64,000 bases of DNA from an uncultured Clostridia bacterium (GTDB lineage: Bacteria > Bacillota > Clostridia > TANB77 > CAG-508), in NCBI GenBank assembly GCA_904378095.1, contig CAJFHE010000007.1, positions 5,457 through 69,456 of the forward strand. The letters run 5' to 3'. This document shows, piece by piece, positions 1-64,000 of the stretch. The notes under the pieces were generated by a model. The model made no database searches, was not told the origin of the DNA, and was given only the letters and a program-made list of their open reading frames with translations. The stretch's first letter is position 1, and every line of letters starts with the position of its first letter. A program made the position numbers and the translations under genes.

Positions 1-1
1 A

Positions 2-238
2 GATAAAAAAATTTGGTGTTATACGGGATTTGATTTTGAAAAAGATGTGGTAGGAAAAATGGCAAAACAAAGCGATACAACAAAAGAATTATTGAAATAC
101 ATAGATGTTGTAGTTGACGGAAAATTTGAAGAAGACAAAAAAGATTTAAAGCTAAAATTTAGAGGATCTTCAAACCAAAGAATACTAGATGTAAAAGAAA
201 GCTTAAAAGAAAATAAACCAGTAGAATACAAGCTTTAA
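2..238 (+). CDS. nrdG: anaerobic ribonucleotide reductase activating protein, C-terminal fragment (5' end outside window)
   Basis: Frame is open from the window edge. ...IWCYTGFDFE...YIDVVVDGKFEED...FRGSSNQRILDV resembles the NrdG activase C-terminus. Confidence 0.65.
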   Translation, partial: DKKIWCYTGFDFEKDVVGKMAKQSDTTKELLKYIDVVVDGKFEEDKKDLKLKFRGSSNQRILDVKESLKENKPVEYKL

Positions 239-252
239 GAGAAACTTCAAAT

Positions 253-285
253 ATCTTGATTTTGGAGACAGAGAAAAAAGATTTT
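253..285 (+). repeat. degenerate copy of the 39-nt palindromic element (F1)
   Basis: ATCTTGATTTTGGAGACAGAGAAAAAAGATTTT versus consensus ATCTTGTTTTTGGGGACGGAGGAAAAAAACAAGATTTT. Lies 15 nt after the nrdG stop. Confidence 0.45.
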
Positions 286-318
286 CAGAGGACAGCTCTA
301 ATGTTCTAGAAAATAAAG

Positions 319-347
319 AGACAGATGTAAAAAATCTGTCTTTTTAT
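319..347 (+). terminator. intrinsic terminator after nrdG
   Basis: AGACAGAT / ATCTGTCT 8-bp stem followed by a T-run. Confidence 0.6.
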
Positions 348-700
348 TTTAAATTCAATCATTTATATAAAATCAAAGTAAAGAAAAAACTTTCGACTTT
401 TTTTGACATTATTTGACAAGTTTTTTAACCATTTTAACAAATTACATAAAATCTATTGTGTTTTTTTATTTTAGGGTATATAATCAACGCAACCTTTTAG
501 AGAATTTGACAATTATTCCGATTTTAATTTTGATATGGCCATATCATTTATTCATAAATTATTTTTAATCTATAAAGACTTTTTTCACTAATATTTTATT
601 TCGATTCTATAGATTTATTTTGCTTTGTTAGTATCTACTGTATCTCTATTTTTGTATATTTCATTTTTACAGTAGGTTTGATGGTATACCATTTTGTTTT

Positions 701-726
701 GATGTAGAAGATGCATATTCTACATC
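701..726 (-). terminator. hairpin immediately downstream of the DUF45-like gene
   Basis: GATGTAGAA-N8-TTCTACATC stem-loop 3 nt beyond the stop at 729. Confidence 0.45.
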
Positions 727-728
727 TA

Positions 729-1220
729 TTAATATTGAACACCTACTAATTCAAACTCATAGTTTTCATAATTAGGCATATATTTTTTTAATGTTTCATA
801 GAATTTTTTGCTAGTTTTACTAATTTTTAATTTGCAAAACTCATAAAATACCACATATTCTATTATCTCTTTTCTATACCTTACAATATCTGGATTTATA
901 ATAATTCTATTTGCTAGGCATTTAGCCAACCTTTTGTCTAATCTCATAATTTTATAATCTTCTGGAGCAAATTTTAATGTTGTTCTTACTTTTTCCATTA
1001 TTATATCTAGCTCTTTACTAGCTATTGCATCATACATTTTTTCAAGTAGCATTTCTATTAATATTTCATTATTTAATTTTTTATATTTTATAGGGAGACT
1101 TATTTCTATTAGTTTCTTTTGTAGATTTAGTTTTGGAGCCTTAACACGTTTATATATCACTTTTAGCTCATAACTAACTCCAAAAATTTTTACTGATTTG
1201 TTTGTATCTTCTTTTCTCAT
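729..1220 (-). CDS. YgjP/DUF45 (WLM-like) family protein with degenerate metal site
   Basis: C-terminal ...EYVVFYEFCKLKISKTSKKFYETLKKYMPNYENY aligns by eye to the DUF45 pattern VHELxHLxExNHSxxFWxxVxxxMPDY, but His, His, His are replaced by Y, K, T. Confidence 0.5.
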   Translation of the reverse strand: MRKEDTNKSVKIFGVSYELKVIYKRVKAPKLNLQKKLIEISLPIKYKKLNNEILIEMLLEKMYDAIASKELDIIMEKVRTTLKFAPEDYKIMRLDKRLAKCLANRIIINPDIVRYRKEIIEYVVFYEFCKLKISKTSKKFYETLKKYMPNYENYEFELVGVQY

Positions 1221-1425
1221 AAAAATTACCTCCTACTGTTTTATTGCTTTATAAATTTTTTATAATTCTCTGAACTTTTGTTTGTATTATTTTATACTTT
1301 AATTTTTATTTTGTCAATACTTTTTTCAAAAATTTGTTCGCTTTTTTGTAACAACAAAAATATTGACAGATTTTCGAATAAACAATATAATTTATGTATG
1401 GTTTATTCAGCTTGGAGGTGTTTGT

Positions 1426-2622
1426 TTGAAAAATTCTTTTAAATTAGTAAGTGCAAATGAAAACAATCCTAAATGGAGCAATGTCATTTCGAGGGAGACA
1501 CCTTTGTATTCTCGTAATAATGATATACGCTCTGAATTTGAAAGGGATTTTACCAGAGTGATACATAGTAATGCCTATAGGAGGTTAAAACATAAAACTC
1601 AAGTTTTTTATTCTCCCCAAAATGACCATATTTGTACTAGAATAGAGCATGTTAATCATGTAGAGTCTATAAGCTATACTATTGCTCACTATCTTGGCCT
1701 TAATGAAGAGCTTACAAAGGCTATTGCCGTATCACATGATTTAGGTCATAGTCCTTTTGGACATAAAGGTGAAAAAATATTAGATGAAATATGTAAGAAA
1801 GATTTAAATTTTTCATTTTGGCATGAGAAAAATGGTTTATATTTTGTAGATAATATTGAACTTTTGGAAGATGATGAAGGTTGTAAACGAAACTTGGATT
1901 TAACTTATGGAGTAAGAGATGGTATTATTTCACATTGTGGTGAAATAGATGAGAATATAATTAGGCCTAGAGATGAATTTATAAACTTAAAAGAATATAA
2001 TTATCCAAATCAGTTTGCTCCATATACTTGGGAAGGTTGTGTCGTAAAAATTTCTGATAAGATTTCTTACATTGGAAGAGATATTGAAGATGCTGTGAGT
2101 TTAGGAATTCTAGATGAGCATTTAGATAAATTATATGATTTGTTGGGATATACTAGTGGTACTATTAATAATACTGTAATTATTAACACATTAATTTATG
2201 ATTTATGTACAAATTCTTCTCCTGAAATTGGACTATGTTTCTCTTCTGAAGCATTAAATTTAATGAATAAAATTAAGAAATTCAATTATGAATACATTTA
2301 TCTTTCTGACGCTTTAAAACCTTCTGATGAGTATTTTTCTATAGTGATTAATAGAATTTACTGTACTTTGAAAAATGCATATAATGGAGATACTACTTTT
2401 CAGAATTTAGATAAATTAAGAAAGTTTTATCCTAATTTAATAAATGGTTTTGTAGATTGGTTTAGTAATTTTTCTACTACTGGTGATAGACAAAATTTAA
2501 AGAATAAGGTTTTGTTTGACATACAAAATTCTAAAGATTATTACTTTGCTATTATTTTATATATTGCAGGAATGACAGATAAATTTGCGATTGATACGTA
2601 TAATGAGATAATTGGATTTTAA
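1426..2622 (+). CDS. dGTPase-like HD-domain deoxynucleoside triphosphate triphosphohydrolase
   Basis: RDFTRVIHSNAYRRLKHKTQVF and SHDLGHSPFGHKGE motifs. TTG at 1426 lies 7 nt after GGAGG (1414-1418). The track ORF starts at 1363 without an RBS. Confidence 0.8.
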   Translation: MKNSFKLVSANENNPKWSNVISRETPLYSRNNDIRSEFERDFTRVIHSNAYRRLKHKTQVFYSPQNDHICTRIEHVNHVESISYTIAHYLGLNEELTKAIAVSHDLGHSPFGHKGEKILDEICKKDLNFSFWHEKNGLYFVDNIELLEDDEGCKRNLDLTYGVRDGIISHCGEIDENIIRPRDEFINLKEYNYPNQFAPYTWEGCVVKISDKISYIGRDIEDAVSLGILDEHLDKLYDLLGYTSGTINNTVIINTLIYDLCTNSSPEIGLCFSSEALNLMNKIKKFNYEYIYLSDALKPSDEYFSIVINRIYCTLKNAYNGDTTFQNLDKLRKFYPNLINGFVDWFSNFSTTGDRQNLKNKVLFDIQNSKDYYFAIILYIAGMTDKFAIDTYNEIIGF

Positions 2623-2630
2623 CTAACTTT

Positions 2631-2687
2631 GGGGACGGAGGAAAAAAGTTGTTTTTTTCCTCCGTCCCCAAAAACAAGATTTTCGAC
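2631..2687. repeat. composite F1 element: two inverted GGGGACGGAGGAAAAAA cores plus one flank, between convergent genes
   Basis: GGGGACGGAGGAAAAAA (2631-2647) pairs perfectly with TTTTTTCCTCCGTCCCC (2653-2669), followed by AAAAACAAGATTTT. Acts as a likely bidirectional terminator. Confidence 0.7.
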
Positions 2688-2690
2688 TAG

Positions 2691-3938
2691 CTAAAAATGA
2701 TTTAAGACCAACTCTTCATACTTTTGTGTAGCTACCTCAGGGTTATGTGGACCATTAAAATCTTTAATTGGAGCAAATTCTTTCTCTGTGTTTACTCTAA
2801 GTAAAGCGATATTATCAAAATACGAGAAAGCACTAAATACAAATTGCTCAAATTTATATATATTTGGCTTGTCTGGAACTTGTTTCATTCCTTCTTCATT
2901 AACAAAAGCATTTTTTCTAAAGGCTCTATGGTACGATAATTTTACATTGGACATTTTTTTGATTGCATTTAAACTAAATAAATGTGCTAACATGTTAGTT
3001 TCTCTATATAAATAATTTCCTTTATTATCAGTAATTTTAGATAGCTCCTCAGTAAAATTTTCACAATCCACTATTGCAGGCTTTTTATCTCTTCTGGCAA
3101 AAATCCAAGAAGGATCTGAAGGGTTAGATTTAAATAAAGTTTTAGAGCCCACTTCATATTTAGAATCTATAGTATATCCTATAAATACAGGGTCAAGCGG
3201 ATTTAACAGTACATTATCAACACCGCCAACAAATAACCATTGTAGTTTCTTTTGCTCCATACTTTTAATTAAATTTGTTCTTTTTAAAGAAGAAAATAAA
3301 TTTCCATTACCATTAGATGCTAGATTTATTTTATAAATTTCTGAAAGAACAAGCTTACCATTCACATCAATAATCGGCAAATTTTCCTGATTAAAAAATG
3401 TAATATTATTTCTATCATAATCAAAATAATTATTCTGCTCAAAAAAATTGATTGTATCAAAATAATTACTAGTACTAGTCATAATGTACCAAGGAATATA
3501 TATTTTATATTTAGAATAGGCTGTTTTTAAATAATCACATACAATTTCAAAAAGAGATTTCCTAGGATTTGTATCTAAAACATAAGTACCCTTAGGAGCA
3601 TTAAAACCTAACCTAGAGCCTTGACCACCGGCTACAGTTATTACACCTACTTTACCAGATTTGATAGCCTTAGCTCCTAAATTATAATACTGCTTAAGCT
3701 TCGAATCAGATAATGATTCTTTATCTACGTATTTTAAAGGCTCAATTTCTTCAGTAGACTTGAATACTTCAGTTTTTGATTTTTCATATAAAGATAAAAT
3801 CTCTTCGAAATCAATATTCAATATTTGGTTTAACAAATCAGACTTTTGTGATTCTGTAAGCTCATTATAAAACTGTAATAAATGCTCTTGATTATATTTT
3901 TTTAGAATATCTCTTACTTTACTCAGTTTATTCTCCAT
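2691..3938 (-). CDS. UDP-sugar pyrophosphorylase (UDPGP/UAP family nucleotidyltransferase)
   Basis: VITVAGGQGSRLGFNAPKGTY glycine-rich loop. The second ATG (3938) is preceded by GGAGGG. Confidence 0.7.
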   Translation of the reverse strand: MENKLSKVRDILKKYNQEHLLQFYNELTESQKSDLLNQILNIDFEEILSLYEKSKTEVFKSTEEIEPLKYVDKESLSDSKLKQYYNLGAKAIKSGKVGVITVAGGQGSRLGFNAPKGTYVLDTNPRKSLFEIVCDYLKTAYSKYKIYIPWYIMTSTSNYFDTINFFEQNNYFDYDRNNITFFNQENLPIIDVNGKLVLSEIYKINLASNGNGNLFSSLKRTNLIKSMEQKKLQWLFVGGVDNVLLNPLDPVFIGYTIDSKYEVGSKTLFKSNPSDPSWIFARRDKKPAIVDCENFTEELSKITDNKGNYLYRETNMLAHLFSLNAIKKMSNVKLSYHRAFRKNAFVNEEGMKQVPDKPNIYKFEQFVFSAFSYFDNIALLRVNTEKEFAPIKDFNGPHNPEVATQKYEELVLNHF

Positions 3939-3968
3939 AAAACCCTCCATTCGAGTAATAGAATACTC

Positions 3969-4784
3969 TTAATCTTGTTTCATACTAGAATAATTAGTCG
4001 CACTTTTTAGCTCAGCAATTAATTTTTCTTTACTAGGCAAATTAGAATTTTTTAAAAGTTCAACTTCCTTTTCTATATCATAAGGAAGCCTTACTAAATT
4101 AAAATTGATAGTAGATAATTCCTTTGAGTTATAATTGCCCTCTAATATAATATATGAAGCAACCGTAGAAAATTTATTAGTTTTATCATAAAAATTATCA
4201 TTAAGCATTTCAATAGGCATTCCAACACTACCAGGATTAAAGATAGTTTTATTACGAATTCTAATTATGTTTGGTGTATGAATATGACCATAGCCAACTA
4301 TATCTGGTGTAGGATCTGACTTAGTCTTGCCAATAAAATCAGTATTTTCAAATAATTCCATAGCATCATGAATTTCAGTTGCTGAATAGATAGTATTTTT
4401 ATTTGAAAACATTGGATTAAAAACATAATCTAAACCAAAAGGTGACGCATGGAATAATCTTATTAAATATCCGCTCATATAGAATTCATATGACACCGGT
4501 AGATTATATATAAAAGAAGCACGCTCTTCACCAATTAAATCTCTTGTCCAAAATCTACCCTTAGGAATGTCAGGCCTAGTTATAGCTTCATCACAATTAC
4601 CTTTTAGCATCACTGTACATTTTTCACGCAATAAATCTATCACTAAATCAGAATTACAGCTTTTTAAAACACTGTCGCCTAAACAGAAAATTTTACTAAT
4701 ATTTCTACTTTCTATATCTTTAATAACAGCTTTAAGAGCAGTAATATTTCCATGTACATCAGATATAATTGCAATTTTCTCCAT
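3969..4784 (-). CDS. calcineurin-like metallophosphoesterase
   Basis: Motifs SDVHGN, GDSV, GNCD, GHIHTP. Confidence 0.75.
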   Translation of the reverse strand: MEKIAIISDVHGNITALKAVIKDIESRNISKIFCLGDSVLKSCNSDLVIDLLREKCTVMLKGNCDEAITRPDIPKGRFWTRDLIGEERASFIYNLPVSYEFYMSGYLIRLFHASPFGLDYVFNPMFSNKNTIYSATEIHDAMELFENTDFIGKTKSDPTPDIVGYGHIHTPNIIRIRNKTIFNPGSVGMPIEMLNDNFYDKTNKFSTVASYIILEGNYNSKELSTINFNLVRLPYDIEKEVELLKNSNLPSKEKLIAELKSATNYSSMKQD

Positions 4785-4946
4785 AATTAATCTCAGTCCT
4801 TTCCTAAGCCATAATTTTGATATTTATATTATCAATACTGCATAAATATTATAATATAAAAAAAGATATAATTCAATAAAGTAAAGAACAATTGAAAAAA
4901 TTTTGTGTATTATATATAATAAGGTCATATTAGAGAGGAGGAAACA

Positions 4947-5906
4947 ATGTTAAAAAATATAGGAAACACTCCAATGATAAAAATTACATACAAAAATGGA
5001 GAAAAAATAAATCATATATATACAAAATTAGAATCGTATAATCCAACTGGTAGTATAAAAGATAGGGTAGCATTTTATATAATAGATAAAGCAAAAGAAA
5101 GAGGTGCATTAAAAGATAATATGCCTATAATTGAAGCTACAAGCGGCAATACAGGAATATCAATTGCAGCATTAGGAGCATATTATAAGCACCCAGTGTA
5201 TATTTTTATGCCAGATTGGGTAAGTAAAGAAAGAGTAAAATTAATGAAAAACTATGGAGCAAATGTAATACTTGTGTCAAGAGAAGAAGGCGGATTTAAA
5301 AAATGCTTGGAAGAAGCGCAAAAATTATCTAAAGAGAAAAATGGATTTTTATCAAATCAATTTGCAAATACAGATAATTTGTTGGCACATTATGAAACTA
5401 CAGGAAATGAAATTATAAACCAATTACCAGAAAAAGTTTCTGCATTTATATCAGGAGTAGGAACAGGAGGCACATTAATAGGAGTAGGAAGAAAACTAAT
5501 AAAATGGGATGAAAACATAAAAATAGTAGCATTAGAGCCTGAAAAAATGCCTATCATATCAAAAAACAAAATAATATCTGAGCATAAAATAGAAGGAATT
5601 GGTGATGACTTTGTACCAGATTTACTTGATAAAACAATATTAGATGAGGTAATACTAGTAAATGATGAGGATGCTATAAATATGTCAAGAAGGCTGGCAA
5701 AAGAGCTAGGAATTGGTGTAGGCATTTCTTCTGGAGCAAATTTCATAGCAGGAATTATGTATCAAGAAAAAGTGAATGAACCAGTTGTAACTGTATTCGC
5801 GGATGATAATAAAAAATATTTAAGCACAGATTTGTCAAAAGAAATAGATAATAATATAGATTTTAAATCAAATCAAATAAAATTATTAGATTATGAAGTG
5901 GTTTAA
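4947..5906 (+). CDS. cysK: cysteine synthase / O-acetylserine sulfhydrylase family PLP enzyme
   Basis: GNTPMIKI, NPTGSIKDRVA (PLP lysine), TSGNTGISIA, GVGTGGT. Confidence 0.85.
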   Translation: MLKNIGNTPMIKITYKNGEKINHIYTKLESYNPTGSIKDRVAFYIIDKAKERGALKDNMPIIEATSGNTGISIAALGAYYKHPVYIFMPDWVSKERVKLMKNYGANVILVSREEGGFKKCLEEAQKLSKEKNGFLSNQFANTDNLLAHYETTGNEIINQLPEKVSAFISGVGTGGTLIGVGRKLIKWDENIKIVALEPEKMPIISKNKIISEHKIEGIGDDFVPDLLDKTILDEVILVNDEDAINMSRRLAKELGIGVGISSGANFIAGIMYQEKVNEPVVTVFADDNKKYLSTDLSKEIDNNIDFKSNQIKLLDYEVV

Positions 5907-5949
5907 GACAAAATTTCTGGATAAATTTGTCAAAACCCCAAATCCAGTA

Positions 5950-5979
5950 TTGACAAACTTTAGTCATTTACGTTATAAT
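5950..5979 (+). promoter_or_regulatory. sigma-A-like promoter upstream of rpsU
   Basis: TTGACA (5950-5955), 18-nt spacer, TATAAT (5974-5979). Confidence 0.5.
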
Positions 5980-6063
5980 ATTATTTGTTCATTAATTTTA
6001 GAACAAAATGAAATCCCACACTGAACACTTAAAGGTGTAATACTGGAAGGAGGGGAATAAAAA

Positions 6064-6242
6064 ATGTCAGAGGTTAAAGTTAATAATGGAAATATAGAAG
6101 ATGCCTTAAAAAGGTTTAAAAGACAATGCGCAAGAAATGGAGTATTGCAAGAAGTTAGAAAAAGAGAAAAAGAGAGCACTACGAAAAACCAAGCGTAAAG
6201 AGAAAGAAAAAATCAGAGGCAGCTAGAAAAAGAAAGTTTTAG
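6064..6242 (+). pseudogene. rpsU: 30S ribosomal protein S21 gene disrupted by an 8-bp tandem duplication
   Basis: MSEVKVNNGNIEDALKRFKRQCARNGVLQEVRKRE is followed by AGAAAAAG twice (6157-6164 and 6165-6172). The conserved tail HYEKPSVKRKKKSEAARKRKF* is then in another frame (6177-6242). Deleting one copy restores a 56-aa S21. Confidence 0.85.
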
Positions 6243-6427
6243 TAAATACATAAAGTAAAGAATTATTCTTTAAGAATAGTTCTTTATTTTTTCGTGCACA
6301 AAGCATTTTTTAAAATTTTTATTTGAGAGCTAGTATAATTAAAAATCAAAAAGTGTTGTATAATTTACACCAAATATTATATAATAATTTAGTAAAATGT
6401 AGATGATTGCGAAAGGAGAAAAAAGTT

Positions 6428-7702
6428 ATGAGTTATAATAAACAAGAAATAAAAAAAGGAGTTACAATTCATAATATTACTACAAATAAATTTAAAACAA
6501 ATTTATATGCTGTATTTTTAGCTCTTCCACTAGAAAGAGAAAATGTAACTAAAAATGCCTTAATAACAGCAATTTTAAGAAGAGGAACGCAAAACATACA
6601 ATCCCAAAACTTAATTAGTCAAAAATTAGAAGAAATGTATGGTGCAAGTTTTGATTGCGGAATAGAAAAAACAGGCGATAATCACGTAATGAAATTTTAT
6701 TTAGAGGCTATAAATGAGGAGTTCATTCCAGAAAAAGAAGAATTAACTAAAAAATGCATAGATATTTTATTTGATATCATATTCAACCCACTAGTAGAAA
6801 ACAATGGATTTAAGCGAGAGTATGTAGAATCTGAAAAAAATAATTTAAAACAGATAATAGAATCAAAAATAGACAATAAAAGAGTATATGCTTTTGAAAG
6901 ATGTATAGAAGAAATGTTTAAAGATGAGCCATATGGTTTATATAAATATGGTTATGTAGAAGATTTGGAAAAAATTACTCCTCAAAATTTATATGAGTAT
7001 TACAAAAAACTAATTAGTGAATGTAAGATAGACATATTTGTATCTGGAACTATTGATAATAAAAAAGTAAATGAGCTAATAGAAAACAACGAAGAAATAA
7101 GAGAATTAAAAGAAAGAGAAGCAAGATATGTTGTAAATACTGAAAAAACAAAACAAAGAGAGCAAAAAGAGACAAATACAGTAGAAGAGCATATGCAAGT
7201 AGGACAAGGAAACCTAGTTATGGGGTTAGATGTAAATTGCAAAAACGAAAATTGCAAATATATAGCATCTGTGTATAATGCAATATTGGGCGGTGGAGCA
7301 AATTCAAAACTATTCCAAAATGTTAGAGAAAAAGAAAGTTTAGCATATACTGCAGGCTCAACATTTAGAAGGCAAAAAAATGTAATTTTCATTAGATGTG
7401 GCATAGAAATAGCAAACTTTGATAAAGCTCTAGAAACAATAAAAATGCAACTAACAGACATACAAGAAGGCAGATTTTCAGATGAAGATTTAAATAACTC
7501 AAAAGAATTAATTATAGAGTCAATAAGAGGCATAAATTCTGAGCAGGATACAGAAATAACATATTATTATGGACAAGAATTATCAGATAGCTTCACAACA
7601 CTAGATGAATATATAGAAAAGATAAGCAATGTGTCAGTAGAAGACGTAAAAGAGTTGGCAGGAAGCATTGCTGTAGATACAGTCTATTTCCTAAGAGATT
7701 AA
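6428..7702 (+). CDS. M16 (pitrilysin) family protein, non-catalytic partner (no HxxEH)
   Basis: M16-like length and fold pattern with no HxxEH motif. Paired with the active M16 gene downstream (YmfF/YmfH-like arrangement). ATG 6428 follows GGAG. Confidence 0.7.
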   Translation: MSYNKQEIKKGVTIHNITTNKFKTNLYAVFLALPLERENVTKNALITAILRRGTQNIQSQNLISQKLEEMYGASFDCGIEKTGDNHVMKFYLEAINEEFIPEKEELTKKCIDILFDIIFNPLVENNGFKREYVESEKNNLKQIIESKIDNKRVYAFERCIEEMFKDEPYGLYKYGYVEDLEKITPQNLYEYYKKLISECKIDIFVSGTIDNKKVNELIENNEEIRELKEREARYVVNTEKTKQREQKETNTVEEHMQVGQGNLVMGLDVNCKNENCKYIASVYNAILGGGANSKLFQNVREKESLAYTAGSTFRRQKNVIFIRCGIEIANFDKALETIKMQLTDIQEGRFSDEDLNNSKELIIESIRGINSEQDTEITYYYGQELSDSFTTLDEYIEKISNVSVEDVKELAGSIAVDTVYFLRD

Positions 7703-7741
7703 AAATCTTGTTTTTTTCCTCCGTCCCCAAAAACAAGATTT
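7703..7741 (-). repeat. F1 palindromic element, exact consensus (reverse orientation)
   Basis: AAATCTTGTTTTTTTCCTCCGTCCCCAAAAACAAGATTT starts 1 nt after the M16 stop codon. Confidence 0.9.
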
Positions 7742-7775
7742 TTCAAAGAAAATATGAAGAAAGGATTGATAAAAA

Positions 7776-9065
7776 ATGAAAATAATAGAGAGCTCAAAGA
7801 TTAAAGAAAAAGAATATATAGAAAAGTTAGATAATGGTATGACAGTTATAATTATACCTAAACCTAATTTAGATAAAAAATATATTATATGGGGCACACA
7901 TTTTGGCTCTATAGACAATAGATTTATAATGCCAAAAACAGGAGAGGAAGTATTTATACCAGATGGTGTAGCACATTTTTTAGAGCATAAAATGTTTGAG
8001 CAACCAAATGGAACTAATAGTCTAGACACTTTAATGGCTCTAGGACTAGATGCTAATGCCTATACAACAAATGACCACACAGCATATTTATTTGAGTGCA
8101 CAAATAATTTTTATAAAGGCCTTGATGAGCTTATGGATTATGTACAACATCCATATTTTACAGATGAAAATGTAGAAAAAGAAAAAGGAATAATAGGGCA
8201 AGAAATAAAAATGTATGATGACGAGCCAGGCTGGAAACTATACATGAATGCAATGGATTGTATGTATAAAAACAATCCAATTAAATTAGATATAGCAGGA
8301 AGTGTAGAGTCAATTAGCAAAATCACACCAGATGTTTTGTACAAATGTTATAATACATTCTATAACCCATCAAACATGGTAATGGTAGTATGTGGAGACT
8401 TTAAACCAGAAGAAATATTAGAAGAAATAAAAAAAAGATTGGTAGAAAAAGAAGAGCAAGGTGAAATAAAAAGAATATATCCAGAGAAAGAAGAAAAAAT
8501 AAATAAGCCATATAACGAAGTAGAAATGGAAGTAAGTACCCCACTATTTATGCTTGGATATAGAGATGTAGAAGGAATGGGAGATAAAAAAGAAATTGTA
8601 AGAAAACATATTGCAATAGAAATTTTATTAAACATGATAATAGGAAAAAGCTCAGACACATATAAAGAATTGTACGAAGCGGGAGATTTATTGGCACAGC
8701 CAGACTTGGATTATGAATTTAGTGATGAATATTCACATATTTTAATCTCAGGACAATCAAAAAATCCACAAAAAATAAAAGAAAATGTGGAAAAATGCAT
8801 TGAAAATTTCAAGAAAAATGGCTTAAATGATGAGCATTTTAATAGAATAAGAAAAAAAGTATATGGAAACTATGTTGTAGAGTACAACAGTGTAGGCGAT
8901 ATTGCTAGAATGTTTTTATCAGATAAGATGAAAGGTATAAATAGTTTTGACTATATTGAAGAATATAATACAGTAACAAAAGAATATGTAGAAGAGATTT
9001 TGAAAAATGTCTTTAAAACAGAGAATATGATAATGTCTGTAGTAAATTGCAAACAAGAGAAATAA
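7776..9065 (+). CDS. M16 family zinc peptidase (catalytic subunit)
   Basis: HFLEHKMFE zinc-binding HxxEH motif near the N-terminus. Confidence 0.8.
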   Translation: MKIIESSKIKEKEYIEKLDNGMTVIIIPKPNLDKKYIIWGTHFGSIDNRFIMPKTGEEVFIPDGVAHFLEHKMFEQPNGTNSLDTLMALGLDANAYTTNDHTAYLFECTNNFYKGLDELMDYVQHPYFTDENVEKEKGIIGQEIKMYDDEPGWKLYMNAMDCMYKNNPIKLDIAGSVESISKITPDVLYKCYNTFYNPSNMVMVVCGDFKPEEILEEIKKRLVEKEEQGEIKRIYPEKEEKINKPYNEVEMEVSTPLFMLGYRDVEGMGDKKEIVRKHIAIEILLNMIIGKSSDTYKELYEAGDLLAQPDLDYEFSDEYSHILISGQSKNPQKIKENVEKCIENFKKNGLNDEHFNRIRKKVYGNYVVEYNSVGDIARMFLSDKMKGINSFDYIEEYNTVTKEYVEEILKNVFKTENMIMSVVNCKQEK

Positions 9066-9206
9066 TTTGTAGAAAAAAGTCGAAAAATGGCATACGAAAA
9101 TTGGCAAAAACCGCTCAAAATCAACAAAAATCAGTTGACTAACATGTAAAAATATGGTATTTTTAAAATATACAAAAGAAAAAATACGAAAAAGGAGAGT
9201 GGTTTT

Positions 9207-9404
9207 ATGTTAAATGATGAAATTTGTAAATTAAGAGAAGAATTAAACGAAAGTATTATTAGTGGGAAAGACTATGAGATAACATATAAAATAAGTGTAC
9301 AGTTAGACCAATTAATTGCAGAATACTATAAAACAGAATTAGATTTAAGAAAAACAAAAAGGTCAAAACCAAGAAAGAAGAAAGAAGCGGGAAGTATAGT
9401 TTAG
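9207..9404 (+). CDS. Spo0E-like aspartyl-phosphate phosphatase family protein
   Basis: 65 aa, helical. ...ISVQLDQLIAEYY resembles the Spo0E SQxLDxLI signature. Confidence 0.5.
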   Translation: MLNDEICKLREELNESIISGKDYEITYKISVQLDQLIAEYYKTELDLRKTKRSKPRKKKEAGSIV

Positions 9405-9418
9405 AATATTTAATTAGT

Positions 9419-9459
9419 GCAACAATGGGGACAGATATAAAATCTGTCCCCATTGTTGC
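9419..9459. terminator. perfect 18-bp stem hairpin after the Spo0E-like gene
   Basis: GCAACAATGGGGACAGAT-ATAAA-ATCTGTCCCCATTGTTGC. No clear U-tract. Shares the GGGGAC core with other hairpins in the window. Confidence 0.5.
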
Positions 9460-9523
9460 AAGTGTCTATATTAGATAAAAACAGCGGTGACAGGTTTCTA
9501 TGTGCTATAGTTTTAAATAAAGA

Positions 9524-9567
9524 ATGTTACAAAAATGTTACAAAAATATTATTTTTATGTTACAAAT
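9524..9567 (+). promoter_or_regulatory. four phased 11-mers upstream of the pilin genes
   Basis: ATGTTACAAAA ATGTTACAAAA ATATTATTTTT ATGTTACAAAT. TATAAT at 9624-9629 lies downstream. Confidence 0.55.
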
Positions 9568-9649
9568 GCACAAAAAAGCAAAAAATATGTTATTATAATA
9601 TTGCAAAATGAAAAAAAATCATTTATAATGATATAAATGGGGTGAAATA

Positions 9650-10057
9650 GTGAAGAAAACCAGAGCTTTAAAATTAATTCTTATAATAATTACAATATTA
9701 ATTCATGTTTTTATATTTTTCCAGACAAAAGCATATGCTTATGATGAGCTAAAAATAGCATCTGGAATTGTTGACCCAGATGACTATAACCCAGGTTCAC
9801 TTGATGATGCTTTTACAGGTGAAGATAAAATAGTGAATATTGGTTCAACCATAATAACTGTTATCAGAGTAGTAGGAATTATTGTAACAGTAATATGCTT
9901 AATGTTGATAGGAATAAAATATATGATGGGCTCTGTAGAAGAAAAAGCAGATTATAAAAAAAGCATGATTCCATATTTTATTGGAGTATTTATATTTTTC
10001 TCACTATCACAAATCCTACCAGTGATTATTAACTTAGTTAGTGGTATGAATAAATAA
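9650..10057 (+). CDS. VirB2/TrbC-like pilin-type small membrane protein, paralog 1
   Basis: Signal peptide (..KAYA/YD) and a two-TM hairpin with a conserved loop: IKYMMGSVEEKADYKKSMIPYFIG. Confidence 0.5.
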   Translation: MKKTRALKLILIIITILIHVFIFFQTKAYAYDELKIASGIVDPDDYNPGSLDDAFTGEDKIVNIGSTIITVIRVVGIIVTVICLMLIGIKYMMGSVEEKADYKKSMIPYFIGVFIFFSLSQILPVIINLVSGMNK

Positions 10058-10074
10058 AAGGAGTAAATATAGTA

Positions 10075-10473
10075 ATGAAAAAAGGGCTAATTTTAAAAAT
10101 TCTAGTAATTATATTTACTATGCTAAGTATATTTATATTAAGTAGTCATTATGTACAAGCTTCTTCTTTATCAGATGCAATAGGAGGGGCAGATGACTTT
10201 GTACAGGCAGGTGTTCAAGACAAAAGTCCGGCAATAAGTGAAGACAATTTACAAGGAATGTCAGATATGTTATATACTGCATTACTTGTAATTGCGACAA
10301 TAGTTGCAATTATTGTGGGACTTGTAATCGCCATACAGTTCATGACAGGAAGTGTAGGAGAAAGAGCCAAAATCAAAGAAACATTAATTCCATATATAGC
10401 AGGATGTATAGTGATTTTTGGAGCATTTGGCATATGGAAATTAGTAGTAAATATACTAAAACAAGCTCAATAA
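10075..10473 (+). CDS. VirB2/TrbC-like pilin-type small membrane protein, paralog 2
   Basis: Same architecture as paralog 1. Loop is IQFMTGSVGERAKIKETLIPYIAG. Confidence 0.5.
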   Translation: MKKGLILKILVIIFTMLSIFILSSHYVQASSLSDAIGGADDFVQAGVQDKSPAISEDNLQGMSDMLYTALLVIATIVAIIVGLVIAIQFMTGSVGERAKIKETLIPYIAGCIVIFGAFGIWKLVVNILKQAQ

Positions 10474-10543
10474 ATAAGATTTTAATATTATCTCAAAAAA
10501 AGAGATATTAAATATATAAATTATATAAAAGGGAGGAATAAAC

Positions 10544-10924
10544 ATGGCAAAAACTATGAAAATACTTAGTATAATAATAATGATTGCTATGGTATTCACT
10601 GTAGCTTTTGGAACTGTTTCTAATGCAGAGGTGGATTCTGATGCAGTTGTTGAGGGATTATTTACTGGCGGCAGTGCAGATACAACAGGAATACAAGGAG
10701 TTGGAACAAATATAGTTAATATTATTACTACAATAGGAATAATAGTGGCAGTAATCGTATTATTGATATTAGGTATTAAATATATGACGGGAAGTGCATC
10801 AGAAAAAGCTGAGTACAAGAAAACAATGATACCATACCTTGTTGGTGCAGTATTAATATTTGGTGCATCAGCTATTGCTAAAGCTGTAATAGCAATGACG
10901 CAAAGCATCGCAAGTGGAGAATAA
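10544..10924 (+). CDS. VirB2/TrbC-like pilin-type small membrane protein, paralog 3
   Basis: Same architecture as paralog 1. Loop is IKYMTGSASEKAEYKKTMIPYLVG. Confidence 0.5.
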   Translation: MAKTMKILSIIIMIAMVFTVAFGTVSNAEVDSDAVVEGLFTGGSADTTGIQGVGTNIVNIITTIGIIVAVIVLLILGIKYMTGSASEKAEYKKTMIPYLVGAVLIFGASAIAKAVIAMTQSIASGE

Positions 10925-10967
10925 TATTACAAACATATTACAAAAATATTACAATTATATTAAAAGT
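10924..10967 (+). promoter_or_regulatory. four phased 11-mers between pilin 3 and the PrgI-like gene
   Basis: ATATTACAAAC ATATTACAAAA ATATTACAATT ATATTAAAAGT, starting at the pilin-3 stop codon. Confidence 0.55.
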
Positions 10968-10998
10968 GCATTTTTAATGCACTTTTTTTATTTTTTTG
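10962..10998 (+). terminator. intrinsic terminator after the pilin genes
   Basis: AAAAGTGCAT / ATGCACTTTT stem followed by a long T-run. Confidence 0.75.
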
Positions 10999-11064
10999 TA
11001 TCTTTTTATCAAATTATCTGGTATAATATATATTGTATAGATTTAAAACTAAGGAGGAAGGAAT

Positions 11065-11412
11065 ATGGGAACATATAACTTACCAAGGAACGTAAAAGGA
11101 GAAGGTAGAATATTATTTATTTTTACAGGCAAAAGTATGATTTACACAGTTGTAGCGGGAGGAATAGGACTAATATTTTATTTCATTTTATCAGCATTTG
11201 GATTTGGTATGGCAGGAATAATTACAGTAGCATGTTTTGCATTAATTGGTTTCCTAATAGGAACATTAAAAATGCCAAATTTAGAAAAATTCGAATTTGC
11301 TAAAAAAACAGGTGGAGAAAATATAGATGACATTATAAAAAGAGCGATAAAATTTAAAACAAAAGGGAAAAAGATATATATATACAAGGAGGAAGAAAAA
11401 AATGCTAAATAA
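11065..11412 (+). CDS. PrgI/VirB3-like small membrane protein
   Basis: N-terminal YNLPRNVKGEGRILFIFTGKS followed by two TM helices. Positioned just upstream of VirB4. An extended -10 (TGGTATAAT, 11019-11027) lies upstream. Confidence 0.55.
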   Translation: MGTYNLPRNVKGEGRILFIFTGKSMIYTVVAGGIGLIFYFILSAFGFGMAGIITVACFALIGFLIGTLKMPNLEKFEFAKKTGGENIDDIIKRAIKFKTKGKKIYIYKEEEKNAK

Positions 11413-12646
11413 CCCACAAGCACTAGTTTCAATTTTAACAATAGTCATATTTGCTATTGTCATATTAATTGCTGTACTTGCAATAGTATATTTCGCATCA
11501 AGAAACAAAGATAACAAAAAAAAGACAAAGCTAGAAGAAAGCATAGATGGAAAAGCAACAACTCAAAAAGCAAAAACATTTGCAGTAGAGTCTGTAATGG
11601 ACTTTATGGAATTTGATAAAGTAGAAGACAATATGATTGTACAAAAAAATGGAAATAAATACATAATGGTAGTTGAATGCCAAGGAATAAACTATGACTT
11701 GATGTCAGAAATGGAAAAAAATGCGGTAGAGGAAGGATTTATTCAATTCTTAAATACTATAAGACACCCAATACAAATATATGTACAAACTAGAACTCTA
11801 AATCTTGAATCTAGCATACAATCATATAGAGATAAAGTTCAGGCAATAGAAGAAAACTTGAGTAAACAAGAAGCACGTTATAAAGAAATGCAAAGTTCTG
11901 GAAATTATACTAGAGAACAGCTTGACAAAGCGTTTTATGAGCTTACAAAGCAAAGGAATTTAACTGAATATGGAAAAGACATTATATATGATACAGAAAA
12001 AATGAGTTTAAACAAAAATGTATTAAACCAAAAATATTATATAGTAGTTCCATATTATCCAGAAGAGTTAGGACAAAATGATTTTGATAAAGAAGAAATA
12101 AAAAACTTAGCATTTTCTGAATTATATACAAGATGTCAATCAATTATTAGAACACTATCAGCATGTGAAGTTGGAGGCAGAATACTAACATCTAACGAAT
12201 TGGCAGATTTACTATATGTTGCATATAACAGGGATGAGCAAGAAACATATGGAATAGACAAAGCATTACGTGCTGGATATGATGAGCTATACTCTACAGC
12301 GCCAGACGTGTTAGACAAGAAGATGAGAACATTAGACCAAAAAATAGAAGAAGAAGCATTTAACAAGGCAAACGAAAAAGTAATAGAAGCACAATCTGCA
12401 AAGGAAAGAGCTTTACAACGTAAAGAAAACAATATGGATGACTTAATATCACAAATGGCACAATTAATAATTGAGCAAAATAGAACAATTGTTGGAAGCG
12501 ATGTGGCAGATGATGCAATAGCAAGAGTAAAACAAGAAAAGCAAGAGAGAAAACAGCAGAAAGAAGGCAAAACTAAAGAAGGAGGTACAGAAGCAAATGT
12601 CAAGGAAAAAACAACAAAGAGAAGAAGAACAACAAAGAGCGCTTAA
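11402..12646 (+). CDS. membrane-anchored coiled-coil protein of the T4SS-like cluster, function unknown
   Basis: N-terminal TM (ALVSILTIVIFAIVILIAVLAIVYFA), then a domain resembling VirB4 N-terminal regions (IVQKNGNKYIMVVECQGINYDLMSEMEKNAVEEGFIQFL). No Walker motifs. K/E-rich tail. Confidence 0.35.
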   Translation: MLNNPQALVSILTIVIFAIVILIAVLAIVYFASRNKDNKKKTKLEESIDGKATTQKAKTFAVESVMDFMEFDKVEDNMIVQKNGNKYIMVVECQGINYDLMSEMEKNAVEEGFIQFLNTIRHPIQIYVQTRTLNLESSIQSYRDKVQAIEENLSKQEARYKEMQSSGNYTREQLDKAFYELTKQRNLTEYGKDIIYDTEKMSLNKNVLNQKYYIVVPYYPEELGQNDFDKEEIKNLAFSELYTRCQSIIRTLSACEVGGRILTSNELADLLYVAYNRDEQETYGIDKALRAGYDELYSTAPDVLDKKMRTLDQKIEEEAFNKANEKVIEAQSAKERALQRKENNMDDLISQMAQLIIEQNRTIVGSDVADDAIARVKQEKQERKQQKEGKTKEGGTEANVKEKTTKRRRTTKSA

Positions 12647-14582
12647 TGATTATTCAAGACCAGATGAATATGAAATATTAAAAAAGAAAACAATAAAAGA
12701 ATTAATAGCTCCATCTGGAATAGACGCAACAAACATAGATCATTTAGAGATAATTTCTAATGTGACAAGGTATGCAAGAAGCTTCTTTGTATCTACATTG
12801 CCAAGAATGTGTACTTTCCCAGAATTGTTTAGAGACATGTATTTGTTTGGAGATATAAACACATCAATATATATAAACCCAATTCCAGAGTCAAGGTCAC
12901 AAAACGAATTAAATAGAGTAATAAATGAGCTAGAAACAGAAAGAATAGTGGCTGCAGATAGGGGAAACATAAATAGAGAAAGTGACTTAGGACAAAAAAG
13001 ATTAGAGGCAGAGCAACTAAGAGACGAAATAGCAGCAGGTTATAATAAATTATATGAAGCCTCTGTTATATCTACATTATTTGCATACAACTTAGAAGAT
13101 TTAGACAGATTTACAAAATTATTATCAACAGAAATGTCTAAATCATTAGTTGGAATAAAAAGTGCATGGGGAATGCAAGAAGAAGCATTTAAATCAAACT
13201 TACCATTAATGGAAGATAAAATAAGAAAAACACATACATTTGACAGAAGGTCAATGGGAACAGTATTTCCATTTACTACATCAGAGGTAGGACATCAAAC
13301 AGGAATACCACTAGGAATAAACAAACAAACTGGAGTGCCAATCTTGTTTGATAACTTCCATAGCTCACTTTCAAACTACAATATGGTTATATTTGCTAAA
13401 TCTGGTGCTGGTAAATCAGTAACAATGAAAACACTAATTTCAAGGTCTGCAGTGCTAATGGGTGTACAAAGCTTAGCACTTGATGCAGAAGGCGAGTATA
13501 GTATAGTGGCAGAAAGTTTAGGTGGAGTAAATGTAGTAATTAGCCCAAACTCAAAAACAGTAATCAATATATTTGATATAGAAACAGAAATAGTAAAAGA
13601 CGAAATAACAGGTAGAGATAGACTAGTACTTAATGTAGAGAACAAAGTAGAAGACGTTACACAAGCTTTGCTTACAATGGCAAAAGGTAGTACAAGAAGT
13701 GAGGAGGTAAATGAGCTTACAAAACAAATTATAGCAGAATCTGTTGCAGAAGAATATGCTGCACGAGGAATTAACAATGACCCAAATAGTCTATATGAGT
13801 CATCGAGGGGAGAACTAGGAAACAGCAACAATATGCTAGGAAGAAAGAAAAAAGAAATGCCAACAATAGGCTCTTGGTATAAAAGAATTCAAAAGAAAGC
13901 AGATGACAATACGAACCCAGACTATAACTTCCACTATAGTTATTTGTTAAAAGTTATGAAGCAATACATAAGAGAATTTGATGGACAAATGGCATACTTT
14001 GATGGACAATCTACATTTGATTTATTAGAAGGCACACTTTTTATAAACTTAGACATATCACAACTAGAAGAAAAATTTGCAAGACCACTTGCACAACAAA
14101 TACTACTAGAGTGGATTTGGGAAAAATATGTTAAGAAAAACAGTGAAGATAGAACAAAAGCTGCTAAAAAAAGAGTGTTAGTTGATGAGGCATGGATGTT
14201 ACTTCCATTCCCAGAAGCAGTAGACTTTTTAAACACTATGGCAAGACGTGCTAGAAAAAGAAATGTATCACTTGCAATTATTTCACAAAGATTTCAAGAC
14301 TTCTATGAAAAACCAGAAGCACAAGCAGTGCTTACATCATCAGATACAAAATTATTCTTAGCACAGGATAAATCTGAAATACAATATTTAAAAGAAGTAT
14401 TTAAACTAAGCGAAGGTGAAGCAAATTTCTTAGTAACATGCTTAAAAGGCGAAGGTTTATTAAAAGTTGGTGGAGATAGTGCAATTATACAAATAAGACC
14501 AACAGCAAAAGAATTTGAATTTGTTGAGACAAACCTAAATAAACTAATGCAAAAAGACAGAAGAAAGAGAGCTAATTTTTAG
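12597..14582 (+). CDS. VirB4/TrsE/PrgJ-family T4SS ATPase
   Basis: Walker A FAKSGAGKS (13404-13418), Walker B RVLVDEAWMLL, IISQRFQDF. GGAGG lies 9 nt before the ATG. Confidence 0.88.
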   Translation: MSRKKQQREEEQQRALNDYSRPDEYEILKKKTIKELIAPSGIDATNIDHLEIISNVTRYARSFFVSTLPRMCTFPELFRDMYLFGDINTSIYINPIPESRSQNELNRVINELETERIVAADRGNINRESDLGQKRLEAEQLRDEIAAGYNKLYEASVISTLFAYNLEDLDRFTKLLSTEMSKSLVGIKSAWGMQEEAFKSNLPLMEDKIRKTHTFDRRSMGTVFPFTTSEVGHQTGIPLGINKQTGVPILFDNFHSSLSNYNMVIFAKSGAGKSVTMKTLISRSAVLMGVQSLALDAEGEYSIVAESLGGVNVVISPNSKTVINIFDIETEIVKDEITGRDRLVLNVENKVEDVTQALLTMAKGSTRSEEVNELTKQIIAESVAEEYAARGINNDPNSLYESSRGELGNSNNMLGRKKKEMPTIGSWYKRIQKKADDNTNPDYNFHYSYLLKVMKQYIREFDGQMAYFDGQSTFDLLEGTLFINLDISQLEEKFARPLAQQILLEWIWEKYVKKNSEDRTKAAKKRVLVDEAWMLLPFPEAVDFLNTMARRARKRNVSLAIISQRFQDFYEKPEAQAVLTSSDTKLFLAQDKSEIQYLKEVFKLSEGEANFLVTCLKGEGLLKVGGDSAIIQIRPTAKEFEFVETNLNKLMQKDRRKRANF

Positions 14583-14591
14583 GGGGAAGAA

Positions 14592-17186
14592 ATGAAAAAG
14601 ATAACTAGTAAAAAAGGAATGCAAAAAATAGTAATAGCAATAGTAATAGTGTTATCATTTAATTTTATAGTACCAAACTATTCTCAAGCAGACTTTGGTG
14701 GAACGTTAGCTGGACCAATCATTGATTTTGTGGCTGCTATAGGAGATGCAGTCTTATCGGCGCTTCAATTTTTTATGTATGATGGAGGTGCTTCTACATC
14801 AGGAACGTTTCAGGTTACAAATATCTTTGGCTCGTTTTTACTTTCTTCAAGTAAAGCAACAGAGGATGAGCTAGAGGCAAAAGGAATAGCACCTGACGGA
14901 GAAGTAGAAATCACTATAGATTCAGAAGAATTTGATAAAGGTTGGAGAGCAGCTTTAACATTTGGACTTCTTGAAAAAGATTATTCAATACCAATTGTAA
15001 AATACACACCAGAGGCAATATTTGGCAATAGAGTTCCAGCACTTGATGTAAACTTTATTAATCCTACAGATTGGACAGAAAAATATGGCGATGATGTCGG
15101 CGGAGCAATGAACGAAAGGTCTATTACACAAGATCTTCATTCGATAATTGCTAATTGGTATGTGGCTTTAAGAAACTTAGCTATAATTGCATTACTATCA
15201 GTACTATTATATGTTGGTATTAGAATGGTAATTTCAAGTACTGCCTCAGACAAAGCAAAATATAAGCAAATGCTAATGGATTGGATAGTAGCATTATGTA
15301 TAGTATTCTTCTTACATTATATTATGTCTTTTATATTGACTTTAACAGAAATGATAACAGAAGGAATAGGAGAGGGAAGTGCAATAACTGTAGCAATAGA
15401 AGATGGAGATAATAACCCTGACAATAACGTAAAATTTAATACTGATTTAACCGGATTGTGTAGGTTGCAAATACAATATAAAGAATTAGGGGCCAGATTA
15501 ATTTATTTAATATTCTATCTTGCATTAGTAATATATACTGTAATGTTTACATGGACATATGTAAAAAGGGCAATTACTATGGCTTTCCTAACACTCATGG
15601 CACCATTAGTTGCTATAACATATCCAATAGATAAAATAAACGATGGAAAATCGCAAGCATTTAATATCTGGCTTCGTGAATTTATATTTAACGCATTATT
15701 GCAACCATTTCATTTGATAATTTACACAATTTTCCTAGGTTCTTCAATGGAAATAGCAATTAAAAACCCAATTTATGCAATATTGTTCTTAGCATTTATT
15801 ATACCATCTGAAAAATTATTAAAAAAGATGTTCGGATTTGATAAATCAAATACAGCAGGTGGTATGAGTACGGCGGCAAGCTTATTAGGTGGAGCAGCTG
15901 TAATGAAAGGTGCTAGAAGCTTAATAGGTAAGGCAGGAAAATCTGGAGGAAGTTCTGGAAGTAAGGGAATAAGAACTAAAAATCCTGTTACAAGCTCAAA
16001 TACACCGTCAATATCTGATGCATTTGGAAATGGAAGTAATCAAACTGTGCATACAGCAAATACTGGTACAACAGGGTCTGGCGCAAGAGCAACTACATCA
16101 AACTCAAATTCGCGAGGAGGAGCAACACTTGGAAATGGAACTGCTGGATATACTGGTAACGGCTCTGAATATATGACAGCTGGAGGAGTTATATTACCTA
16201 ATGGACCAGAAGAGCCATCAACACCATCACAAATATCGCAAACACCTCAAGGTGCAAGACTTGACCAACAAACTGCACAAGATACTAGAAGTACATGGCA
16301 AAGACTAAAAGATGATGATACAAATCGTGGATTAGGTCAATGGTTAAAAGAAGAAACAAAGATGGGAAGAAGATATACAAGTGCGAAAAATTCAATTAGA
16401 AATATTGCCAATGCTCCTTCAAGAGGATATAACGCATTATTAAATAAAATGCCAAAGCCAGTAGCAAAAACAATAAGGGGAGCAGTAGGGGTAGCAGGAC
16501 ATGCTGCGGCCTCGACAGCCAAATTCGCTGCTAAAGCTGCAGTCGGAGGAACTTTAGGCTTGGCAGCAGGTATTGCAGGTGATGACTTAGAAGATGTATT
16601 TACATATGGAGCAGCAGGAGCAGCTTTAGGAGTAGCTGGATTACCAGTGATAGGGAGAGGCATTGCTTCTGGGGCTAATAGATTAAGAAGTACATATGAA
16701 ACAAAAGCCTTTGGAGCTTCTGAAGCAGCAAGAAGACAGCAAGATAGAGAAATGATGCAGAACGACGACTGGAGAAGCGAAATGAATGAAAATTATACAT
16801 CTATATATGATACAATTCCAACTGCTAGTCAAAGTGAGAATTTCGCAAAGTCTGCCTTAGATTACTATGATGCTGGAATTACGGACTCTAAAGAAATAGG
16901 AAAGAGTATGAAATTCGAAAAAGAACTTAGAGAACAAATGATAGATGCAGGAACTCCTGATAAAGAGGCCGAAGAATTGGCGAAAAAACAAGCAATAGTA
17001 ATCTCAAAGATTGCAAATGACCCTAAAATTACAGAAAGATTAACTAATGAAGGTAAAAGGAAGGATTTAAAAGAAGAATTTGTAAGAACGCTAAAAGCTT
17101 CGGGTATGGATGAAAAGGGAGCAGTAAAAAATGCAGAAGGCATGATCGGATTATTAATGAAGAGAAAAGGACTAAGTCCAGATTAA
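14592..17186 (+). CDS. VirB6/TrbL-like polytopic membrane protein with long G/S/T-rich and glycine-zipper C-terminal extension
   Basis: Signal-like N-terminus and at least 6 TM helices (aa about 190-400). Lies directly after VirB4, as in ICEBs1/Tn916-type modules. The tail has AAKAAVGGTLGLAAGIAG and YGAAGAALGVAGLPVIG segments. Confidence 0.45.
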   Translation: MKKITSKKGMQKIVIAIVIVLSFNFIVPNYSQADFGGTLAGPIIDFVAAIGDAVLSALQFFMYDGGASTSGTFQVTNIFGSFLLSSSKATEDELEAKGIAPDGEVEITIDSEEFDKGWRAALTFGLLEKDYSIPIVKYTPEAIFGNRVPALDVNFINPTDWTEKYGDDVGGAMNERSITQDLHSIIANWYVALRNLAIIALLSVLLYVGIRMVISSTASDKAKYKQMLMDWIVALCIVFFLHYIMSFILTLTEMITEGIGEGSAITVAIEDGDNNPDNNVKFNTDLTGLCRLQIQYKELGARLIYLIFYLALVIYTVMFTWTYVKRAITMAFLTLMAPLVAITYPIDKINDGKSQAFNIWLREFIFNALLQPFHLIIYTIFLGSSMEIAIKNPIYAILFLAFIIPSEKLLKKMFGFDKSNTAGGMSTAASLLGGAAVMKGARSLIGKAGKSGGSSGSKGIRTKNPVTSSNTPSISDAFGNGSNQTVHTANTGTTGSGARATTSNSNSRGGATLGNGTAGYTGNGSEYMTAGGVILPNGPEEPSTPSQISQTPQGARLDQQTAQDTRSTWQRLKDDDTNRGLGQWLKEETKMGRRYTSAKNSIRNIANAPSRGYNALLNKMPKPVAKTIRGAVGVAGHAAASTAKFAAKAAVGGTLGLAAGIAGDDLEDVFTYGAAGAALGVAGLPVIGRGIASGANRLRSTYETKAFGASEAARRQQDREMMQNDDWRSEMNENYTSIYDTIPTASQSENFAKSALDYYDAGITDSKEIGKSMKFEKELREQMIDAGTPDKEAEELAKKQAIVISKIANDPKITERLTNEGKRKDLKEEFVRTLKASGMDEKGAVKNAEGMIGLLMKRKGLSPD

Positions 17187-17209
17187 TTAAATAAATGGAG
17201 GCTACAATT

Positions 17210-18157
17210 ATGAATAGATTTATTAGATTTTTTAACCAAAACAGAATTAGGATAATAGTAACTATTTTAATTGTAGTCTTTATTATACTAATCATACAAG
17301 TTATAAATTATATATTAAAACAACAAGATGACAATGTTGTACCAACAGAGCCAGAGATAGTTGATACAAGTAGACCAAGTGAATCTGTAATATCTGGTGA
17401 CGAATTGCCAGAAGAGATTACTGATACTAACTTGAATGTTATCAGCCAGTTTGTAGAATATTGCAATAATAAGCAGTACCAAAATGCGTATGATTTATTA
17501 ACACAAGACTGCAAAGATGAGCTATTTGGCACCTTGGATTTGTTTGTATCAAATTATTGCAATCAAATATTTACTTCTCCAATGACATATCAATTAGAAT
17601 TGTGGTATGCAGCAGCTAGCACATATACATATAGAATCACATACTTTTCAGACAATTTACTAGCAACAGGAAATGCCACACCAACTAACACAAAAGACGA
17701 TTATATAACAATTATAAGCAGTAGAGATGGAGATAAATTGAATATAAACAATTTTGTGGAAAAAGAAGAGGTAAATAATTCAACTACAGCAGAAGAAGTA
17801 CCTATTACAATAGCAATTAATGACAGATATACTTATAAAGATTATGAAATTTATAATATAACAATAAGCAACAATACAGATAAAACTATTTTGATAAGTG
17901 ATGGGGTAAATAGTAATGATATTTGCCTAGTAGATACCAATGAGGTAGAGTACAATTCTATATTAAATGAAGTTCCATTGGTAAACCTAGAATTAGAGCC
18001 AGGAATATCGAAAACAATAGAAATACGCTTTAACAAGATGTATAACTTATATAGGACAATAGACCATATGTCTTTTAAAAATATTATATTAGACAAACAA
18101 ACATATGAACAAAATGCTGAAAATGCGGCAAGAGTTAGTATAAATATAGATATTTAA
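17210..18157 (+). CDS. bitopic membrane protein, NTF2-like plus Ig-like ectodomain (candidate VirB8/TcpC analogue)
   Basis: Single N-terminal TM. ISQFVEYCNNKQYQNAYDLLTQDCKDELF is typical of NTF2/SnoaL-like lipoprotein domains. ATG 17210 follows GGAGG. Confidence 0.35.
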   Translation: MNRFIRFFNQNRIRIIVTILIVVFIILIIQVINYILKQQDDNVVPTEPEIVDTSRPSESVISGDELPEEITDTNLNVISQFVEYCNNKQYQNAYDLLTQDCKDELFGTLDLFVSNYCNQIFTSPMTYQLELWYAAASTYTYRITYFSDNLLATGNATPTNTKDDYITIISSRDGDKLNINNFVEKEEVNNSTTAEEVPITIAINDRYTYKDYEIYNITISNNTDKTILISDGVNSNDICLVDTNEVEYNSILNEVPLVNLELEPGISKTIEIRFNKMYNLYRTIDHMSFKNIILDKQTYEQNAENAARVSINIDI

Positions 18158-18168
18158 CGGAGAGAAGT

Positions 18169-20976
18169 ATGAGTGAAGATAATAACAATAATAATCAAAA
18201 CAATTCTGTAAATGATAATGGCGAATTCGAAAAAATAGATAGAAATCGTTTAAGAGGTAATATAGGGGAAGAAGAAGAAAATGTAGCAAATAATGAGCAG
18301 CCTGAGGAGCAAGAGGTAGAAAACGAAACCAAGCAAGATGATAAGCTTAATGCTCAAGACATGCAGCAAATAGCAAAATCTGGAGCCAGCCTAGCAAAAA
18401 ACGCAGCAACTGGCAATGTGGTGGGCGCAGCAAAAGATGCTCTAAACCTTGCAAAAAACAAAAAGGTAAGAAACAAAATGATTAGGCATGCAATCATACA
18501 ATTTGCTGGACCCTTTCTCCTTATCTTATTCTTAGCAGCTGCAATATTCGGAATATTTGGAGCAGTAGCAGACACAGTAGGAGAAGTCCTGGAAGGTATA
18601 GGTCAAGCTATAGTAGACTTTTTTACAGTCGATGAATCTGATGGAGCAATAATAATATCTGATGAGCAGATAGATACTATTATAAATTCTATTGAGGAGC
18701 AAGGAATAAGTACAGAAGATTTAAAGCTACTTGGGGACTATGAAGAGAATGCATCTGAAGCAGAAAAGCAAAGAGCAGTTAGAAAATATATAAGAAAATT
18801 CTATGAAGCACAAGCATTAACAGAAACCCTAAATTATTATCACTATGATTCGACAAATGATACTACATTCGGAGCGATATATGTGTACAGAGCAAATGGA
18901 GATGTAAATGAAGACATTTCAAATAGAGAAGAAATAACATATATTTCGTATGATAAAATGCAAGAGATGATAGCTAATAACAACATAGAAGCAGCAAAAC
19001 ATTTTAGTATAGATGATTCGGAAAACCTAGTTGTTGCCTCATATAGTGAAACTATAGTACAAAATTCTAATGGGCAAGATAATAGTCATACATATACAGT
19101 AAGTTCAAGAACAATTAATTATAAATCTTTAGTATCACAATATACAACAAAGATGAACTTTTTAATAGATTTGACATTAATATCACAAAATCCTGAGTTT
19201 GTTTCGGCAGTAGTTGACTTGATTAAAGATAGTAGAATAGAAATAACAATAATGGATAATACAACGACAAATGTAAAAACAGTGACAAATAGTTATACTT
19301 TAAATGTACATGTTGAGGCAGACCGTGGAGCGACACCAGGAACATCGGGAAGTTACTATAATGTTGATGATTCATATGAAAGAACATCATCGACTACAAC
19401 TACAACAATAACAAGGACTCCATCTATTCAAATTAATTATGTAAAAACATGGTTTTGTGAGCAAAGAAAGAATTATACCAAAGATATAGATGGACCAAAT
19501 GAAATTTCTAATGTTACAACACATCCAGCAGATGAAGCACAGCCAGAAGGTGACGGAAGCTGGAAAACTAATCAAACAACCACAACAGTCGAAACTAGTA
19601 CAACAGAAAGCTACAAAGACGTAGGAAGTGGCGAAGGCTTAGTATTTACTTTAGGAGAGCAAGGCGATGGAGAAAGATATGAAAATGGAGAAATAGACGA
19701 GCCAACATTTGTAGGATTAATGGAAACAGAATATAGAATACCATATTCAACAAGGGAAGAAGCGGCAGGAACTAATTTAATAAGTGGCGCAGAAATGTTA
19801 TTCTACTTATTGCAAAAAGACCCAGACCTAGAGAATATGGAAATAATTATGAGGTATGCATTTAATCAATACCTAGGATATGAAAAGTATGAGGTTACTT
19901 TAGATGGAAGCATATTTGAGATAAAGGATTTTGTACCATTAAATTCTAGTGGCTCAAGTGATGATTTATTGTTAGAATATATTGGGTATTGGGAGTCAGG
20001 CCCAAATGGACCAAAGAAAAATGCAGATGGAACCAAATATATTATTATAGACGATGGTGTCGGCAACTTAGCAGTAGGCCATGGAGTAGATATTTATAAT
20101 AGTGGAATGGCGTACAAGTTTATCGAAGCAGGATATACTATAGCAGAAGGGGCAGAAGTAGATATAGAATTTGTTGATGCAATAAAATTAGAAATTCTGC
20201 AAAGAAACAAAAATGATGTGAATGCATTGGGATTAGACTTAACAGGATATCAGTTTAATGCTTTAGTATCATTTTGCTATAACTGCGGAAGCACAAGTGA
20301 TTTTAAAACAGCATATAATGCATACTGGAATCAAGAAAGAGACGACAAGTTTGAAGAAAAGGATCCAAATGCAGATTTAACACATCAATTATATACACAA
20401 TATTTTTCACAATACATACATGCAGGAGATCAGGTTTTGCAAGGATTGATAAGACGCAGAAGATCTGAATGGACATTATTTCAGACAGGATATTATGATG
20501 TGTTGAATAAATGGCACCCAGATAGCGGTGATTTAACTGGTGATAGTCAAATTGAAGATGGATATTTTGCATATCCATGTCCAGGACATACATGGAGTAC
20601 ATATTCTGGCCATGAGGGAATAGATATAAGTTGGCCTGGTTGTGAAGGTGAGCCAGTATATGCTGCACAAGCCGGAACAGTATCACTTGTACAAACAGGA
20701 CATGTAAATAATCAAGGAAGTAGCGGTATGGCATCTTATGGTAATTGCGTATTTATTCAGCATGAAAATGGTTGGGAGTCAAGATATGCGCATATGACAT
20801 CAGTAGTCGTATCACAAGGTGAGCATGTAGAGCAGGGGCAACTATTAGGATATATTGGAAATACCGGAAATTCTTATGGTGCCCACCTACATATTTCATT
20901 ATATGACCCATCAGGAAATGAAGGCAGTGGATCACGAAACTGGGCAGAAATTGCTTGGCCACAATATAGAGGATAA
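18169..20976 (+). CDS. bifunctional cell-wall hydrolase: GH24-type lysozyme plus M23 (LytM) endopeptidase, membrane anchored
   Basis: TM at aa about 105-130. Lysozyme-like YWES...GVGNLAVGHG...YQFNALVSFCYNCG. M23 motifs HEGIDIS (20611) and GNTGNSYGAHLHISL. Confidence 0.8.
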   Translation: MSEDNNNNNQNNSVNDNGEFEKIDRNRLRGNIGEEEENVANNEQPEEQEVENETKQDDKLNAQDMQQIAKSGASLAKNAATGNVVGAAKDALNLAKNKKVRNKMIRHAIIQFAGPFLLILFLAAAIFGIFGAVADTVGEVLEGIGQAIVDFFTVDESDGAIIISDEQIDTIINSIEEQGISTEDLKLLGDYEENASEAEKQRAVRKYIRKFYEAQALTETLNYYHYDSTNDTTFGAIYVYRANGDVNEDISNREEITYISYDKMQEMIANNNIEAAKHFSIDDSENLVVASYSETIVQNSNGQDNSHTYTVSSRTINYKSLVSQYTTKMNFLIDLTLISQNPEFVSAVVDLIKDSRIEITIMDNTTTNVKTVTNSYTLNVHVEADRGATPGTSGSYYNVDDSYERTSSTTTTTITRTPSIQINYVKTWFCEQRKNYTKDIDGPNEISNVTTHPADEAQPEGDGSWKTNQTTTTVETSTTESYKDVGSGEGLVFTLGEQGDGERYENGEIDEPTFVGLMETEYRIPYSTREEAAGTNLISGAEMLFYLLQKDPDLENMEIIMRYAFNQYLGYEKYEVTLDGSIFEIKDFVPLNSSGSSDDLLLEYIGYWESGPNGPKKNADGTKYIIIDDGVGNLAVGHGVDIYNSGMAYKFIEAGYTIAEGAEVDIEFVDAIKLEILQRNKNDVNALGLDLTGYQFNALVSFCYNCGSTSDFKTAYNAYWNQERDDKFEEKDPNADLTHQLYTQYFSQYIHAGDQVLQGLIRRRRSEWTLFQTGYYDVLNKWHPDSGDLTGDSQIEDGYFAYPCPGHTWSTYSGHEGIDISWPGCEGEPVYAAQAGTVSLVQTGHVNNQGSSGMASYGNCVFIQHENGWESRYAHMTSVVVSQGEHVEQGQLLGYIGNTGNSYGAHLHISLYDPSGNEGSGSRNWAEIAWPQYRG

Positions 20977-20986
20977 ACTAAAAGTC

Positions 20987-21030
20987 AGTGAAACACTGGT
21001 GATAGTTTTAAAACTGTCACCTTGTTTCAT
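20987..21030 (+). repeat. F2 nested-hairpin element
   Basis: AGTGAAACACTGGTGATAGTTTTAAAACTGTCACCTTGTTTCAT. Inner stem GGTGA(T)AG/CTGTCACC, outer stem TGAAACA/TGTTTCA. Lies 11 nt after the hydrolase stop. Confidence 0.7.
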
Positions 21031-21059
21031 TATATAAAATTATTATGTGAGGAGTAAGT

Positions 21060-22385
21060 ATGAAAATTAAGAAAATAATAATAATATTAATTGTAATTCT
21101 ATTAATTTTAGGGACAGTACTTGCAATATTATTAATAAGTAAAAAAAATACTGAGTATGGCTCTGTTAATGTCCAAGCAGATTTATCAGATATAATTAAC
21201 CAACAAATAACTGAAGTTACTGATATAAATAATTATTATATAGTTAAAAATTATATTAATAGATATTATTTGTACTTAACTAAAACTTCAAATGAAAATG
21301 TGATTACAGCTGAGCCGATTACAACAGAAGAGCAAGAAAGTATTAACAAACAGGCAGTATATAGTATGTTAGATACAACATATATTAATAGTACAAGTTT
21401 AACTGTAGATAATATTTTCAATAATATAGAGCAAATTGATGAATCAACAGTTATAATAGATAAAATGTATTTTGCCCCAATGACTACCAATATGTCAATA
21501 TATCTAGTATCTGGTAAAACAATCGCAGAAGCTACGTCAGAAGAAAAAGAATTCAAAATAATAGTAAAAATGGATATGGCAAATAAAACGCTAAGTTTAA
21601 TTTTAGGAGAAATGGCAGAAGAAATTTTCGATACTAACAGGCTAGGAGATACCTTAAATATTGACACAGAAACAACAATAGAGCCAAATGATTATAACCA
21701 ATATGAATATAACAACATATCCACTGATGAATATATTACAGACATGTTTAATGAATATAAGACATACCTAATTAGCTATAGAGAAGAAGCATATTCGAGA
21801 TTGGACAATGAGTATAGCAGTAAGAAGTTTGCAAATTTTGAAGAATTTAATGAATTTGTAGCACATAAAATAAAGAGCATTGTAATTGCAAAGGCAGATA
21901 AAGTTAGAACAACACAGTATGGAAATTATACACAGTACATAATTAATGACCAATATGGAAATTCATACATTTTTAGAGAAAATGCTGTAATGGACTTTGA
22001 TGTTATTTTAGATGTATATACAGTAGAAATACCTGAGTTAACAGAGCAATATAATAACTCTACAGATGCAGAAAAAGTGTTGATGAATATTCAAAAAGTA
22101 TTTTATGCTATAAATGATGGGGACTATAATTATGTATATAATAAATTAGACAATACATTTAAGCAAAATAATTTCCCTACACTAGAAAGCTTTGAGACAT
22201 ATATGAAAAGCAATTTCTATGAAAATAACAGTATAGGATATTCAAATTATAGAACTAGTGGTAATTTACATATTTATGATATTAGCATAACAGATGCAGA
22301 CAACGAGGAAAGTACTACGGTTACTAAAAATTTCATAATGCAACTATTAGATGGAACAGATTTTGTAATGTCATTTAATGTATAA
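21060..22385 (+). CDS. bitopic membrane protein with NTF2-like segments (second candidate VirB8/TcpC analogue)
   Basis: N-terminal TM. AEKVLMNIQKVFYAINDGDYNYVYNKLDNTFKQNNF is an NTF2-like signature. Confidence 0.3.
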   Translation: MKIKKIIIILIVILLILGTVLAILLISKKNTEYGSVNVQADLSDIINQQITEVTDINNYYIVKNYINRYYLYLTKTSNENVITAEPITTEEQESINKQAVYSMLDTTYINSTSLTVDNIFNNIEQIDESTVIIDKMYFAPMTTNMSIYLVSGKTIAEATSEEKEFKIIVKMDMANKTLSLILGEMAEEIFDTNRLGDTLNIDTETTIEPNDYNQYEYNNISTDEYITDMFNEYKTYLISYREEAYSRLDNEYSSKKFANFEEFNEFVAHKIKSIVIAKADKVRTTQYGNYTQYIINDQYGNSYIFRENAVMDFDVILDVYTVEIPELTEQYNNSTDAEKVLMNIQKVFYAINDGDYNYVYNKLDNTFKQNNFPTLESFETYMKSNFYENNSIGYSNYRTSGNLHIYDISITDADNEESTTVTKNFIMQLLDGTDFVMSFNV

Positions 22386-22402
22386 CAAAATAGAGGTAAA
22401 TA

Positions 22403-23728
22403 ATGAAGAATAATAAAAGAGAAGAAGTAATAAATAATATGCTTAAACTCAGAGAAAGTTTAAGTGAAGGTCTTAAGGAGAACAATCAAGAAATTGAAAA
22501 CATTGGATATTATAAAGACTTTAGATTTAAAGGCACACAATTTGGTGTTAATGATGCTTTTGTTGTAAAAATAAAAGATGATTCTGTACCACAAAAAGAA
22601 ATGGAGCCACGAGAAGCTGAAGAAAAGTATATTTATGAAATATACGATAAAGACAACAACTTGGTTGCAACAGTAGATATCGAAGGAAATGTTAGCTTTG
22701 CGCCTGAATATTTTGAAGGTATGGATGATGCATATTTAGAGGCTCTTGATTTGGAAAATGCGGAGTTTGAGTTGCCAGAAGAGTTAGAAAAAGATGATTT
22801 GGTTTTGACAAAAGGTGAACTAGATGAAATCCAAAACAGTAGAAGAATAGAAGATGTTTCTAAAAAAATCGGAAAAGAAGAAATCAGCTCATATTCTGAG
22901 ATGAAAACAGATCAAAAACCCCTATTTGACAAAATTACAAATAAGCAAGAAATAGACCCAAATACAAGAGTAACGCAAACCGAGACATTGGCTGACATGA
23001 TTCCAGAGCTAAAAGAAAAAGGAATAGTAAAAGTTGGTGTGGTATATTCAGACCATAGCAAAGGCCAAAGCGGTAGATTCTCATTTGTAGGAATTGATAA
23101 AGATGGAAATATACAGAAAATAGACAGTTTGCAGAATATAGAAGGTGCTACAACAGGACAAACAGTAACTTCTATAAATAGTACAGATGGAAGTGTTGTA
23201 GAGCAAGAGCAAGTTGCAGGCATGGTTAGAATTAATGAAAGAAGTAAAGCAAATGGAGAAGAGGAATATTTATCTGTAAAAGTAGGAAACTATGGAATAC
23301 TAGAAGTAGACTATGTAAGAGCAGATTTAAGTAAAGACAAAGACGAAAGATATTTGTCAGCTCCAATTGAAACTCAAAATATGAAACCTACTACAAGAGA
23401 AGTACGCGAGTTTATGGATAAATCAAAGAATACTGATATTTCAGAAGAAATAGAAAGAGCAAATCCAGAAATCGATAGAGATGATGATACACAAATGCAA
23501 AATATTGACGATACTGCAGGTAATGATGAAGTGACACCGGATGATATAATAGTTCTTGAAGATGGAACTAAAACCACATTAAGGCTAGAAGCGGCAAAAG
23601 ATAAAGTATCGCCAGAAGAATTTACAAGAAGGTATAATGAGAATGCAGGGAAAACGCCTGATGAAAAGATTGATAATCTACATGATGAAATAGAGGAAGA
23701 ATTTGGAGCGCCAAGTAGAAATAGATAA
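22403..23728 (+). CDS. acidic soluble protein, unknown function (last gene of the T4SS-like cluster)
   Basis: 441 aa with no TM or signal peptide, D/E-rich. RBS GAGG lies upstream. Confidence 0.5.
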   Translation: MKNNKREEVINNMLKLRESLSEGLKENNQEIENIGYYKDFRFKGTQFGVNDAFVVKIKDDSVPQKEMEPREAEEKYIYEIYDKDNNLVATVDIEGNVSFAPEYFEGMDDAYLEALDLENAEFELPEELEKDDLVLTKGELDEIQNSRRIEDVSKKIGKEEISSYSEMKTDQKPLFDKITNKQEIDPNTRVTQTETLADMIPELKEKGIVKVGVVYSDHSKGQSGRFSFVGIDKDGNIQKIDSLQNIEGATTGQTVTSINSTDGSVVEQEQVAGMVRINERSKANGEEEYLSVKVGNYGILEVDYVRADLSKDKDERYLSAPIETQNMKPTTREVREFMDKSKNTDISEEIERANPEIDRDDDTQMQNIDDTAGNDEVTPDDIIVLEDGTKTTLRLEAAKDKVSPEEFTRRYNENAGKTPDEKIDNLHDEIEEEFGAPSRNR

Positions 23729-23743
23729 TATAAAAAACACATA

Positions 23744-23783
23744 AAAAATCACCTTTAAAAATATAATTAAGAAGGTGATTTTT
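23744..23783 (+). terminator. 12-bp stem hairpin whose 3' arm contains the PBP gene RBS
   Basis: AAAAATCACCTT-N16-AAGGTGATTTTT, with ATG at 23786. Confidence 0.55.
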
Positions 23784-23785
23784 TA

Positions 23786-25204
23786 ATGAGAAATAAACTA
23801 AGTAAGAGAAAAATATATCAGGTTAATAAGTTGATTAATTTAAAAGAAGCGCTATATAAATGTTTAATATCTATAATTGTGCTTATAGCTATTTTAATTG
23901 CTTCCAGTGAAACACTGGTGACAGATTTTAATCTGTCACCTAGTTTTGCTAATGCTCAAGAAAATCTTGTTTTTGGGGACGGAGGAAAAAAACAAGATTT
24001 TATGGTACAAATAAATGAAGAAGATGAAGAAATAGACATTGAAGAGATACAAAAAGAAGTAATAGAAACAAGCTCAAATCCAGAAGAAGCTGATGTGGAC
24101 TCAAGGATAGCATTAATTTATGATAGAGCATCTGGGAAAATTTTATATGAAAAGAATGGAAACAAGCAAACTCCTATGGCAAGCACTACTAAAATAATGA
24201 CTGCTATAGTAGTTTTAGAAAATGCTAATTTAAAAGATGTAGTTACAATAGATTCAAAGGCGGCTGGAATTGGAGGCTCTAGATTAGGACTAAAAAAGAA
24301 TGATAAAATAACAGTAAACGATTTATTATATGGGCTAATGCTCCGCTCTGGAAATGATGCTGCAGTGGCATTAGCAAATTATGTTGGTGGAAGTGTAGAA
24401 AGTTTTGCACAGATGATGAATGAAAAAGCGAAAGAAATGGGACTTACAAATTCTCATTTTATAGTACCACATGGATTGGATAACGATGGGCATTATACAA
24501 CAGCGTATGAGCTTGCAAAAATGGCAGACTATGCATTAAAGATAGATAAATTTAAACAGATAGTAGGCACACAAAACACTACTATATATATTAATGGATA
24601 TGCAAAAGCAATAAATAATACAAATAAATTATTAGGAAGTGTGTCAGGGGTATATGGAGTAAAAACAGGATTTACAAATGGTGCGGGAAGATGTCTGGTA
24701 ACAGCATGTAAGAGAGATGATTTAGACATCGTAACAGTAATTATTGGAGCTGATACAACAAAGCAGAGAACAGCAGATACTATTAAACTAATAAACTATG
24801 CTTATAACAACTTTGAAGTGATAAATATTAAAGAAATTGTAGAAGAAAAATTTGAGCAATGGAAAGCAATAAACCAAAGTAGAATATATGTGAATAAAGG
24901 TATAAAAAATAACGTAGAGTTGCTTTTAGAAGATATGCCTTTTGAAAACATGGCAATTAAAAAGAATAATAAGGATAAAATAGATGTAGAAGTTAATTCG
25001 ATTTTTTATTTAGAAGCATCAGTAGCTAAAAATCAAGTAATTGCAAACATGAAAATAACTATAAATGGAGAGACACTTGAAATATTAGAAGTGTATTCAA
25101 AAGAAGAAATTAGAAAAAAAGAAATGCAAGATTATTTTATAGAGTTTTTGGAAGTGATAAATCTTGTTTTTGGGGACGGAGGAAAAAAACAAGATTTATT
25201 CTAA
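23786..25204 (+). CDS. D-alanyl-D-alanine carboxypeptidase (PBP5/DacF-type) carrying translated repeat elements
   Basis: SxxK (ASTTK), SxN (RSGND), KTG (KTGFT) motifs and an N-terminal TM anchor. Contains F2 and F1 copies in-frame near the N-terminus. A further F1 copy supplies the last 14 codons. Confidence 0.85.
   Translation: MRNKLSKRKIYQVNKLINLKEALYKCLISIIVLIAILIASSETLVTDFNLSPSFANAQENLVFGDGGKKQDFMVQINEEDEEIDIEEIQKEVIETSSNPEEADVDSRIALIYDRASGKILYEKNGNKQTPMASTTKIMTAIVVLENANLKDVVTIDSKAAGIGGSRLGLKKNDKITVNDLLYGLMLRSGNDAAVALANYVGGSVESFAQMMNEKAKEMGLTNSHFIVPHGLDNDGHYTTAYELAKMADYALKIDKFKQIVGTQNTTIYINGYAKAINNTNKLLGSVSGVYGVKTGFTNGAGRCLVTACKRDDLDIVTVIIGADTTKQRTADTIKLINYAYNNFEVINIKEIVEEKFEQWKAINQSRIYVNKGIKNNVELLLEDMPFENMAIKKNNKDKIDVEVNSIFYLEASVAKNQVIANMKITINGETLEILEVYSKEEIRKKEMQDYFIEFLEVINLVFGDGGKKQDLF
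23906..23948 (+). repeat. F2 element translated in-frame (SETLVTDFNLSPSF)
   Basis: AGTGAAACACTGGTGACAGATTTTAATCTGTCACCTAGTTTTG inside the PBP ORF. Confidence 0.75.
23962..24000 (+). repeat. F1 element, exact consensus, translated in-frame (NLVFGDGGKKQDF)
   Basis: AAATCTTGTTTTTGGGGACGGAGGAAAAAAACAAGATTT inside the PBP ORF. Confidence 0.9.
25159..25197 (+). repeat. F1 element, exact consensus, forming the C-terminus of the PBP ORF (NLVFGDGGKKQDLF*)
   Basis: Identical 39-mer. The stop codon (25202-25204) lies just beyond the element. Confidence 0.9.
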
Positions 25205-25294
25205 AAAATGGAGTGACAGTGACAACTTTAAATCTTTCACTCCTTATTTTTAACTATGAAAAATAAAAGAGAGTAAATAAAATTTTCTAGAGTA

Positions 25295-25323
25295 TTGACT
25301 TTTTAATTTTTTTTTGCTATTAT
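25295..25323 (+). promoter_or_regulatory. promoter for tRNA-Gly
   Basis: TTGACT, 17-nt spacer, TATTAT. Confidence 0.5.
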
Positions 25324-25344
25324 ATTAATTGTTCTAATTGTTAT

Positions 25345-25420
25345 GCGGGAATAGCTCAGTTGATAGAGCGCTGCCTTGCCAAGGCAGAGGTCGCGGGTTT
25401 GAGCCCCGTTTCCCGCTCCA
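25345..25420 (+). tRNA. tRNA-Gly (anticodon GCC), CCA encoded
   Basis: Acceptor GCGGGAA/TTCCCGC, anticodon arm CTGCC-TTGCCAA-GGCAG, T-arm GCGGGTTTGAGCCCCGT. Confidence 0.9.
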
Positions 25421-25591
25421 CAAATTCATTTAGACGAAGTTGTTTTTGGAGAAAAGAAAAAACAGCTTTCATTTTTTAATTATAGGATTTATTGATTTTT
25501 GACAATTAAATTTATTATACAATTAGAATTTTTATCTTTGTAATAAATATGTTAGGTAATGCATATTATATAATATATTTAATTATTTCAA

Positions 25592-25666
25592 GGCGACATA
25601 GCCAAGTGGTAAGGCACGAGTCTGCAAAACTCCGATTCCCCGGTTCGAATCCGGGTGTCGCCTCCA
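25592..25666 (+). tRNA. tRNA-Cys (anticodon GCA), CCA encoded
   Basis: Acceptor GGCGACA/TGTCGCC, anticodon loop CTGCAAA, T-arm CCGGTTCGAATCCGG. Confidence 0.88.
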
Positions 25667-25750
25667 ATTTTTTTAATTCGTTATTATTTCAAATCGCAAA
25701 TCACCATATTCCCTAAGTTTTACCTACAAAAAGTGCTAAAATCATTGAAA

Positions 25751-25794
25751 ATATTACAAAAATGTAATATAATTGTAATATGAGCGTTACATAA
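25751..25794 (+). promoter_or_regulatory. phased 11-mer array / palindrome upstream of the adhesin gene
   Basis: ATATTACAAAA ATGTAATATAA TTGTAATATGA GCGTTACATAA. Includes the palindrome ATATTACA-AAAA-TGTAATAT. Confidence 0.5.
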
Positions 25795-25949
25795 AAAACA
25801 TAAATTAAAATATGAATATCCGTAGGCATTATTTTACTTAAATTTAATCATATGGAAAATAAGGAAAATATTGATATTGACTTAGTTACAAAAAATAAGT
25901 AAAATATATAATATATGATATTAAAAGGATTAAAAGGATGGGGAAAAAT

Positions 25950-28900
25950 ATGAAACTAAAAAAAATAGCTTTAATAATCATAATGTCATTATTTGCAGTT
26001 ATATTCATGAGTGCTTTTAACACATCAAATGCAGCAACAGGTAGTAAATTTCTTACAATAACGATGTTAAGAAGTAGAAATGGATATGGCTATAAGGCAA
26101 ATGAAAAAAATGTATGGAGAATTGTAGAAGCGGACAGTGCAGGAACGTTTAATTATGATAATACTATTTATTGTATTAAAGGTGGACCAGGATTTGGACC
26201 TAACGGATTCGACTCTACAGGTGATGGTAATGATCCAAGCAAAAAACCTTCTATAAGGGAATACACTAGGTATTTCGATATGAAGGATCCAAATTCAATA
26301 CCAAGCCCATATAAAGAAGTTTTACCAGACACGAATAGCGAGACTTACAAAGCATTATTATGGTTATTAGAAAATATATATGTTAGACCAGCAGAAAATG
26401 CAACACTTGAAGAAGAACAACAAGCAGAAGAGTTTAAAAATAAATTATTAAACGATGCTGGAATTTCAGATTCATATTTAACTGATGATGATATAGATGT
26501 GGTACAACAATTAGCAATATGGCATTTTACTAATGCTGGAGACGAGTATGATGTAGGAGAATTTTTACCATCTATATATGCTAATGCTACACCTGGCTCT
26601 AACTCGAATTATCAACCTTTAGGAGATAATAAAAATGATGGCTGGGAGAGAGATGAGCAAGCAAGACAATTGTACCAATATTTAATAGATACAGCAACAC
26701 AAAATGCTCCTACTTATGTGGTAAGTACAGCAAGTCAACCATATGAATTAGCTGATTTAACGCAAACAGTAAGAATCGAAGAAAATAGTTATATCATAGG
26801 ACCTTTTAGAATAAATAAAATAAGTGACACAAATGGAACGTTAGAAGGTAAATTTACAAATGGCACAGGTGAAGAATTAAATCCAACATTCCAAGACGCA
26901 TCAGGAAGCAGATTTAATAGCCTAGAAGATACAATAGGAAAAGATTTTTATATTGTGCTACCTAATACTACAAATATAGAAGAAATAACCTTTACTATAA
27001 GTGGAAGTTATTTTAAAACAAATATTAATTTCTGGTCAGTAGAGGGAGCACCAGAAGCAGACCAACCAGTAGTAATAATAGATAGAGAAAAAACAGATTA
27101 TAGTGACAGTACAAAATTTACATATGTAGAAGAAAACTTTGACTTAGCATTAAGAAAATTCATATCATCTATTACATCTGGAGCAACAGTGACAACACCA
27201 GACAATAGAGTTCCAACTATAAGCGATAAAGAAAAACAAGCATTAGCAGATGGAAGCAAAACAACAGCAGAGAAAATACATTCTAAAACACCATTAGTTG
27301 TAAGCACAGGAAATACTGTATTATATACAATAAGAGTGTATAATGAGGGAGATATAAATGGTATTGTAACAGAGATAACAGATTACTTACCAGATGGCCT
27401 TGCTTTAAAACAGGATAGTGATATAAATACTAAATATAGTTGGGTAGACAATGGAGACGGAACTGTTACAACGGATTACCTTTCAGGCACAGAAATTCCG
27501 GCTTTTGACGGAACAACATTAAGTTACCTTGATGTACAAATAGAGTGCGAGGTAACAGCAACTGTACAAGAGAATGATGTTAACCTAAAGAATATTGCAG
27601 AAATAACTGGAGCAACAGATTCAGAAGGCGAAGATATGACAGATAGAGATTCTACACCAGATAATGTTGATGTACCAGGATATGGCGATGAAAGCCAAGA
27701 AGATGACGATGACTTCGAAGACTTAGTAATCTTAGGTCAATACTTTGACTTGAGCTTAAGAAAATTCATTACACAAGTGAATAGTACAGAATTAAAAGAT
27801 GAAACTGGAAGATATTTAAGAGAGCCAGTAGTAGATGTAACACCACTTGCATCTGGAACGTCTACAACAGCAATATATAATCATCCAAAAGACCCTGTTG
27901 AAGTAGCAATAGGAGACGAAGTTATTTATACAATAAGAGTATATAATGAAGGTCAAATTGATGGTTATGTATATGAAATAACAGACTATTTACCTGCGAA
28001 CCTAGAATTTATAAATGATGATTTTAATGCATCTTATGGTTGGAAAGTAGGCGAAGATGGAAGAACTGTAACAACGGATATCACGTCACCAGACACACTT
28101 TATTCTGCAAGCAGAGATACAATCTATGAAAACAGAAAAGACGGAGCAGATAAAGTTATACTAGAAGCATTTAATGGAACAAATTTAGATTACATAGATG
28201 TAAAAATAAAATGTAGAGTAAAGGATACAGCTGTTGCAGAAGAAAAATTAACAAATATTACAGAAATAACAGAATACAAAGATTCAAACAAAGAAGATGT
28301 AACAGATAGAGATTCAACAAAGGATAATATTACTTTACCATCAGATGATACACTTCCAAACTATAAAGATGACGAAATAAATAGAGGAGACGAATACATA
28401 CCAGGACAAGAAGATGATGATGACTTTGATAAAGTCGTAATAGAAAAATTCGATTTGGCATTAAGGAAATTTATTACAGGTGTAAACGAGCAAGTTATAA
28501 CAGATAGAGAGCCAGTATTTAGCATAGTAGATGGAGAATATGTATATAATCATACAAAAGAGCCAGTAGAAGTTGCTACAGGAGACACAGTAATATATAC
28601 AATTAGAGTATATAATGAGGGAGATATTGCAGGCTATGCAGAAGAGGTAAAAGATGATTTACCAGAAGGCTTAGAGTTCTTACCAGACAATACAACAAAT
28701 ATCAACTATAGGTGGGTAATGTATGATGCAGAAGGAAATGTTACAGAAAATGTAGCAGATGCAGAAACAATAAGAACAGATTATTTATCAAAAGCACAAG
28801 AAGATGAGACAGGAAGAGACAATTTGATAGAGGCATTTGACCCAGACACAATGGCAGAGCCAGATTATAAAGAAGTAAGAATAGCGTTTAAAGTAACAGA

Positions 28901-30269
28901 GCCAAATACATCGGACAGAATTTTAATAAATACGGCTGAAATTTCTGAAGATGCAAACGAAGATGGAGAGCCAGTAGATGATATAGACTCAACTCCAGAT
29001 AATGATGAAGATGGAGAAGATGATATCGATATAGAAAAAGTTAAAGTAAATTACTTTGACTTGGCATTAAGAAAATTCATTACAGGTGTAAATGATGAAG
29101 CTATAACAAATAGAGTTCCAGTATTTAGCATAGAAGATGGCAAGTATGTGTACACACATACAAAAGAGCCAGTAGAAGTTGCTACAGGGGACACAGTAAT
29201 ATATACATTAAGAATATACAATGAGGGACCAATCGCAGGCTATGCAGAAGAAGTAAAGGATGATTTGCCAGAAGGCTTAGAGTTCTTACCAGACAACGAG
29301 ATAAATACAGAATACAGATGGGTAATGTATGATGCAGAAGGAAATGTTACAGAAAATGTAGCAGATGCAGAAACAATAAGAACAGATTATTTATCAAAAG
29401 CTCAAGCAGATGAAACAGGAAGAGACAACTTAATTCAAGGCTTCGATACAGAGACAATGACACAACCTGACTACAAAGATTTGCAAATTGCATTTAAAGT
29501 AACAGAGCCAAATACATCAGATAGAATTTTAATAAATACAGCAGAAGTATCTGATGACTCAAATGAAAATGGAGATCCAGTAGATGATATAGATTCAACT
29601 CCAGATAATGATGAAGATGGAGAAGATGATATTGATATAGAAAAAGTTAAAGTAACATACTTTGACTTAGCATTAAAGAAAATTATTTCTAAAGTTACAA
29701 TGACACTAGACGGAGAAACCACTGTTGAAGAAACAGGACATTCATTTGAAGATGACCCAGAAGAAGTTGTAAAAATAGAATTAGGAAATCATAAAATAGA
29801 GGACTCAGTAATAAAATTCACATATCAAATTCGTATAACAAACGAAGGCAATAAAGCAGGATATGCATATGAAGTAAAAGACTATATACCAGAGGGATTA
29901 GAGTTTGTTGCAGAAGACAATAACGAGCATTGGACATTATCAGAAGATGGAAAAACAGTAACAACTGACGAATTAGCAGATACATTATTACAACCTGGAG
30001 AAAGTGCTGTAGTAGAAATCACATTAAGATGGATAAACGGACAAACAAATCTAGGTGTAAAAACAAACTGGGCAGAGATTTCAGAAGACAGTGATGATGA
30101 TATAGATTCAACTCCTGATAATAATACACCAGGAGAGGATGACATTGATGATGCATCAGTAGTTCTATCAATCGTAACAGGTATTGGAGAGCACTATTTA
30201 GGAGTAATTACAGCAGTACTTGTAATATTAGCTGGAGGAATAATATTAATTAAGAAATTTGTGCTATAA
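25950..30269 (+). CDS. giant surface adhesin: predicted thioester (TED/TQXA-like) head, five DUF11-type repeat modules, C-terminal TM anchor
   Basis: Signal peptide. TIYCIKGG (Cys codon 26172-26174) and VVQQLAIWHFTN (Gln codons 26505-26510). Five modules start FDLALRKFI...GDTVIYTIRVYNEG...DIDSTPDN. Tail is SIVTG + hydrophobic stretch + KK. The track ORF starts at 25938; ATG 25950 is better placed. Confidence 0.6.
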   Translation: MKLKKIALIIIMSLFAVIFMSAFNTSNAATGSKFLTITMLRSRNGYGYKANEKNVWRIVEADSAGTFNYDNTIYCIKGGPGFGPNGFDSTGDGNDPSKKPSIREYTRYFDMKDPNSIPSPYKEVLPDTNSETYKALLWLLENIYVRPAENATLEEEQQAEEFKNKLLNDAGISDSYLTDDDIDVVQQLAIWHFTNAGDEYDVGEFLPSIYANATPGSNSNYQPLGDNKNDGWERDEQARQLYQYLIDTATQNAPTYVVSTASQPYELADLTQTVRIEENSYIIGPFRINKISDTNGTLEGKFTNGTGEELNPTFQDASGSRFNSLEDTIGKDFYIVLPNTTNIEEITFTISGSYFKTNINFWSVEGAPEADQPVVIIDREKTDYSDSTKFTYVEENFDLALRKFISSITSGATVTTPDNRVPTISDKEKQALADGSKTTAEKIHSKTPLVVSTGNTVLYTIRVYNEGDINGIVTEITDYLPDGLALKQDSDINTKYSWVDNGDGTVTTDYLSGTEIPAFDGTTLSYLDVQIECEVTATVQENDVNLKNIAEITGATDSEGEDMTDRDSTPDNVDVPGYGDESQEDDDDFEDLVILGQYFDLSLRKFITQVNSTELKDETGRYLREPVVDVTPLASGTSTTAIYNHPKDPVEVAIGDEVIYTIRVYNEGQIDGYVYEITDYLPANLEFINDDFNASYGWKVGEDGRTVTTDITSPDTLYSASRDTIYENRKDGADKVILEAFNGTNLDYIDVKIKCRVKDTAVAEEKLTNITEITEYKDSNKEDVTDRDSTKDNITLPSDDTLPNYKDDEINRGDEYIPGQEDDDDFDKVVIEKFDLALRKFITGVNEQVITDREPVFSIVDGEYVYNHTKEPVEVATGDTVIYTIRVYNEGDIAGYAEEVKDDLPEGLEFLPDNTTNINYRWVMYDAEGNVTENVADAETIRTDYLSKAQEDETGRDNLIEAFDPDTMAEPDYKEVRIAFKVTEPNTSDRILINTAEISEDANEDGEPVDDIDSTPDNDEDGEDDIDIEKVKVNYFDLALRKFITGVNDEAITNRVPVFSIEDGKYVYTHTKEPVEVATGDTVIYTLRIYNEGPIAGYAEEVKDDLPEGLEFLPDNEINTEYRWVMYDAEGNVTENVADAETIRTDYLSKAQADETGRDNLIQGFDTETMTQPDYKDLQIAFKVTEPNTSDRILINTAEVSDDSNENGDPVDDIDSTPDNDEDGEDDIDIEKVKVTYFDLALKKIISKVTMTLDGETTVEETGHSFEDDPEEVVKIELGNHKIEDSVIKFTYQIRITNEGNKAGYAYEVKDYIPEGLEFVAEDNNEHWTLSEDGKTVTTDELADTLLQPGESAVVEITLRWINGQTNLGVKTNWAEISEDSDDDIDSTPDNNTPGEDDIDDASVVLSIVTGIGEHYLGVITAVLVILAGGIILIKKFVL
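27138..29660 (+). repeat. tandem coding repeats of about 606 bp (module starts 27138, 27744, 28449, 29055)
   Basis: TTTGACTT(A/G)GC module starts. Units 28449-29054 and 29055-29660 are near-identical at DNA level, by eye. Confidence 0.8.
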
Positions 30270-30287
30270 TAAAATAAACTAAAACAC

Positions 30288-30311
30288 GGGGACGGATTAA
30301 AATCCGTCCCC
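30288..30311 (+). terminator. hairpin after the adhesin gene
   Basis: GGGGACGGAT-TAAA-ATCCGTCCCC. Shares the GGGGACGG core with F1. Confidence 0.5.
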
Positions 30312-30376
30312 AAACTTTCACTTGAAATTTTTGTGTCTTTAGGAGCATCTCTTTTGTCCAATTTTAAAAATAAATG

Positions 30377-30405
30377 TTTACAATGAAAAAACCGTATGGT
30401 ATAAT
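30377..30405 (+). promoter_or_regulatory. promoter for the 30430-33092 operon
   Basis: TTTACA, 17-nt spacer, TATAAT (with upstream TG). Confidence 0.5.
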
Positions 30406-30429
30406 TTCAATTGTAATGGAGGAAATTTA

Positions 30430-31368
30430 ATGAATCAAATATTAGCAATTGATAATAAGAAAAAGAATAAAAAAGTTAAGAGAAGCTCTACAAATATAGA
30501 GATAAAGAATATAGTAATGTTTTTTGCAATAGCTATTATTGTATTTGGACTATTTTTAATAGGTCATAGCTCATATGCAATATACGTAGATGCAAGAGGA
30601 AATAGTACAGAAAATTTACCAACCATAAATATATCTAGAGTAAATGACACATTAATAGTTGAAGTGCAAAGTGTAAATGTAATAGAAAGATTTAAATATA
30701 ATTGGCAAAACTCAGAGCAGAGGTCGATTCCAGAATCATCAAATAATTTTCAAGAAGAAATTACGCTGCCAAGTAGTAACAATGTTCTAACAATTATATT
30801 AGAAGACGAAACTGGTAGAGCGGTAACTTATACCAAAGAAATAATACTAGATGGAATTGATATAGTAAAACCAACAATAAGTATAGACAAGCAGTCAGCT
30901 GGAGTAAGAGTAGAAGCTGTAGATGAAACTGCAATTGATTATATAATATATAGAATAGATGACGGAGAAGAAATTAGAGTAGATAAAAACAATGAAAATG
31001 ATACAAGCATTCAATATGCTATAACAGATATAGGTAGAGGAGAGCATACAATATATGTAACAGCGGTTGACCAGGCTGGAAATACAAGTACAGCAGAGCA
31101 AGCAATAATTGTATCATCAGCAACACCAGAAATTACAGAATTAAATATTGATAGAGAAAATGGATTATTAATAATAGGAGTATCTGATGTTGATGGAATT
31201 CAATCAATTGAGGTAAACTTAAATGGCTCTGTTCACTTTATGGATGATATAAATTTGACAGAAGCAAGATTCTCTTTAAGTTTAGTTGATGGAACAAATA
31301 CAATAAGTATAAAAATTACAAATGTTAATGGATTAACAGCAGAAGGAGCAACGGAATTTGAATATTAA
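30430..31368 (+). CDS. type II membrane protein with bacterial Ig-like domains
   Basis: N-terminal TM (IVMFFAIAIIVFGLFLIG). Repeated beta-rich units such as VKPTISID... and HTIYVTAVDQAGNTS. Confidence 0.45.
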   Translation: MNQILAIDNKKKNKKVKRSSTNIEIKNIVMFFAIAIIVFGLFLIGHSSYAIYVDARGNSTENLPTINISRVNDTLIVEVQSVNVIERFKYNWQNSEQRSIPESSNNFQEEITLPSSNNVLTIILEDETGRAVTYTKEIILDGIDIVKPTISIDKQSAGVRVEAVDETAIDYIIYRIDDGEEIRVDKNNENDTSIQYAITDIGRGEHTIYVTAVDQAGNTSTAEQAIIVSSATPEITELNIDRENGLLIIGVSDVDGIQSIEVNLNGSVHFMDDINLTEARFSLSLVDGTNTISIKITNVNGLTAEGATEFEY

Positions 31369-32149
31369 CGATAAAATAATATTTTACTTTATTCTATATT
31401 CATTTTTAGGCTGGTGCTTAGAGTCAATATATAAATCAATTTTGCAAAAGAAAACTGTGAATAGCGGTTTTCTTTATGGACCCTTTTGCCCAATGTATGG
31501 AATTGGAGCAATAATGATGATTGCATTAAGCAGCATATCTAAAAATGTAGTAGTAATATTTATATTAGGTTTTCTCGTATTTTCAATATGGGAATACATT
31601 GTAGCAGTGATATTAGAAAAACTATTTAAAACAAAATATTGGGATTACTCAAATATAAAATTTAACATAAAAGGAAGGGTTTGTTTAAAAAACTCTATAT
31701 ATTGGGGGATATTAGGAGTATTATTAATATTTGTAATCCAGCCATTGATAGAAAGGCTTACAAATTTAATACCGGCAGATATATTGCGATATATAGATAT
31801 AATTTTGTGTATAGCGATTGCTATAGATGCAATAATTACTATATTCAAAATAATGGTTATAGACAAGAAGATTACAGAAGTATTTAGATTAGGAGAAACA
31901 ATTAAAGAAAAGTTGGCTGAATTAAGAAAAACAGAGAACATAGAGAAATCATATAAAGAAAATCTACAAAAAATTATAGATGAATTAAAAATGAAACAAA
32001 CTAACTTAAAATTTAAATTATATAAAAGAATTCTGAGATTAAAAAAATCATTTCCAGAAATGCATTCTGAGAATATAGCTAAATTTATGACACAAAAGAT
32101 TTCTTTAGATGATTTAAAGAAAAAAATAAAAGAGTACAAGGAGAAATAA
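31358..32149 (+). CDS. polytopic membrane protein (DUF1113 / putative ABC-transporter type IV-like) with coiled-coil tail
   Basis: LGWCLESIYKS...GFLYGPFCPMYGIGA pattern. About 5 TMs. K/E-rich C-terminus. Confidence 0.4.
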   Translation: MNINDKIIFYFILYSFLGWCLESIYKSILQKKTVNSGFLYGPFCPMYGIGAIMMIALSSISKNVVVIFILGFLVFSIWEYIVAVILEKLFKTKYWDYSNIKFNIKGRVCLKNSIYWGILGVLLIFVIQPLIERLTNLIPADILRYIDIILCIAIAIDAIITIFKIMVIDKKITEVFRLGETIKEKLAELRKTENIEKSYKENLQKIIDELKMKQTNLKFKLYKRILRLKKSFPEMHSENIAKFMTQKISLDDLKKKIKEYKEK

Positions 32150-32153
32150 TGTT

Positions 32154-33092
32154 ATGGCACAAGAAGTATATATTATTGATAATGATGATGAATTGAAACA
32201 TATTATTTTTAATTTATTTAAAGAAGAAAACGATTATAAAGTTAAGTTAAAAAAAGTAAATACAGAAAACATTGATGTGGCATTAAAAAACATACCTTCA
32301 CTTATCATTATAAATGAAGACACTATTGATGAAGATATTATTGAAGTATGTAAGAGAATAAGACTTAATGAAGATAATAGCATTACACCAATAATAGTAA
32401 TATCATCTAACATAGAGAAAGAGCACAGAATAGAGGTCTTAAAAGAATGTGTAGAGCATTATATAAAAGTACCAATAGATAAAGAGTATTTATTTTACAC
32501 AATAAAAAATATAATAAGATTATTGGATACTAACAGAAGAGTTAGCCCTCTTACAGGGCTTCCAGGGAATGTACAAATTCAAGCAGAAATGAAAAAAAGG
32601 TTATTAAACAAAGAAAATTTTGTAATGCTTTATTTAGATTTAGATAATTTTAAAGCATATAATGATGTATATGGCTTCTTAAACGGAGATGAAATTATTA
32701 AATTTACAGCAAGAACTATATCAAATAATATAGACAAGTTGTCAGAAAGTGGTAATACTTTTATTGGACATATTGGAGGAGATGATTTTGTAGCAATTGT
32801 TTCAGAAGAAGATGATTATGAATCAATATGTCAAAATATAATTGCAGAATTTGATAAGGGAGTTGTTAAGTATTTTAATGAAACAGATGTAAAGAAAGGA
32901 TATTTAGAAGTACCAAATAGAAAAGGAGTAATAGAGCAATTTCCACTTACTTCAATTTCAATTGGAGTGGTAGTTGCACATAAATCAAGATTTCATAATG
33001 TACTTGAAATAGGAGAAGTAGGAGCGCAAGTAAAACATTTGGCAAAAACAACAATGGGAAGCGCATACTCAGTTGATAGAAGACAAAATTGA
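32154..33092 (+). CDS. receiver-like domain fused to GGDEF-family domain (GGDDF variant)
   Basis: PLTGLPGN...LYLDLDNFKAYND...IGHIGGDDFVAIV. In the receiver the expected phospho-acceptor position reads LIIINEDT (Asn, not Asp). Confidence 0.7.
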   Translation: MAQEVYIIDNDDELKHIIFNLFKEENDYKVKLKKVNTENIDVALKNIPSLIIINEDTIDEDIIEVCKRIRLNEDNSITPIIVISSNIEKEHRIEVLKECVEHYIKVPIDKEYLFYTIKNIIRLLDTNRRVSPLTGLPGNVQIQAEMKKRLLNKENFVMLYLDLDNFKAYNDVYGFLNGDEIIKFTARTISNNIDKLSESGNTFIGHIGGDDFVAIVSEEDDYESICQNIIAEFDKGVVKYFNETDVKKGYLEVPNRKGVIEQFPLTSISIGVVVAHKSRFHNVLEIGEVGAQVKHLAKTTMGSAYSVDRRQN

Positions 33093-33166
33093 GAAATAAG
33101 GGGACTGTTCTTTTGTTCCAGAAATGAAACAGGGGGACAGTCCTTGAAATAAAAGGGGAGAAAAAA

Positions 33167-36100
33167 ATGAAGAAAAGAGTTGTAAAAGCGTTACTATTAT
33201 TAGTATTGGTAGTAATAATTATTATTGCTATTGTGAATACATACAAATGGATTGTTTGTGGAAATCAGTATATACAAATAAGTACTGCTGGTAAAGCATA
33301 TGCAAATAGCAATTTGTATGTTTCTGTTAATGCACAAGAAAATCGAGTAGACTTAGAAACAAAAACAAAATTAAAGCTTTTGGATTCAGATGGAAAAAGG
33401 GTAAAAAATGCTGAAGTTTCATATGATGGAAGTAATGCTGTAATAAGTATTCCAGACGTCGAAGCAGGAAATTATTTTATAGAAGCAAAAGTTTCTAGCG
33501 AAGCGGGCGTAGATACAGTTGAAAAGGAAATATATATTGCTGATGCTAACCAAGAGAATATTACAATAACATTTGATAAAGGAATATATAAATCTGGAGA
33601 TGAAGTGAATTTTAGAGCATTAATTACCAACAAAAACGATGACACACCTGTACAAAGAGAAGCCAATATTTGCATTTATGATGGAAATGATAATAAAGTA
33701 TATGATGAAACAGTAAATGCTTCCGAATATGGAATTACGAGCGGAACTTTTACATTGGCAGATGAGGTAAATAGTGGAATTTACAAGTTGGTTGTAAAAA
33801 CTAACATGGCAGAAACAACAAAACAGTTTAAGGTAAATCCATATGTAACTCCAAAATATGAGGTACAAATAGATTTTGACAAAGACAGCTATTTAGTTGG
33901 TGATACAGCCAAAATCAACCTTAATGCTGAATATTTTTTTGGTGAGCCTGTTTCAAATGCAAATTATACAGTGTATGTAAATAATACGAAGATTCAAGAT
34001 ATTGTAGCAGATGCAGATGGTAGAGCTAGTGTGGATTATAAGGTAGAAACAGCAGGAAAATATTCTGTAAAAGTAGAGGCAACAGATTCATCTAACTTTT
34101 TTGTTGAAGAAACAGGTAATTTCGCAGCAGGTACAGATATTTTTGAAGTAGAGCTACAGCCAGAGTACAACAACCTTATCTCAGGTAGACAAAATAATGT
34201 GTATGTATTTACTTCTGATGCTGAAGGAAACCCGGTAAAAACATATGTAACTATTTTCTCAAATGATTTTACAAAACAAATTGCAACTGATGAAAATGGT
34301 ATAGGAATGTTTACAATAGATATTGAAGCCACACAAAATAGTGGTAGGACTAATTATCAAGATTCTAAAATATTTACAATAGTTGCACAAAACATGGAAG
34401 GTGAGACTGTTCAAAAAAGTGCACGTTTATCAATTGAAACAAGTGATTTGCTAATTTCTACAAACAAAGTTAAATATAACCAAGGAGAAGATATTAATAT
34501 AAATCTTTCTTCTGTAGTTGAGAATACAAAAAATATCTATTTTTTTAAGAATGACAAATTAATTAAAATGCTTACTACAGATTCTTCTGATTCTACAGTT
34601 AATTTTGGAGATATATATGGCTTAATTGATATATATGTATCTGCAGATTCATCAGCAACAAGATATGATGAAGATAATTTATATAAAAGAACAATATTTA
34701 TTAAACCAGAAAAGAAATTAAATATATCTATTAATACTGACAAGCAAGAATATGCACCAGGTGATAATATATCAATCTCTTTTGCAACTACAGACGAAAA
34801 TAATAACAGTGTAGATAGTGCATTACTTGTAAGCATGCTAGATAATTCTGTATTGAATTTGGCAGATAATGATCTTTCTATTGATAATATAAAACTGGCT
34901 TTATCTGATATAGTATTTTCAGATGAGTTTGATGCAGCCACATTATACTCATGCATTATAGATGATGCATCAGAGCAAACATTAACGGGACTATTACTAA
35001 AGCAAAGTGACAGAGATGCAAACATATCAGAAACAGGCATATATAATGTTGAAGAAGAAGGAAACGCTGCTAAAATTGCGATAATTCTTTGGATTAGTAT
35101 AGCAATTATCATCATTATAGTTTTATGCGTTAAATTACCTAAATTTAGAGAGGCAATGCTACACTTTTTAAATTGTACAATATATGTAATAGTAGTTACA
35201 ATATTGGTGATGTCAGTGTTAGATGAGATAGCATGGAGTCTGCTGTATGATTTTGCAGCAGGAATTATGATTGCTGTACTCATAGTTACTGCAATAACAT
35301 ATGTGATTTGGGTTTCGAAATTAGACAAAAAGATTACTAGAACTTCAGTTTCATTATTAATAACGTCAATTATTTTTATGTTAGCAATATTCCTAATCGA
35401 AGAGTTTGATATAAATATTGTAATATTATTACTAATACTTGTGTTAATAGTCCTAATTCTAGTAATATTATCAAAAGTAAGTGAAACTAAAAATTTAAAA
35501 ATAAATAAATACATGAGAAAAATCGGAAAAGAAGTTATATATATTTGCAAATTTATAAGTGCATTAGCAATTTCACTGTTTGTAGGAATTATTATAGAGC
35601 GTATAATTGACATTTATTTAACAGGAATACCTATAGCAATAGTAGGAACATATTTCTTAAATTACTTATTTAACAAATTAGGAAAAGAAGAACAAACAGA
35701 TGACAGCCAACAATTTATGAATAAAAGAACTTACAGCTTTTATATATTGTGCGTATTAGCATGTATTGGAGCAGTTACAATCTGTTATTTTGTAATAAGC
35801 GAGTTAAGCAATAGCACTATGAGTAGTGTAGATATGTCGGGACCTTCAAGTTATGAAGGAGATATAGCTGACGGATTCTTTGGTACGACGGATACACAAT
35901 CAATTACAGGCTCTGGAGGCATATCTTCTATACTTGAAGGGGCACAAGATTTCTTATCAGGTAGAGATGAAAATACTATAACAGAAAGTACAGAAGAAGA
36001 AACAAGCACACCAACTGTAGAAACTGTTGTTGATGACAATATAAGAAATGTATTCTTAGAGAGTATGTGCTTTGTACCAGAATTGGTAACAAGTAATGGA

Positions 36101-38101
36101 AATGCTCAATTAGACTTAGAGCTTAGCGACAATATAACAACATGGACAATTCAAACTGTAGGTAATACAAAAGATGGAAGAGTTGGCTATGGAATGATAG
36201 ATAATGTGCGAGTATTTAAAGAATTCTTTGTTGACTTCGAGCTTCCAACCAATTTAGTAGATGGCGACAAAGTAAGCATTCCAGTAACAGTATATAATTA
36301 TACAGACGAAGAAATTACTACAACTCTAAAGATAAACGAAGAAGATTGGTTTGAGTTAGAAGAAAATGATATTAATGTGACAGTCCAAGCATCAGGAGCA
36401 GAAATGGTGTATGTTCCAATTACCATAGCAGAAGTTGGAAATCACAAATTTAGAGTAGAAGTATCAAGTAATTCATTAACAGACATTGTAGAAAAAGAAT
36501 TGACCATATCTCCAAATGGATATAAAGTAGAAAAAGTAGTATCTACAGGAAGACTAGGAAATGATGTTTCAGAAGACATTTTGTTACTAGAAGATATGGT
36601 AGAGAACACAGGTACTGTGCATATCAAAATATATGCAAGCACAGTAGCACAAACAATAGAAGGAATGGACCAAATATTTAGAATGCCAACAGGTTGCTTT
36701 GAGCAGGTTTCATCAAGTCTATATCCAAATATATTGGCATTAAAATATTTACAAGATAATGGTATAGTAAATGAAGAAATAAAGGCTAAAGCTATTGAAT
36801 ATATATCATCAGGATACCAAAAACTTCTAACTTATGAAGTAAAAGGAGAAAGTGGTGGATATTCGCTATACGGACGCTCTCCAGCTGAAACAGTATTAAC
36901 ATCATATGGATTAATGCAACTTACAGATTTAAAAGACGTATATAATGTAGATGATGCAGTGATTAATAAAATGACTAACTTCTTATATGGTAAACAAAAC
37001 TCAAATGGATCATTTACAATAACAGGTTACAATGTGGCAGGATTGGGAACAAGAGAAAATTTAGCATTAAATGCATATATAACATGGGCGCTATCTGAAA
37101 GCAATCCAAGCCATGAAAAATTAGCTAAATCTATTGAATATTTAAAAGAAGAGATAGATGATGTTGATGACAACTATACGTTGGCATTAATTGCAAATGC
37201 ATTGGCAAATGTGGGAGACAAAGAAGCAGAAAATGTTGTAAAAAGATTAGTAAATAATGTGACAATAGACGGAAACAATGCTTATATCACATCTAATGTA
37301 AGAGATTACTATGGCTCGAGAGGAGATAATCAAACAATTCAGACAACTGCATTAACTTCAATAGCATTATCGAAGACGTCAATAAATGACAATGTCAATA
37401 AGATGCTTGTAAATTATTTAATAAGCAAAAAAGATGCTAGAGGAACATGGAATTCAACACAAGCTACAGCTCTTTCGCTTAAAGCAATAAACGAAATGAA
37501 TGAAAAAAATAGATTAGAAAACCAAACAATTACTGTAAGAGTAAATTCAGAAGAGCAAAAAATTGAAATAAAAGACAATGCACTAGATATTTATGAGCTC
37601 ACATTTACAGGATTAGGCAAAGAAAACAAATTAAATATTGATATTGAAAAAGGCAGTGCATATTATGAAGTCATAACAGAATATTATGTACCTTATGACA
37701 AAGTAGATACATCGGAAGACAAAATAGAGGTAAGTGTTGAGGCTAACGAAAGTGTAAAAGTAAATGAAGTATTGCAGGCAAAAATTAGACTTATAAATAG
37801 AAGCGATGAATCAATTTATAATGGAATGGTAACAATAAATATTCCTCAAGGCTTTACAGTACAAGAAGAAAGCCTAATGAGATTAGAAAGCAGAGGCATA
37901 ATAGAAAAATATGAGATTTCATATACATCAGTTAATTTATATTTAAGTGATTTTGAAAAATCTAGAATATTTAACTTAGATATTGATTTTAGAGCAGCTT
38001 ATCCAGTTGATATTACTGGCTTAGCAGTTAGAGCATATGACTATTACAATCCAGAAATAGAAGGGAAAGCAAAGCCAATTCACATCGTAGTAAGTGAATA
38101 A
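33167..38101 (+). CDS. alpha-2-macroglobulin family thioester protein with internal eight-helix membrane block
   Basis: N-terminal anchor and MG-like repeats. Eight predicted TMs at aa about 637-877 (35075-35797). Then NVFLES..FVPEL...DNITTWTIQ (FPExW/DSITTW-like) and thioester PTGCFEQ (36692-36706). Confidence 0.75.
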   Translation: MKKRVVKALLLLVLVVIIIIAIVNTYKWIVCGNQYIQISTAGKAYANSNLYVSVNAQENRVDLETKTKLKLLDSDGKRVKNAEVSYDGSNAVISIPDVEAGNYFIEAKVSSEAGVDTVEKEIYIADANQENITITFDKGIYKSGDEVNFRALITNKNDDTPVQREANICIYDGNDNKVYDETVNASEYGITSGTFTLADEVNSGIYKLVVKTNMAETTKQFKVNPYVTPKYEVQIDFDKDSYLVGDTAKINLNAEYFFGEPVSNANYTVYVNNTKIQDIVADADGRASVDYKVETAGKYSVKVEATDSSNFFVEETGNFAAGTDIFEVELQPEYNNLISGRQNNVYVFTSDAEGNPVKTYVTIFSNDFTKQIATDENGIGMFTIDIEATQNSGRTNYQDSKIFTIVAQNMEGETVQKSARLSIETSDLLISTNKVKYNQGEDININLSSVVENTKNIYFFKNDKLIKMLTTDSSDSTVNFGDIYGLIDIYVSADSSATRYDEDNLYKRTIFIKPEKKLNISINTDKQEYAPGDNISISFATTDENNNSVDSALLVSMLDNSVLNLADNDLSIDNIKLALSDIVFSDEFDAATLYSCIIDDASEQTLTGLLLKQSDRDANISETGIYNVEEEGNAAKIAIILWISIAIIIIIVLCVKLPKFREAMLHFLNCTIYVIVVTILVMSVLDEIAWSLLYDFAAGIMIAVLIVTAITYVIWVSKLDKKITRTSVSLLITSIIFMLAIFLIEEFDINIVILLLILVLIVLILVILSKVSETKNLKINKYMRKIGKEVIYICKFISALAISLFVGIIIERIIDIYLTGIPIAIVGTYFLNYLFNKLGKEEQTDDSQQFMNKRTYSFYILCVLACIGAVTICYFVISELSNSTMSSVDMSGPSSYEGDIADGFFGTTDTQSITGSGGISSILEGAQDFLSGRDENTITESTEEETSTPTVETVVDDNIRNVFLESMCFVPELVTSNGNAQLDLELSDNITTWTIQTVGNTKDGRVGYGMIDNVRVFKEFFVDFELPTNLVDGDKVSIPVTVYNYTDEEITTTLKINEEDWFELEENDINVTVQASGAEMVYVPITIAEVGNHKFRVEVSSNSLTDIVEKELTISPNGYKVEKVVSTGRLGNDVSEDILLLEDMVENTGTVHIKIYASTVAQTIEGMDQIFRMPTGCFEQVSSSLYPNILALKYLQDNGIVNEEIKAKAIEYISSGYQKLLTYEVKGESGGYSLYGRSPAETVLTSYGLMQLTDLKDVYNVDDAVINKMTNFLYGKQNSNGSFTITGYNVAGLGTRENLALNAYITWALSESNPSHEKLAKSIEYLKEEIDDVDDNYTLALIANALANVGDKEAENVVKRLVNNVTIDGNNAYITSNVRDYYGSRGDNQTIQTTALTSIALSKTSINDNVNKMLVNYLISKKDARGTWNSTQATALSLKAINEMNEKNRLENQTITVRVNSEEQKIEIKDNALDIYELTFTGLGKENKLNIDIEKGSAYYEVITEYYVPYDKVDTSEDKIEVSVEANESVKVNEVLQAKIRLINRSDESIYNGMVTINIPQGFTVQEESLMRLESRGIIEKYEISYTSVNLYLSDFEKSRIFNLDIDFRAAYPVDITGLAVRAYDYYNPEIEGKAKPIHIVVSE

Positions 38102-38107
38102 AATATG

Positions 38108-38146
38108 ACATCTTGTTTTTGGGGACGGAGGAAAAAAACAAGATTT
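38108..38146 (+). repeat. F1 element
   Basis: ACATCTTGTTTTTGGGGACGGAGGAAAAAAACAAGATTT, 7 nt after the A2M stop. Confidence 0.9.
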
Positions 38147-38192
38147 TAATGGGGTAGATTTTAAATCTGCTCCATTTACTTTACTGAATTTT

Positions 38193-38236
38193 AGTGAAAC
38201 ACTGGGGCAGGTTTGAAACAGTCACCTGTGTCTCAT
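38193..38236 (+). repeat. F2 element, degenerate
   Basis: AGTGAAACACTGGGGCAGGTTTGAAACAGTCACCTGTGTCTCAT. Confidence 0.55.
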
Positions 38237-38241
38237 TATTT

Positions 38242-38317
38242 TTGATTTTGTACAAAACGAACACTATATTATTCTTGATTTTGTGCAAAATAAGCCTTGC
38301 ACTATTCTTGATTTTGT
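38242..38317 (+). promoter_or_regulatory. three direct TTGATTTTGT repeats at exact 33-bp spacing upstream of the AAA ATPase gene
   Basis: Copies at 38242, 38275 and 38308, with TATAAT at 38325-38330. Confidence 0.5.
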
Positions 38318-38355
38318 GATAGACTATAATTAATTATAGAAAAGAGGATTGATTA

Positions 38356-39708
38356 ATGAAAAGAAAAATATATAATAATATTTTAAATTGGAAAAAAGAA
38401 AGCCAAGGAAAAACAGCTTTGTTAGTTGAAGGAGCTAGGCGTGTTGGCAAAAGTTATATAGTAGAAGAATTCGCAAAAAAAAATTACAAAAGCTATATAC
38501 TAATAGACTTTTCAAAAGTGCCAAATGAAGTAAAAGAATTATTTGACAACTATTTAGATAACTTAGACTATTTATTTACTTACATTTCTAATTACTATGG
38601 TAAGAAATTATATGAACGCGATACATTATTTATTTTTGACGAAATACAGTTTTGTCCAAAAGCAAGAGGAGCTATAAAACATTTAGTGGCAGATGGTAGG
38701 TATGATTATATAGAAACAGGCTCATTAATTTCAATTAAGAAAAATGTTAAAGATATTTTAATTCCATCAGAAGAAGAAATGATAAAAATAAATCCGATGG
38801 ATTTTGAAGAATTCCTATGGGCAATGGGAAACGATACTTTAATGGATTTCATTAGAGAATGTTACAAAAATAAGAAACCAATGGGTCAAATACTTCATAG
38901 AAAAGCAATGGATTATTTTAAGGAATATCTGATTGTTGGTGGTATGCCACAAGCTGTGTTAGAATATAGCACATCGCGTGATTTTGAAAAAACAGATAAG
39001 ATAAAAAGAAATATTTTGAACTTATATAGAGAAGATATTAGAAAATATACAGATGACTTAAATCTAAAAGTTGAGCAAATATTTGATACAATTCCATCTC
39101 AATTACAAAAACATGAAAAAAAATTCAATATTTCTGCTTTGGACGATAATGCTAGATATAGAAATTTTGAGGGGGCATTTTATTGGTTATCTGATGCATG
39201 TTTAATTAATATTGCACGTAATACAACAGAGCCCAATATTGGGCTAGGACAAAGAATAGATAATAACAGCCTTAAATGTTATTTATTTGATACAGGATTA
39301 TTGATATCCATGACATTTGATGAAAGAGATATCATAAATGAGGAAATTTACAAGAAAATTTTATTTGATAAATTATCATTTAACGAAGGTATGGTATTAG
39401 AAAACATTGTATCTCAAATGCTAGTAGCAAAAGGCAGGAAGTTATATTTCTTCTCAAAAAATGATAGGGAGAATTCAACTGAAACTATGGAAATAGACTT
39501 TTTAATCTCATCTAATAAAGTAACATCTAAACATAATATTATACCAATAGAAGTAAAATCTGGGGAAAGATATACATTTTCTTCACTAGAAAAATTAAAT
39601 AGTAAGTATAAAGATTATTTGGACGAATCGATTATTATTCATACAAAAGATTTGAAAGAAGAAGATGGAATATTATATCTTCCAGTCTATATGACGGGTT
39701 TGTTATAA
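38356..39708 (+). CDS. AAA-family ATPase (AAA_14 plus DUF4143-type architecture)
   Basis: Walker A EGARRVGKS, Walker B LFIFDEIQ. Length and pattern are typical of this family. Confidence 0.7.
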   Translation: MKRKIYNNILNWKKESQGKTALLVEGARRVGKSYIVEEFAKKNYKSYILIDFSKVPNEVKELFDNYLDNLDYLFTYISNYYGKKLYERDTLFIFDEIQFCPKARGAIKHLVADGRYDYIETGSLISIKKNVKDILIPSEEEMIKINPMDFEEFLWAMGNDTLMDFIRECYKNKKPMGQILHRKAMDYFKEYLIVGGMPQAVLEYSTSRDFEKTDKIKRNILNLYREDIRKYTDDLNLKVEQIFDTIPSQLQKHEKKFNISALDDNARYRNFEGAFYWLSDACLINIARNTTEPNIGLGQRIDNNSLKCYLFDTGLLISMTFDERDIINEEIYKKILFDKLSFNEGMVLENIVSQMLVAKGRKLYFFSKNDRENSTETMEIDFLISSNKVTSKHNIIPIEVKSGERYTFSSLEKLNSKYKDYLDESIIIHTKDLKEEDGILYLPVYMTGLL

Positions 39709-39774
39709 TTTTAAATTATATTATTGAATAAAACCTACAAATAGGCATATACATATACGAAGAGAGGTATGTAT

Positions 39775-40506
39775 ATGCTTATTTTAAGTAAAAAAAGAAT
39801 AGCAATAATTTTGTGCATGGTATGTGTATCTTTGTATGCATTTTCTTTTAAAATTGCAAATAATATGACGGATATAACAACAGAAAAAACAGCAGAGACA
39901 GTAGCTACGCCTGTCTCTAATAAGGTGGTTATAGTAGATGCAGGACATGGAACCCCAGATGAAGGGGCAGAAAGCAATAGTGGCACGACAGAAGCGGAAT
40001 TAAATTTAAAAATAGCATTAAAATTACAGAATCTTTTAGAGCAAAGCGGATGTACAGTTTTACTTACACGCTCAGATGAAAATTCAATTTATGATGCAGG
40101 CTCAGACACAATAAGAGAAAAGAAAGTGTCAGATATTCATAATAGAGTAAAATTAGGAAATGAGTCAAGTGCAGATGTGTTCGTATCCATACATTTAAAT
40201 AAAATTCCACAGCAGAAATATGATGGATGGCAAACTTTTTATAACACTAGAAATGAAAATAGCAAGCTTTTAGCAACATATATTCAAAATAATTTAAATG
40301 ATGCGATACAAAAAGAAAACAACAGAATTCCTGCACAGCTTACAACAGTATATCTAATGAAATATGTAGAAATACCTATAACAATTGTAGAATGTGGATT
40401 TTTATCAAATCCAACAGAAGAGCAATTACTTCAAACAGATGAATATCAAGATAAGTTAGCGTGGGGAATTTACAACGGAATTGCAGATTATTTTTATGAG
40501 CAATAA
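39775..40506 (+). CDS. cwlD: N-acetylmuramoyl-L-alanine amidase, CwlD-type
   Basis: TM anchor. VVIVDAGHGTPDEGAES..GTTEAELNLKIALKL..LTRSDE, IHLN, ECGFLSNPTEE. Confidence 0.75.
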   Translation: MLILSKKRIAIILCMVCVSLYAFSFKIANNMTDITTEKTAETVATPVSNKVVIVDAGHGTPDEGAESNSGTTEAELNLKIALKLQNLLEQSGCTVLLTRSDENSIYDAGSDTIREKKVSDIHNRVKLGNESSADVFVSIHLNKIPQQKYDGWQTFYNTRNENSKLLATYIQNNLNDAIQKENNRIPAQLTTVYLMKYVEIPITIVECGFLSNPTEEQLLQTDEYQDKLAWGIYNGIADYFYEQ

Positions 40507-40574
40507 AAACTTGAATAAAAAATACATTTCTTGGGAAAAATATGTAAAAACATATTTACAAGGAGTGTATTTTT

Positions 40575-43500
40575 TTGAAAAGCTATAAAATTTTAAATAC
40601 AAAGGGTGCCGTATTAGATAAATATCAATTAGAGCAATATTTAGAAAAACTAGCATCAGACCATATATTAAAAGAAAAATCAGATAAAAATACGTATCCT
40701 ATTCCTAGAATGCAAGAAAATTTTGCAGCAATTACAGAGGTATATAACTTATTAAATGAGCATATTAAGCTAAAAATACCTATACATCCAGCAGGTGAGT
40801 GGCTTTTAGACAATTATTATATTATTGAAGAAACTGTAAAAAACATAGAAAAAGAATTGACATTAAAGAAGTACAAAAACTTTTTAGGAATAGCCAATGG
40901 AACAAATTATGGATTTGCCAGAATTTACGTGCTTGCTACAGAAATTGTCTCTTACACGGATGGTAATATAGAGGGCAAGCTTTTAACTGATTTACTTAGA
41001 GCGTATCAAGAGAAAAAGAAGCTTAGCATGGAGGAAATATGGAATATAGGTGTATTTCTTCAAATTGCATTAATAGAAAATATTAGGCAAATCTGTGAGA
41101 GTATCTATTCTGTCCAGATTCAAAAATATAAAGTTGAGAATATCATAGAAAGACTAATAGAAAACAAGTCGAAAGAGGAGCTACAGTTTAACAAACTAAA
41201 CGAATACAAAACTAAAGTAAAAGAATATGGCGAAATGAAATATCCATTCATAGAATATATGTCATATAAATTAAGGCAGTTTGGGAAAAAAGCATATCCG
41301 TTTTTAAATATTTTGGAAGAGCAAGTAAACAAAATGGGTATAGAGATTTCAGAAGTTATTAAAAAAGAGCATTTTGATATTGCAGTAAAAAAAGTATCCA
41401 TGGGAAATTCTATTACAAGTATAAAAAACATACAAAGAATTAACTTTATAGATATTTTTGAAGAGATAAATCAAGTTGACGACATATTAAAGCAAGACCC
41501 AGCAAATGTTTATGAGCAGATGGATTATAAAACTAAGATATACTACAGAAATAAGATACAAGAAATTTCTAAAAAAACAAAGATTTCAGAAATTTATATT
41601 GCAAGAAAATGCCTAGAGTTAGCTGAAGGAAAGCAAGGCAAAAAAGCCCACATTGGATATTACTTAATAGATAGTGGTAATAAAGAGTTAATGGAAAGTT
41701 TGCAAAATAAAAAGATAAACACATGGACCAATAATAAAAAGATAGGAATATATATTGTGGTAAAAGTGCTAACTAGTCTTGCAATATCTATTGGATTAGG
41801 TGGATATGTATTTGCACAAACTCAAAGTATTTGGCTTTGGATATTCACAGCAATATTGTTGTATATACCAATAGAAATTATTTTTATCCAAATAGTACAA
41901 CATATATTAAGCAAAATTATAAAGCCAAAATTAATACCAAAAATGGATTTGCAAAATGGCGTGCCAGCAGAAGATGCCACATTTGTAGTTATACCAACCA
42001 TTATAAGCAAAGAAGAAAAGCTAAAAGAAATGATGAAAAAGCTAGAAGTGTATTATATTGCCAATAAAAGTGATAATATATATTTTGCACTTTTAGCAGA
42101 TGTGACAAGTAGCGATAAAAAAGAGGAAGAATGGGACGAAAAAATAGCTTCCCTGGGAATAGAGCTTGCTAAAAAATTAAATCAAAAATATCCAGATGAG
42201 AATTTCCCTAAATTCCACTTTTTATATAGGAAAAGAGAGTGGAATGATAAAGAAGAGTGTTATCTAGGCTGGGAGCGTAAAAGAGGATTATTAACACAAT
42301 TTAATGAGTACATTTTGCAGAATAATAGAAATTTACAACATGATTTCTACGTAAACACCATAGACTTAGAAAAATTGCCCAAAATCAAGTATGTAATAAC
42401 ATTAGATGCAGACACAGAGCTTGTGCTAAATACAGGGTTAGAGCTAATTGGAGCGATGTCACACATTTTAAATAAACCAGAAGTGGAAAATGGAGTTGTA
42501 AAAAGCGGACATGGCATTATACAGCCACGTGTAGGGATTACCTTAGAAGCCAGCCGGTAGAAGCAAATTTACAAAAATATATTCTGGCTCTGCCGGTACA
42601 GATTCGTACACAAATGCAATATCTGATGTGTACCAAGATAATTTTGAAGAAGGCATTTATACAGGAAAAGGAATATACGATTTACAAGTTTTTGCTAATG
42701 TCCTAGAGAAACAAATACCAGAAAATACGGTCCTTAGTCACGATTTGCTAGAAGGCTCGTACTTAAGATGTGGACTATCATCAGATATTATGCTTATGGA
42801 TGGATACCCAACTTCGTATGCAGCTTTTAAAACAAGACTTAGCAGATGGACAAGAGGGGATTGGCAAATAATAAGATGGCTTAAGGGAAAAATAAAAGAT
42901 AAAGACGGAAAAGAAAATAAAAATCCTTTAGGGTTACTATCTAAATACAAAATCTTAAACAACCTAGTAAAAAGTGTGTTTGAGCCGGTTGCAGTTATGG
43001 CTATATTATTCTTAATAGGATTAGACATTATAGCAAGTATAAAAATTTGGCCATTAATGTCAGTGATTATCGTATCTGCAATAATTCCTTCAATTCTAGA
43101 AATAATAAATAGAATAATATACAAAAAAGAAGGAGAAAGTGGTCAAAGAACTTTCTATAAATCTATATCTGGTGTTAAAGCAAGCATTATTAGAGCTCTT
43201 TTAGAGATAGGTACATTACCAGACAAAGCCTATACAATGGTAAAAGCAATAGCTAAAACATTATACAGATTGCTAATTAGTAAAAAGCATTTATTAGAAT
43301 GGACTACTGCAGAAGAAGCGGAGAAAAACTCAAAAACAGATATAGTTTCTTATTATAAAAATATGTGGCCAAATCTAGTATTAGGAGTCATTTTGTTGCT
43401 ACTTTCGTATGCAAATCCATGGGTTATAATTTTATCACTAGGGTGGATTATTACTCCTAGCGTAATGAAGCTCATTAGTAAAAAAGAAAAATATACGCCT

Positions 43501-46500
43501 GCAATAGAGTATTTAAGCCAGAAAGACAAGGAGTACATGCTAGAAATAGGAAGAAGAACATGGAGCTATTTTAAGGAGAACTTAACAGAAAAATCCAACT
43601 TCTTACCACCAGATAATTATCAAGAAGACAGAAAAGAGCAGCTTATATATAGAACTTCTCCTACAAATATAGGGTTAGCACTTTTAGCAGTAGTTTCTAG
43701 TTATGATTTGGGTTACGAAAATCTAGAAGATACAATTTCGCTATTATCTAAAATGATAGAAATTATAGCAAAACTTCAAAAATGGAATGGACACCTATAC
43801 AACTGGTATGATTTAACAACATTGGAGCCATTATCTCCAAAGTATGTATCAACTGTGGATAGCGGAAACTTTATAGGGTATTTATACACACTAAAGCAAT
43901 TTTTACAAGACATTTTAAAAGAAATTGGAGAAGGCAAAATAAATCAACTAATTGCTAATAGAAGAAAAGAAGCAGAGTTTATACAAACTAAAAAAAATAA
44001 AGAAGGAGCAAATGAAAATGGCGAGAATAACAACTTTACAAATGTGCAAAGTGTGGAAAGTGATAAAGAAAAAGAAGAACAAACTGCAAGTGAAGACAAA
44101 AAATATAATATAAATGATGAAGAAATAAAAAAATATGAAACAAACAAAAAAGATAAACAAGATTTAACCGAAACAATCAATTACATGATAAACATAATTG
44201 ACAACACGATAGATGGCACAGACTTCAGATACCTCTACAGCGAAGAAAATAGAATTTTCTCAATTGGCTTTAATGTAGAAGACAACTCTTTAACTCCTTC
44301 ATATTATGATTTGCTAGCATCAGAAGCAAGACAGGCAAGCTTAATAGCAATTGCTAAAAAAGACGTGCCAGCAAAGCATTGGTATAACTTAAGCAGAACA
44401 CTTACTGTGCTTAACAAATACAAAGGCCTTATTTCGTGGTCAGGTACAGCGTTTGAATATTTAATGCCAAATGTAAATATACCAAAATATCCAGGCAGCA
44501 TTATAAGTGAATCTAGCCTATTTGCAATTATGTCACAACAAGAATATGCCAAAAAGCTAAATATTCCATGGGGAATTTCTGAAGCGGCTTTTAATTTGCG
44601 AGATTTGAATAATAATTATCAGTATAAGGCATTTGGAATTCCTTGGCTAGGCCTAAAAAGAGGATTAGCAGACGAGATGGTTGTGTCATCTTATGGAGCA
44701 ATGCTTGCAATAAATGATTTTCCAGAAGAGACTATAAAAAACTTAAAAGAATTAGAAAAAGAGGGAATGTATGACAAATATGGATTTTACGAATCAATTG
44801 ATTATACACCAAGTAGACTAAAAAAGAGAGAAACAAGTGCAATTGTAAAAACATATATGGCACATCATCAAGGGTTAATTCTGCTTTCCATCGACAATTT
44901 GTTTAACACAAATATTTTACAAAAACGATTTATGGAAAATCCAGAAATGCAATCAGTAGAAATATTACTAGAAGAAAAAATGCCAGACAATGTAATTATC
45001 ACCAAAGAGCAAAAAGAAAAAGTAGAGAAAGTTAAAAATATAGATTACGAAACATATGCAGTAAGAGAGTATAACAAGCCATTTGATAAACTAAAACATA
45101 TAAATATTATATCAAATGAGGACTACTCTGTAATAATAGACCAAAAAGGAGACGGCTATAGCAAATACAAGGACATTGTTATTAATAGATTTAAGAAAAC
45201 AGATGAGCTACAAGAGGGTATTCATTTCTTCTTTAAAAACATTAAGACAAAAAGAATATGGTCATCTGCTCAAATGAATTATCTTGCAGCAGCAGATAAA
45301 TATGCAGCATATTTTTCGCCAGATAGCAGTAAATTTGTAAGGCTTGATGGAGGAATAGAAACAACTACAAAAATTAGTGTTATGCCAAATAGTCCAGTAG
45401 AGATTAGAAGAGTAGAGTTAAAAAACTTAGGAAATTCAGAGGAAACCATAGAGGTAAACTCGTATATAGAGCCAATTCTCTCTTCACTAGAGCAAGACTA
45501 TTCGCATAAAGCATTTAACAATTTGTTTTTGACTTTTGAATTTTTGGAAGATACAAACACAATTCTAGTAAAGAGAAAGTCAAGGGATAACAATACAAAG
45601 GACATGTACATGGCTGTAAATTTATATACAGAGGACGATACAATTGGAGAATTAGAGTATGAATTAGATAAAGAAAAATTTGTGGGAAGACAAAATGTAG
45701 AGCTCCCTGTAGCAGTTCAAAATTCTGCTCCATTAACCAGAAGAGTCCAAAGAACCACCGAGCCAATTATAGCTATGAGGAGGACAATTAAAATACTGCC
45801 TAGCGAAAAAGTGGTGTTAAACCTTATCATTTCAGTGTCAAAGCAAAGAGAAGAAGCAATAAATAATGTTAGAGAAAACATGAATAACGAAAAAATTATA
45901 AGGAATATGAATTTGGCTAAAGCAAAGGTCGAAGCGGAATCGCTATATGTTGGAGTAAAGGCAGTAGACATAGAAAAATACCAAAACATGGCGAAATATC
46001 TAATTTATCAAAATCCGTTAAAGCTATTAATGTATAAAGGTAAAATTCCAGAAGAGGCACCAGTAGCAGAATTATGGAAGTATGGAATATCTGGAGATTT
46101 GCCAATTCTCCTTGTAAAAATAAAAGATGTTAGTGATATCTATGTGGTCAAAGACTGTATTAAAGCATATGAATATTTTAGAGTTAAAAATATAAAAATA
46201 GATTTAGTAATTTTAAATGAAGAGAAAAAAACGTATGAGAACTATGTTTACGAAGAAATAATGAATGCGATTTTAGATAGTAATTTGGCATATATGCAAA
46301 ACCAAAAAGGTGGAATATTTGTTTTAAGCAATCTAGAAAAAAATGCCAAGAGAATACTAGAATATAGAGCCAACTTGTTGATTAATGCTCAACTTGGAAA
46401 TGTGTCTAGACAGATAAAAGACTATGAGGAGGAATATCTAGACAGCATAAAAGAAATGGGAGAAGAAGTAGAAGCAATACCAATTTTAGAGGAAGAAGTG

Positions 46501-49029
46501 CAAAGAAAAGCATTAGAGGCAGATAAACTTAAATATTACAACGAATATGGGGGTTTCTCGAGCGATGGTACAGAATATCTAATACGTGTAAATAAAGATG
46601 AAAGATTGCCAACAGTATGGTCAAATATAATGGCAAATGATAATTTCGGTACAGTAGTAACAGAAGGTTTAGGCGGATATACTTGGTATAAAAATAGCAG
46701 ATTAAATAGAATAACAGCATGGAATAACAATCAAGTAACAGACGTACCTTCAGAAGTTATTTATTTAGAAGATATGGACAGCAAAAAAGTGTGGTCTGTT
46801 TCTGTAAGTCCTATGCCAGATAATAATGATTATTATATCACCTATGGCTTTGGATACAGCAAATATGGACACACAAGCAATGGGGTATTCCAGAATTTAA
46901 AAATATTTATACCACAAAATGAAAACTGCAAAGTGCAAATTTTACATTTAGAGAATAAAATGGCAAAAAAGAAAAATCTAAAAATAGTATATTATATTAA
47001 GCCAGTGTTGGATGAAGACGAAATTAAATCAAATGGATATATAGAATTAAAATGTAACAGTAGCACAAATGTAATCACACTGCAAAATCAGAGCAAAGAA
47101 ATTAAAGACAGAATGATTACCTATATCACTTGTAGTGAAAAAATAGCTTCATATACAGGTAGTAAAATGGCATTTATAGGAAGAGGAACAATAAAAAATC
47201 CAGAAGGAATTAAAAAATTAGAATTAGATAGAGCAAATACTTTAGGCAAAGATGAAGTACTTGCAGTAGAGTTTAAAATTAGTTTAGAAGCATTTGAAAA
47301 TAAAGATATAGTAATTACATTAGGAGCAGACGAAAACGCGTTAAACCTTCAAGACGTGGCATATAAATACGCAAATGTAAATAATGCAGTTAGTGAATAT
47401 GAAAACACAAAACGATATTGGAGAGAGCTACTTAGCAACATAAAAGTAGAAACACCAGTGGAATCCATGAATATAATGCTAAATGGCTGGCTCTTGTATC
47501 AAACACTTTGCTCTAGAATGCTAGCACGAAGCGGATATTATCAATCCGGTGGTGCATATGGCTTTAGAGACCAACTTCAAGATTGTATAGCATTAAAATA
47601 TATTTCACCAGAATTCTTAAAAAGGCAGATAATAAGGCATAGTAAACATCAATTTATAGAAGGAGATGTAGAGCATTGGTGGCATGAAGAAACCGGCAGA
47701 GGAATTCGTACCAGATTTTCGGATGACTTGCTTTGGCTCCCATACATGGTAGCAGAATATATTAACTTTACTGGAGACCATAGCATTTTAGATGAAGAAA
47801 CCAGCTATGTAAAAGGTGCCCCACTAGCAGAAGGCGAAGATGAAAGATACGACTTGTTTTTGGGGACGGAGGGAAAAAACAAGATTTACGTACATTGCAT
47901 AAAGGCAATTGAAAAATCACTAAATTTTGGCGAGAACGGCTTACCTAAAATAGGCTCTGGAGACTGGAATGACGGATTCAGCACAGTTGGAAATAAAGGA
48001 AAGGGAGAAAGTGTATGGCTAGGATTTTTCCAATACAAGGTGTTATCAGAATTTAGCAAAATTTGTGAGTATTATGGGGAGAAATTAGGAAGAGAAAAAC
48101 AAGCAGTAAATAATGATAATCTTAATAGTTCTAGTGAAATAAACCATGAGACAGAAACAAAAAGAGCTGAGAGATACAGAAAAATAATGGAAAATCTAAG
48201 GAAAGCACTAAATACAAATGCTTGGGATGGCAGATGGTATAAAAGAGCCTTCATGGATGATGGAAATGAATTAGGAAGCATACAAAATGAAGAATGCAGA
48301 ATTGACAGCATTGCACAAAGTTGGGCAACTATTTCTGGTGCAGGAGATAATGATAAAAAATATATTTCTATGGAATCTTTGGAAAAACATCTGATTGACA
48401 GAGAAGCAGGCATTATAAAATTGCTTGACCCACCATTTGAAAAAAGCAAGTTAGAGCCAGGATATATTAAGGCATATATACCAGGAACAAGAGAAAATGG
48501 AGGGCAGTACACCCACGGGGCAATTTGGGCAATTATTGCAGAAGCAATGCTTGGGTTTGGAGATAAGGCAACAGAATATTTTAGAATGATAAATCCAATT
48601 GAGCATTCAAGGACCAAGGAAGAAGCTAAAAAATATAAAGTAGAGCCATATGTAATAGCTGCAGATATTTATGGAGGAGAATTAGCAGGACGCGGAGGCT
48701 GGACATGGTACACAGGCTCTAGCAGTTGGATGTACGAAGCGGGAATACATTACATCTTAGGACTAAAAGTTGAAGGTAATGTATTAAAAATAGAGCCATG
48801 TATTCCAGTAAATTGGAATGAATATAGCATTAGATATAAATTTGGAAATAGCATATACAATATAAAAGTGGTTAATAAAAGTGGCAAAGTGAAAGAAGTA
48901 GATAGAGTTTTAATAGACGGAAAAGATACAAGCAAAGAAGAAATATATATAGGCAATCGAAAGCTAGAAAAGAATGAAATTTTGCTAAATAACAATGGGG
49001 GAATCTACTCGGTAGAGGCTCAAATTTGA
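40575..49029 (+). pseudogene. cyclic beta-1,2-glucan synthase-like giant protein (GT84-like transferase + TM region + GH94 phosphorylase) split by a 1-nt frameshift near 42547-42557
   Basis: ORF1 40575-42560 (LDADTE). ORF2's frame is open from 42547 and continues (K)PAGRSKFTKIYSGSAGTDSYTNAISDVYQDNFEEGIYTGKGIYD, SHDLLEG, RLSRWTRGDWQ, then GH94 motifs YGFRDQLQD, SGDWNDG, ENGGQYTHGAIW. Confidence 0.75.
47851..47887 (+). repeat. F1 element variant translated in-frame inside the GH94 domain (DLFLGTEGKNKIY)
   Basis: GACTTGTTTTTGGGGACGGAGGGAAAAAACAAGATTT, read in a different frame from the PBP copies. Confidence 0.8.
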
Positions 49030-49093
49030 TTTTTAGATTATAAAGTGGTATAATTATTATATAAAAATTTTTTAAAAGAGAGGGTAAATCATT

Positions 49094-49369
49094 ATGAAAA
49101 ACAACAGCATGTCCAAATTCCTGATCGAGCGGTTAATGGGGATTTCCATTATTGCTTTAGGCGCTTACTTGATTGTGTGCTATCTTTTGAAAGTTTTACC
49201 TTTTGGTCTCACATTTAGTCCTGCTAGTGACAACTTGTTTTGTCAAGCAATCTGGATTATCTGGGGCTGGGGTGGACTGGTAATTGCTGGTGCTACACTG
49301 GTAGGAGGCTTTTCCCTTCTATTTAAGGAAGCGCGCAAGCAGCCCGAAAGAAAGTACACAAGAAGATGA
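49094..49369 (+). CDS. small membrane protein on a GC-rich mini-cassette
   Basis: 91 aa with 2-3 TMs. Codons such as CTG ATC GAG CGG are atypical for this window. Followed by a hairpin plus T-run at about 49374-49400. Confidence 0.5.
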   Translation: MKNNSMSKFLIERLMGISIIALGAYLIVCYLLKVLPFGLTFSPASDNLFCQAIWIIWGWGGLVIAGATLVGGFSLLFKEARKQPERKYTRR

Positions 49370-49457
49370 GCGTATGGAGTCACTTGGTAAGTGGCTCTAT
49401 TTTTTTGCTTGGAAATTCAAAAAGTACTTGTATAATTTGACGAAATGTGATATAAAT

Positions 49458-50261
49458 ATGGCAAAAGTTAATAAGAAAGGTGAATTTTTTGTGGAAGATA
49501 ATAAAGTAGAAGAAGCAAAAAAAACAATATTAATTGTTGATGATGAAAAATCTATTGTTGATATCATTATATATAATTTGGCAAAAGAAGGTTATAAAAC
49601 AATAGAAGCATATGATGGGGAAACGGCAATAAATATGGCCTTTGAGCAAAAACCAGATTTGATTTTATTGGACATAATGCTTCCTAAAGTAGATGGACTT
49701 ACTGTGTGTAAACGTGTGAAAAACTCTTTAAATATACCAATTATTATGATATCTGCAAAAGGTGAAGAAATTGATAAAATACTCGGATTAGAGTTAGGTG
49801 CAGATGACTATATAACAAAGCCATTTAGTGTTAGAGAGCTAGTCGCAAGAGTTAAAGCTAATTTAAGAAAGGCTGAAGTTAATAATCAAAAAGATGCAAT
49901 ATCAAACAATAATCAAAATACTAGTGCTCATTCTGGAGATAAAGTAATCTCTGTTGGAGAATTATATATAAATTTAGATAAATTTGAAGTAAGAGTAAGA
50001 AATAAGCCAATAGATTTGACATTAAGAGAGTTTGAAGTATTAAGATATTTAGCAAATCAACCAGGACAAGTAGTTACTAGAGAAGATTTACTAGAAAAAG
50101 TCTGGGGTTATGAATATTATGGTGATATTAGAACAGTAGATGTTACAATTAGAAGAATAAGAGAAAAAATAGAGCAAGATACATCAAGTCCTAAATTATT
50201 AATTACTAAAAGAGGAGTAGGATATTATTTATCATCAAAGGAAAAGGAGAATAATGGTTAG
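49458..50261 (+). CDS. OmpR-family response regulator (start uncertain: ATG 49458 or GTG 49491)
   Basis: ILIVDDEKS...DLILLDIMLPKVDG...KP receiver, with a winged-helix output domain (RTVDVTIRRIREKI). GGTGA RBS lies before GTG 49491. Confidence 0.85.
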   Translation: MAKVNKKGEFFVEDNKVEEAKKTILIVDDEKSIVDIIIYNLAKEGYKTIEAYDGETAINMAFEQKPDLILLDIMLPKVDGLTVCKRVKNSLNIPIIMISAKGEEIDKILGLELGADDYITKPFSVRELVARVKANLRKAEVNNQKDAISNNNQNTSAHSGDKVISVGELYINLDKFEVRVRNKPIDLTLREFEVLRYLANQPGQVVTREDLLEKVWGYEYYGDIRTVDVTIRRIREKIEQDTSSPKLLITKRGVGYYLSSKEKENNG

Positions 50262-50284
50262 CAATTAATAATTGCTAACCATTA
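50252..50284. other. perfect 33-bp palindrome spanning the response regulator stop codon
   Basis: TAATGGTTAGCAATTA-A-TAATTGCTAACCATTA. Confidence 0.9.
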
Positions 50285-50293
50285 AAAGTAGAT

Positions 50294-51727
50294 ATGAAAA
50301 AGAATGTAAATTTAAAAATAGTAATAATATTTTTTATACTTGGGATAATTTTAATTGCCGGCTTAGGAGCTTGCTATATTATAATGTTAAATCAACTTGA
50401 GGAGATAGGTGCTATTCAAGAAAATGTAGAGCTTATAGAAAGCATAAGAAATCAAGTATCACAAATCAAATTAATAGTTATAATTTCAATAGTAATGTAT
50501 ACAATTATTTCTATATTAATTGGATACTTTGTCGTAAAAGCAGTTGTGTCTCCTATGAAAAGGCTAATAAAAAGTGCAGAAAAAATTGCTTCTGGCGAAA
50601 ACGTAGAAGTAAATCAAAATGCTCAGAATAATGGAGAGGTTGCAGACTTAGAAAATGCCTTTAGCATAATGACAAATGAATTAAAGCAAAAATTAAATGA
50701 AGTAAATAGGCAAAAAAAACAGATAGAGACCATCCTTTTGCACATGACAGATGGTATAATTGCATTTGACATGAATGGAGATATTATACATATAAATCCT
50801 GCAGCAAAGCAATTATTAGGAATTAGTGACAGAGACAATTCTTTTGATAAAATATTTAAAAAGCTTAATATAGATATTAACATAGAGAAAATAATATATT
50901 TGGAAAACTGGACTTCATCAGAGCAGAGGAAAAATGTTGGTGACAAGTATATAAATATATTATTTGCTCCATTTCAAGATGAAAATGATAGACCAGCAGG
51001 AGTAATTGCACTTATACAAGATATAACAGAGCATGTAAAACTAGATAATATGAGAAAAGAATTTGTGGCAGATGTGTCGCATGAATTAAAAACTCCAATC
51101 ACTTCAATTATGGGATATGCAGATACCCTATTAGAAGGAGATTATGATGATGAGACTAGAACAAAATTCTTAAGTGTAATTTCAACAGAAGCAAGACGTA
51201 TGGCAAAATTGGTAACTGACTTGCTAACACTTTCAAGATATGATAATAAAAAGATAACATCAGAGATTACAAGTTTTGACTTAGGAGATTTAACAAAGAA
51301 ATGTCTAGAAAAATTCAAGTTTGAAATAGAAAAAAAGGAGCAGAGTGTGGAATGCTTTGTTACAGCAAGTGTACCACCAGTATATGCAGACAAGTATGGA
51401 ATAGAAAGAGTTGTTCTTAATATTTTATCGAATGCAATTAAATATACACCTGAGCATGGCACAATAAAGGTATATGTTGGATTTGTATATAATGACGCAT
51501 ATATAAAAGTAATTGATAATGGAATAGGAATTCCAGAAGAAGATTTAGATAGAATTTTCGAAAGATTCTATAGAGTAGATAAAGCACGTAGTAGAGAGCT
51601 TGGAGGAACAGGACTAGGCTTATCAATAGCAAAAGAAATACTAGACCAAAATAAAGGAAGTATAGACATTAAGAGCGAAGTGGGCAAGGGAACAGAAGTA
51701 GTAATAAGAATTCCAACAAAAAAATAA
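50294..51727 (+). CDS. sensor histidine kinase (TM-HAMP-PAS-HisKA-HATPase)
   Basis: H-box SHELKTPITSI, DNGIGIP, GGTGLGLSI. Confidence 0.85.
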   Translation: MKKNVNLKIVIIFFILGIILIAGLGACYIIMLNQLEEIGAIQENVELIESIRNQVSQIKLIVIISIVMYTIISILIGYFVVKAVVSPMKRLIKSAEKIASGENVEVNQNAQNNGEVADLENAFSIMTNELKQKLNEVNRQKKQIETILLHMTDGIIAFDMNGDIIHINPAAKQLLGISDRDNSFDKIFKKLNIDINIEKIIYLENWTSSEQRKNVGDKYINILFAPFQDENDRPAGVIALIQDITEHVKLDNMRKEFVADVSHELKTPITSIMGYADTLLEGDYDDETRTKFLSVISTEARRMAKLVTDLLTLSRYDNKKITSEITSFDLGDLTKKCLEKFKFEIEKKEQSVECFVTASVPPVYADKYGIERVVLNILSNAIKYTPEHGTIKVYVGFVYNDAYIKVIDNGIGIPEEDLDRIFERFYRVDKARSRELGGTGLGLSIAKEILDQNKGSIDIKSEVGKGTEVVIRIPTKK

Positions 51728-51859
51728 TTCTAATTGAGGACAGGCACCATTTAGTAAAATTTTCTAAATGGTATCTGTCCTCAATTAGCAGTTTTGCCTT
51801 GACGAGAAGCAAATAAAGTTATATACTGTACGTATCAAAAGAAAAAGGAGGTTTTGATA

Positions 51860-52438
51860 ATGAATAGCATGATAGAAATTAGATGGCATGGTAGAGGTGG
51901 ACAAGGTGCAAAAACAGCATCATTGTTACTTGCAGATGCTGCATTTAATACTGGCAAATATATTCAAGGTTTTCCAGAGTATGGCCCAGAAAGAATGGGA
52001 GCGCCTATAACTGCATATAACAGAATAAGCGATACACCAATAAGAATACATAGCAATATTTATGAGCCAGATTATGTAGTTGTTGTAGATGATACTTTAC
52101 TAGAAAGTGTTGATGTTACAGCAGGCCTTAAGCCAGAAGGAGCAATTGTAATAAATACAACAAAAGATGGAGAACATTTAAAAAAATTATTGAAAGGATA
52201 TACAGGAAAAATATATACAATTGATGCAAGAAAAGTATCTATGGAAACTTTAGGCAAATATTTTCCAAACACACCAATGCTTGCAGCAATAGTAAAAGTT
52301 AGCGGAATAATGTCAGAAGATGATTTTGTTAAAGATATGGAAGGCTCTTTTAAACATAAATTTGCTAAAAAGCCAGAAGTAATTGATGGAAATATGAAGG
52401 CTTTAAAATTAGCATTAACTGAGGTAAAACAAGTTTAA
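51860..52438 (+). CDS. 2-oxoacid (pyruvate/ketoisovalerate):ferredoxin oxidoreductase gamma subunit
   Basis: IRWHGRGGQGAKTAS... AAGGAGG lies before ATG 51860. Confidence 0.8.
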   Translation: MNSMIEIRWHGRGGQGAKTASLLLADAAFNTGKYIQGFPEYGPERMGAPITAYNRISDTPIRIHSNIYEPDYVVVVDDTLLESVDVTAGLKPEGAIVINTTKDGEHLKKLLKGYTGKIYTIDARKVSMETLGKYFPNTPMLAAIVKVSGIMSEDDFVKDMEGSFKHKFAKKPEVIDGNMKALKLALTEVKQV

Positions 52439-52518
52439 TAGTGCATAAAAAAGAATCGTAAATTTTAAAGTGAATGTATAATAAATAGTTGACTTATTCT
52501 AAAAAGGAGGGAAAAAAC

Positions 52519-52818
52519 ATGACATATATAGACAAAAACACGCCAGCAAGTGAGATGACTATCGGCGGAAATATATATGATGCTGGAAATGCAAGAGAGT
52601 TTAAAACAGGAGATTGGAGAAGCGTAAAACCTGTATATATACCAGAAAAATGTATTCAATGTGGTTTATGTTTCCCAGTTTGCCCAGAAGACGCGATACC
52701 AGTAGGAAAAGACCAGAAGAGAGCAGATTTTAATTACGATTATTGTAAAGGATGCGGAGTTTGCGCAAAGGTTTGTCCTTTTGGGGCTATTACTATGCAT
52801 GTCGAAGGCGAAAAATAA
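52519..52818 (+). CDS. 2-oxoacid:ferredoxin oxidoreductase delta subunit (2x[4Fe-4S])
   Basis: CIQCGLCFPVCP and CKGCGVCAKVCP. Confidence 0.8.
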   Translation: MTYIDKNTPASEMTIGGNIYDAGNAREFKTGDWRSVKPVYIPEKCIQCGLCFPVCPEDAIPVGKDQKRADFNYDYCKGCGVCAKVCPFGAITMHVEGEK

Positions 52819-52870
52819 ACAATCATTATAAACGTCGTATTACGTTGTCGACCTTCATTAAAAATATCCT

Positions 52871-52968
52871 CTGGCGTAACAAGAGTACGCCTCCGGTATT
52901 TTTAATTCGGTCTCCTAGTCTGGCGTAACAAGAGTACGCCTCCGGTATTTTTAATTCGGTCTCCTAGT
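52871..52968 (+). repeat. perfect 49-bp tandem duplication in the delta-alpha intergenic region
   Basis: CTGGCGTAACAAGAGTACGCCTCCGGTATTTTTAATTCGGTCTCCTAGT occurs twice. Each unit contains the GGCGTA-N7-TACGCC hairpin. Confidence 0.9.
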
Positions 52969-53025
52969 ACTACTCGTTTCTAATGATTGTTAGGAAAGAA
53001 AATTTATAAAGGGAGGAATAAATTA

Positions 53026-54210
53026 ATGGGAATTAGAGAGCGTTTAAGCGGAAATGAAGCAGCAGCAACAGCTATGAAGCAAATTAATCCAGATGTTGTA
53101 GCAGCATTTCCAATAACACCATCAACAGAAATTCCACAATATTTTTCAACATTTGTGGATAACGGCATGGTAGACACAGAGTTTGTTGCGGTTGAGAGCG
53201 AGCATAGTGCAATGAGTGCATGTATCGGAGCAGAAGCAGCAGGAGCTAGAGCTATGACAGCTACATCAGCAAACGGACTATCTTTTATGTGGGAGATGAT
53301 ATATATTGCTTCAAGTATGAGACTACCTATAGTTATGTCTCTAGTAAACAGAGCAGTATCAGGACCACTAAATATTCATAATGACCATTCAGATGCAATG
53401 GGTGTAAGAGATGCAGGTTGGATTATGTTATTTTCTGAAACAAATCAGGAAGCATATGACAACTTACTAATGGCACATAGAATTGCTGAAAATGAGAAGG
53501 TATTATTACCATTAATGGTATGCCAAGATGGATTTATAACATCACATTCTATTGAGAATATAGAGCTTTTGGAAGATGAAAAAGTAAAAGAATTTGTTGG
53601 AGAATATCATCCAAAACATTATTTGCTAAATAAGAAAGAGCCAATTGCAATGGGACCAATGGATTTACAATCATTCTTATTTGAGCATAAATATCAACAA
53701 GCAGAAGCAATGTGCAACGCAAAACAAGTAATCCTAGACGTAGCAAAAGATTTTGAAAAAATGACAGGAAGAAAATATGGATTATTTGAAGAGTACAAAT
53801 TAGAAGATGCAGAAATTGCAATAGTTTGTATGAATTCAACAGCAGGAACTACAAAAGAAGTTGTAGATTCTTTAAGAGAAAAGGGAGTAAAAGCAGGTCT
53901 ATTAAAAATCCGTGTATTTAGACCATTCCCAGCAGAAGAAATTGCAAAAGCACTTTCTCATGTAAAGGCAGTTGCAGTTCTAGATAAAGCTGATTCTTTA
54001 AATGGAGTTGGTGGTGCATTATTTACAGATGTTACATCTGGAATGCAAGTAAATGGTGTAACTGTACCTACTTCAAGCTATGTGTATGGTATAGGCGGAA
54101 GAGATACAACCACAAAAGAAATTGAATCAGTATTTAAAGATTTAATGGAAGACAGTAAAAAAGCTAAAATAGAAAATCCTTACAGATACTTAGGATTAAG
54201 AAAGGAGTAG
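53026..54210 (+). CDS. 2-oxoacid:ferredoxin oxidoreductase alpha subunit
   Basis: Typical N-terminus GNEAAA..AM.Q..PDVVAAFPITPSTEI. GGGAGG RBS. Confidence 0.85.
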   Translation: MGIRERLSGNEAAATAMKQINPDVVAAFPITPSTEIPQYFSTFVDNGMVDTEFVAVESEHSAMSACIGAEAAGARAMTATSANGLSFMWEMIYIASSMRLPIVMSLVNRAVSGPLNIHNDHSDAMGVRDAGWIMLFSETNQEAYDNLLMAHRIAENEKVLLPLMVCQDGFITSHSIENIELLEDEKVKEFVGEYHPKHYLLNKKEPIAMGPMDLQSFLFEHKYQQAEAMCNAKQVILDVAKDFEKMTGRKYGLFEEYKLEDAEIAIVCMNSTAGTTKEVVDSLREKGVKAGLLKIRVFRPFPAEEIAKALSHVKAVAVLDKADSLNGVGGALFTDVTSGMQVNGVTVPTSSYVYGIGGRDTTTKEIESVFKDLMEDSKKAKIENPYRYLGLRKE

Positions 54211-54216
54211 AGTAAA

Positions 54217-55176
54217 ATGGCATATAATTTAAAAGAAGTAGTGGCAGAAAAGCCATCAAGATTTACATCAGGACATAGAATGTGTGCAGGATGTGGTGCT
54301 CCACCAGTAGCAAGGATGATTATGAGAGCTTTAAAGCCAGAAGACCATGCAGTTATAGCAAATGCTACAGGATGTATGGAAGTTTCAAGCTTTATATATC
54401 CATATACAGCATGGACAGATTCATATATTCATACAGCATTTGAGTGTACAGCAGCGACTTTATCTGGTGCAGAAGCAGCATATAAATCAATGAAAAAACA
54501 AGGTAAATTACCAGATGATGAGCATACAAAATTTATAGCATTTGGTGGAGATGGTGGAACTTATGACATTGGTATCCAAAGTTTATCTGGTGCAATGGAA
54601 AGAGGTCATGACATGACATATGTATGCTATGATAATGGAGCATACATGAACACAGGTATTCAACGCTCATCTGCAACGCCAAGATTTGCAGATACAACAA
54701 CAAGCCCAGCAGGAAGTGTTATACCTGGTAAAATGCAATCTAGAAAAGACCTAACAGAAATTATGGAAGCACATCATTTACCATATGTTGCTCAAACAGC
54801 AGCTTATATGAATTTTAAAGATTTATATGAAAAAGCAGAAAAAGCAATTTATACAGAGGGACCAACATTTTTAAATGTACTTGCTCCATGCCCAAGAGGA
54901 TGGGGATATCCAACAGAAGATTTAATGACAATAAACAAACTAGCTGTAGAAACTTGTTATTGGCCATTATACGAAATAGAGAATGGAAAATATAAAATAA
55001 ATTATAAACCAGCTAAAAAGCTTCCAGTAGAAGAATTTTTGAAACCACAAAGACGTTTTAAACATCTATTCAAACCAGGAAATGAATGGATGATAGAAGA
55101 ATTCCAAAAAGAAGTAGACAAGAGATGGGAAGCATTGTTAAAATTAGAAGAAATGAGTAATAACGAAGAAAAATAA
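54217..55176 (+). CDS. 2-oxoacid:ferredoxin oxidoreductase beta subunit (TPP-binding)
   Basis: GHRMCAGCG and GGDGGTYDIG motifs. Confidence 0.85.
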   Translation: MAYNLKEVVAEKPSRFTSGHRMCAGCGAPPVARMIMRALKPEDHAVIANATGCMEVSSFIYPYTAWTDSYIHTAFECTAATLSGAEAAYKSMKKQGKLPDDEHTKFIAFGGDGGTYDIGIQSLSGAMERGHDMTYVCYDNGAYMNTGIQRSSATPRFADTTTSPAGSVIPGKMQSRKDLTEIMEAHHLPYVAQTAAYMNFKDLYEKAEKAIYTEGPTFLNVLAPCPRGWGYPTEDLMTINKLAVETCYWPLYEIENGKYKINYKPAKKLPVEEFLKPQRRFKHLFKPGNEWMIEEFQKEVDKRWEALLKLEEMSNNEEK

Positions 55177-55186
55177 AGCAAAATAA

Positions 55187-55232
55187 AAATAGGATTAACA
55201 TATAATTAAAATTTATGCTAATCCTATTTTAC
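55187..55232. terminator. bidirectional terminator between convergent genes
   Basis: AAATAGGATTA / TAATCCTATTT stem flanked by an A-run and a T-run. Confidence 0.6.
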
Positions 55233-55252
55233 ATTTTATTATGTATAAGGTA

Positions 55253-55426
55253 TTATTCGTTAGGCTCTGGAGCACTCATAGGGCAAACATTTGCACATGT
55301 TCCACATCCTATACAAACAGATTCATCTATAACATATCTTTCGTCACCTTGAGAGATACATTGCATTGGACAAGCTCCTGCGCAAGCTCCACAGCTAATA
55401 CATTTATCAGATATTTTATATGTCAT
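55253..55426 (-). CDS. clostridial-type 2x[4Fe-4S] ferredoxin
   Basis: MTYKISDKCISCGACAGACP...CIGCGTCANVCP. Confidence 0.85.
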   Translation of the reverse strand: MTYKISDKCISCGACAGACPMQCISQGDERYVIDESVCIGCGTCANVCPMSAPEPNE

Positions 55427-55467
55427 TGAATTCACCTCCTTAAAGATTGAGCAATATAAATATATTA

Positions 55468-56391
55468 TTAAAATATATCGTCATTTTCTGTTTCTCTATC
55501 TTGTTTTTCTAGCTCTTCAAGTTTTTGAAGCTCTACCATGTTTTCTTTTTCTTCATCATCCATTACTTCAGAAACACTATTATCTATTATTTTTAAATCC
55601 TTAGCATTGTATTTTTTATAATAAGTTTCGTCATTATCGTCTTTTAGTTTAACTTTCACAATCTCTTTTAAAGTTTCAATCGAATCTACAACGCCTTCGC
55701 CATCTTCAGTCTTCACAATTGCTCCTATTTTAGGTAAATGACTTAATTTATCTTCATATACATTTTGCTCATATTTTAGGCAACACATAAGCCTTCCACA
55801 GTTTCCTGATATTTTTGAAGGATTCAAAGACATATTTTGCTCTTTTGCCATTTTTATAGAAACTGCTTCGAAGTTATTTAAGAATGAGCAACAGCAAAGC
55901 TCTCTGCCACAGATGCCATTTCCGCCAATTCTTCTAACTTCATCTCTTACACCTATTTGTCTTAACTCAATTCTGGTTTTGAATATAGCTGCAAGCTCTT
56001 TTACTAACTCTCTAAAATCAATCCTGCCATCTGCAGTAAAATAAAATAATAACTTGCTATTATCAAAACTATATTCTACATCAGTAAGATGCATGTCTAA
56101 TTTTAATTTTTTGATTTTCTCTTCGCATATTTTAAAAGCTTCTTCTTCTTTTTTCTTGTTTTCATTATAATGCTTTATATCTTTGTAATTTGCGATACGA
56201 ATAACTTTTTTTAGTGGAGTATTAAGCTCAGTGTTTGGCAATAGTTTCTTTTTAGCAACGACTTCGCCAAGCTCCTCACCTAGAGCGGTTTCCACAATTA
56301 CTTTAGTTTTCGTAGCTATATGTAAATTACCAGGGTCAAAGAAATATACTTTTCCCGGCTTTTTAAATCTAACCCCTATTATAACTTTCAT
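55468..56391 (-). CDS. ricT: PSP1-domain protein YaaT/RicT
   Basis: MKVIIGVRFKKPGKVYFFDPG..., Cys-rich ICGRELCCCSFL...CGRLMCCLKYE. GGGAGG RBS. Lies downstream of holB, as in Bacillus. Confidence 0.8.
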   Translation of the reverse strand: MKVIIGVRFKKPGKVYFFDPGNLHIATKTKVIVETALGEELGEVVAKKKLLPNTELNTPLKKVIRIANYKDIKHYNENKKKEEEAFKICEEKIKKLKLDMHLTDVEYSFDNSKLLFYFTADGRIDFRELVKELAAIFKTRIELRQIGVRDEVRRIGGNGICGRELCCCSFLNNFEAVSIKMAKEQNMSLNPSKISGNCGRLMCCLKYEQNVYEDKLSHLPKIGAIVKTEDGEGVVDSIETLKEIVKVKLKDDNDETYYKKYNAKDLKIIDNSVSEVMDDEEKENMVELQKLEELEKQDRETENDDIF

Positions 56392-57283
56392 GAAATTCCT
56401 CCCATATTTTAAGTAAAAGATTATCAATACACATATCATGATTTGCATTAGAGGATAATCTCTTTTTTGTAGTTTCTACTATTCCTATTGAATTAATATA
56501 TTTCTCTTCATTTGTGTTACGCAATTTATTTAAAAATACTATATTAAAATAATCAAGTAAATCTATTATATTATCTTTTGATTTATATAAGACATCAGCT
56601 TCATTCCAAATATCGACAATATCTTTATTAGATAAATCATTAATAATTTGATTTAAATCATTGTATAATCCAGCTTCATCATTTACACTAATTAGCTTTG
56701 AAATGCTGCCATCGCAAGTGCCTATCAAATCGTCACTTATTGATATATTATGAGAATTTGCATATTTTAACAAATCATCGTTTGATAATTTATTAAAAGC
56801 AATTTTAGTACATCTTGATTTTATTGTATTTAGCAATTTACTTTCATTGGATGCTACTAAAATAATGTGTGCATACTCTGGTGGCTCTTCCAAAGTTTTT
56901 AACAAGCAGTTTTGTGCTTCTACAGTCATCAAATCACTGTTATTTATAATATAAACTTTACTTTCAGAAACAATTGGCTTTTCAGAGATTTGCTCTTGTA
57001 AATCTCTTACCTGAGCAATTTTTATATTTTTCCCATCTTCAGAATCAATAAAATTAAAATCAGGATGGTTATTACTATTAAACTTAATACATGAAGAACA
57101 AGTATTACAAGCTTTATTGTCACTCAAACATAATATCATCTTAGCTAGTTCTCTTGCAAAAAGACTTTTACCAATACCATCAGCTCCGATAAACATATAG
57201 CTATGTACTAAGTTGTTTGTATTTATTGAATTATTTAACAATTGTTTTACATTATCATTTCCAATAATATTACTAAAATTCAA
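56369..57283 (-). CDS. holB: DNA polymerase III delta-prime subunit
   Basis: HSYMFIGADGIGKS, CxxCxxC zinc module (CNTCSSC), LLKTLEEPP. TTG start. Confidence 0.8.
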   Translation of the reverse strand: MNFSNIIGNDNVKQLLNNSINTNNLVHSYMFIGADGIGKSLFARELAKMILCLSDNKACNTCSSCIKFNSNNHPDFNFIDSEDGKNIKIAQVRDLQEQISEKPIVSESKVYIINNSDLMTVEAQNCLLKTLEEPPEYAHIILVASNESKLLNTIKSRCTKIAFNKLSNDDLLKYANSHNISISDDLIGTCDGSISKLISVNDEAGLYNDLNQIINDLSNKDIVDIWNEADVLYKSKDNIIDLLDYFNIVFLNKLRNTNEEKYINSIGIVETTKKRLSSNANHDMCIDNLLLKIWEEFHESYNRG

Positions 57284-57298
57284 AATTTCACTCCTAAA

Positions 57299-57943
57299 TT
57301 AACTAACTTCACCAAATAAATTTAAAGGCCAAAATCTAATCCATACTTTTCCTTCGATTTTTTCTAATGGAATACAACCAAATGCTCTACTATCTGTAGA
57401 AAAATCTCTGTTATCACCTAAGGCAAAAACACAATTTTCAGGTACTACTAAATCAGAAAAAGCAAAATTACCCATGTTTGTTGTTACTCCATCTTGCAAA
57501 TATGGCTCATCCAATTCTTCTCCATTAATATAAACTTTGCCATCATAAATTTGTACATGGTCTCCAGGTAAACCAATTACCCTTTTAATATAACTTTCCT
57601 TACCAATTTCTAATACATGAAAAACGAAATTGCTAAACCAATTTGTAGGCTCATTAGAATATTTTGCAATTACATCATCACTTTTAAACTCATCAGCTGT
57701 AATGTATGTTTTATCAGGAGCCTCAAATGTAATTATATCACCACGTTCAGGCATTTGCTTTGTGGTTCTTGTCCACCTATTTAAAATTAATCGTTGATTT
57801 TCCATTAAAGTAGGCCTCATAGATGATTGCTTTACTATTGTTGGTGTTCCAATATAGTATCTAATTAATAGAGCTAGTATAAATGCAATTAATATACATA
57901 TTATCCATTCTATTATATCTTTTGTTTTGTCACTTAACTTCAT
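57299..57943 (-). CDS. lepB: signal peptidase I
   Basis: SMRPTL, KRVIGLPGD, GDNRDFSTDSR boxes. Confidence 0.85.
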   Translation of the reverse strand: MKLSDKTKDIIEWIICILIAFILALLIRYYIGTPTIVKQSSMRPTLMENQRLILNRWTRTTKQMPERGDIITFEAPDKTYITADEFKSDDVIAKYSNEPTNWFSNFVFHVLEIGKESYIKRVIGLPGDHVQIYDGKVYINGEELDEPYLQDGVTTNMGNFAFSDLVVPENCVFALGDNRDFSTDSRAFGCIPLEKIEGKVWIRFWPLNLFGEVS

Positions 57944-58180
57944 TTTAAATTCATTCCTTTCTGCTTGCAAAAGAATTTGTATTTAACAAAATTACTATAA
58001 TATTATATATTTTTTTTTCAAACTTATCAATGGTTTTACAAAAAAATGAATAAATTTGTAAAGAAAAGAAAAAATAAAATAGTAATTGACAATAAAAAGA
58101 AATTGAATTATTATTTATATAGCAAATTATGAGATTTATATAAGGTTATTTAAAACTCTAAAACAAAGGAGGAATTTATT

Positions 58181-59059
58181 TTGAAAATAAAAGATGAAAA
58201 AGGCTCTATGGCAGTATATGTCCTAATTGTGCTTTTAAGTATGCTACTAATGCTAACAACAGTATTTCTAACGTCAAATTCGGCACGTAAGTCACAACTA
58301 AAAACAGTTATGGGGATAAAACAAGCATATGAAGCTGATAATGATAAAGCGGCAGAGATATATAATAGCATTACTAAGAAGAGCAAAAATAAAACAATAT
58401 CTTATGTAACTGATGGTTTAATACTCTATTATGATGCAGTAAATAATACTGGAAATGGACATAGTAATACTGAGACAACATGGAAAGATTTAAGTGGAAA
58501 TGGGAATGATTTAGTACTATCAAATTTTGACAATACTGCAACAAGTGGTTGGAGCGAAAATGCTCTTAACTTTGACGGAATAGATGATTTTGGAGCCATA
58601 TCTACATTAGCTCAAACATTACAAGGGGATGTTACAATTTCAACTAGGATTTATTCACAAAATGCAAATAATTATAGAGGAATATATGGAAATTACCAGG
58701 AGACAGATTATGGAATAAGTGGAATGCTAGCACAATATCAAGACGGATTGATGAGAATAGGATATAATAGTAATATTGTAGAAATAAACTCTGATTTAAT
58801 TACAAATAAAGAATTAACATTAACTATACAAATGGGAGCAAGTATAGGAACAAAAGTATATATAAATGGAAATTTGGTAGGAGAAAAACATACAGACTCG
58901 GACTCAGCACAACCAGAAGCTGACTTTTGGATTGGAAAATCTTTTAATACAACTGACAGATATTTTTTAGGAAAAATGAATAATTTTATGGTATATAACA
59001 GGCTTTTATCTGATGCAGAGATAAAGCAAAATTATGGAGTAGATGAAGCAAAATATTAG
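58181..59059 (+). CDS. LamG (concanavalin-like lectin) domain protein with pseudopilin-like hydrophobic N-terminus
   Basis: TTG start after AAGGAGG. KGSMAVYVLIVLLSMLLMLTTVFL. LamG-type ...LNFDGIDD...GKMNNFMVYNRLLSDAEIKQNY. Confidence 0.5.
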   Translation: MKIKDEKGSMAVYVLIVLLSMLLMLTTVFLTSNSARKSQLKTVMGIKQAYEADNDKAAEIYNSITKKSKNKTISYVTDGLILYYDAVNNTGNGHSNTETTWKDLSGNGNDLVLSNFDNTATSGWSENALNFDGIDDFGAISTLAQTLQGDVTISTRIYSQNANNYRGIYGNYQETDYGISGMLAQYQDGLMRIGYNSNIVEINSDLITNKELTLTIQMGASIGTKVYINGNLVGEKHTDSDSAQPEADFWIGKSFNTTDRYFLGKMNNFMVYNRLLSDAEIKQNYGVDEAKY

Positions 59060-59072
59060 TAAATAGATATTA

Positions 59073-59125
59073 TTTATAAAGACGGAACATGTTAAAAAGT
59101 TATAAACATGTTTCGTCTTTATAAA
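59073..59125 (+). terminator. 21-bp stem hairpin after the LamG gene
   Basis: TTTATAAAGACGGAACATGTT / AACATGTTTCGTCTTTATAAA (one G-T pair). Confidence 0.55.
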
Positions 59126-59170
59126 ATTAAATATTAATTTAAGATTAACTTTTAATTGAGAGACAATATG

Positions 59171-59208
59171 AAATCTTGTTTTTGGGGACGGAGGAAAAAA
59201 CAAGATTT
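59171..59208 (+). repeat. F1 element (A-run one nt shorter)
   Basis: AAATCTTGTTTTTGGGGACGGAGGAAAAAACAAGATTT. Confidence 0.9.
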
Positions 59209-59241
59209 TATAAAAAACTATACATAATTTAACGTAAAACA

Positions 59242-59270
59242 TTGACGTTTTGCCTATTTCCGTATATAAT
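59242..59270 (+). promoter_or_regulatory. promoter for minDE
   Basis: TTGACG, 17-nt spacer, TATAAT. Confidence 0.55.
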
Positions 59271-59353
59271 ATTAATGTTTAAAATTGTGCATTTTTATTG
59301 ATTACAAAATACAACTTATAAAAGTTGCTTTAAATTTACAAGGAGGAGAATAT

Positions 59354-60154
59354 ATGGGAGAGGTTATAGTTATAACATCTGGAAAAGGTGGAGTAGGAAA
59401 AACAACTACAACTGCTAACCTAGGTGCAGCTCTAGCTTTAAGAGGGAAAAAAGTTGCTCTAGTTGATACAGATATTGGATTAAGAAACCTAGATGTTGTA
59501 ATGGGCTTAGAAAACAGGATTGTGTATGACATAGTTGATGTCGTAGAAGAAAAGTGCAAACTAAGACAAGCCCTTATTAAAGACAAAAGGTTTAACGAGC
59601 TTTTCTTATTACCAGCAGCCCAAACAAGAGATAAAAGTGCAATAAATGAAGAACAAATGAAAGAACTAATTGGAAAACTAAAAGATGAATTTGATTACAT
59701 ATTAATAGACTGTCCTGCAGGAATTGAGCAAGGCTTTAAAAATGCTATTGCTGGAGCAGATAGAGCAATAGTAGTAACAACTGCTGAAATATCAGCAATT
59801 AGAGATGCTGATAGAATTATAGGTTTACTCGAGGCATCTGAAATAAAAAACCCTGAGTTAGTAATAAACAGAATCAGACCAGCAATGATAAAAAAGGGTG
59901 AAATGATGGACGTTGAGGACATCGTAGATTTATTATCTATTGATTTGATTGGTGTAGTACCAGATGATGAGTACATAATAACTCAAACTAATAAAGGAGA
60001 GCCAGTTGTTACTAAGGAGAAGGCACCTTCAGGAAAGGCATATACAGAAATAGCAAGAAGAATTTTAGGTGAAAATGTAGATGTAACAGTTCCAGGTAGA
60101 AAAGAAGGTCTATTTAGTAAAATGAAAGGTTTTTTCGCAAAAGGTAAACATTAA
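59354..60154 (+). CDS. minD: septum site-determining ATPase MinD
   Basis: VITSGKGGVGKTTTTANLG deviant Walker A. AGGAGG RBS. Confidence 0.9.
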   Translation: MGEVIVITSGKGGVGKTTTTANLGAALALRGKKVALVDTDIGLRNLDVVMGLENRIVYDIVDVVEEKCKLRQALIKDKRFNELFLLPAAQTRDKSAINEEQMKELIGKLKDEFDYILIDCPAGIEQGFKNAIAGADRAIVVTTAEISAIRDADRIIGLLEASEIKNPELVINRIRPAMIKKGEMMDVEDIVDLLSIDLIGVVPDDEYIITQTNKGEPVVTKEKAPSGKAYTEIARRILGENVDVTVPGRKEGLFSKMKGFFAKGKH

Positions 60155-60172
60155 TACTATTGGAGGTTAAGT

Positions 60173-60727
60173 ATGTTTGAAAGCATAACACAATTTTTTA
60201 GAAGATTTAAAAAAAGCGAAAAAGAAGAATCAAAAAGTACTGCAAAAGAGAGGCTACATCTAGTGTTGGCTCAAGATAGGGCGAACATTTCGGCAGATTT
60301 TTTGGAAATGATGAAACAGGAAATATTAGAAGTAATTAAAAAATACATAGATATAGATGAAAAGGCAATTGATGTAAGACTAACGAATAAAGAAGGCGAA
60401 GATGGCTCAATGGGAGCACCAGCCTTATATGCAAATATACCAATAATAACTATAAAAAATGAAGCAAGAAAATTAGAAGGAAGTTTAAAAAAAGAAGATT
60501 CGCTTGAAATAGAAAGTGACGAAGCAATAAATGTTGAAGAGCATGAAAATAATTTAAATGCTAAAATTAATGAAGTGGACATCGAAGAAAATAATGAAGA
60601 AACAGGTGAAGCAGAGTCTGAAGAAAGAAGTGGGGATGAGAATAAAGAAGACAATATAGACAGAGAGCAAGAGCACTTGGCTGAAATTAATGTAGATGAG
60701 GTTGATGATGAAGAGAAAAATTCTTAA
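60173..60727 (+). CDS. minE: MinE topological specificity factor with an about 90-aa acidic C-terminal extension
   Basis: N-terminal about 95 aa match MinE (KERLHLVLAQDRANISADFLEMMKQEILEVIKKY). The remainder is E/D/N-rich. Confidence 0.75.
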   Translation: MFESITQFFRRFKKSEKEESKSTAKERLHLVLAQDRANISADFLEMMKQEILEVIKKYIDIDEKAIDVRLTNKEGEDGSMGAPALYANIPIITIKNEARKLEGSLKKEDSLEIESDEAINVEEHENNLNAKINEVDIEENNEETGEAESEERSGDENKEDNIDREQEHLAEINVDEVDDEEKNS

Positions 60728-61815
60728 AAATATAGAATGGGGAATACTAATATGTACTATCATTCTAGTTGCAATAGGACTTGTGGCATTAACATCTGCA
60801 ACACAGAACTCAGATTATGAAGAATTAAAAAGACAAATAATGTGGGTTATAATCAGTATTCCAGTAATTATTATTATTATTTTTATTGATTATGATTTTA
60901 TAGCTAAAATATCACCAATACTATATGGAATAATAATAGCTCTTTTAATAGGAGTATTGTTTACAGAGCCAATAAATGGAGCAACTAGTTGGTTTAATAT
61001 AGGCTCAGTTTCGCTTCAGCCAGCAGAATTTGCTAAAATTATATGTATATTAATGTTGTCACTTGTAATAACAAAAATACAGAAAAACGGAAAAGATGAA
61101 ATAAGCAGAATTCCAAAACTTGCAATAGTATTAGTAACTTTTTTGGTACCTACATTATTAATTATTAAACAGCCAGATTATGGAACAGCCATGGCTTTCG
61201 CTGTGGCATTAGTTTTTATATTGTTTGTGGCAGGAATAAAGAAAAGATATATCATAGGAGCTATTATATTAGTAATTATAGCTGTACCACTTTTGTATTT
61301 TTTTGTGCTTCCAGAGCATGCAAAAACTAGAATAGATGTATTCCTTAATCCTGACTTAGATCCTAGAGGAGCTGGATATAATGTTATTCAATCTAAGCTT
61401 GCAATAGGTGCTGGACAATTACTAGGTATGGGACTGTTTAAAGGAAATCAAACGCAATTAGGATTTTTATATCCAAAAACTACGGACTTTATCTTTTCTT
61501 TAATATCAGAAGAGATGGGATTTATTGTCGCATCAGCTGTTATAATACTATATGTAGTTCTGATAACTAAAGCAATTTATGTAGCAAAAACTGCTAAAGA
61601 TGATTTGGGCTCATATATAGCGATAGGGATAGCACGGAGTATTTTTCTTCCATATGGTAGAAAATATTGGAATGACTATGGGGCTTTTGCCAATAACGGG
61701 AATTCCATTACCATTTGTAAGCTATGGAGGAAGCTCTTTATTAAGTAATTTTATTATGATAGGGATTTTGTTAAATATTTCGGGAAGAAGGCAAAAGGCG
61801 ATTTTTATAGACTAA
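60696..61815 (+). pseudogene. rodA: SEDS protein RodA/FtsW-family gene with a 1-nt frameshift near 61635
   Basis: The track ORF ends in nonsense ...GIARSIFLPYGRKYWNDYGAF... The +1 frame from 61636 reads GVFFFHMVENIGMTMGLLPITGIPLPFVSYGGSSLLSNFIMIGILLNISGRRQKAIFID* (stop 61813-61815). Confidence 0.85.
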
Positions 61816-61828
61816 AAAGGAGAAATTA

Positions 61829-62800
61829 ATGTATTTAAAAAAACTAAAAGTAGGAAATGTAGAGTTACGAAACAACATACTTTTGGCTCCAATGGCAGGA
61901 ATAACAGACCTGCCTTTTAGATTGGTATGCGAAAAATATGGTGCAGGGTTATGTTGCACAGAAATGGTTAGTAGCAAGGGGATATATTATAATGATGCAA
62001 AAACAAAATTGTTATTAAATGTGGATAGTGAAAAAAGACCTGTTGCTGCTCAATTATTTGGAAGTGATATAAAGGCTCTTAAATTTGCTGCTAAGAATGT
62101 AAGTGAAGTTGTGGATATTATAGATATAAATATGGGTTGTCCTGCTCCTAAAATAGTAAAAAACGGTGATGGTAGTAAGTTACTTTTAAATCTAGAGCTT
62201 GTAAAACAAATTGCAACAGAAGTTGTAAAAGCATCAAAAGTTCCTGTAACAGTTAAAATAAGAAAAGGTTGGGACACTAATAATATTGTGGCAGTAGAAG
62301 TAGCTAAGATATTAGAAGAGGCTGGAGTGGATGCCATTACAATACATGGACGAACTAGAGAGGAGTATTATTCTGGAAAGGCAGATTGGGATATTATTAA
62401 AAAAGTGAAAGAAGCGGTAAACATTCCAGTTATAGGAAATGGAGATATACAGTCTAAAGAAGATGCTGAAAGGATGTTTAAAGAGACAAATGTGGATGGT
62501 ATAATGATTGGAAGAGCTGCAATAGGAAATCCATGGATATTTGAAGAGATAATTAATTACCTAGAAGGTAAAGAGCAGAGGATGATTACAAAAAAAGAAA
62601 GACTTGATACAATTATAGAGCATATTAATTTGGCAGTTGAAGAAAAAGGAGAGAAGATTGCTATTAAAGAAATGAGAAAACATTTGGCTTACTATATTAA
62701 AAACATGAAGGATGCAAGTAGAGTAAGAGAAAAAATAAATACTGTAGATACAAAACAGGAATTAATAGATTGTCTAAATGAATACTTTAAAAATATATAA
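61829..62800 (+). CDS. dusB: tRNA-dihydrouridine synthase
   Basis: LAPMAGITDLPFR, NMGCPAPK, HGRTR motifs. Confidence 0.85.
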   Translation: MYLKKLKVGNVELRNNILLAPMAGITDLPFRLVCEKYGAGLCCTEMVSSKGIYYNDAKTKLLLNVDSEKRPVAAQLFGSDIKALKFAAKNVSEVVDIIDINMGCPAPKIVKNGDGSKLLLNLELVKQIATEVVKASKVPVTVKIRKGWDTNNIVAVEVAKILEEAGVDAITIHGRTREEYYSGKADWDIIKKVKEAVNIPVIGNGDIQSKEDAERMFKETNVDGIMIGRAAIGNPWIFEEIINYLEGKEQRMITKKERLDTIIEHINLAVEEKGEKIAIKEMRKHLAYYIKNMKDASRVREKINTVDTKQELIDCLNEYFKNI

Positions 62801-62876
62801 AATAGAATGAAAGTAGATTAATGTATGTTAATCTACTTTTTTTATAACTAATGCAGGGAAAGGAAAGTGAATTTCA

Positions 62877-63515
62877 ATGATTAAAAAATTAAAAAATAAA
62901 AGAATTCTTATCTGTATAGTAATAGTTATTTTTGTAGTTTTAATTTTTTTAATATTTTTTATAAAAAATCATTATAAAATTTTTGAAACTGGTAATAATA
63001 TGAGTAATAAAAGTATTGAGGAAATTGAAAAATATATTTTAAATATTAGTTCATATGAAGCAAAAGTATCTGTAATAGTAGAAAGCAATAAAAATACTAA
63101 TAAATATGTCATATCACAAACATATATTGCACCAGATAAATCAAAGCAAATTGTATTAGAGCCAAGTAATTTAGAAGGCATAGAAATCGTTTATGACGGA
63201 CAACAGTTAAGTATTAATAATTCCAAGCTGAGCTTAAGTAAAGTTTATGAGGACTACGAATATGTAGTAGACAATGTGTTGTGCCTAGAATCATTTATAT
63301 CAGATTATCAAGAAGCCAAAAAAGAAAGCAGCTCAAAGCTATATGAGCAAGATGGTGAATATGTTTTTGAGGCAAAAACAAAAAGTGATAATAAATATAA
63401 TGAAAATAAAAAATTATTTATAGATAAAAGTACAGGAAAACCTACAAAATTATTGATTCAGGATATTAACGAAAAAACAGTAGTTTACATATTATATAAT
63501 GAGATAAAGATATAA
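62877..63515 (+). CDS. membrane-anchored LolA-like protein (YdcC-like by pattern and position)
   Basis: N-terminal TM. SYEAKVSVIVESNKNTNKYVISQTYIAPDK... In B. subtilis, ydcC lies upstream of alr-ndoAI-ndoA. Confidence 0.35.
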   Translation: MIKKLKNKRILICIVIVIFVVLIFLIFFIKNHYKIFETGNNMSNKSIEEIEKYILNISSYEAKVSVIVESNKNTNKYVISQTYIAPDKSKQIVLEPSNLEGIEIVYDGQQLSINNSKLSLSKVYEDYEYVVDNVLCLESFISDYQEAKKESSSKLYEQDGEYVFEAKTKSDNKYNENKKLFIDKSTGKPTKLLIQDINEKTVVYILYNEIKI

Positions 63516-63594
63516 CTTATACTATATCTCAAACTAGTTTTAAAATATATTAAAAGATAAGCCTTAAATATAGAAGCTAATAGGAGTGAAGAAT

Positions 63595-63942
63595 ATGGTA
63601 ATAAAAAGAGGAGATATGTTTTATGCTGATTTAAGTCCTGTAGTTGGCTCTGAGCAAGGTGGAGTAAGGCCAGTTTTAATTATTCAAAACGATGTAGGAA
63701 ATAAACATAGTCCGACAGTCATAGCAGCAGCAATTACATCACAGACTGGAAAAAACAAATTACCAACACATATAGAAATAGGCTCACAAGAAAATGGATT
63801 AAAGGCTGATTCAGTAGTTTTGACTGAGCAAATTAGAACAATAGATAAAAGTAGACTAAAGGAAAAAATAGGACATATAGATGATGAAAATGTGATATCT
63901 CAAATAAATAATGCTTTAGGAGTAAGCTTTGGATTAGAATGA
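63595..63942 (+). CDS. mazF: MazF/EndoA (PemK family) endoribonuclease toxin
   Basis: [33 protein letters not shown]...LPTHIEI...[11 protein letters not shown] closely resembles B. subtilis EndoA. AGGAG RBS. Confidence 0.88.
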
Positions 63943-63970
63943 GCGATTGGAGTGCATCCCCCAATCGCTC
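63941..63970 (+). terminator. hairpin after mazF
   Basis: GAGCGATTGG-N10-CCAATCGCTC. Confidence 0.5.
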
Positions 63971-63972
63971 AC

Positions 63973-64000
63973 AATCTTGTTTTTTTCCTCCGTCCCCAAA
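63973..64000 (-). repeat. F1 element, truncated by the window end
   Basis: AATCTTGTTTTTTTCCTCCGTCCCCAAA. Confidence 0.85.

What the first reader, a model, noticed from the sequence alone, without database searches (positions are those of the whole stretch)
35075..35797. Alpha-2-macroglobulin-family thioester protein with an eight-helix membrane block where the bait region should be
The 1644-aa ORF has an N-terminal anchor and MG-like repeats. Between aa about 637 and 877 it has eight strongly hydrophobic segments separated by short charged loops, followed by an S/T/E-rich linker. Only then come the FPExW/DSITTW-like block (NVFLES..FVPEL...DNITTWTIQ) and the thioester GCFEQ (36692-36706). In characterised A2M/C3 family proteins, the segment immediately before that block is the protease bait region (the ANA domain in C3). 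An even number of helices keeps both halves extracellular. A polytopic membrane module at this position is not part of the bacterial A2M architectures I know, which are lipoprotein or single-anchor periplasmic proteins, often paired with PBP1c. It could tether the trap to the membrane, or couple bait cleavage to a membrane event. No PBP1c gene is adjacent.
Basis: partly seen in the sequence, partly recalled or inferred. Interest (0 to 1): 0.72.

Follow-up and report, generated by a model that had tools for sequence, protein, structure and literature searches.

The report
Membrane-threaded protease-trap protein in gut bacteria
A gut Clostridia bacterium encodes a complement/alpha-2-macroglobulin-type "thioester trap" protein whose protease-bait segment is preceded by a conserved bundle of eight membrane-spanning helices, an architecture not described for this well-studied protein family and shared by more than 200 uncharacterised relatives.

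Summary
ORF 33167-38101 (+) encodes 1644 aa and scores above Pfam cut-offs for MG2, A2M, TED_complement (GCFEQ at aa 1176-1180) and A2M_recep.

Between MG6a and the FPETW-like block lie eight hydrophobic helices (aa 628-887). A disordered, hypervariable S/N/D/T/E-rich linker follows (aa 884-966). It ends where the human A2M bait region ends.

Loop charges across 97 orthologs follow the positive-inside rule, which places both halves outside the cell. AlphaFold models the block as a confident 8-helix bundle (pLDDT 83). It has no solved-structure match. A profile search of 1.84 billion representatives found it only in this family.

At least 230 clusters, all from uncultured (mostly gut) Clostridia, share the block and GCFEQ. 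It is therefore not an assembly fusion. By sequence the family is closest to metazoan CD109, A2ML1, A2M and TEP1, not to E. coli or Salmonella A2M. There is no conserved neighbour and no PBP1c.

Best reading: a membrane-integrated thioester protease trap whose bait is the post-helix linker. What the eight-helix bundle does beyond anchoring is unknown.

Verdict: a new variant of a known kind, of moderately high interest.

The parts
33167..38101 (+). Whole gene: 1644-aa membrane-integrated A2M/TEP-family thioester protein
   Evidence: ORF list and translation. Pfam MG2, A2M, TED_complement and A2M_recep all above cut-off. At least 230 ortholog clusters of about 1640-1720 aa.
33191..33256 (+). 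N-terminal hydrophobic helix (aa ~9-30), a signal-anchor; the preceding MKKRVVK is cytoplasmic
   Evidence: KD peak 3.49. AF2 helix 3-30. N-terminal net charge +3.8 across 97 orthologs. No lipobox: Cys31 is not conserved in the consensus.
33257..34843 (+). Extracytoplasmic MG1-MG6a beta-sandwich array (aa 31-559)
   Evidence: Pfam MG2/MG3. AF2 beta-strand blocks 35-559. Foldseek to CD109, A2ML1, C3 and TEP1 at E about 1e-35.
34844..35047 (+). Conserved helical N-terminal part of the bait-region domain (aa 560-627; NDLSIDNIKLAL...LDAATLYSCI...SEQT.M.LLLKQ), ending in a short strand that runs straight into helix 1
   Evidence: Top-residue frequency 0.79. AF2 helices 560-611 and strand 620-626. 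The motif is retained in the most divergent members.
35048..35815 (+). Eight-helix transmembrane bundle (aa 628-883), the feature in the finding
   Evidence: Eight KD peaks. AF2 with a 39-sequence alignment: pLDDT 82.9, pTM 0.75, eight helices. Alternating loop charge, in-loops +1.3 to +4.2 and out-loops -1.0 to -1.9. Present in 97+117 orthologs. No PDB or BFVD fold match. Profile hits only to this family among 1.84e9 representatives.
35816..36064 (+). Disordered, hypervariable acidic S/N/D/T/E-rich linker (aa 884-966), the probable bait region, with a short semi-conserved island (aa ~918-930, SSILEG..F)
   Evidence: Lowest conservation in the protein, 0.28-0.38. Length 64-114 aa, net charge about -10. 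AF2 pLDDT 26-35. Its C-terminal end aligns with the end of the human A2M bait.
36068..36331 (+). MG6b/MG7 'A2M' domain (aa 968-1055) with FPETW-like NVFLESMCFVPEL and DNITTW motifs
   Evidence: PF00207, 72.4 bits. Alignment to human A2M RKYFPETW...DTITEW. Conservation 0.84.
36629..37492 (+). Thioester domain (aa 1155-1442)
   Evidence: PF07678, 137.6 bits. Aligns to the TEDs of CD109, TEP1, A2M and A2ML1.
36692..36706 (+). Thioester motif GCFEQ (Cys1177, Gln1180)
   Evidence: Invariant in 97/97 and 117/117 orthologs.
37031..37033 (+). Asn1289, at the position that aligns with the catalytic His of TEP1/C3. It is His in 83/97 close orthologs and Tyr in the second subfamily.
37829..38059 (+). C-terminal MG8 / receptor-binding-type domain (aa 1555-1631)
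   Evidence: PF07677, 37.6 bits.

Best explanation
The gene encodes a thioester-containing protein of the A2M/TEP/C3 superfamily that is built into the cytoplasmic membrane of a Clostridia bacterium. That the host is monoderm is inferred from taxonomy.

**Topology (shown by sequence statistics and modelling).**
- The N-terminus is cytoplasmic and is followed by one signal-anchor helix.
- MG1-MG6a and the helical start of the bait-region domain lie outside the cell.
- An eight-helix bundle then crosses the membrane and ends outside.
- About 85 disordered residues follow.
- MG6b-MG7-CUB-TED-MG8 lie outside.

**Mechanism (inferred by homology).** The disordered, hypervariable linker after helix 8 is the bait. 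An exogenous protease that reaches the membrane surface cuts it. In the gut this could be a host digestive protease or a competitor's protease. The cut triggers the A2M-type rearrangement. The buried Cys1177-Gln1180 thioester is exposed and covalently captures the protease. The N-terminal fragment stays membrane-anchored and holds the complex at the cell surface, through the split MG6 domain and other non-covalent contacts, as in C3b and cleaved A2M.

**Role of the helices.** The N-terminal helix and the eight-helix bundle pin both ends of the MG1-MG6 ring within a few residues of the membrane. The protein would therefore be a surface-fixed sentinel. It would be functionally analogous to inner-membrane-tethered periplasmic ECAM in Gram-negatives, in a cell that has no outer membrane to retain a soluble trap. 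Whether the bundle does more than anchor and orient is not known.
For: - **Family membership.** Pfam domains above cut-off. Best PDB sequence matches are CD109, A2ML1, A2M and TEP1, at E 2e-72 to 2e-58 with the family profile. Foldseek E about 1e-35. GCFEQ is invariant in 214 orthologs.
- **Insert position.** Query aa 955 aligns with human A2M residue 701, at the bait's end.
- **Topology.** Charge bias in 97 orthologs. Eight confident helices.
- **Linker properties expected of a bait.** Disordered, pLDDT 26-35. Least conserved segment, variable in length, and containing residues cleavable by many protease classes.
- **Tight apposition to the membrane.** MG1 starts about 4 residues after the N-terminal helix. 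A strand at 620-626 runs straight into helix 1 at 628.
- **Stand-alone action.** No conserved neighbour in six contexts.
- **Habitat.** Gut and rumen metagenome MAGs of Clostridia.
- **Analogy.** Bacterial type I A2M is understood as an envelope protease defence (PMC5764988).
Against: - No experiment. Thioester formation, cleavage and capture are all inferred.
- Anchoring needs one helix, not eight. The bundle is well packed and has conserved polar residues, mostly at the cytoplasmic face (H666, N669, Y712, T726, S729, K781, Y792, Y829, N832, N836). This hints at an additional role that this explanation does not account for.
- After a cut in the post-helix linker, the thioester-bearing C-terminal fragment has no membrane anchor of its own. 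Retention therefore depends on non-covalent contacts.
- Linker variability is not enriched among near-identical strains. There is thus no sign of a fast arms race at the bait, and the variability may simply reflect disorder.
- The residue at the nucleophile-selectivity position differs between subfamilies (His, Asn, Tyr), so targets may not be uniform.
Confidence: 0.55

Rival explanations
1. Complement/TEP-like covalent tagging or adhesion rather than protease inhibition. After proteolytic activation, the thioester reacts with hydroxyl or amine groups on whatever surface is nearby. That surface could be host mucus glycans, the cell's own wall polymers, or a competitor or phage particle. The reaction would fix the cell to a substrate or mark an invader. 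The protease is only the trigger.
For: By sequence and fold the family is closest to CD109, TEP1, A2ML1 and C3, not to the bacterial protease-trap A2Ms. In 83 of 97 close orthologs a His aligns with the catalytic His of TEP1 (WHKDMQGG) that gives C3-type hydroxyl reactivity. An unrelated thioester adhesin-type gene (PF08341 TED plus DUF11 repeats) lies 3 kb upstream, and the close relative L006 carries a DUF11/SpaA-repeat surface-protein gene at the same upstream position. SLH or S-layer-type surface proteins flank two distant orthologs.
Against: The protein in this window has Asn at that position, as in protease-trapping human A2M, and the second subfamily has Tyr. A membrane-pinned protein buried under a Gram-positive wall is poorly placed to reach external surfaces. 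No experimental data.
Confidence: 0.2
2. The eight-helix bundle is a functional membrane module that couples the state of the bait or ectodomain to the cell interior or to the bilayer. It could be a sensor, channel or transporter-like domain. Bait cleavage or ectodomain rearrangement would change the bundle and signal or act across the membrane. Conversely, membrane perturbation could pull on the bait and fire the trap.
For: The bundle is confidently packed (pTM 0.75) and is kept in at least 214 orthologs down to about 35% identity. Its cytoplasmic-face loops are its most conserved parts (0.61-0.69, against 0.43-0.53 for helix cores and about 0.40 for outer loops), with near-invariant polar residues. 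Eight helices exceed what anchoring requires. A response-regulator-GGDEF gene and a CmpB-family membrane protein gene lie immediately upstream here and in a 71% ortholog's locus. In human A2M, retraction of the cleaved bait from a central channel triggers the change (abstract of PMC9352918, listed), so a bait tied to a membrane domain could transmit force.
Against: There is no cytoplasmic domain; the loops are 11-22 aa. There is no detectable homology to any transporter, channel or sensor family. The upstream genes are not conserved in more distant orthologs. The bundle is less conserved than every ectodomain. Conserved basic cytoplasmic loops may be only topogenic signals.
Confidence: 0.12
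3. Artefact: two genes (an N-terminal MG protein and a membrane protein or C-terminal A2M) fused by misassembly or a sequencing frameshift.
For: None found.
Against: The same continuous architecture occurs in more than 230 clusters from independent assemblies and sources (ENA, NCBI, JGI, Logan). Thirteen full-length near-identical copies come from different samples. MG6 is split across the insert, as in all A2M proteins, so neither half would be a complete protein.
Confidence: 0.01

Closest known systems
Metazoan thioester proteins: CD109, A2ML1, alpha-2-macroglobulin, insect TEP1, complement C3
   Same: Same overall architecture: MG1-MG6, an insert in MG6, MG7, CUB-TED-CUB by spacing, and MG8. 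There is a CxEQ thioester, and the FPETW-like and DxITxW motifs follow the bait directly. These proteins are the best sequence matches (CD109 2e-72, A2ML1 6e-71, A2M 7e-69, TEP1 2e-58 with the family profile) and the best fold matches. CD109 is also membrane-attached.
   Different: Those proteins are soluble or GPI-anchored. Their MG6 insert is a soluble bait-region, ANA or linker segment of about 66-126 residues (PMC12939704). Here the insert is about 400 residues and contains an eight-helix transmembrane bundle, and there is also an N-terminal membrane helix. The motif is CFEQ rather than CGEQ. The host is a bacterium.
Bacterial type I A2M (E. coli ECAM/YfhM, Salmonella Sa-A2M)
   Same: A bacterial, monomer-sized, thioester-bearing (CxEQ) protein attached to the cytoplasmic membrane and facing outward. 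The presumed role is envelope defence against proteases. The overall fold is recognisably related (Foldseek ranks 31 and 41, E about 1e-28 to 1e-30).
   Different: ECAM-type proteins are lipoproteins of Gram-negatives. They have extra N-terminal domains (MG0/NIE) and are often encoded next to pbpC (PMC5764988; PMC12939704). Here there is no lipobox, no PBP1c neighbour and no extra N-terminal domains evident. Sequence similarity is too low for phmmer to report at E<=1e-3. A polytopic membrane insert is present.
Bacterial type II A2M (P. aeruginosa MagD / E. coli YfaS)
   Same: Envelope-associated macroglobulin with a bait region. In P. aeruginosa, MagD stability and higher-order Mag complex formation require the separate transmembrane protein MagB (PMC5764988), which shows that coupling an A2M to a membrane component has precedent.
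   Different: [quoted passage not shown] Its membrane partner is a separate single-pass protein, not an in-chain eight-helix bundle.
TgpA_N / DUF3488 (PF11992), the five-helix membrane domain of transglutaminase-like TgpA
   Same: This is the only family with any recurrent similarity to the block. 16 of 39 orthologs give weak hits. 8 of 10 tested give weak, colinear hits (block residues ~15-145 against profile ~15-147). Reversed sequences give 0 of 10.
   Different: All scores (9-23 bits) are below the 30-bit cut-off. TgpA-like proteins did not appear in the profile search. TgpA's helices start from the cytoplasm (PMC3507681), whereas helix 1 of this block starts outside. No transglutaminase domain follows. 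This is treated as an unresolved lead, not a relationship.

Membership tests
A2M / TEP / C3 thioester-protein superfamily | N-terminal array of macroglobulin (MG) beta-sandwich domains | tested here: met
   Pfam MG2 64 bits (cut-off 32.8). MG3 22.4 bits (cut-off 23.1, marginal). AF2 beta blocks 35-559. Foldseek E about 1e-35 to CD109 and A2ML1.
A2M / TEP / C3 thioester-protein superfamily | PF00207 'A2M' region (MG6b-MG7) with FPETW-like and DxITxW motifs directly after the bait | tested here: met
   72.4 bits against cut-off 21. Residue-level alignment to human A2M.
A2M / TEP / C3 thioester-protein superfamily | Thioester domain with CxEQ motif | tested here: met
   PF07678, 137.6 bits. GCFEQ invariant in 214 orthologs.
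A2M / TEP / C3 thioester-protein superfamily | C-terminal MG8 / receptor-binding domain | tested here: met
   PF07677, 37.6 bits against cut-off 21.7.
A2M / TEP / C3 thioester-protein superfamily | CUB domain split by the TED | tested here: inconclusive
   No Pfam CUB hit. Intervals of the right size flank the TED (aa 1056-1154 and 1443-1554) and align with human A2M across them. Only the first part was modelled, as beta strands 1062-1115.
A2M / TEP / C3 thioester-protein superfamily | Flexible protease-sensitive bait (or ANA/linker) inserted in MG6 | tested here: inconclusive
   A disordered, hypervariable segment lies at the right position. Protease sensitivity cannot be tested here.
A2M / TEP / C3 thioester-protein superfamily | Formed Cys-Gln thioester and cleavage-triggered conformational change | not testable with these tools
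   Needs protein chemistry (methylamine reactivity, autolytic fragmentation, adduct mass spectrometry).
Bacterial type I A2M (ECAM / Sa-A2M) | Lipoprotein signal; periplasmic, tethered to the inner membrane of a diderm | tested here: not met
   The N-terminus is a long hydrophobic helix without a lipobox, and Cys31 is not conserved. The relatives' records are Clostridia/Eubacteriales MAGs.
Bacterial type I A2M (ECAM / Sa-A2M) | Gene adjacent to pbpC (PBP1c) | tested here: not met
   No PBP1c next to the gene in the window or in five other loci.
Bacterial type I A2M (ECAM / Sa-A2M) | Detectable sequence similarity and the extra N-terminal MG0/NIE domains | tested here: not met
   No ECAM or Sa-A2M chain at E<=1e-3 by phmmer, and none among the best 60 with the family profile. 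Only fold-level similarity, at ranks 31 and 41. About six MG units precede the insert.
Bacterial type II A2M (MagD / YfaS) | No thioester; encoded in the mag-type six-gene operon | tested here: not met
   GCFEQ is present. There is no such operon.
TgpA_N (PF11992) membrane domain | Score at or above the Pfam gathering cut-off (30 bits), followed by a transglutaminase core | tested here: not met
   Best score 22.6 bits. No Transglut_core domain. Orientation appears opposite.

The most novel reading that the evidence does not exclude
The eight-helix bundle is not just an anchor. Because it is wired directly to the bait, it would make this protein a transmembrane complement-like sensor. Either bait cleavage outside is transmitted through the bundle to the cytoplasm or bilayer, making it a protease-sensing receptor or a gated pore. 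Or distortion of the membrane or bundle pulls the bait out of the macroglobulin ring and fires the thioester without proteolysis, making it a membrane-damage-triggered trap. That would be a new way of operating an A2M/C3-type molecular switch.
Probability: 0.12. Interest if true: 0.85.

Novelty: new variant of a known kind. Interest (0 to 1): 0.62.

Why it matters
A2M/C3/TEP proteins are a textbook molecular machine of innate immunity. Their bacterial relatives have so far been described only as lipoprotein or periplasmic proteins of Gram-negative bacteria. A 2026 review still lists only metazoa and Gram-negatives.

This finding adds three things:
- A large, conserved clade in gut Clostridia that is closer in sequence to animal CD109, A2M and TEP than to E. 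coli A2M.
- The first case found here in which the bait-region domain contains a polytopic membrane domain.
- An eight-helix fold with no solved or annotated relative.

If the protein traps proteases at the membrane surface, it would be a previously unrecognised defence of gut commensals against host digestive or competitor proteases. If the bundle transmits information, it would be a new type of receptor. The family also bears on the long-standing question of whether bacterial and animal A2Ms are linked by horizontal transfer.

Tried and rejected
1. **Assembly fusion or frameshift.** Rejected. More than 230 independent clusters share the architecture, and 13 near-identical full-length copies exist.

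2. **The block as a known membrane family.** No Pfam hit reaches its cut-off and NCBIfam gives none for the whole protein. Foldseek against PDB and BFVD gives nothing below E=1.

3. **The block as a mobile or stand-alone module found elsewhere.** A profile search of 1.84e9 representatives gave 33 hits. On inspection these were full-length family members or fragments of them, plus one spurious DUF805-like protein.

4. **TgpA_N homology.** Weak colinear hits appear in 8 of 10 forward and 0 of 10 reversed sequences. They are below cut-off and the orientation is apparently opposite. Left unresolved.

5. **Internal 4+4 duplication of the bundle.** hhalign probability 1.3%. Rejected.

6. **Conserved operon partner.** Six contexts were compared. 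Only the closest relative shares the upstream Big_13/CmpB/GGDEF genes.

7. **Fast diversification of the linker within species, as a bait arms-race signature.** Variable sites are spread evenly (1.3-2.0 per 100 aa in all regions). No support.

8. **Insert-less close orthologs.** None among the 120 best hits of two searches, including one seeded with a 35%-identical member. True outgroups could not be listed because the family fills the output.

9. **Antisense ORF 34537-35613 as a real gene.** Its length is not conserved in orthologs. Rejected.

10. **Literature.** Five full-text searches and four papers read gave no description of a polytopic A2M. Budd et al. 2004 is not held.
Full report
**1. 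The observation**

The window has about 30% G+C. A single ORF runs from 33167 to 38101 on the + strand and encodes 1644 aa.

Pfam places the following:
- MG2 at aa 134-223 (64 bits).
- MG3 at 226-305 (22.4 bits, just under its cut-off).
- A weak A2M_BRD match ending at aa 565.
- The 'A2M' domain at 968-1055 (72 bits).
- TED_complement at 1155-1442 (138 bits).
- A2M_recep at 1555-1631 (38 bits).

GCFEQ is at aa 1176-1180, nt 36692-36706. A 19-residue Kyte-Doolittle scan finds one N-terminal hydrophobic segment and eight more between aa 635 and 880. The S/T/E-rich stretch and the NVFLES...FVPEL...DNITTW block follow, as described.

**2. It is real and conserved**

A first homology search returned 120 listed clusters of 282 in total, at 46-71% identity and nearly all about 1650 aa. 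Every one has the hydrophobic block. All but one, a fragment truncated before the thioester domain, have GCFEQ.

A second search was seeded with a member only 35% identical (P0143). It returned 117 further clusters, all with GCFEQ and 6-8 hydrophobic peaks at the same distance upstream of the thioester.

The window protein's own 90% cluster contains 13 full-length 1644-aa variants from independent assemblies, differing at only 25 sites. An assembly fusion or frameshift is excluded.

The only name any source gives is 'hypothetical protein [Clostridia bacterium]'. The five GTDB-species loci recovered are all uncultured Clostridia/Eubacteriales MAGs, from Hadza gut, rabbit and other samples. NCBIfam has no model for the protein.

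**3. Anatomy of the insert**

*Conservation.* Over 97 aligned full-length orthologs, the ectodomains are well conserved (top-residue frequency 0.65-0.9). The helix block is moderately conserved (about 0.5). The following linker is the least conserved part of the protein (0.28-0.38).

*Loop charges.* Charges alternate as the positive-inside rule demands.

| Segment | Net charge |
|---|---|
| N-terminus | +3.8 |
| Loops 1, 3, 5, 7 | +3.9, +3.1, +4.2, +1.3 |
| Loops 2, 4, 6 | -1.9, -1.6, -1.0 |
| Pre-block segment | -1.9 |
| Post-block linker | -9.8 |

The topology is therefore N-in, with both large halves outside.

*Modelling of the block.* AlphaFold2 on the block alone (aa 626-886, 39-sequence alignment) gives eight helices with mean pLDDT 82.9 and pTM 0.75.

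*Modelling of aa 1-1120.* A second model (73-sequence alignment, pLDDT 75.6) gives:
- helix 3-30;
- MG-type beta blocks 35-559;
- three short helices at 560-611;
- a strand at 620-626 that runs straight into helix 1 at 628;
- eight helices to 887;
- a disordered stretch at 884-966 (pLDDT 26-35) with one short helix at 920-930;
- beta structure again from 967.

*The linker.* It is 64-114 aa long in orthologs. It is rich in S, N, D, T and E, with a semi-conserved 'SSI..G...F' island.

*Alignment to human A2M.* HMMER aligns query aa 955 onward with human A2M from residue 701, just before RKYFPETW. That is the C-terminal end of the human bait.

The block is thus inserted inside the bait-region domain. 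It lies after the domain's conserved helical start (NDLSIDNIKLAL...LDAATLYSCI...LLLKQ, conservation 0.79). It lies before a disordered segment that occupies the bait's exact position.

**4. What the block is related to**

Essentially nothing known.
- Foldseek of the bundle against PDB and against BFVD gives no match below E=1.
- A profile of the block searched against 1.84 billion representative proteins gave only 33 hits at E<=1e-3. Those inspected are full-length family members (block at about aa 650-900 of about 1670) or fragments of them, plus one spurious protein.
- No stand-alone or differently fused homolog was found.
- There is no 4+4 internal duplication (hhalign probability 1.3%).

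One recurrent weak signal is Pfam TgpA_N (PF11992). This is the five-helix membrane domain that precedes the periplasmic transglutaminase domain of P. aeruginosa TgpA (PMC3507681).
- 16 of 39 members hit it.
- 8 of 10 retested members hit it colinearly. The same ten sequences reversed gave none.
- All scores (9-23 bits) are below the 30-bit cut-off.
- TgpA's first helix starts from the cytoplasm, whereas helix 1 here starts outside.

I record this as an unresolved lead.

Within the block, the most conserved positions are polar or aromatic residues, mostly at the cytoplasmic face: H666, N669, Y712, T726, S729, K781, Y792, Y829, N832, N836 and G868. Cytoplasmic-face loops (0.61-0.69) are more conserved than helix cores (0.43-0.53) or outer loops (about 0.40).

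**5. Which A2M lineage**

By sequence, the nearest solved structures are metazoan.
- Single-sequence phmmer gives human A2M (2.5e-49), CD109, A2ML1, TEP1 and C3. No E. coli or Salmonella A2M chain appears at E<=1e-3.
- The family profile gives CD109 2e-72, A2ML1 6e-71, A2M 7e-69 and TEP1 2e-58.
- Foldseek of the aa 1-1120 model ranks CD109 and A2ML1 first (E about 1e-35). ECAM (5a42) and Sa-A2M (4u48) rank 31st and 41st.

About six MG units precede the insert, as in eukaryotic proteins. Bacterial type I A2Ms carry extra MG0/NIE domains (PMC12939704).

The published classes of bacterial A2M are type I (thioester, next to pbpC) and type II (no thioester, mag operon). Both are described in Gram-negatives (PMC5764988), and a 2026 review lists A2M only in metazoa and Gram-negative bacteria. 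Archaeal homologs have been noted, without any polytopic insert being mentioned in the passages read (PMC8416519). This Clostridia family fits neither bacterial class.

**6. Context**

Upstream in the window:
- a 1443-aa surface protein with the Gram-positive TED (PF08341) and DUF11 repeats;
- a Big_13 membrane protein;
- a CmpB-family membrane protein;
- a response-regulator-GGDEF protein.

Spacing is 160, overlapping, 4 and 74 nt. A good promoter-like site lies at 30377-30405. Downstream are an AAA_14/DUF4143 ATPase and an Amidase_3.

A 71%-identical ortholog keeps these neighbours, but with two genes inserted before the A2M gene. Orthologs at 46-59% identity sit in unrelated contexts. No locus has PBP1c. 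The gene therefore appears to act on its own.

**7. Mechanism**

*Shown.* Family membership, the intact thioester motif, the topology, the position and disorder of the linker, and the confident bundle.

*Inferred.* The protein is a membrane-integrated thioester trap.
- The N-terminal helix (MG1 begins about 4 residues later) and helix 1 of the bundle (directly after a strand of the bait-region domain) pin both ends of the MG1-MG6 ring to the outer face of the membrane.
- The disordered linker after helix 8 is the bait.
- Cleavage by an incoming protease triggers the canonical rearrangement and thioester attack.
- The complex stays on the cell through the split MG6 and other non-covalent contacts, as in C3b.

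This is what membrane-tethered ECAM is thought to do in the periplasm. It would be adapted to a cell with no outer membrane, living among host digestive proteases. I give this 0.55.

*Weaknesses.* Eight helices are more than an anchor needs. The thioester-bearing fragment loses its covalent link to the membrane after a cut in the linker. Linker variability is not concentrated among near-identical strains (1.3 variable sites per 100 aa, against 1.3-2.0 elsewhere).

**8. Rivals**

(a) *TEP/C3-like tagging or adhesion (0.2).* In 83 of 97 close orthologs a His aligns with TEP1's catalytic His, in WHKDMQGG. From established knowledge of C3 and A2ML1, this residue confers hydroxyl reactivity. However, this window's protein has Asn1289, like human A2M, and the second subfamily has Tyr.

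(b) *The bundle as a transducing or gated module (0.12).* It is supported only by its packing, its conserved cytoplasmic face and its direct wiring to the bait. It is weakened by the absence of any cytoplasmic domain, partner or homology.

(c) *Artefact (0.01).* Refuted.

**9. Novelty and score**

The protein is a clear member of a known superfamily. It carries a domain architecture not described in the literature searched, and a membrane fold with no known relative. The family is large, conserved and wholly uncharacterised.

I rate it a new variant of a known kind, interest 0.62. A specialist in A2M or complement would be surprised by a polytopic bait-region domain and by the metazoan-like affinity. 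The biological role is unproven, and the simplest reading (anchoring) is conservative.

Noticed in passing
window 25938-30269 (+): A 1443-aa surface protein with the Gram-positive thioester domain (PF08341 TED), five DUF11/CLIPPER repeats and a C-terminal membrane helix with no LPXTG. It is a second, structurally unrelated kind of thioester protein, 3 kb upstream of the A2M-type one. The close relative L006 has a DUF11/SpaA-repeat protein at the same upstream position.
   Followed up: partly
window 37031-37033 (Asn1289): The residue that aligns with the catalytic His of TEP1/C3 is His in 83/97 close orthologs. It is Asn in this protein's species cluster (6/97) and Tyr in 106/118 sequences of the alignment covering the second subfamily. 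The thioester's preferred nucleophile may therefore differ between lineages.
   Followed up: partly
window 35048-35480 (helices 1-4/5 of the block): Weak, colinear, direction-dependent similarity to Pfam TgpA_N (PF11992), the membrane domain of transglutaminase-like TgpA. 8/10 forward sequences hit and 0/10 reversed, all below cut-off. The orientation is apparently opposite to TgpA's.
   Followed up: partly
window 11402-20976 (+): A type IV secretion-like gene set, suggesting a conjugative-element remnant. It comprises a VirB4/TraG-type P-loop ATPase (12597-14582), an 864-aa protein with a T4SS_pilin-like segment (14592-17186), and a 935-aa lysozyme plus M23 peptidase wall hydrolase (18169-20976), among unannotated ORFs. 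tRNA-Gly and tRNA-Cys lie just downstream at 25345-25420 and 25592-25666.
   Followed up: no
window 42628-49029 (+): A 2133-aa protein with Glycoamylase, GH94 supersandwich and GH94 catalytic domains (cyclic beta-1,2-glucan synthase-like or glucan phosphorylase-like). A two-component system follows at 49374-51727. The GH94 gene is also downstream of the A2M gene in relative L006.
   Followed up: no
window 34537-35613 (-): A 358-aa antisense ORF lies inside the A2M gene, which is unusually long for a 30% G+C genome. Its length is not conserved in orthologs (longest antisense ORFs 97-198 aa). It is likely a by-product of Ile/Leu/Val-rich codons in the helix block.
   Followed up: yes
window 33100-33143 (+), the 74-nt leader of the A2M gene: Two GGGGAC(N)GT motifs occur (2 found, 0.15 expected). 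They include an inverted repeat, GGACTGT...ACAGTCC, about 28 nt apart, just upstream of the ribosome-binding site. This could be a regulatory hairpin.
   Followed up: no
L008 22781-25058 (+): A distant relative's genome encodes a second A2M-family protein (1656 aa; Big_5, MG2, A2M) 8 kb downstream of its polytopic one. It has an N-terminal helix but no hydrophobic block in its first 759 residues. The polytopic type therefore coexists with a differently built A2M paralog.
   Followed up: partly
window 23786-25204 (+): A D-Ala-D-Ala carboxypeptidase (Peptidase_S11 plus PBP5_C) lies 8 kb upstream. It is the only penicillin-binding protein near the gene and is not a PBP1c-type synthase.
   Followed up: no
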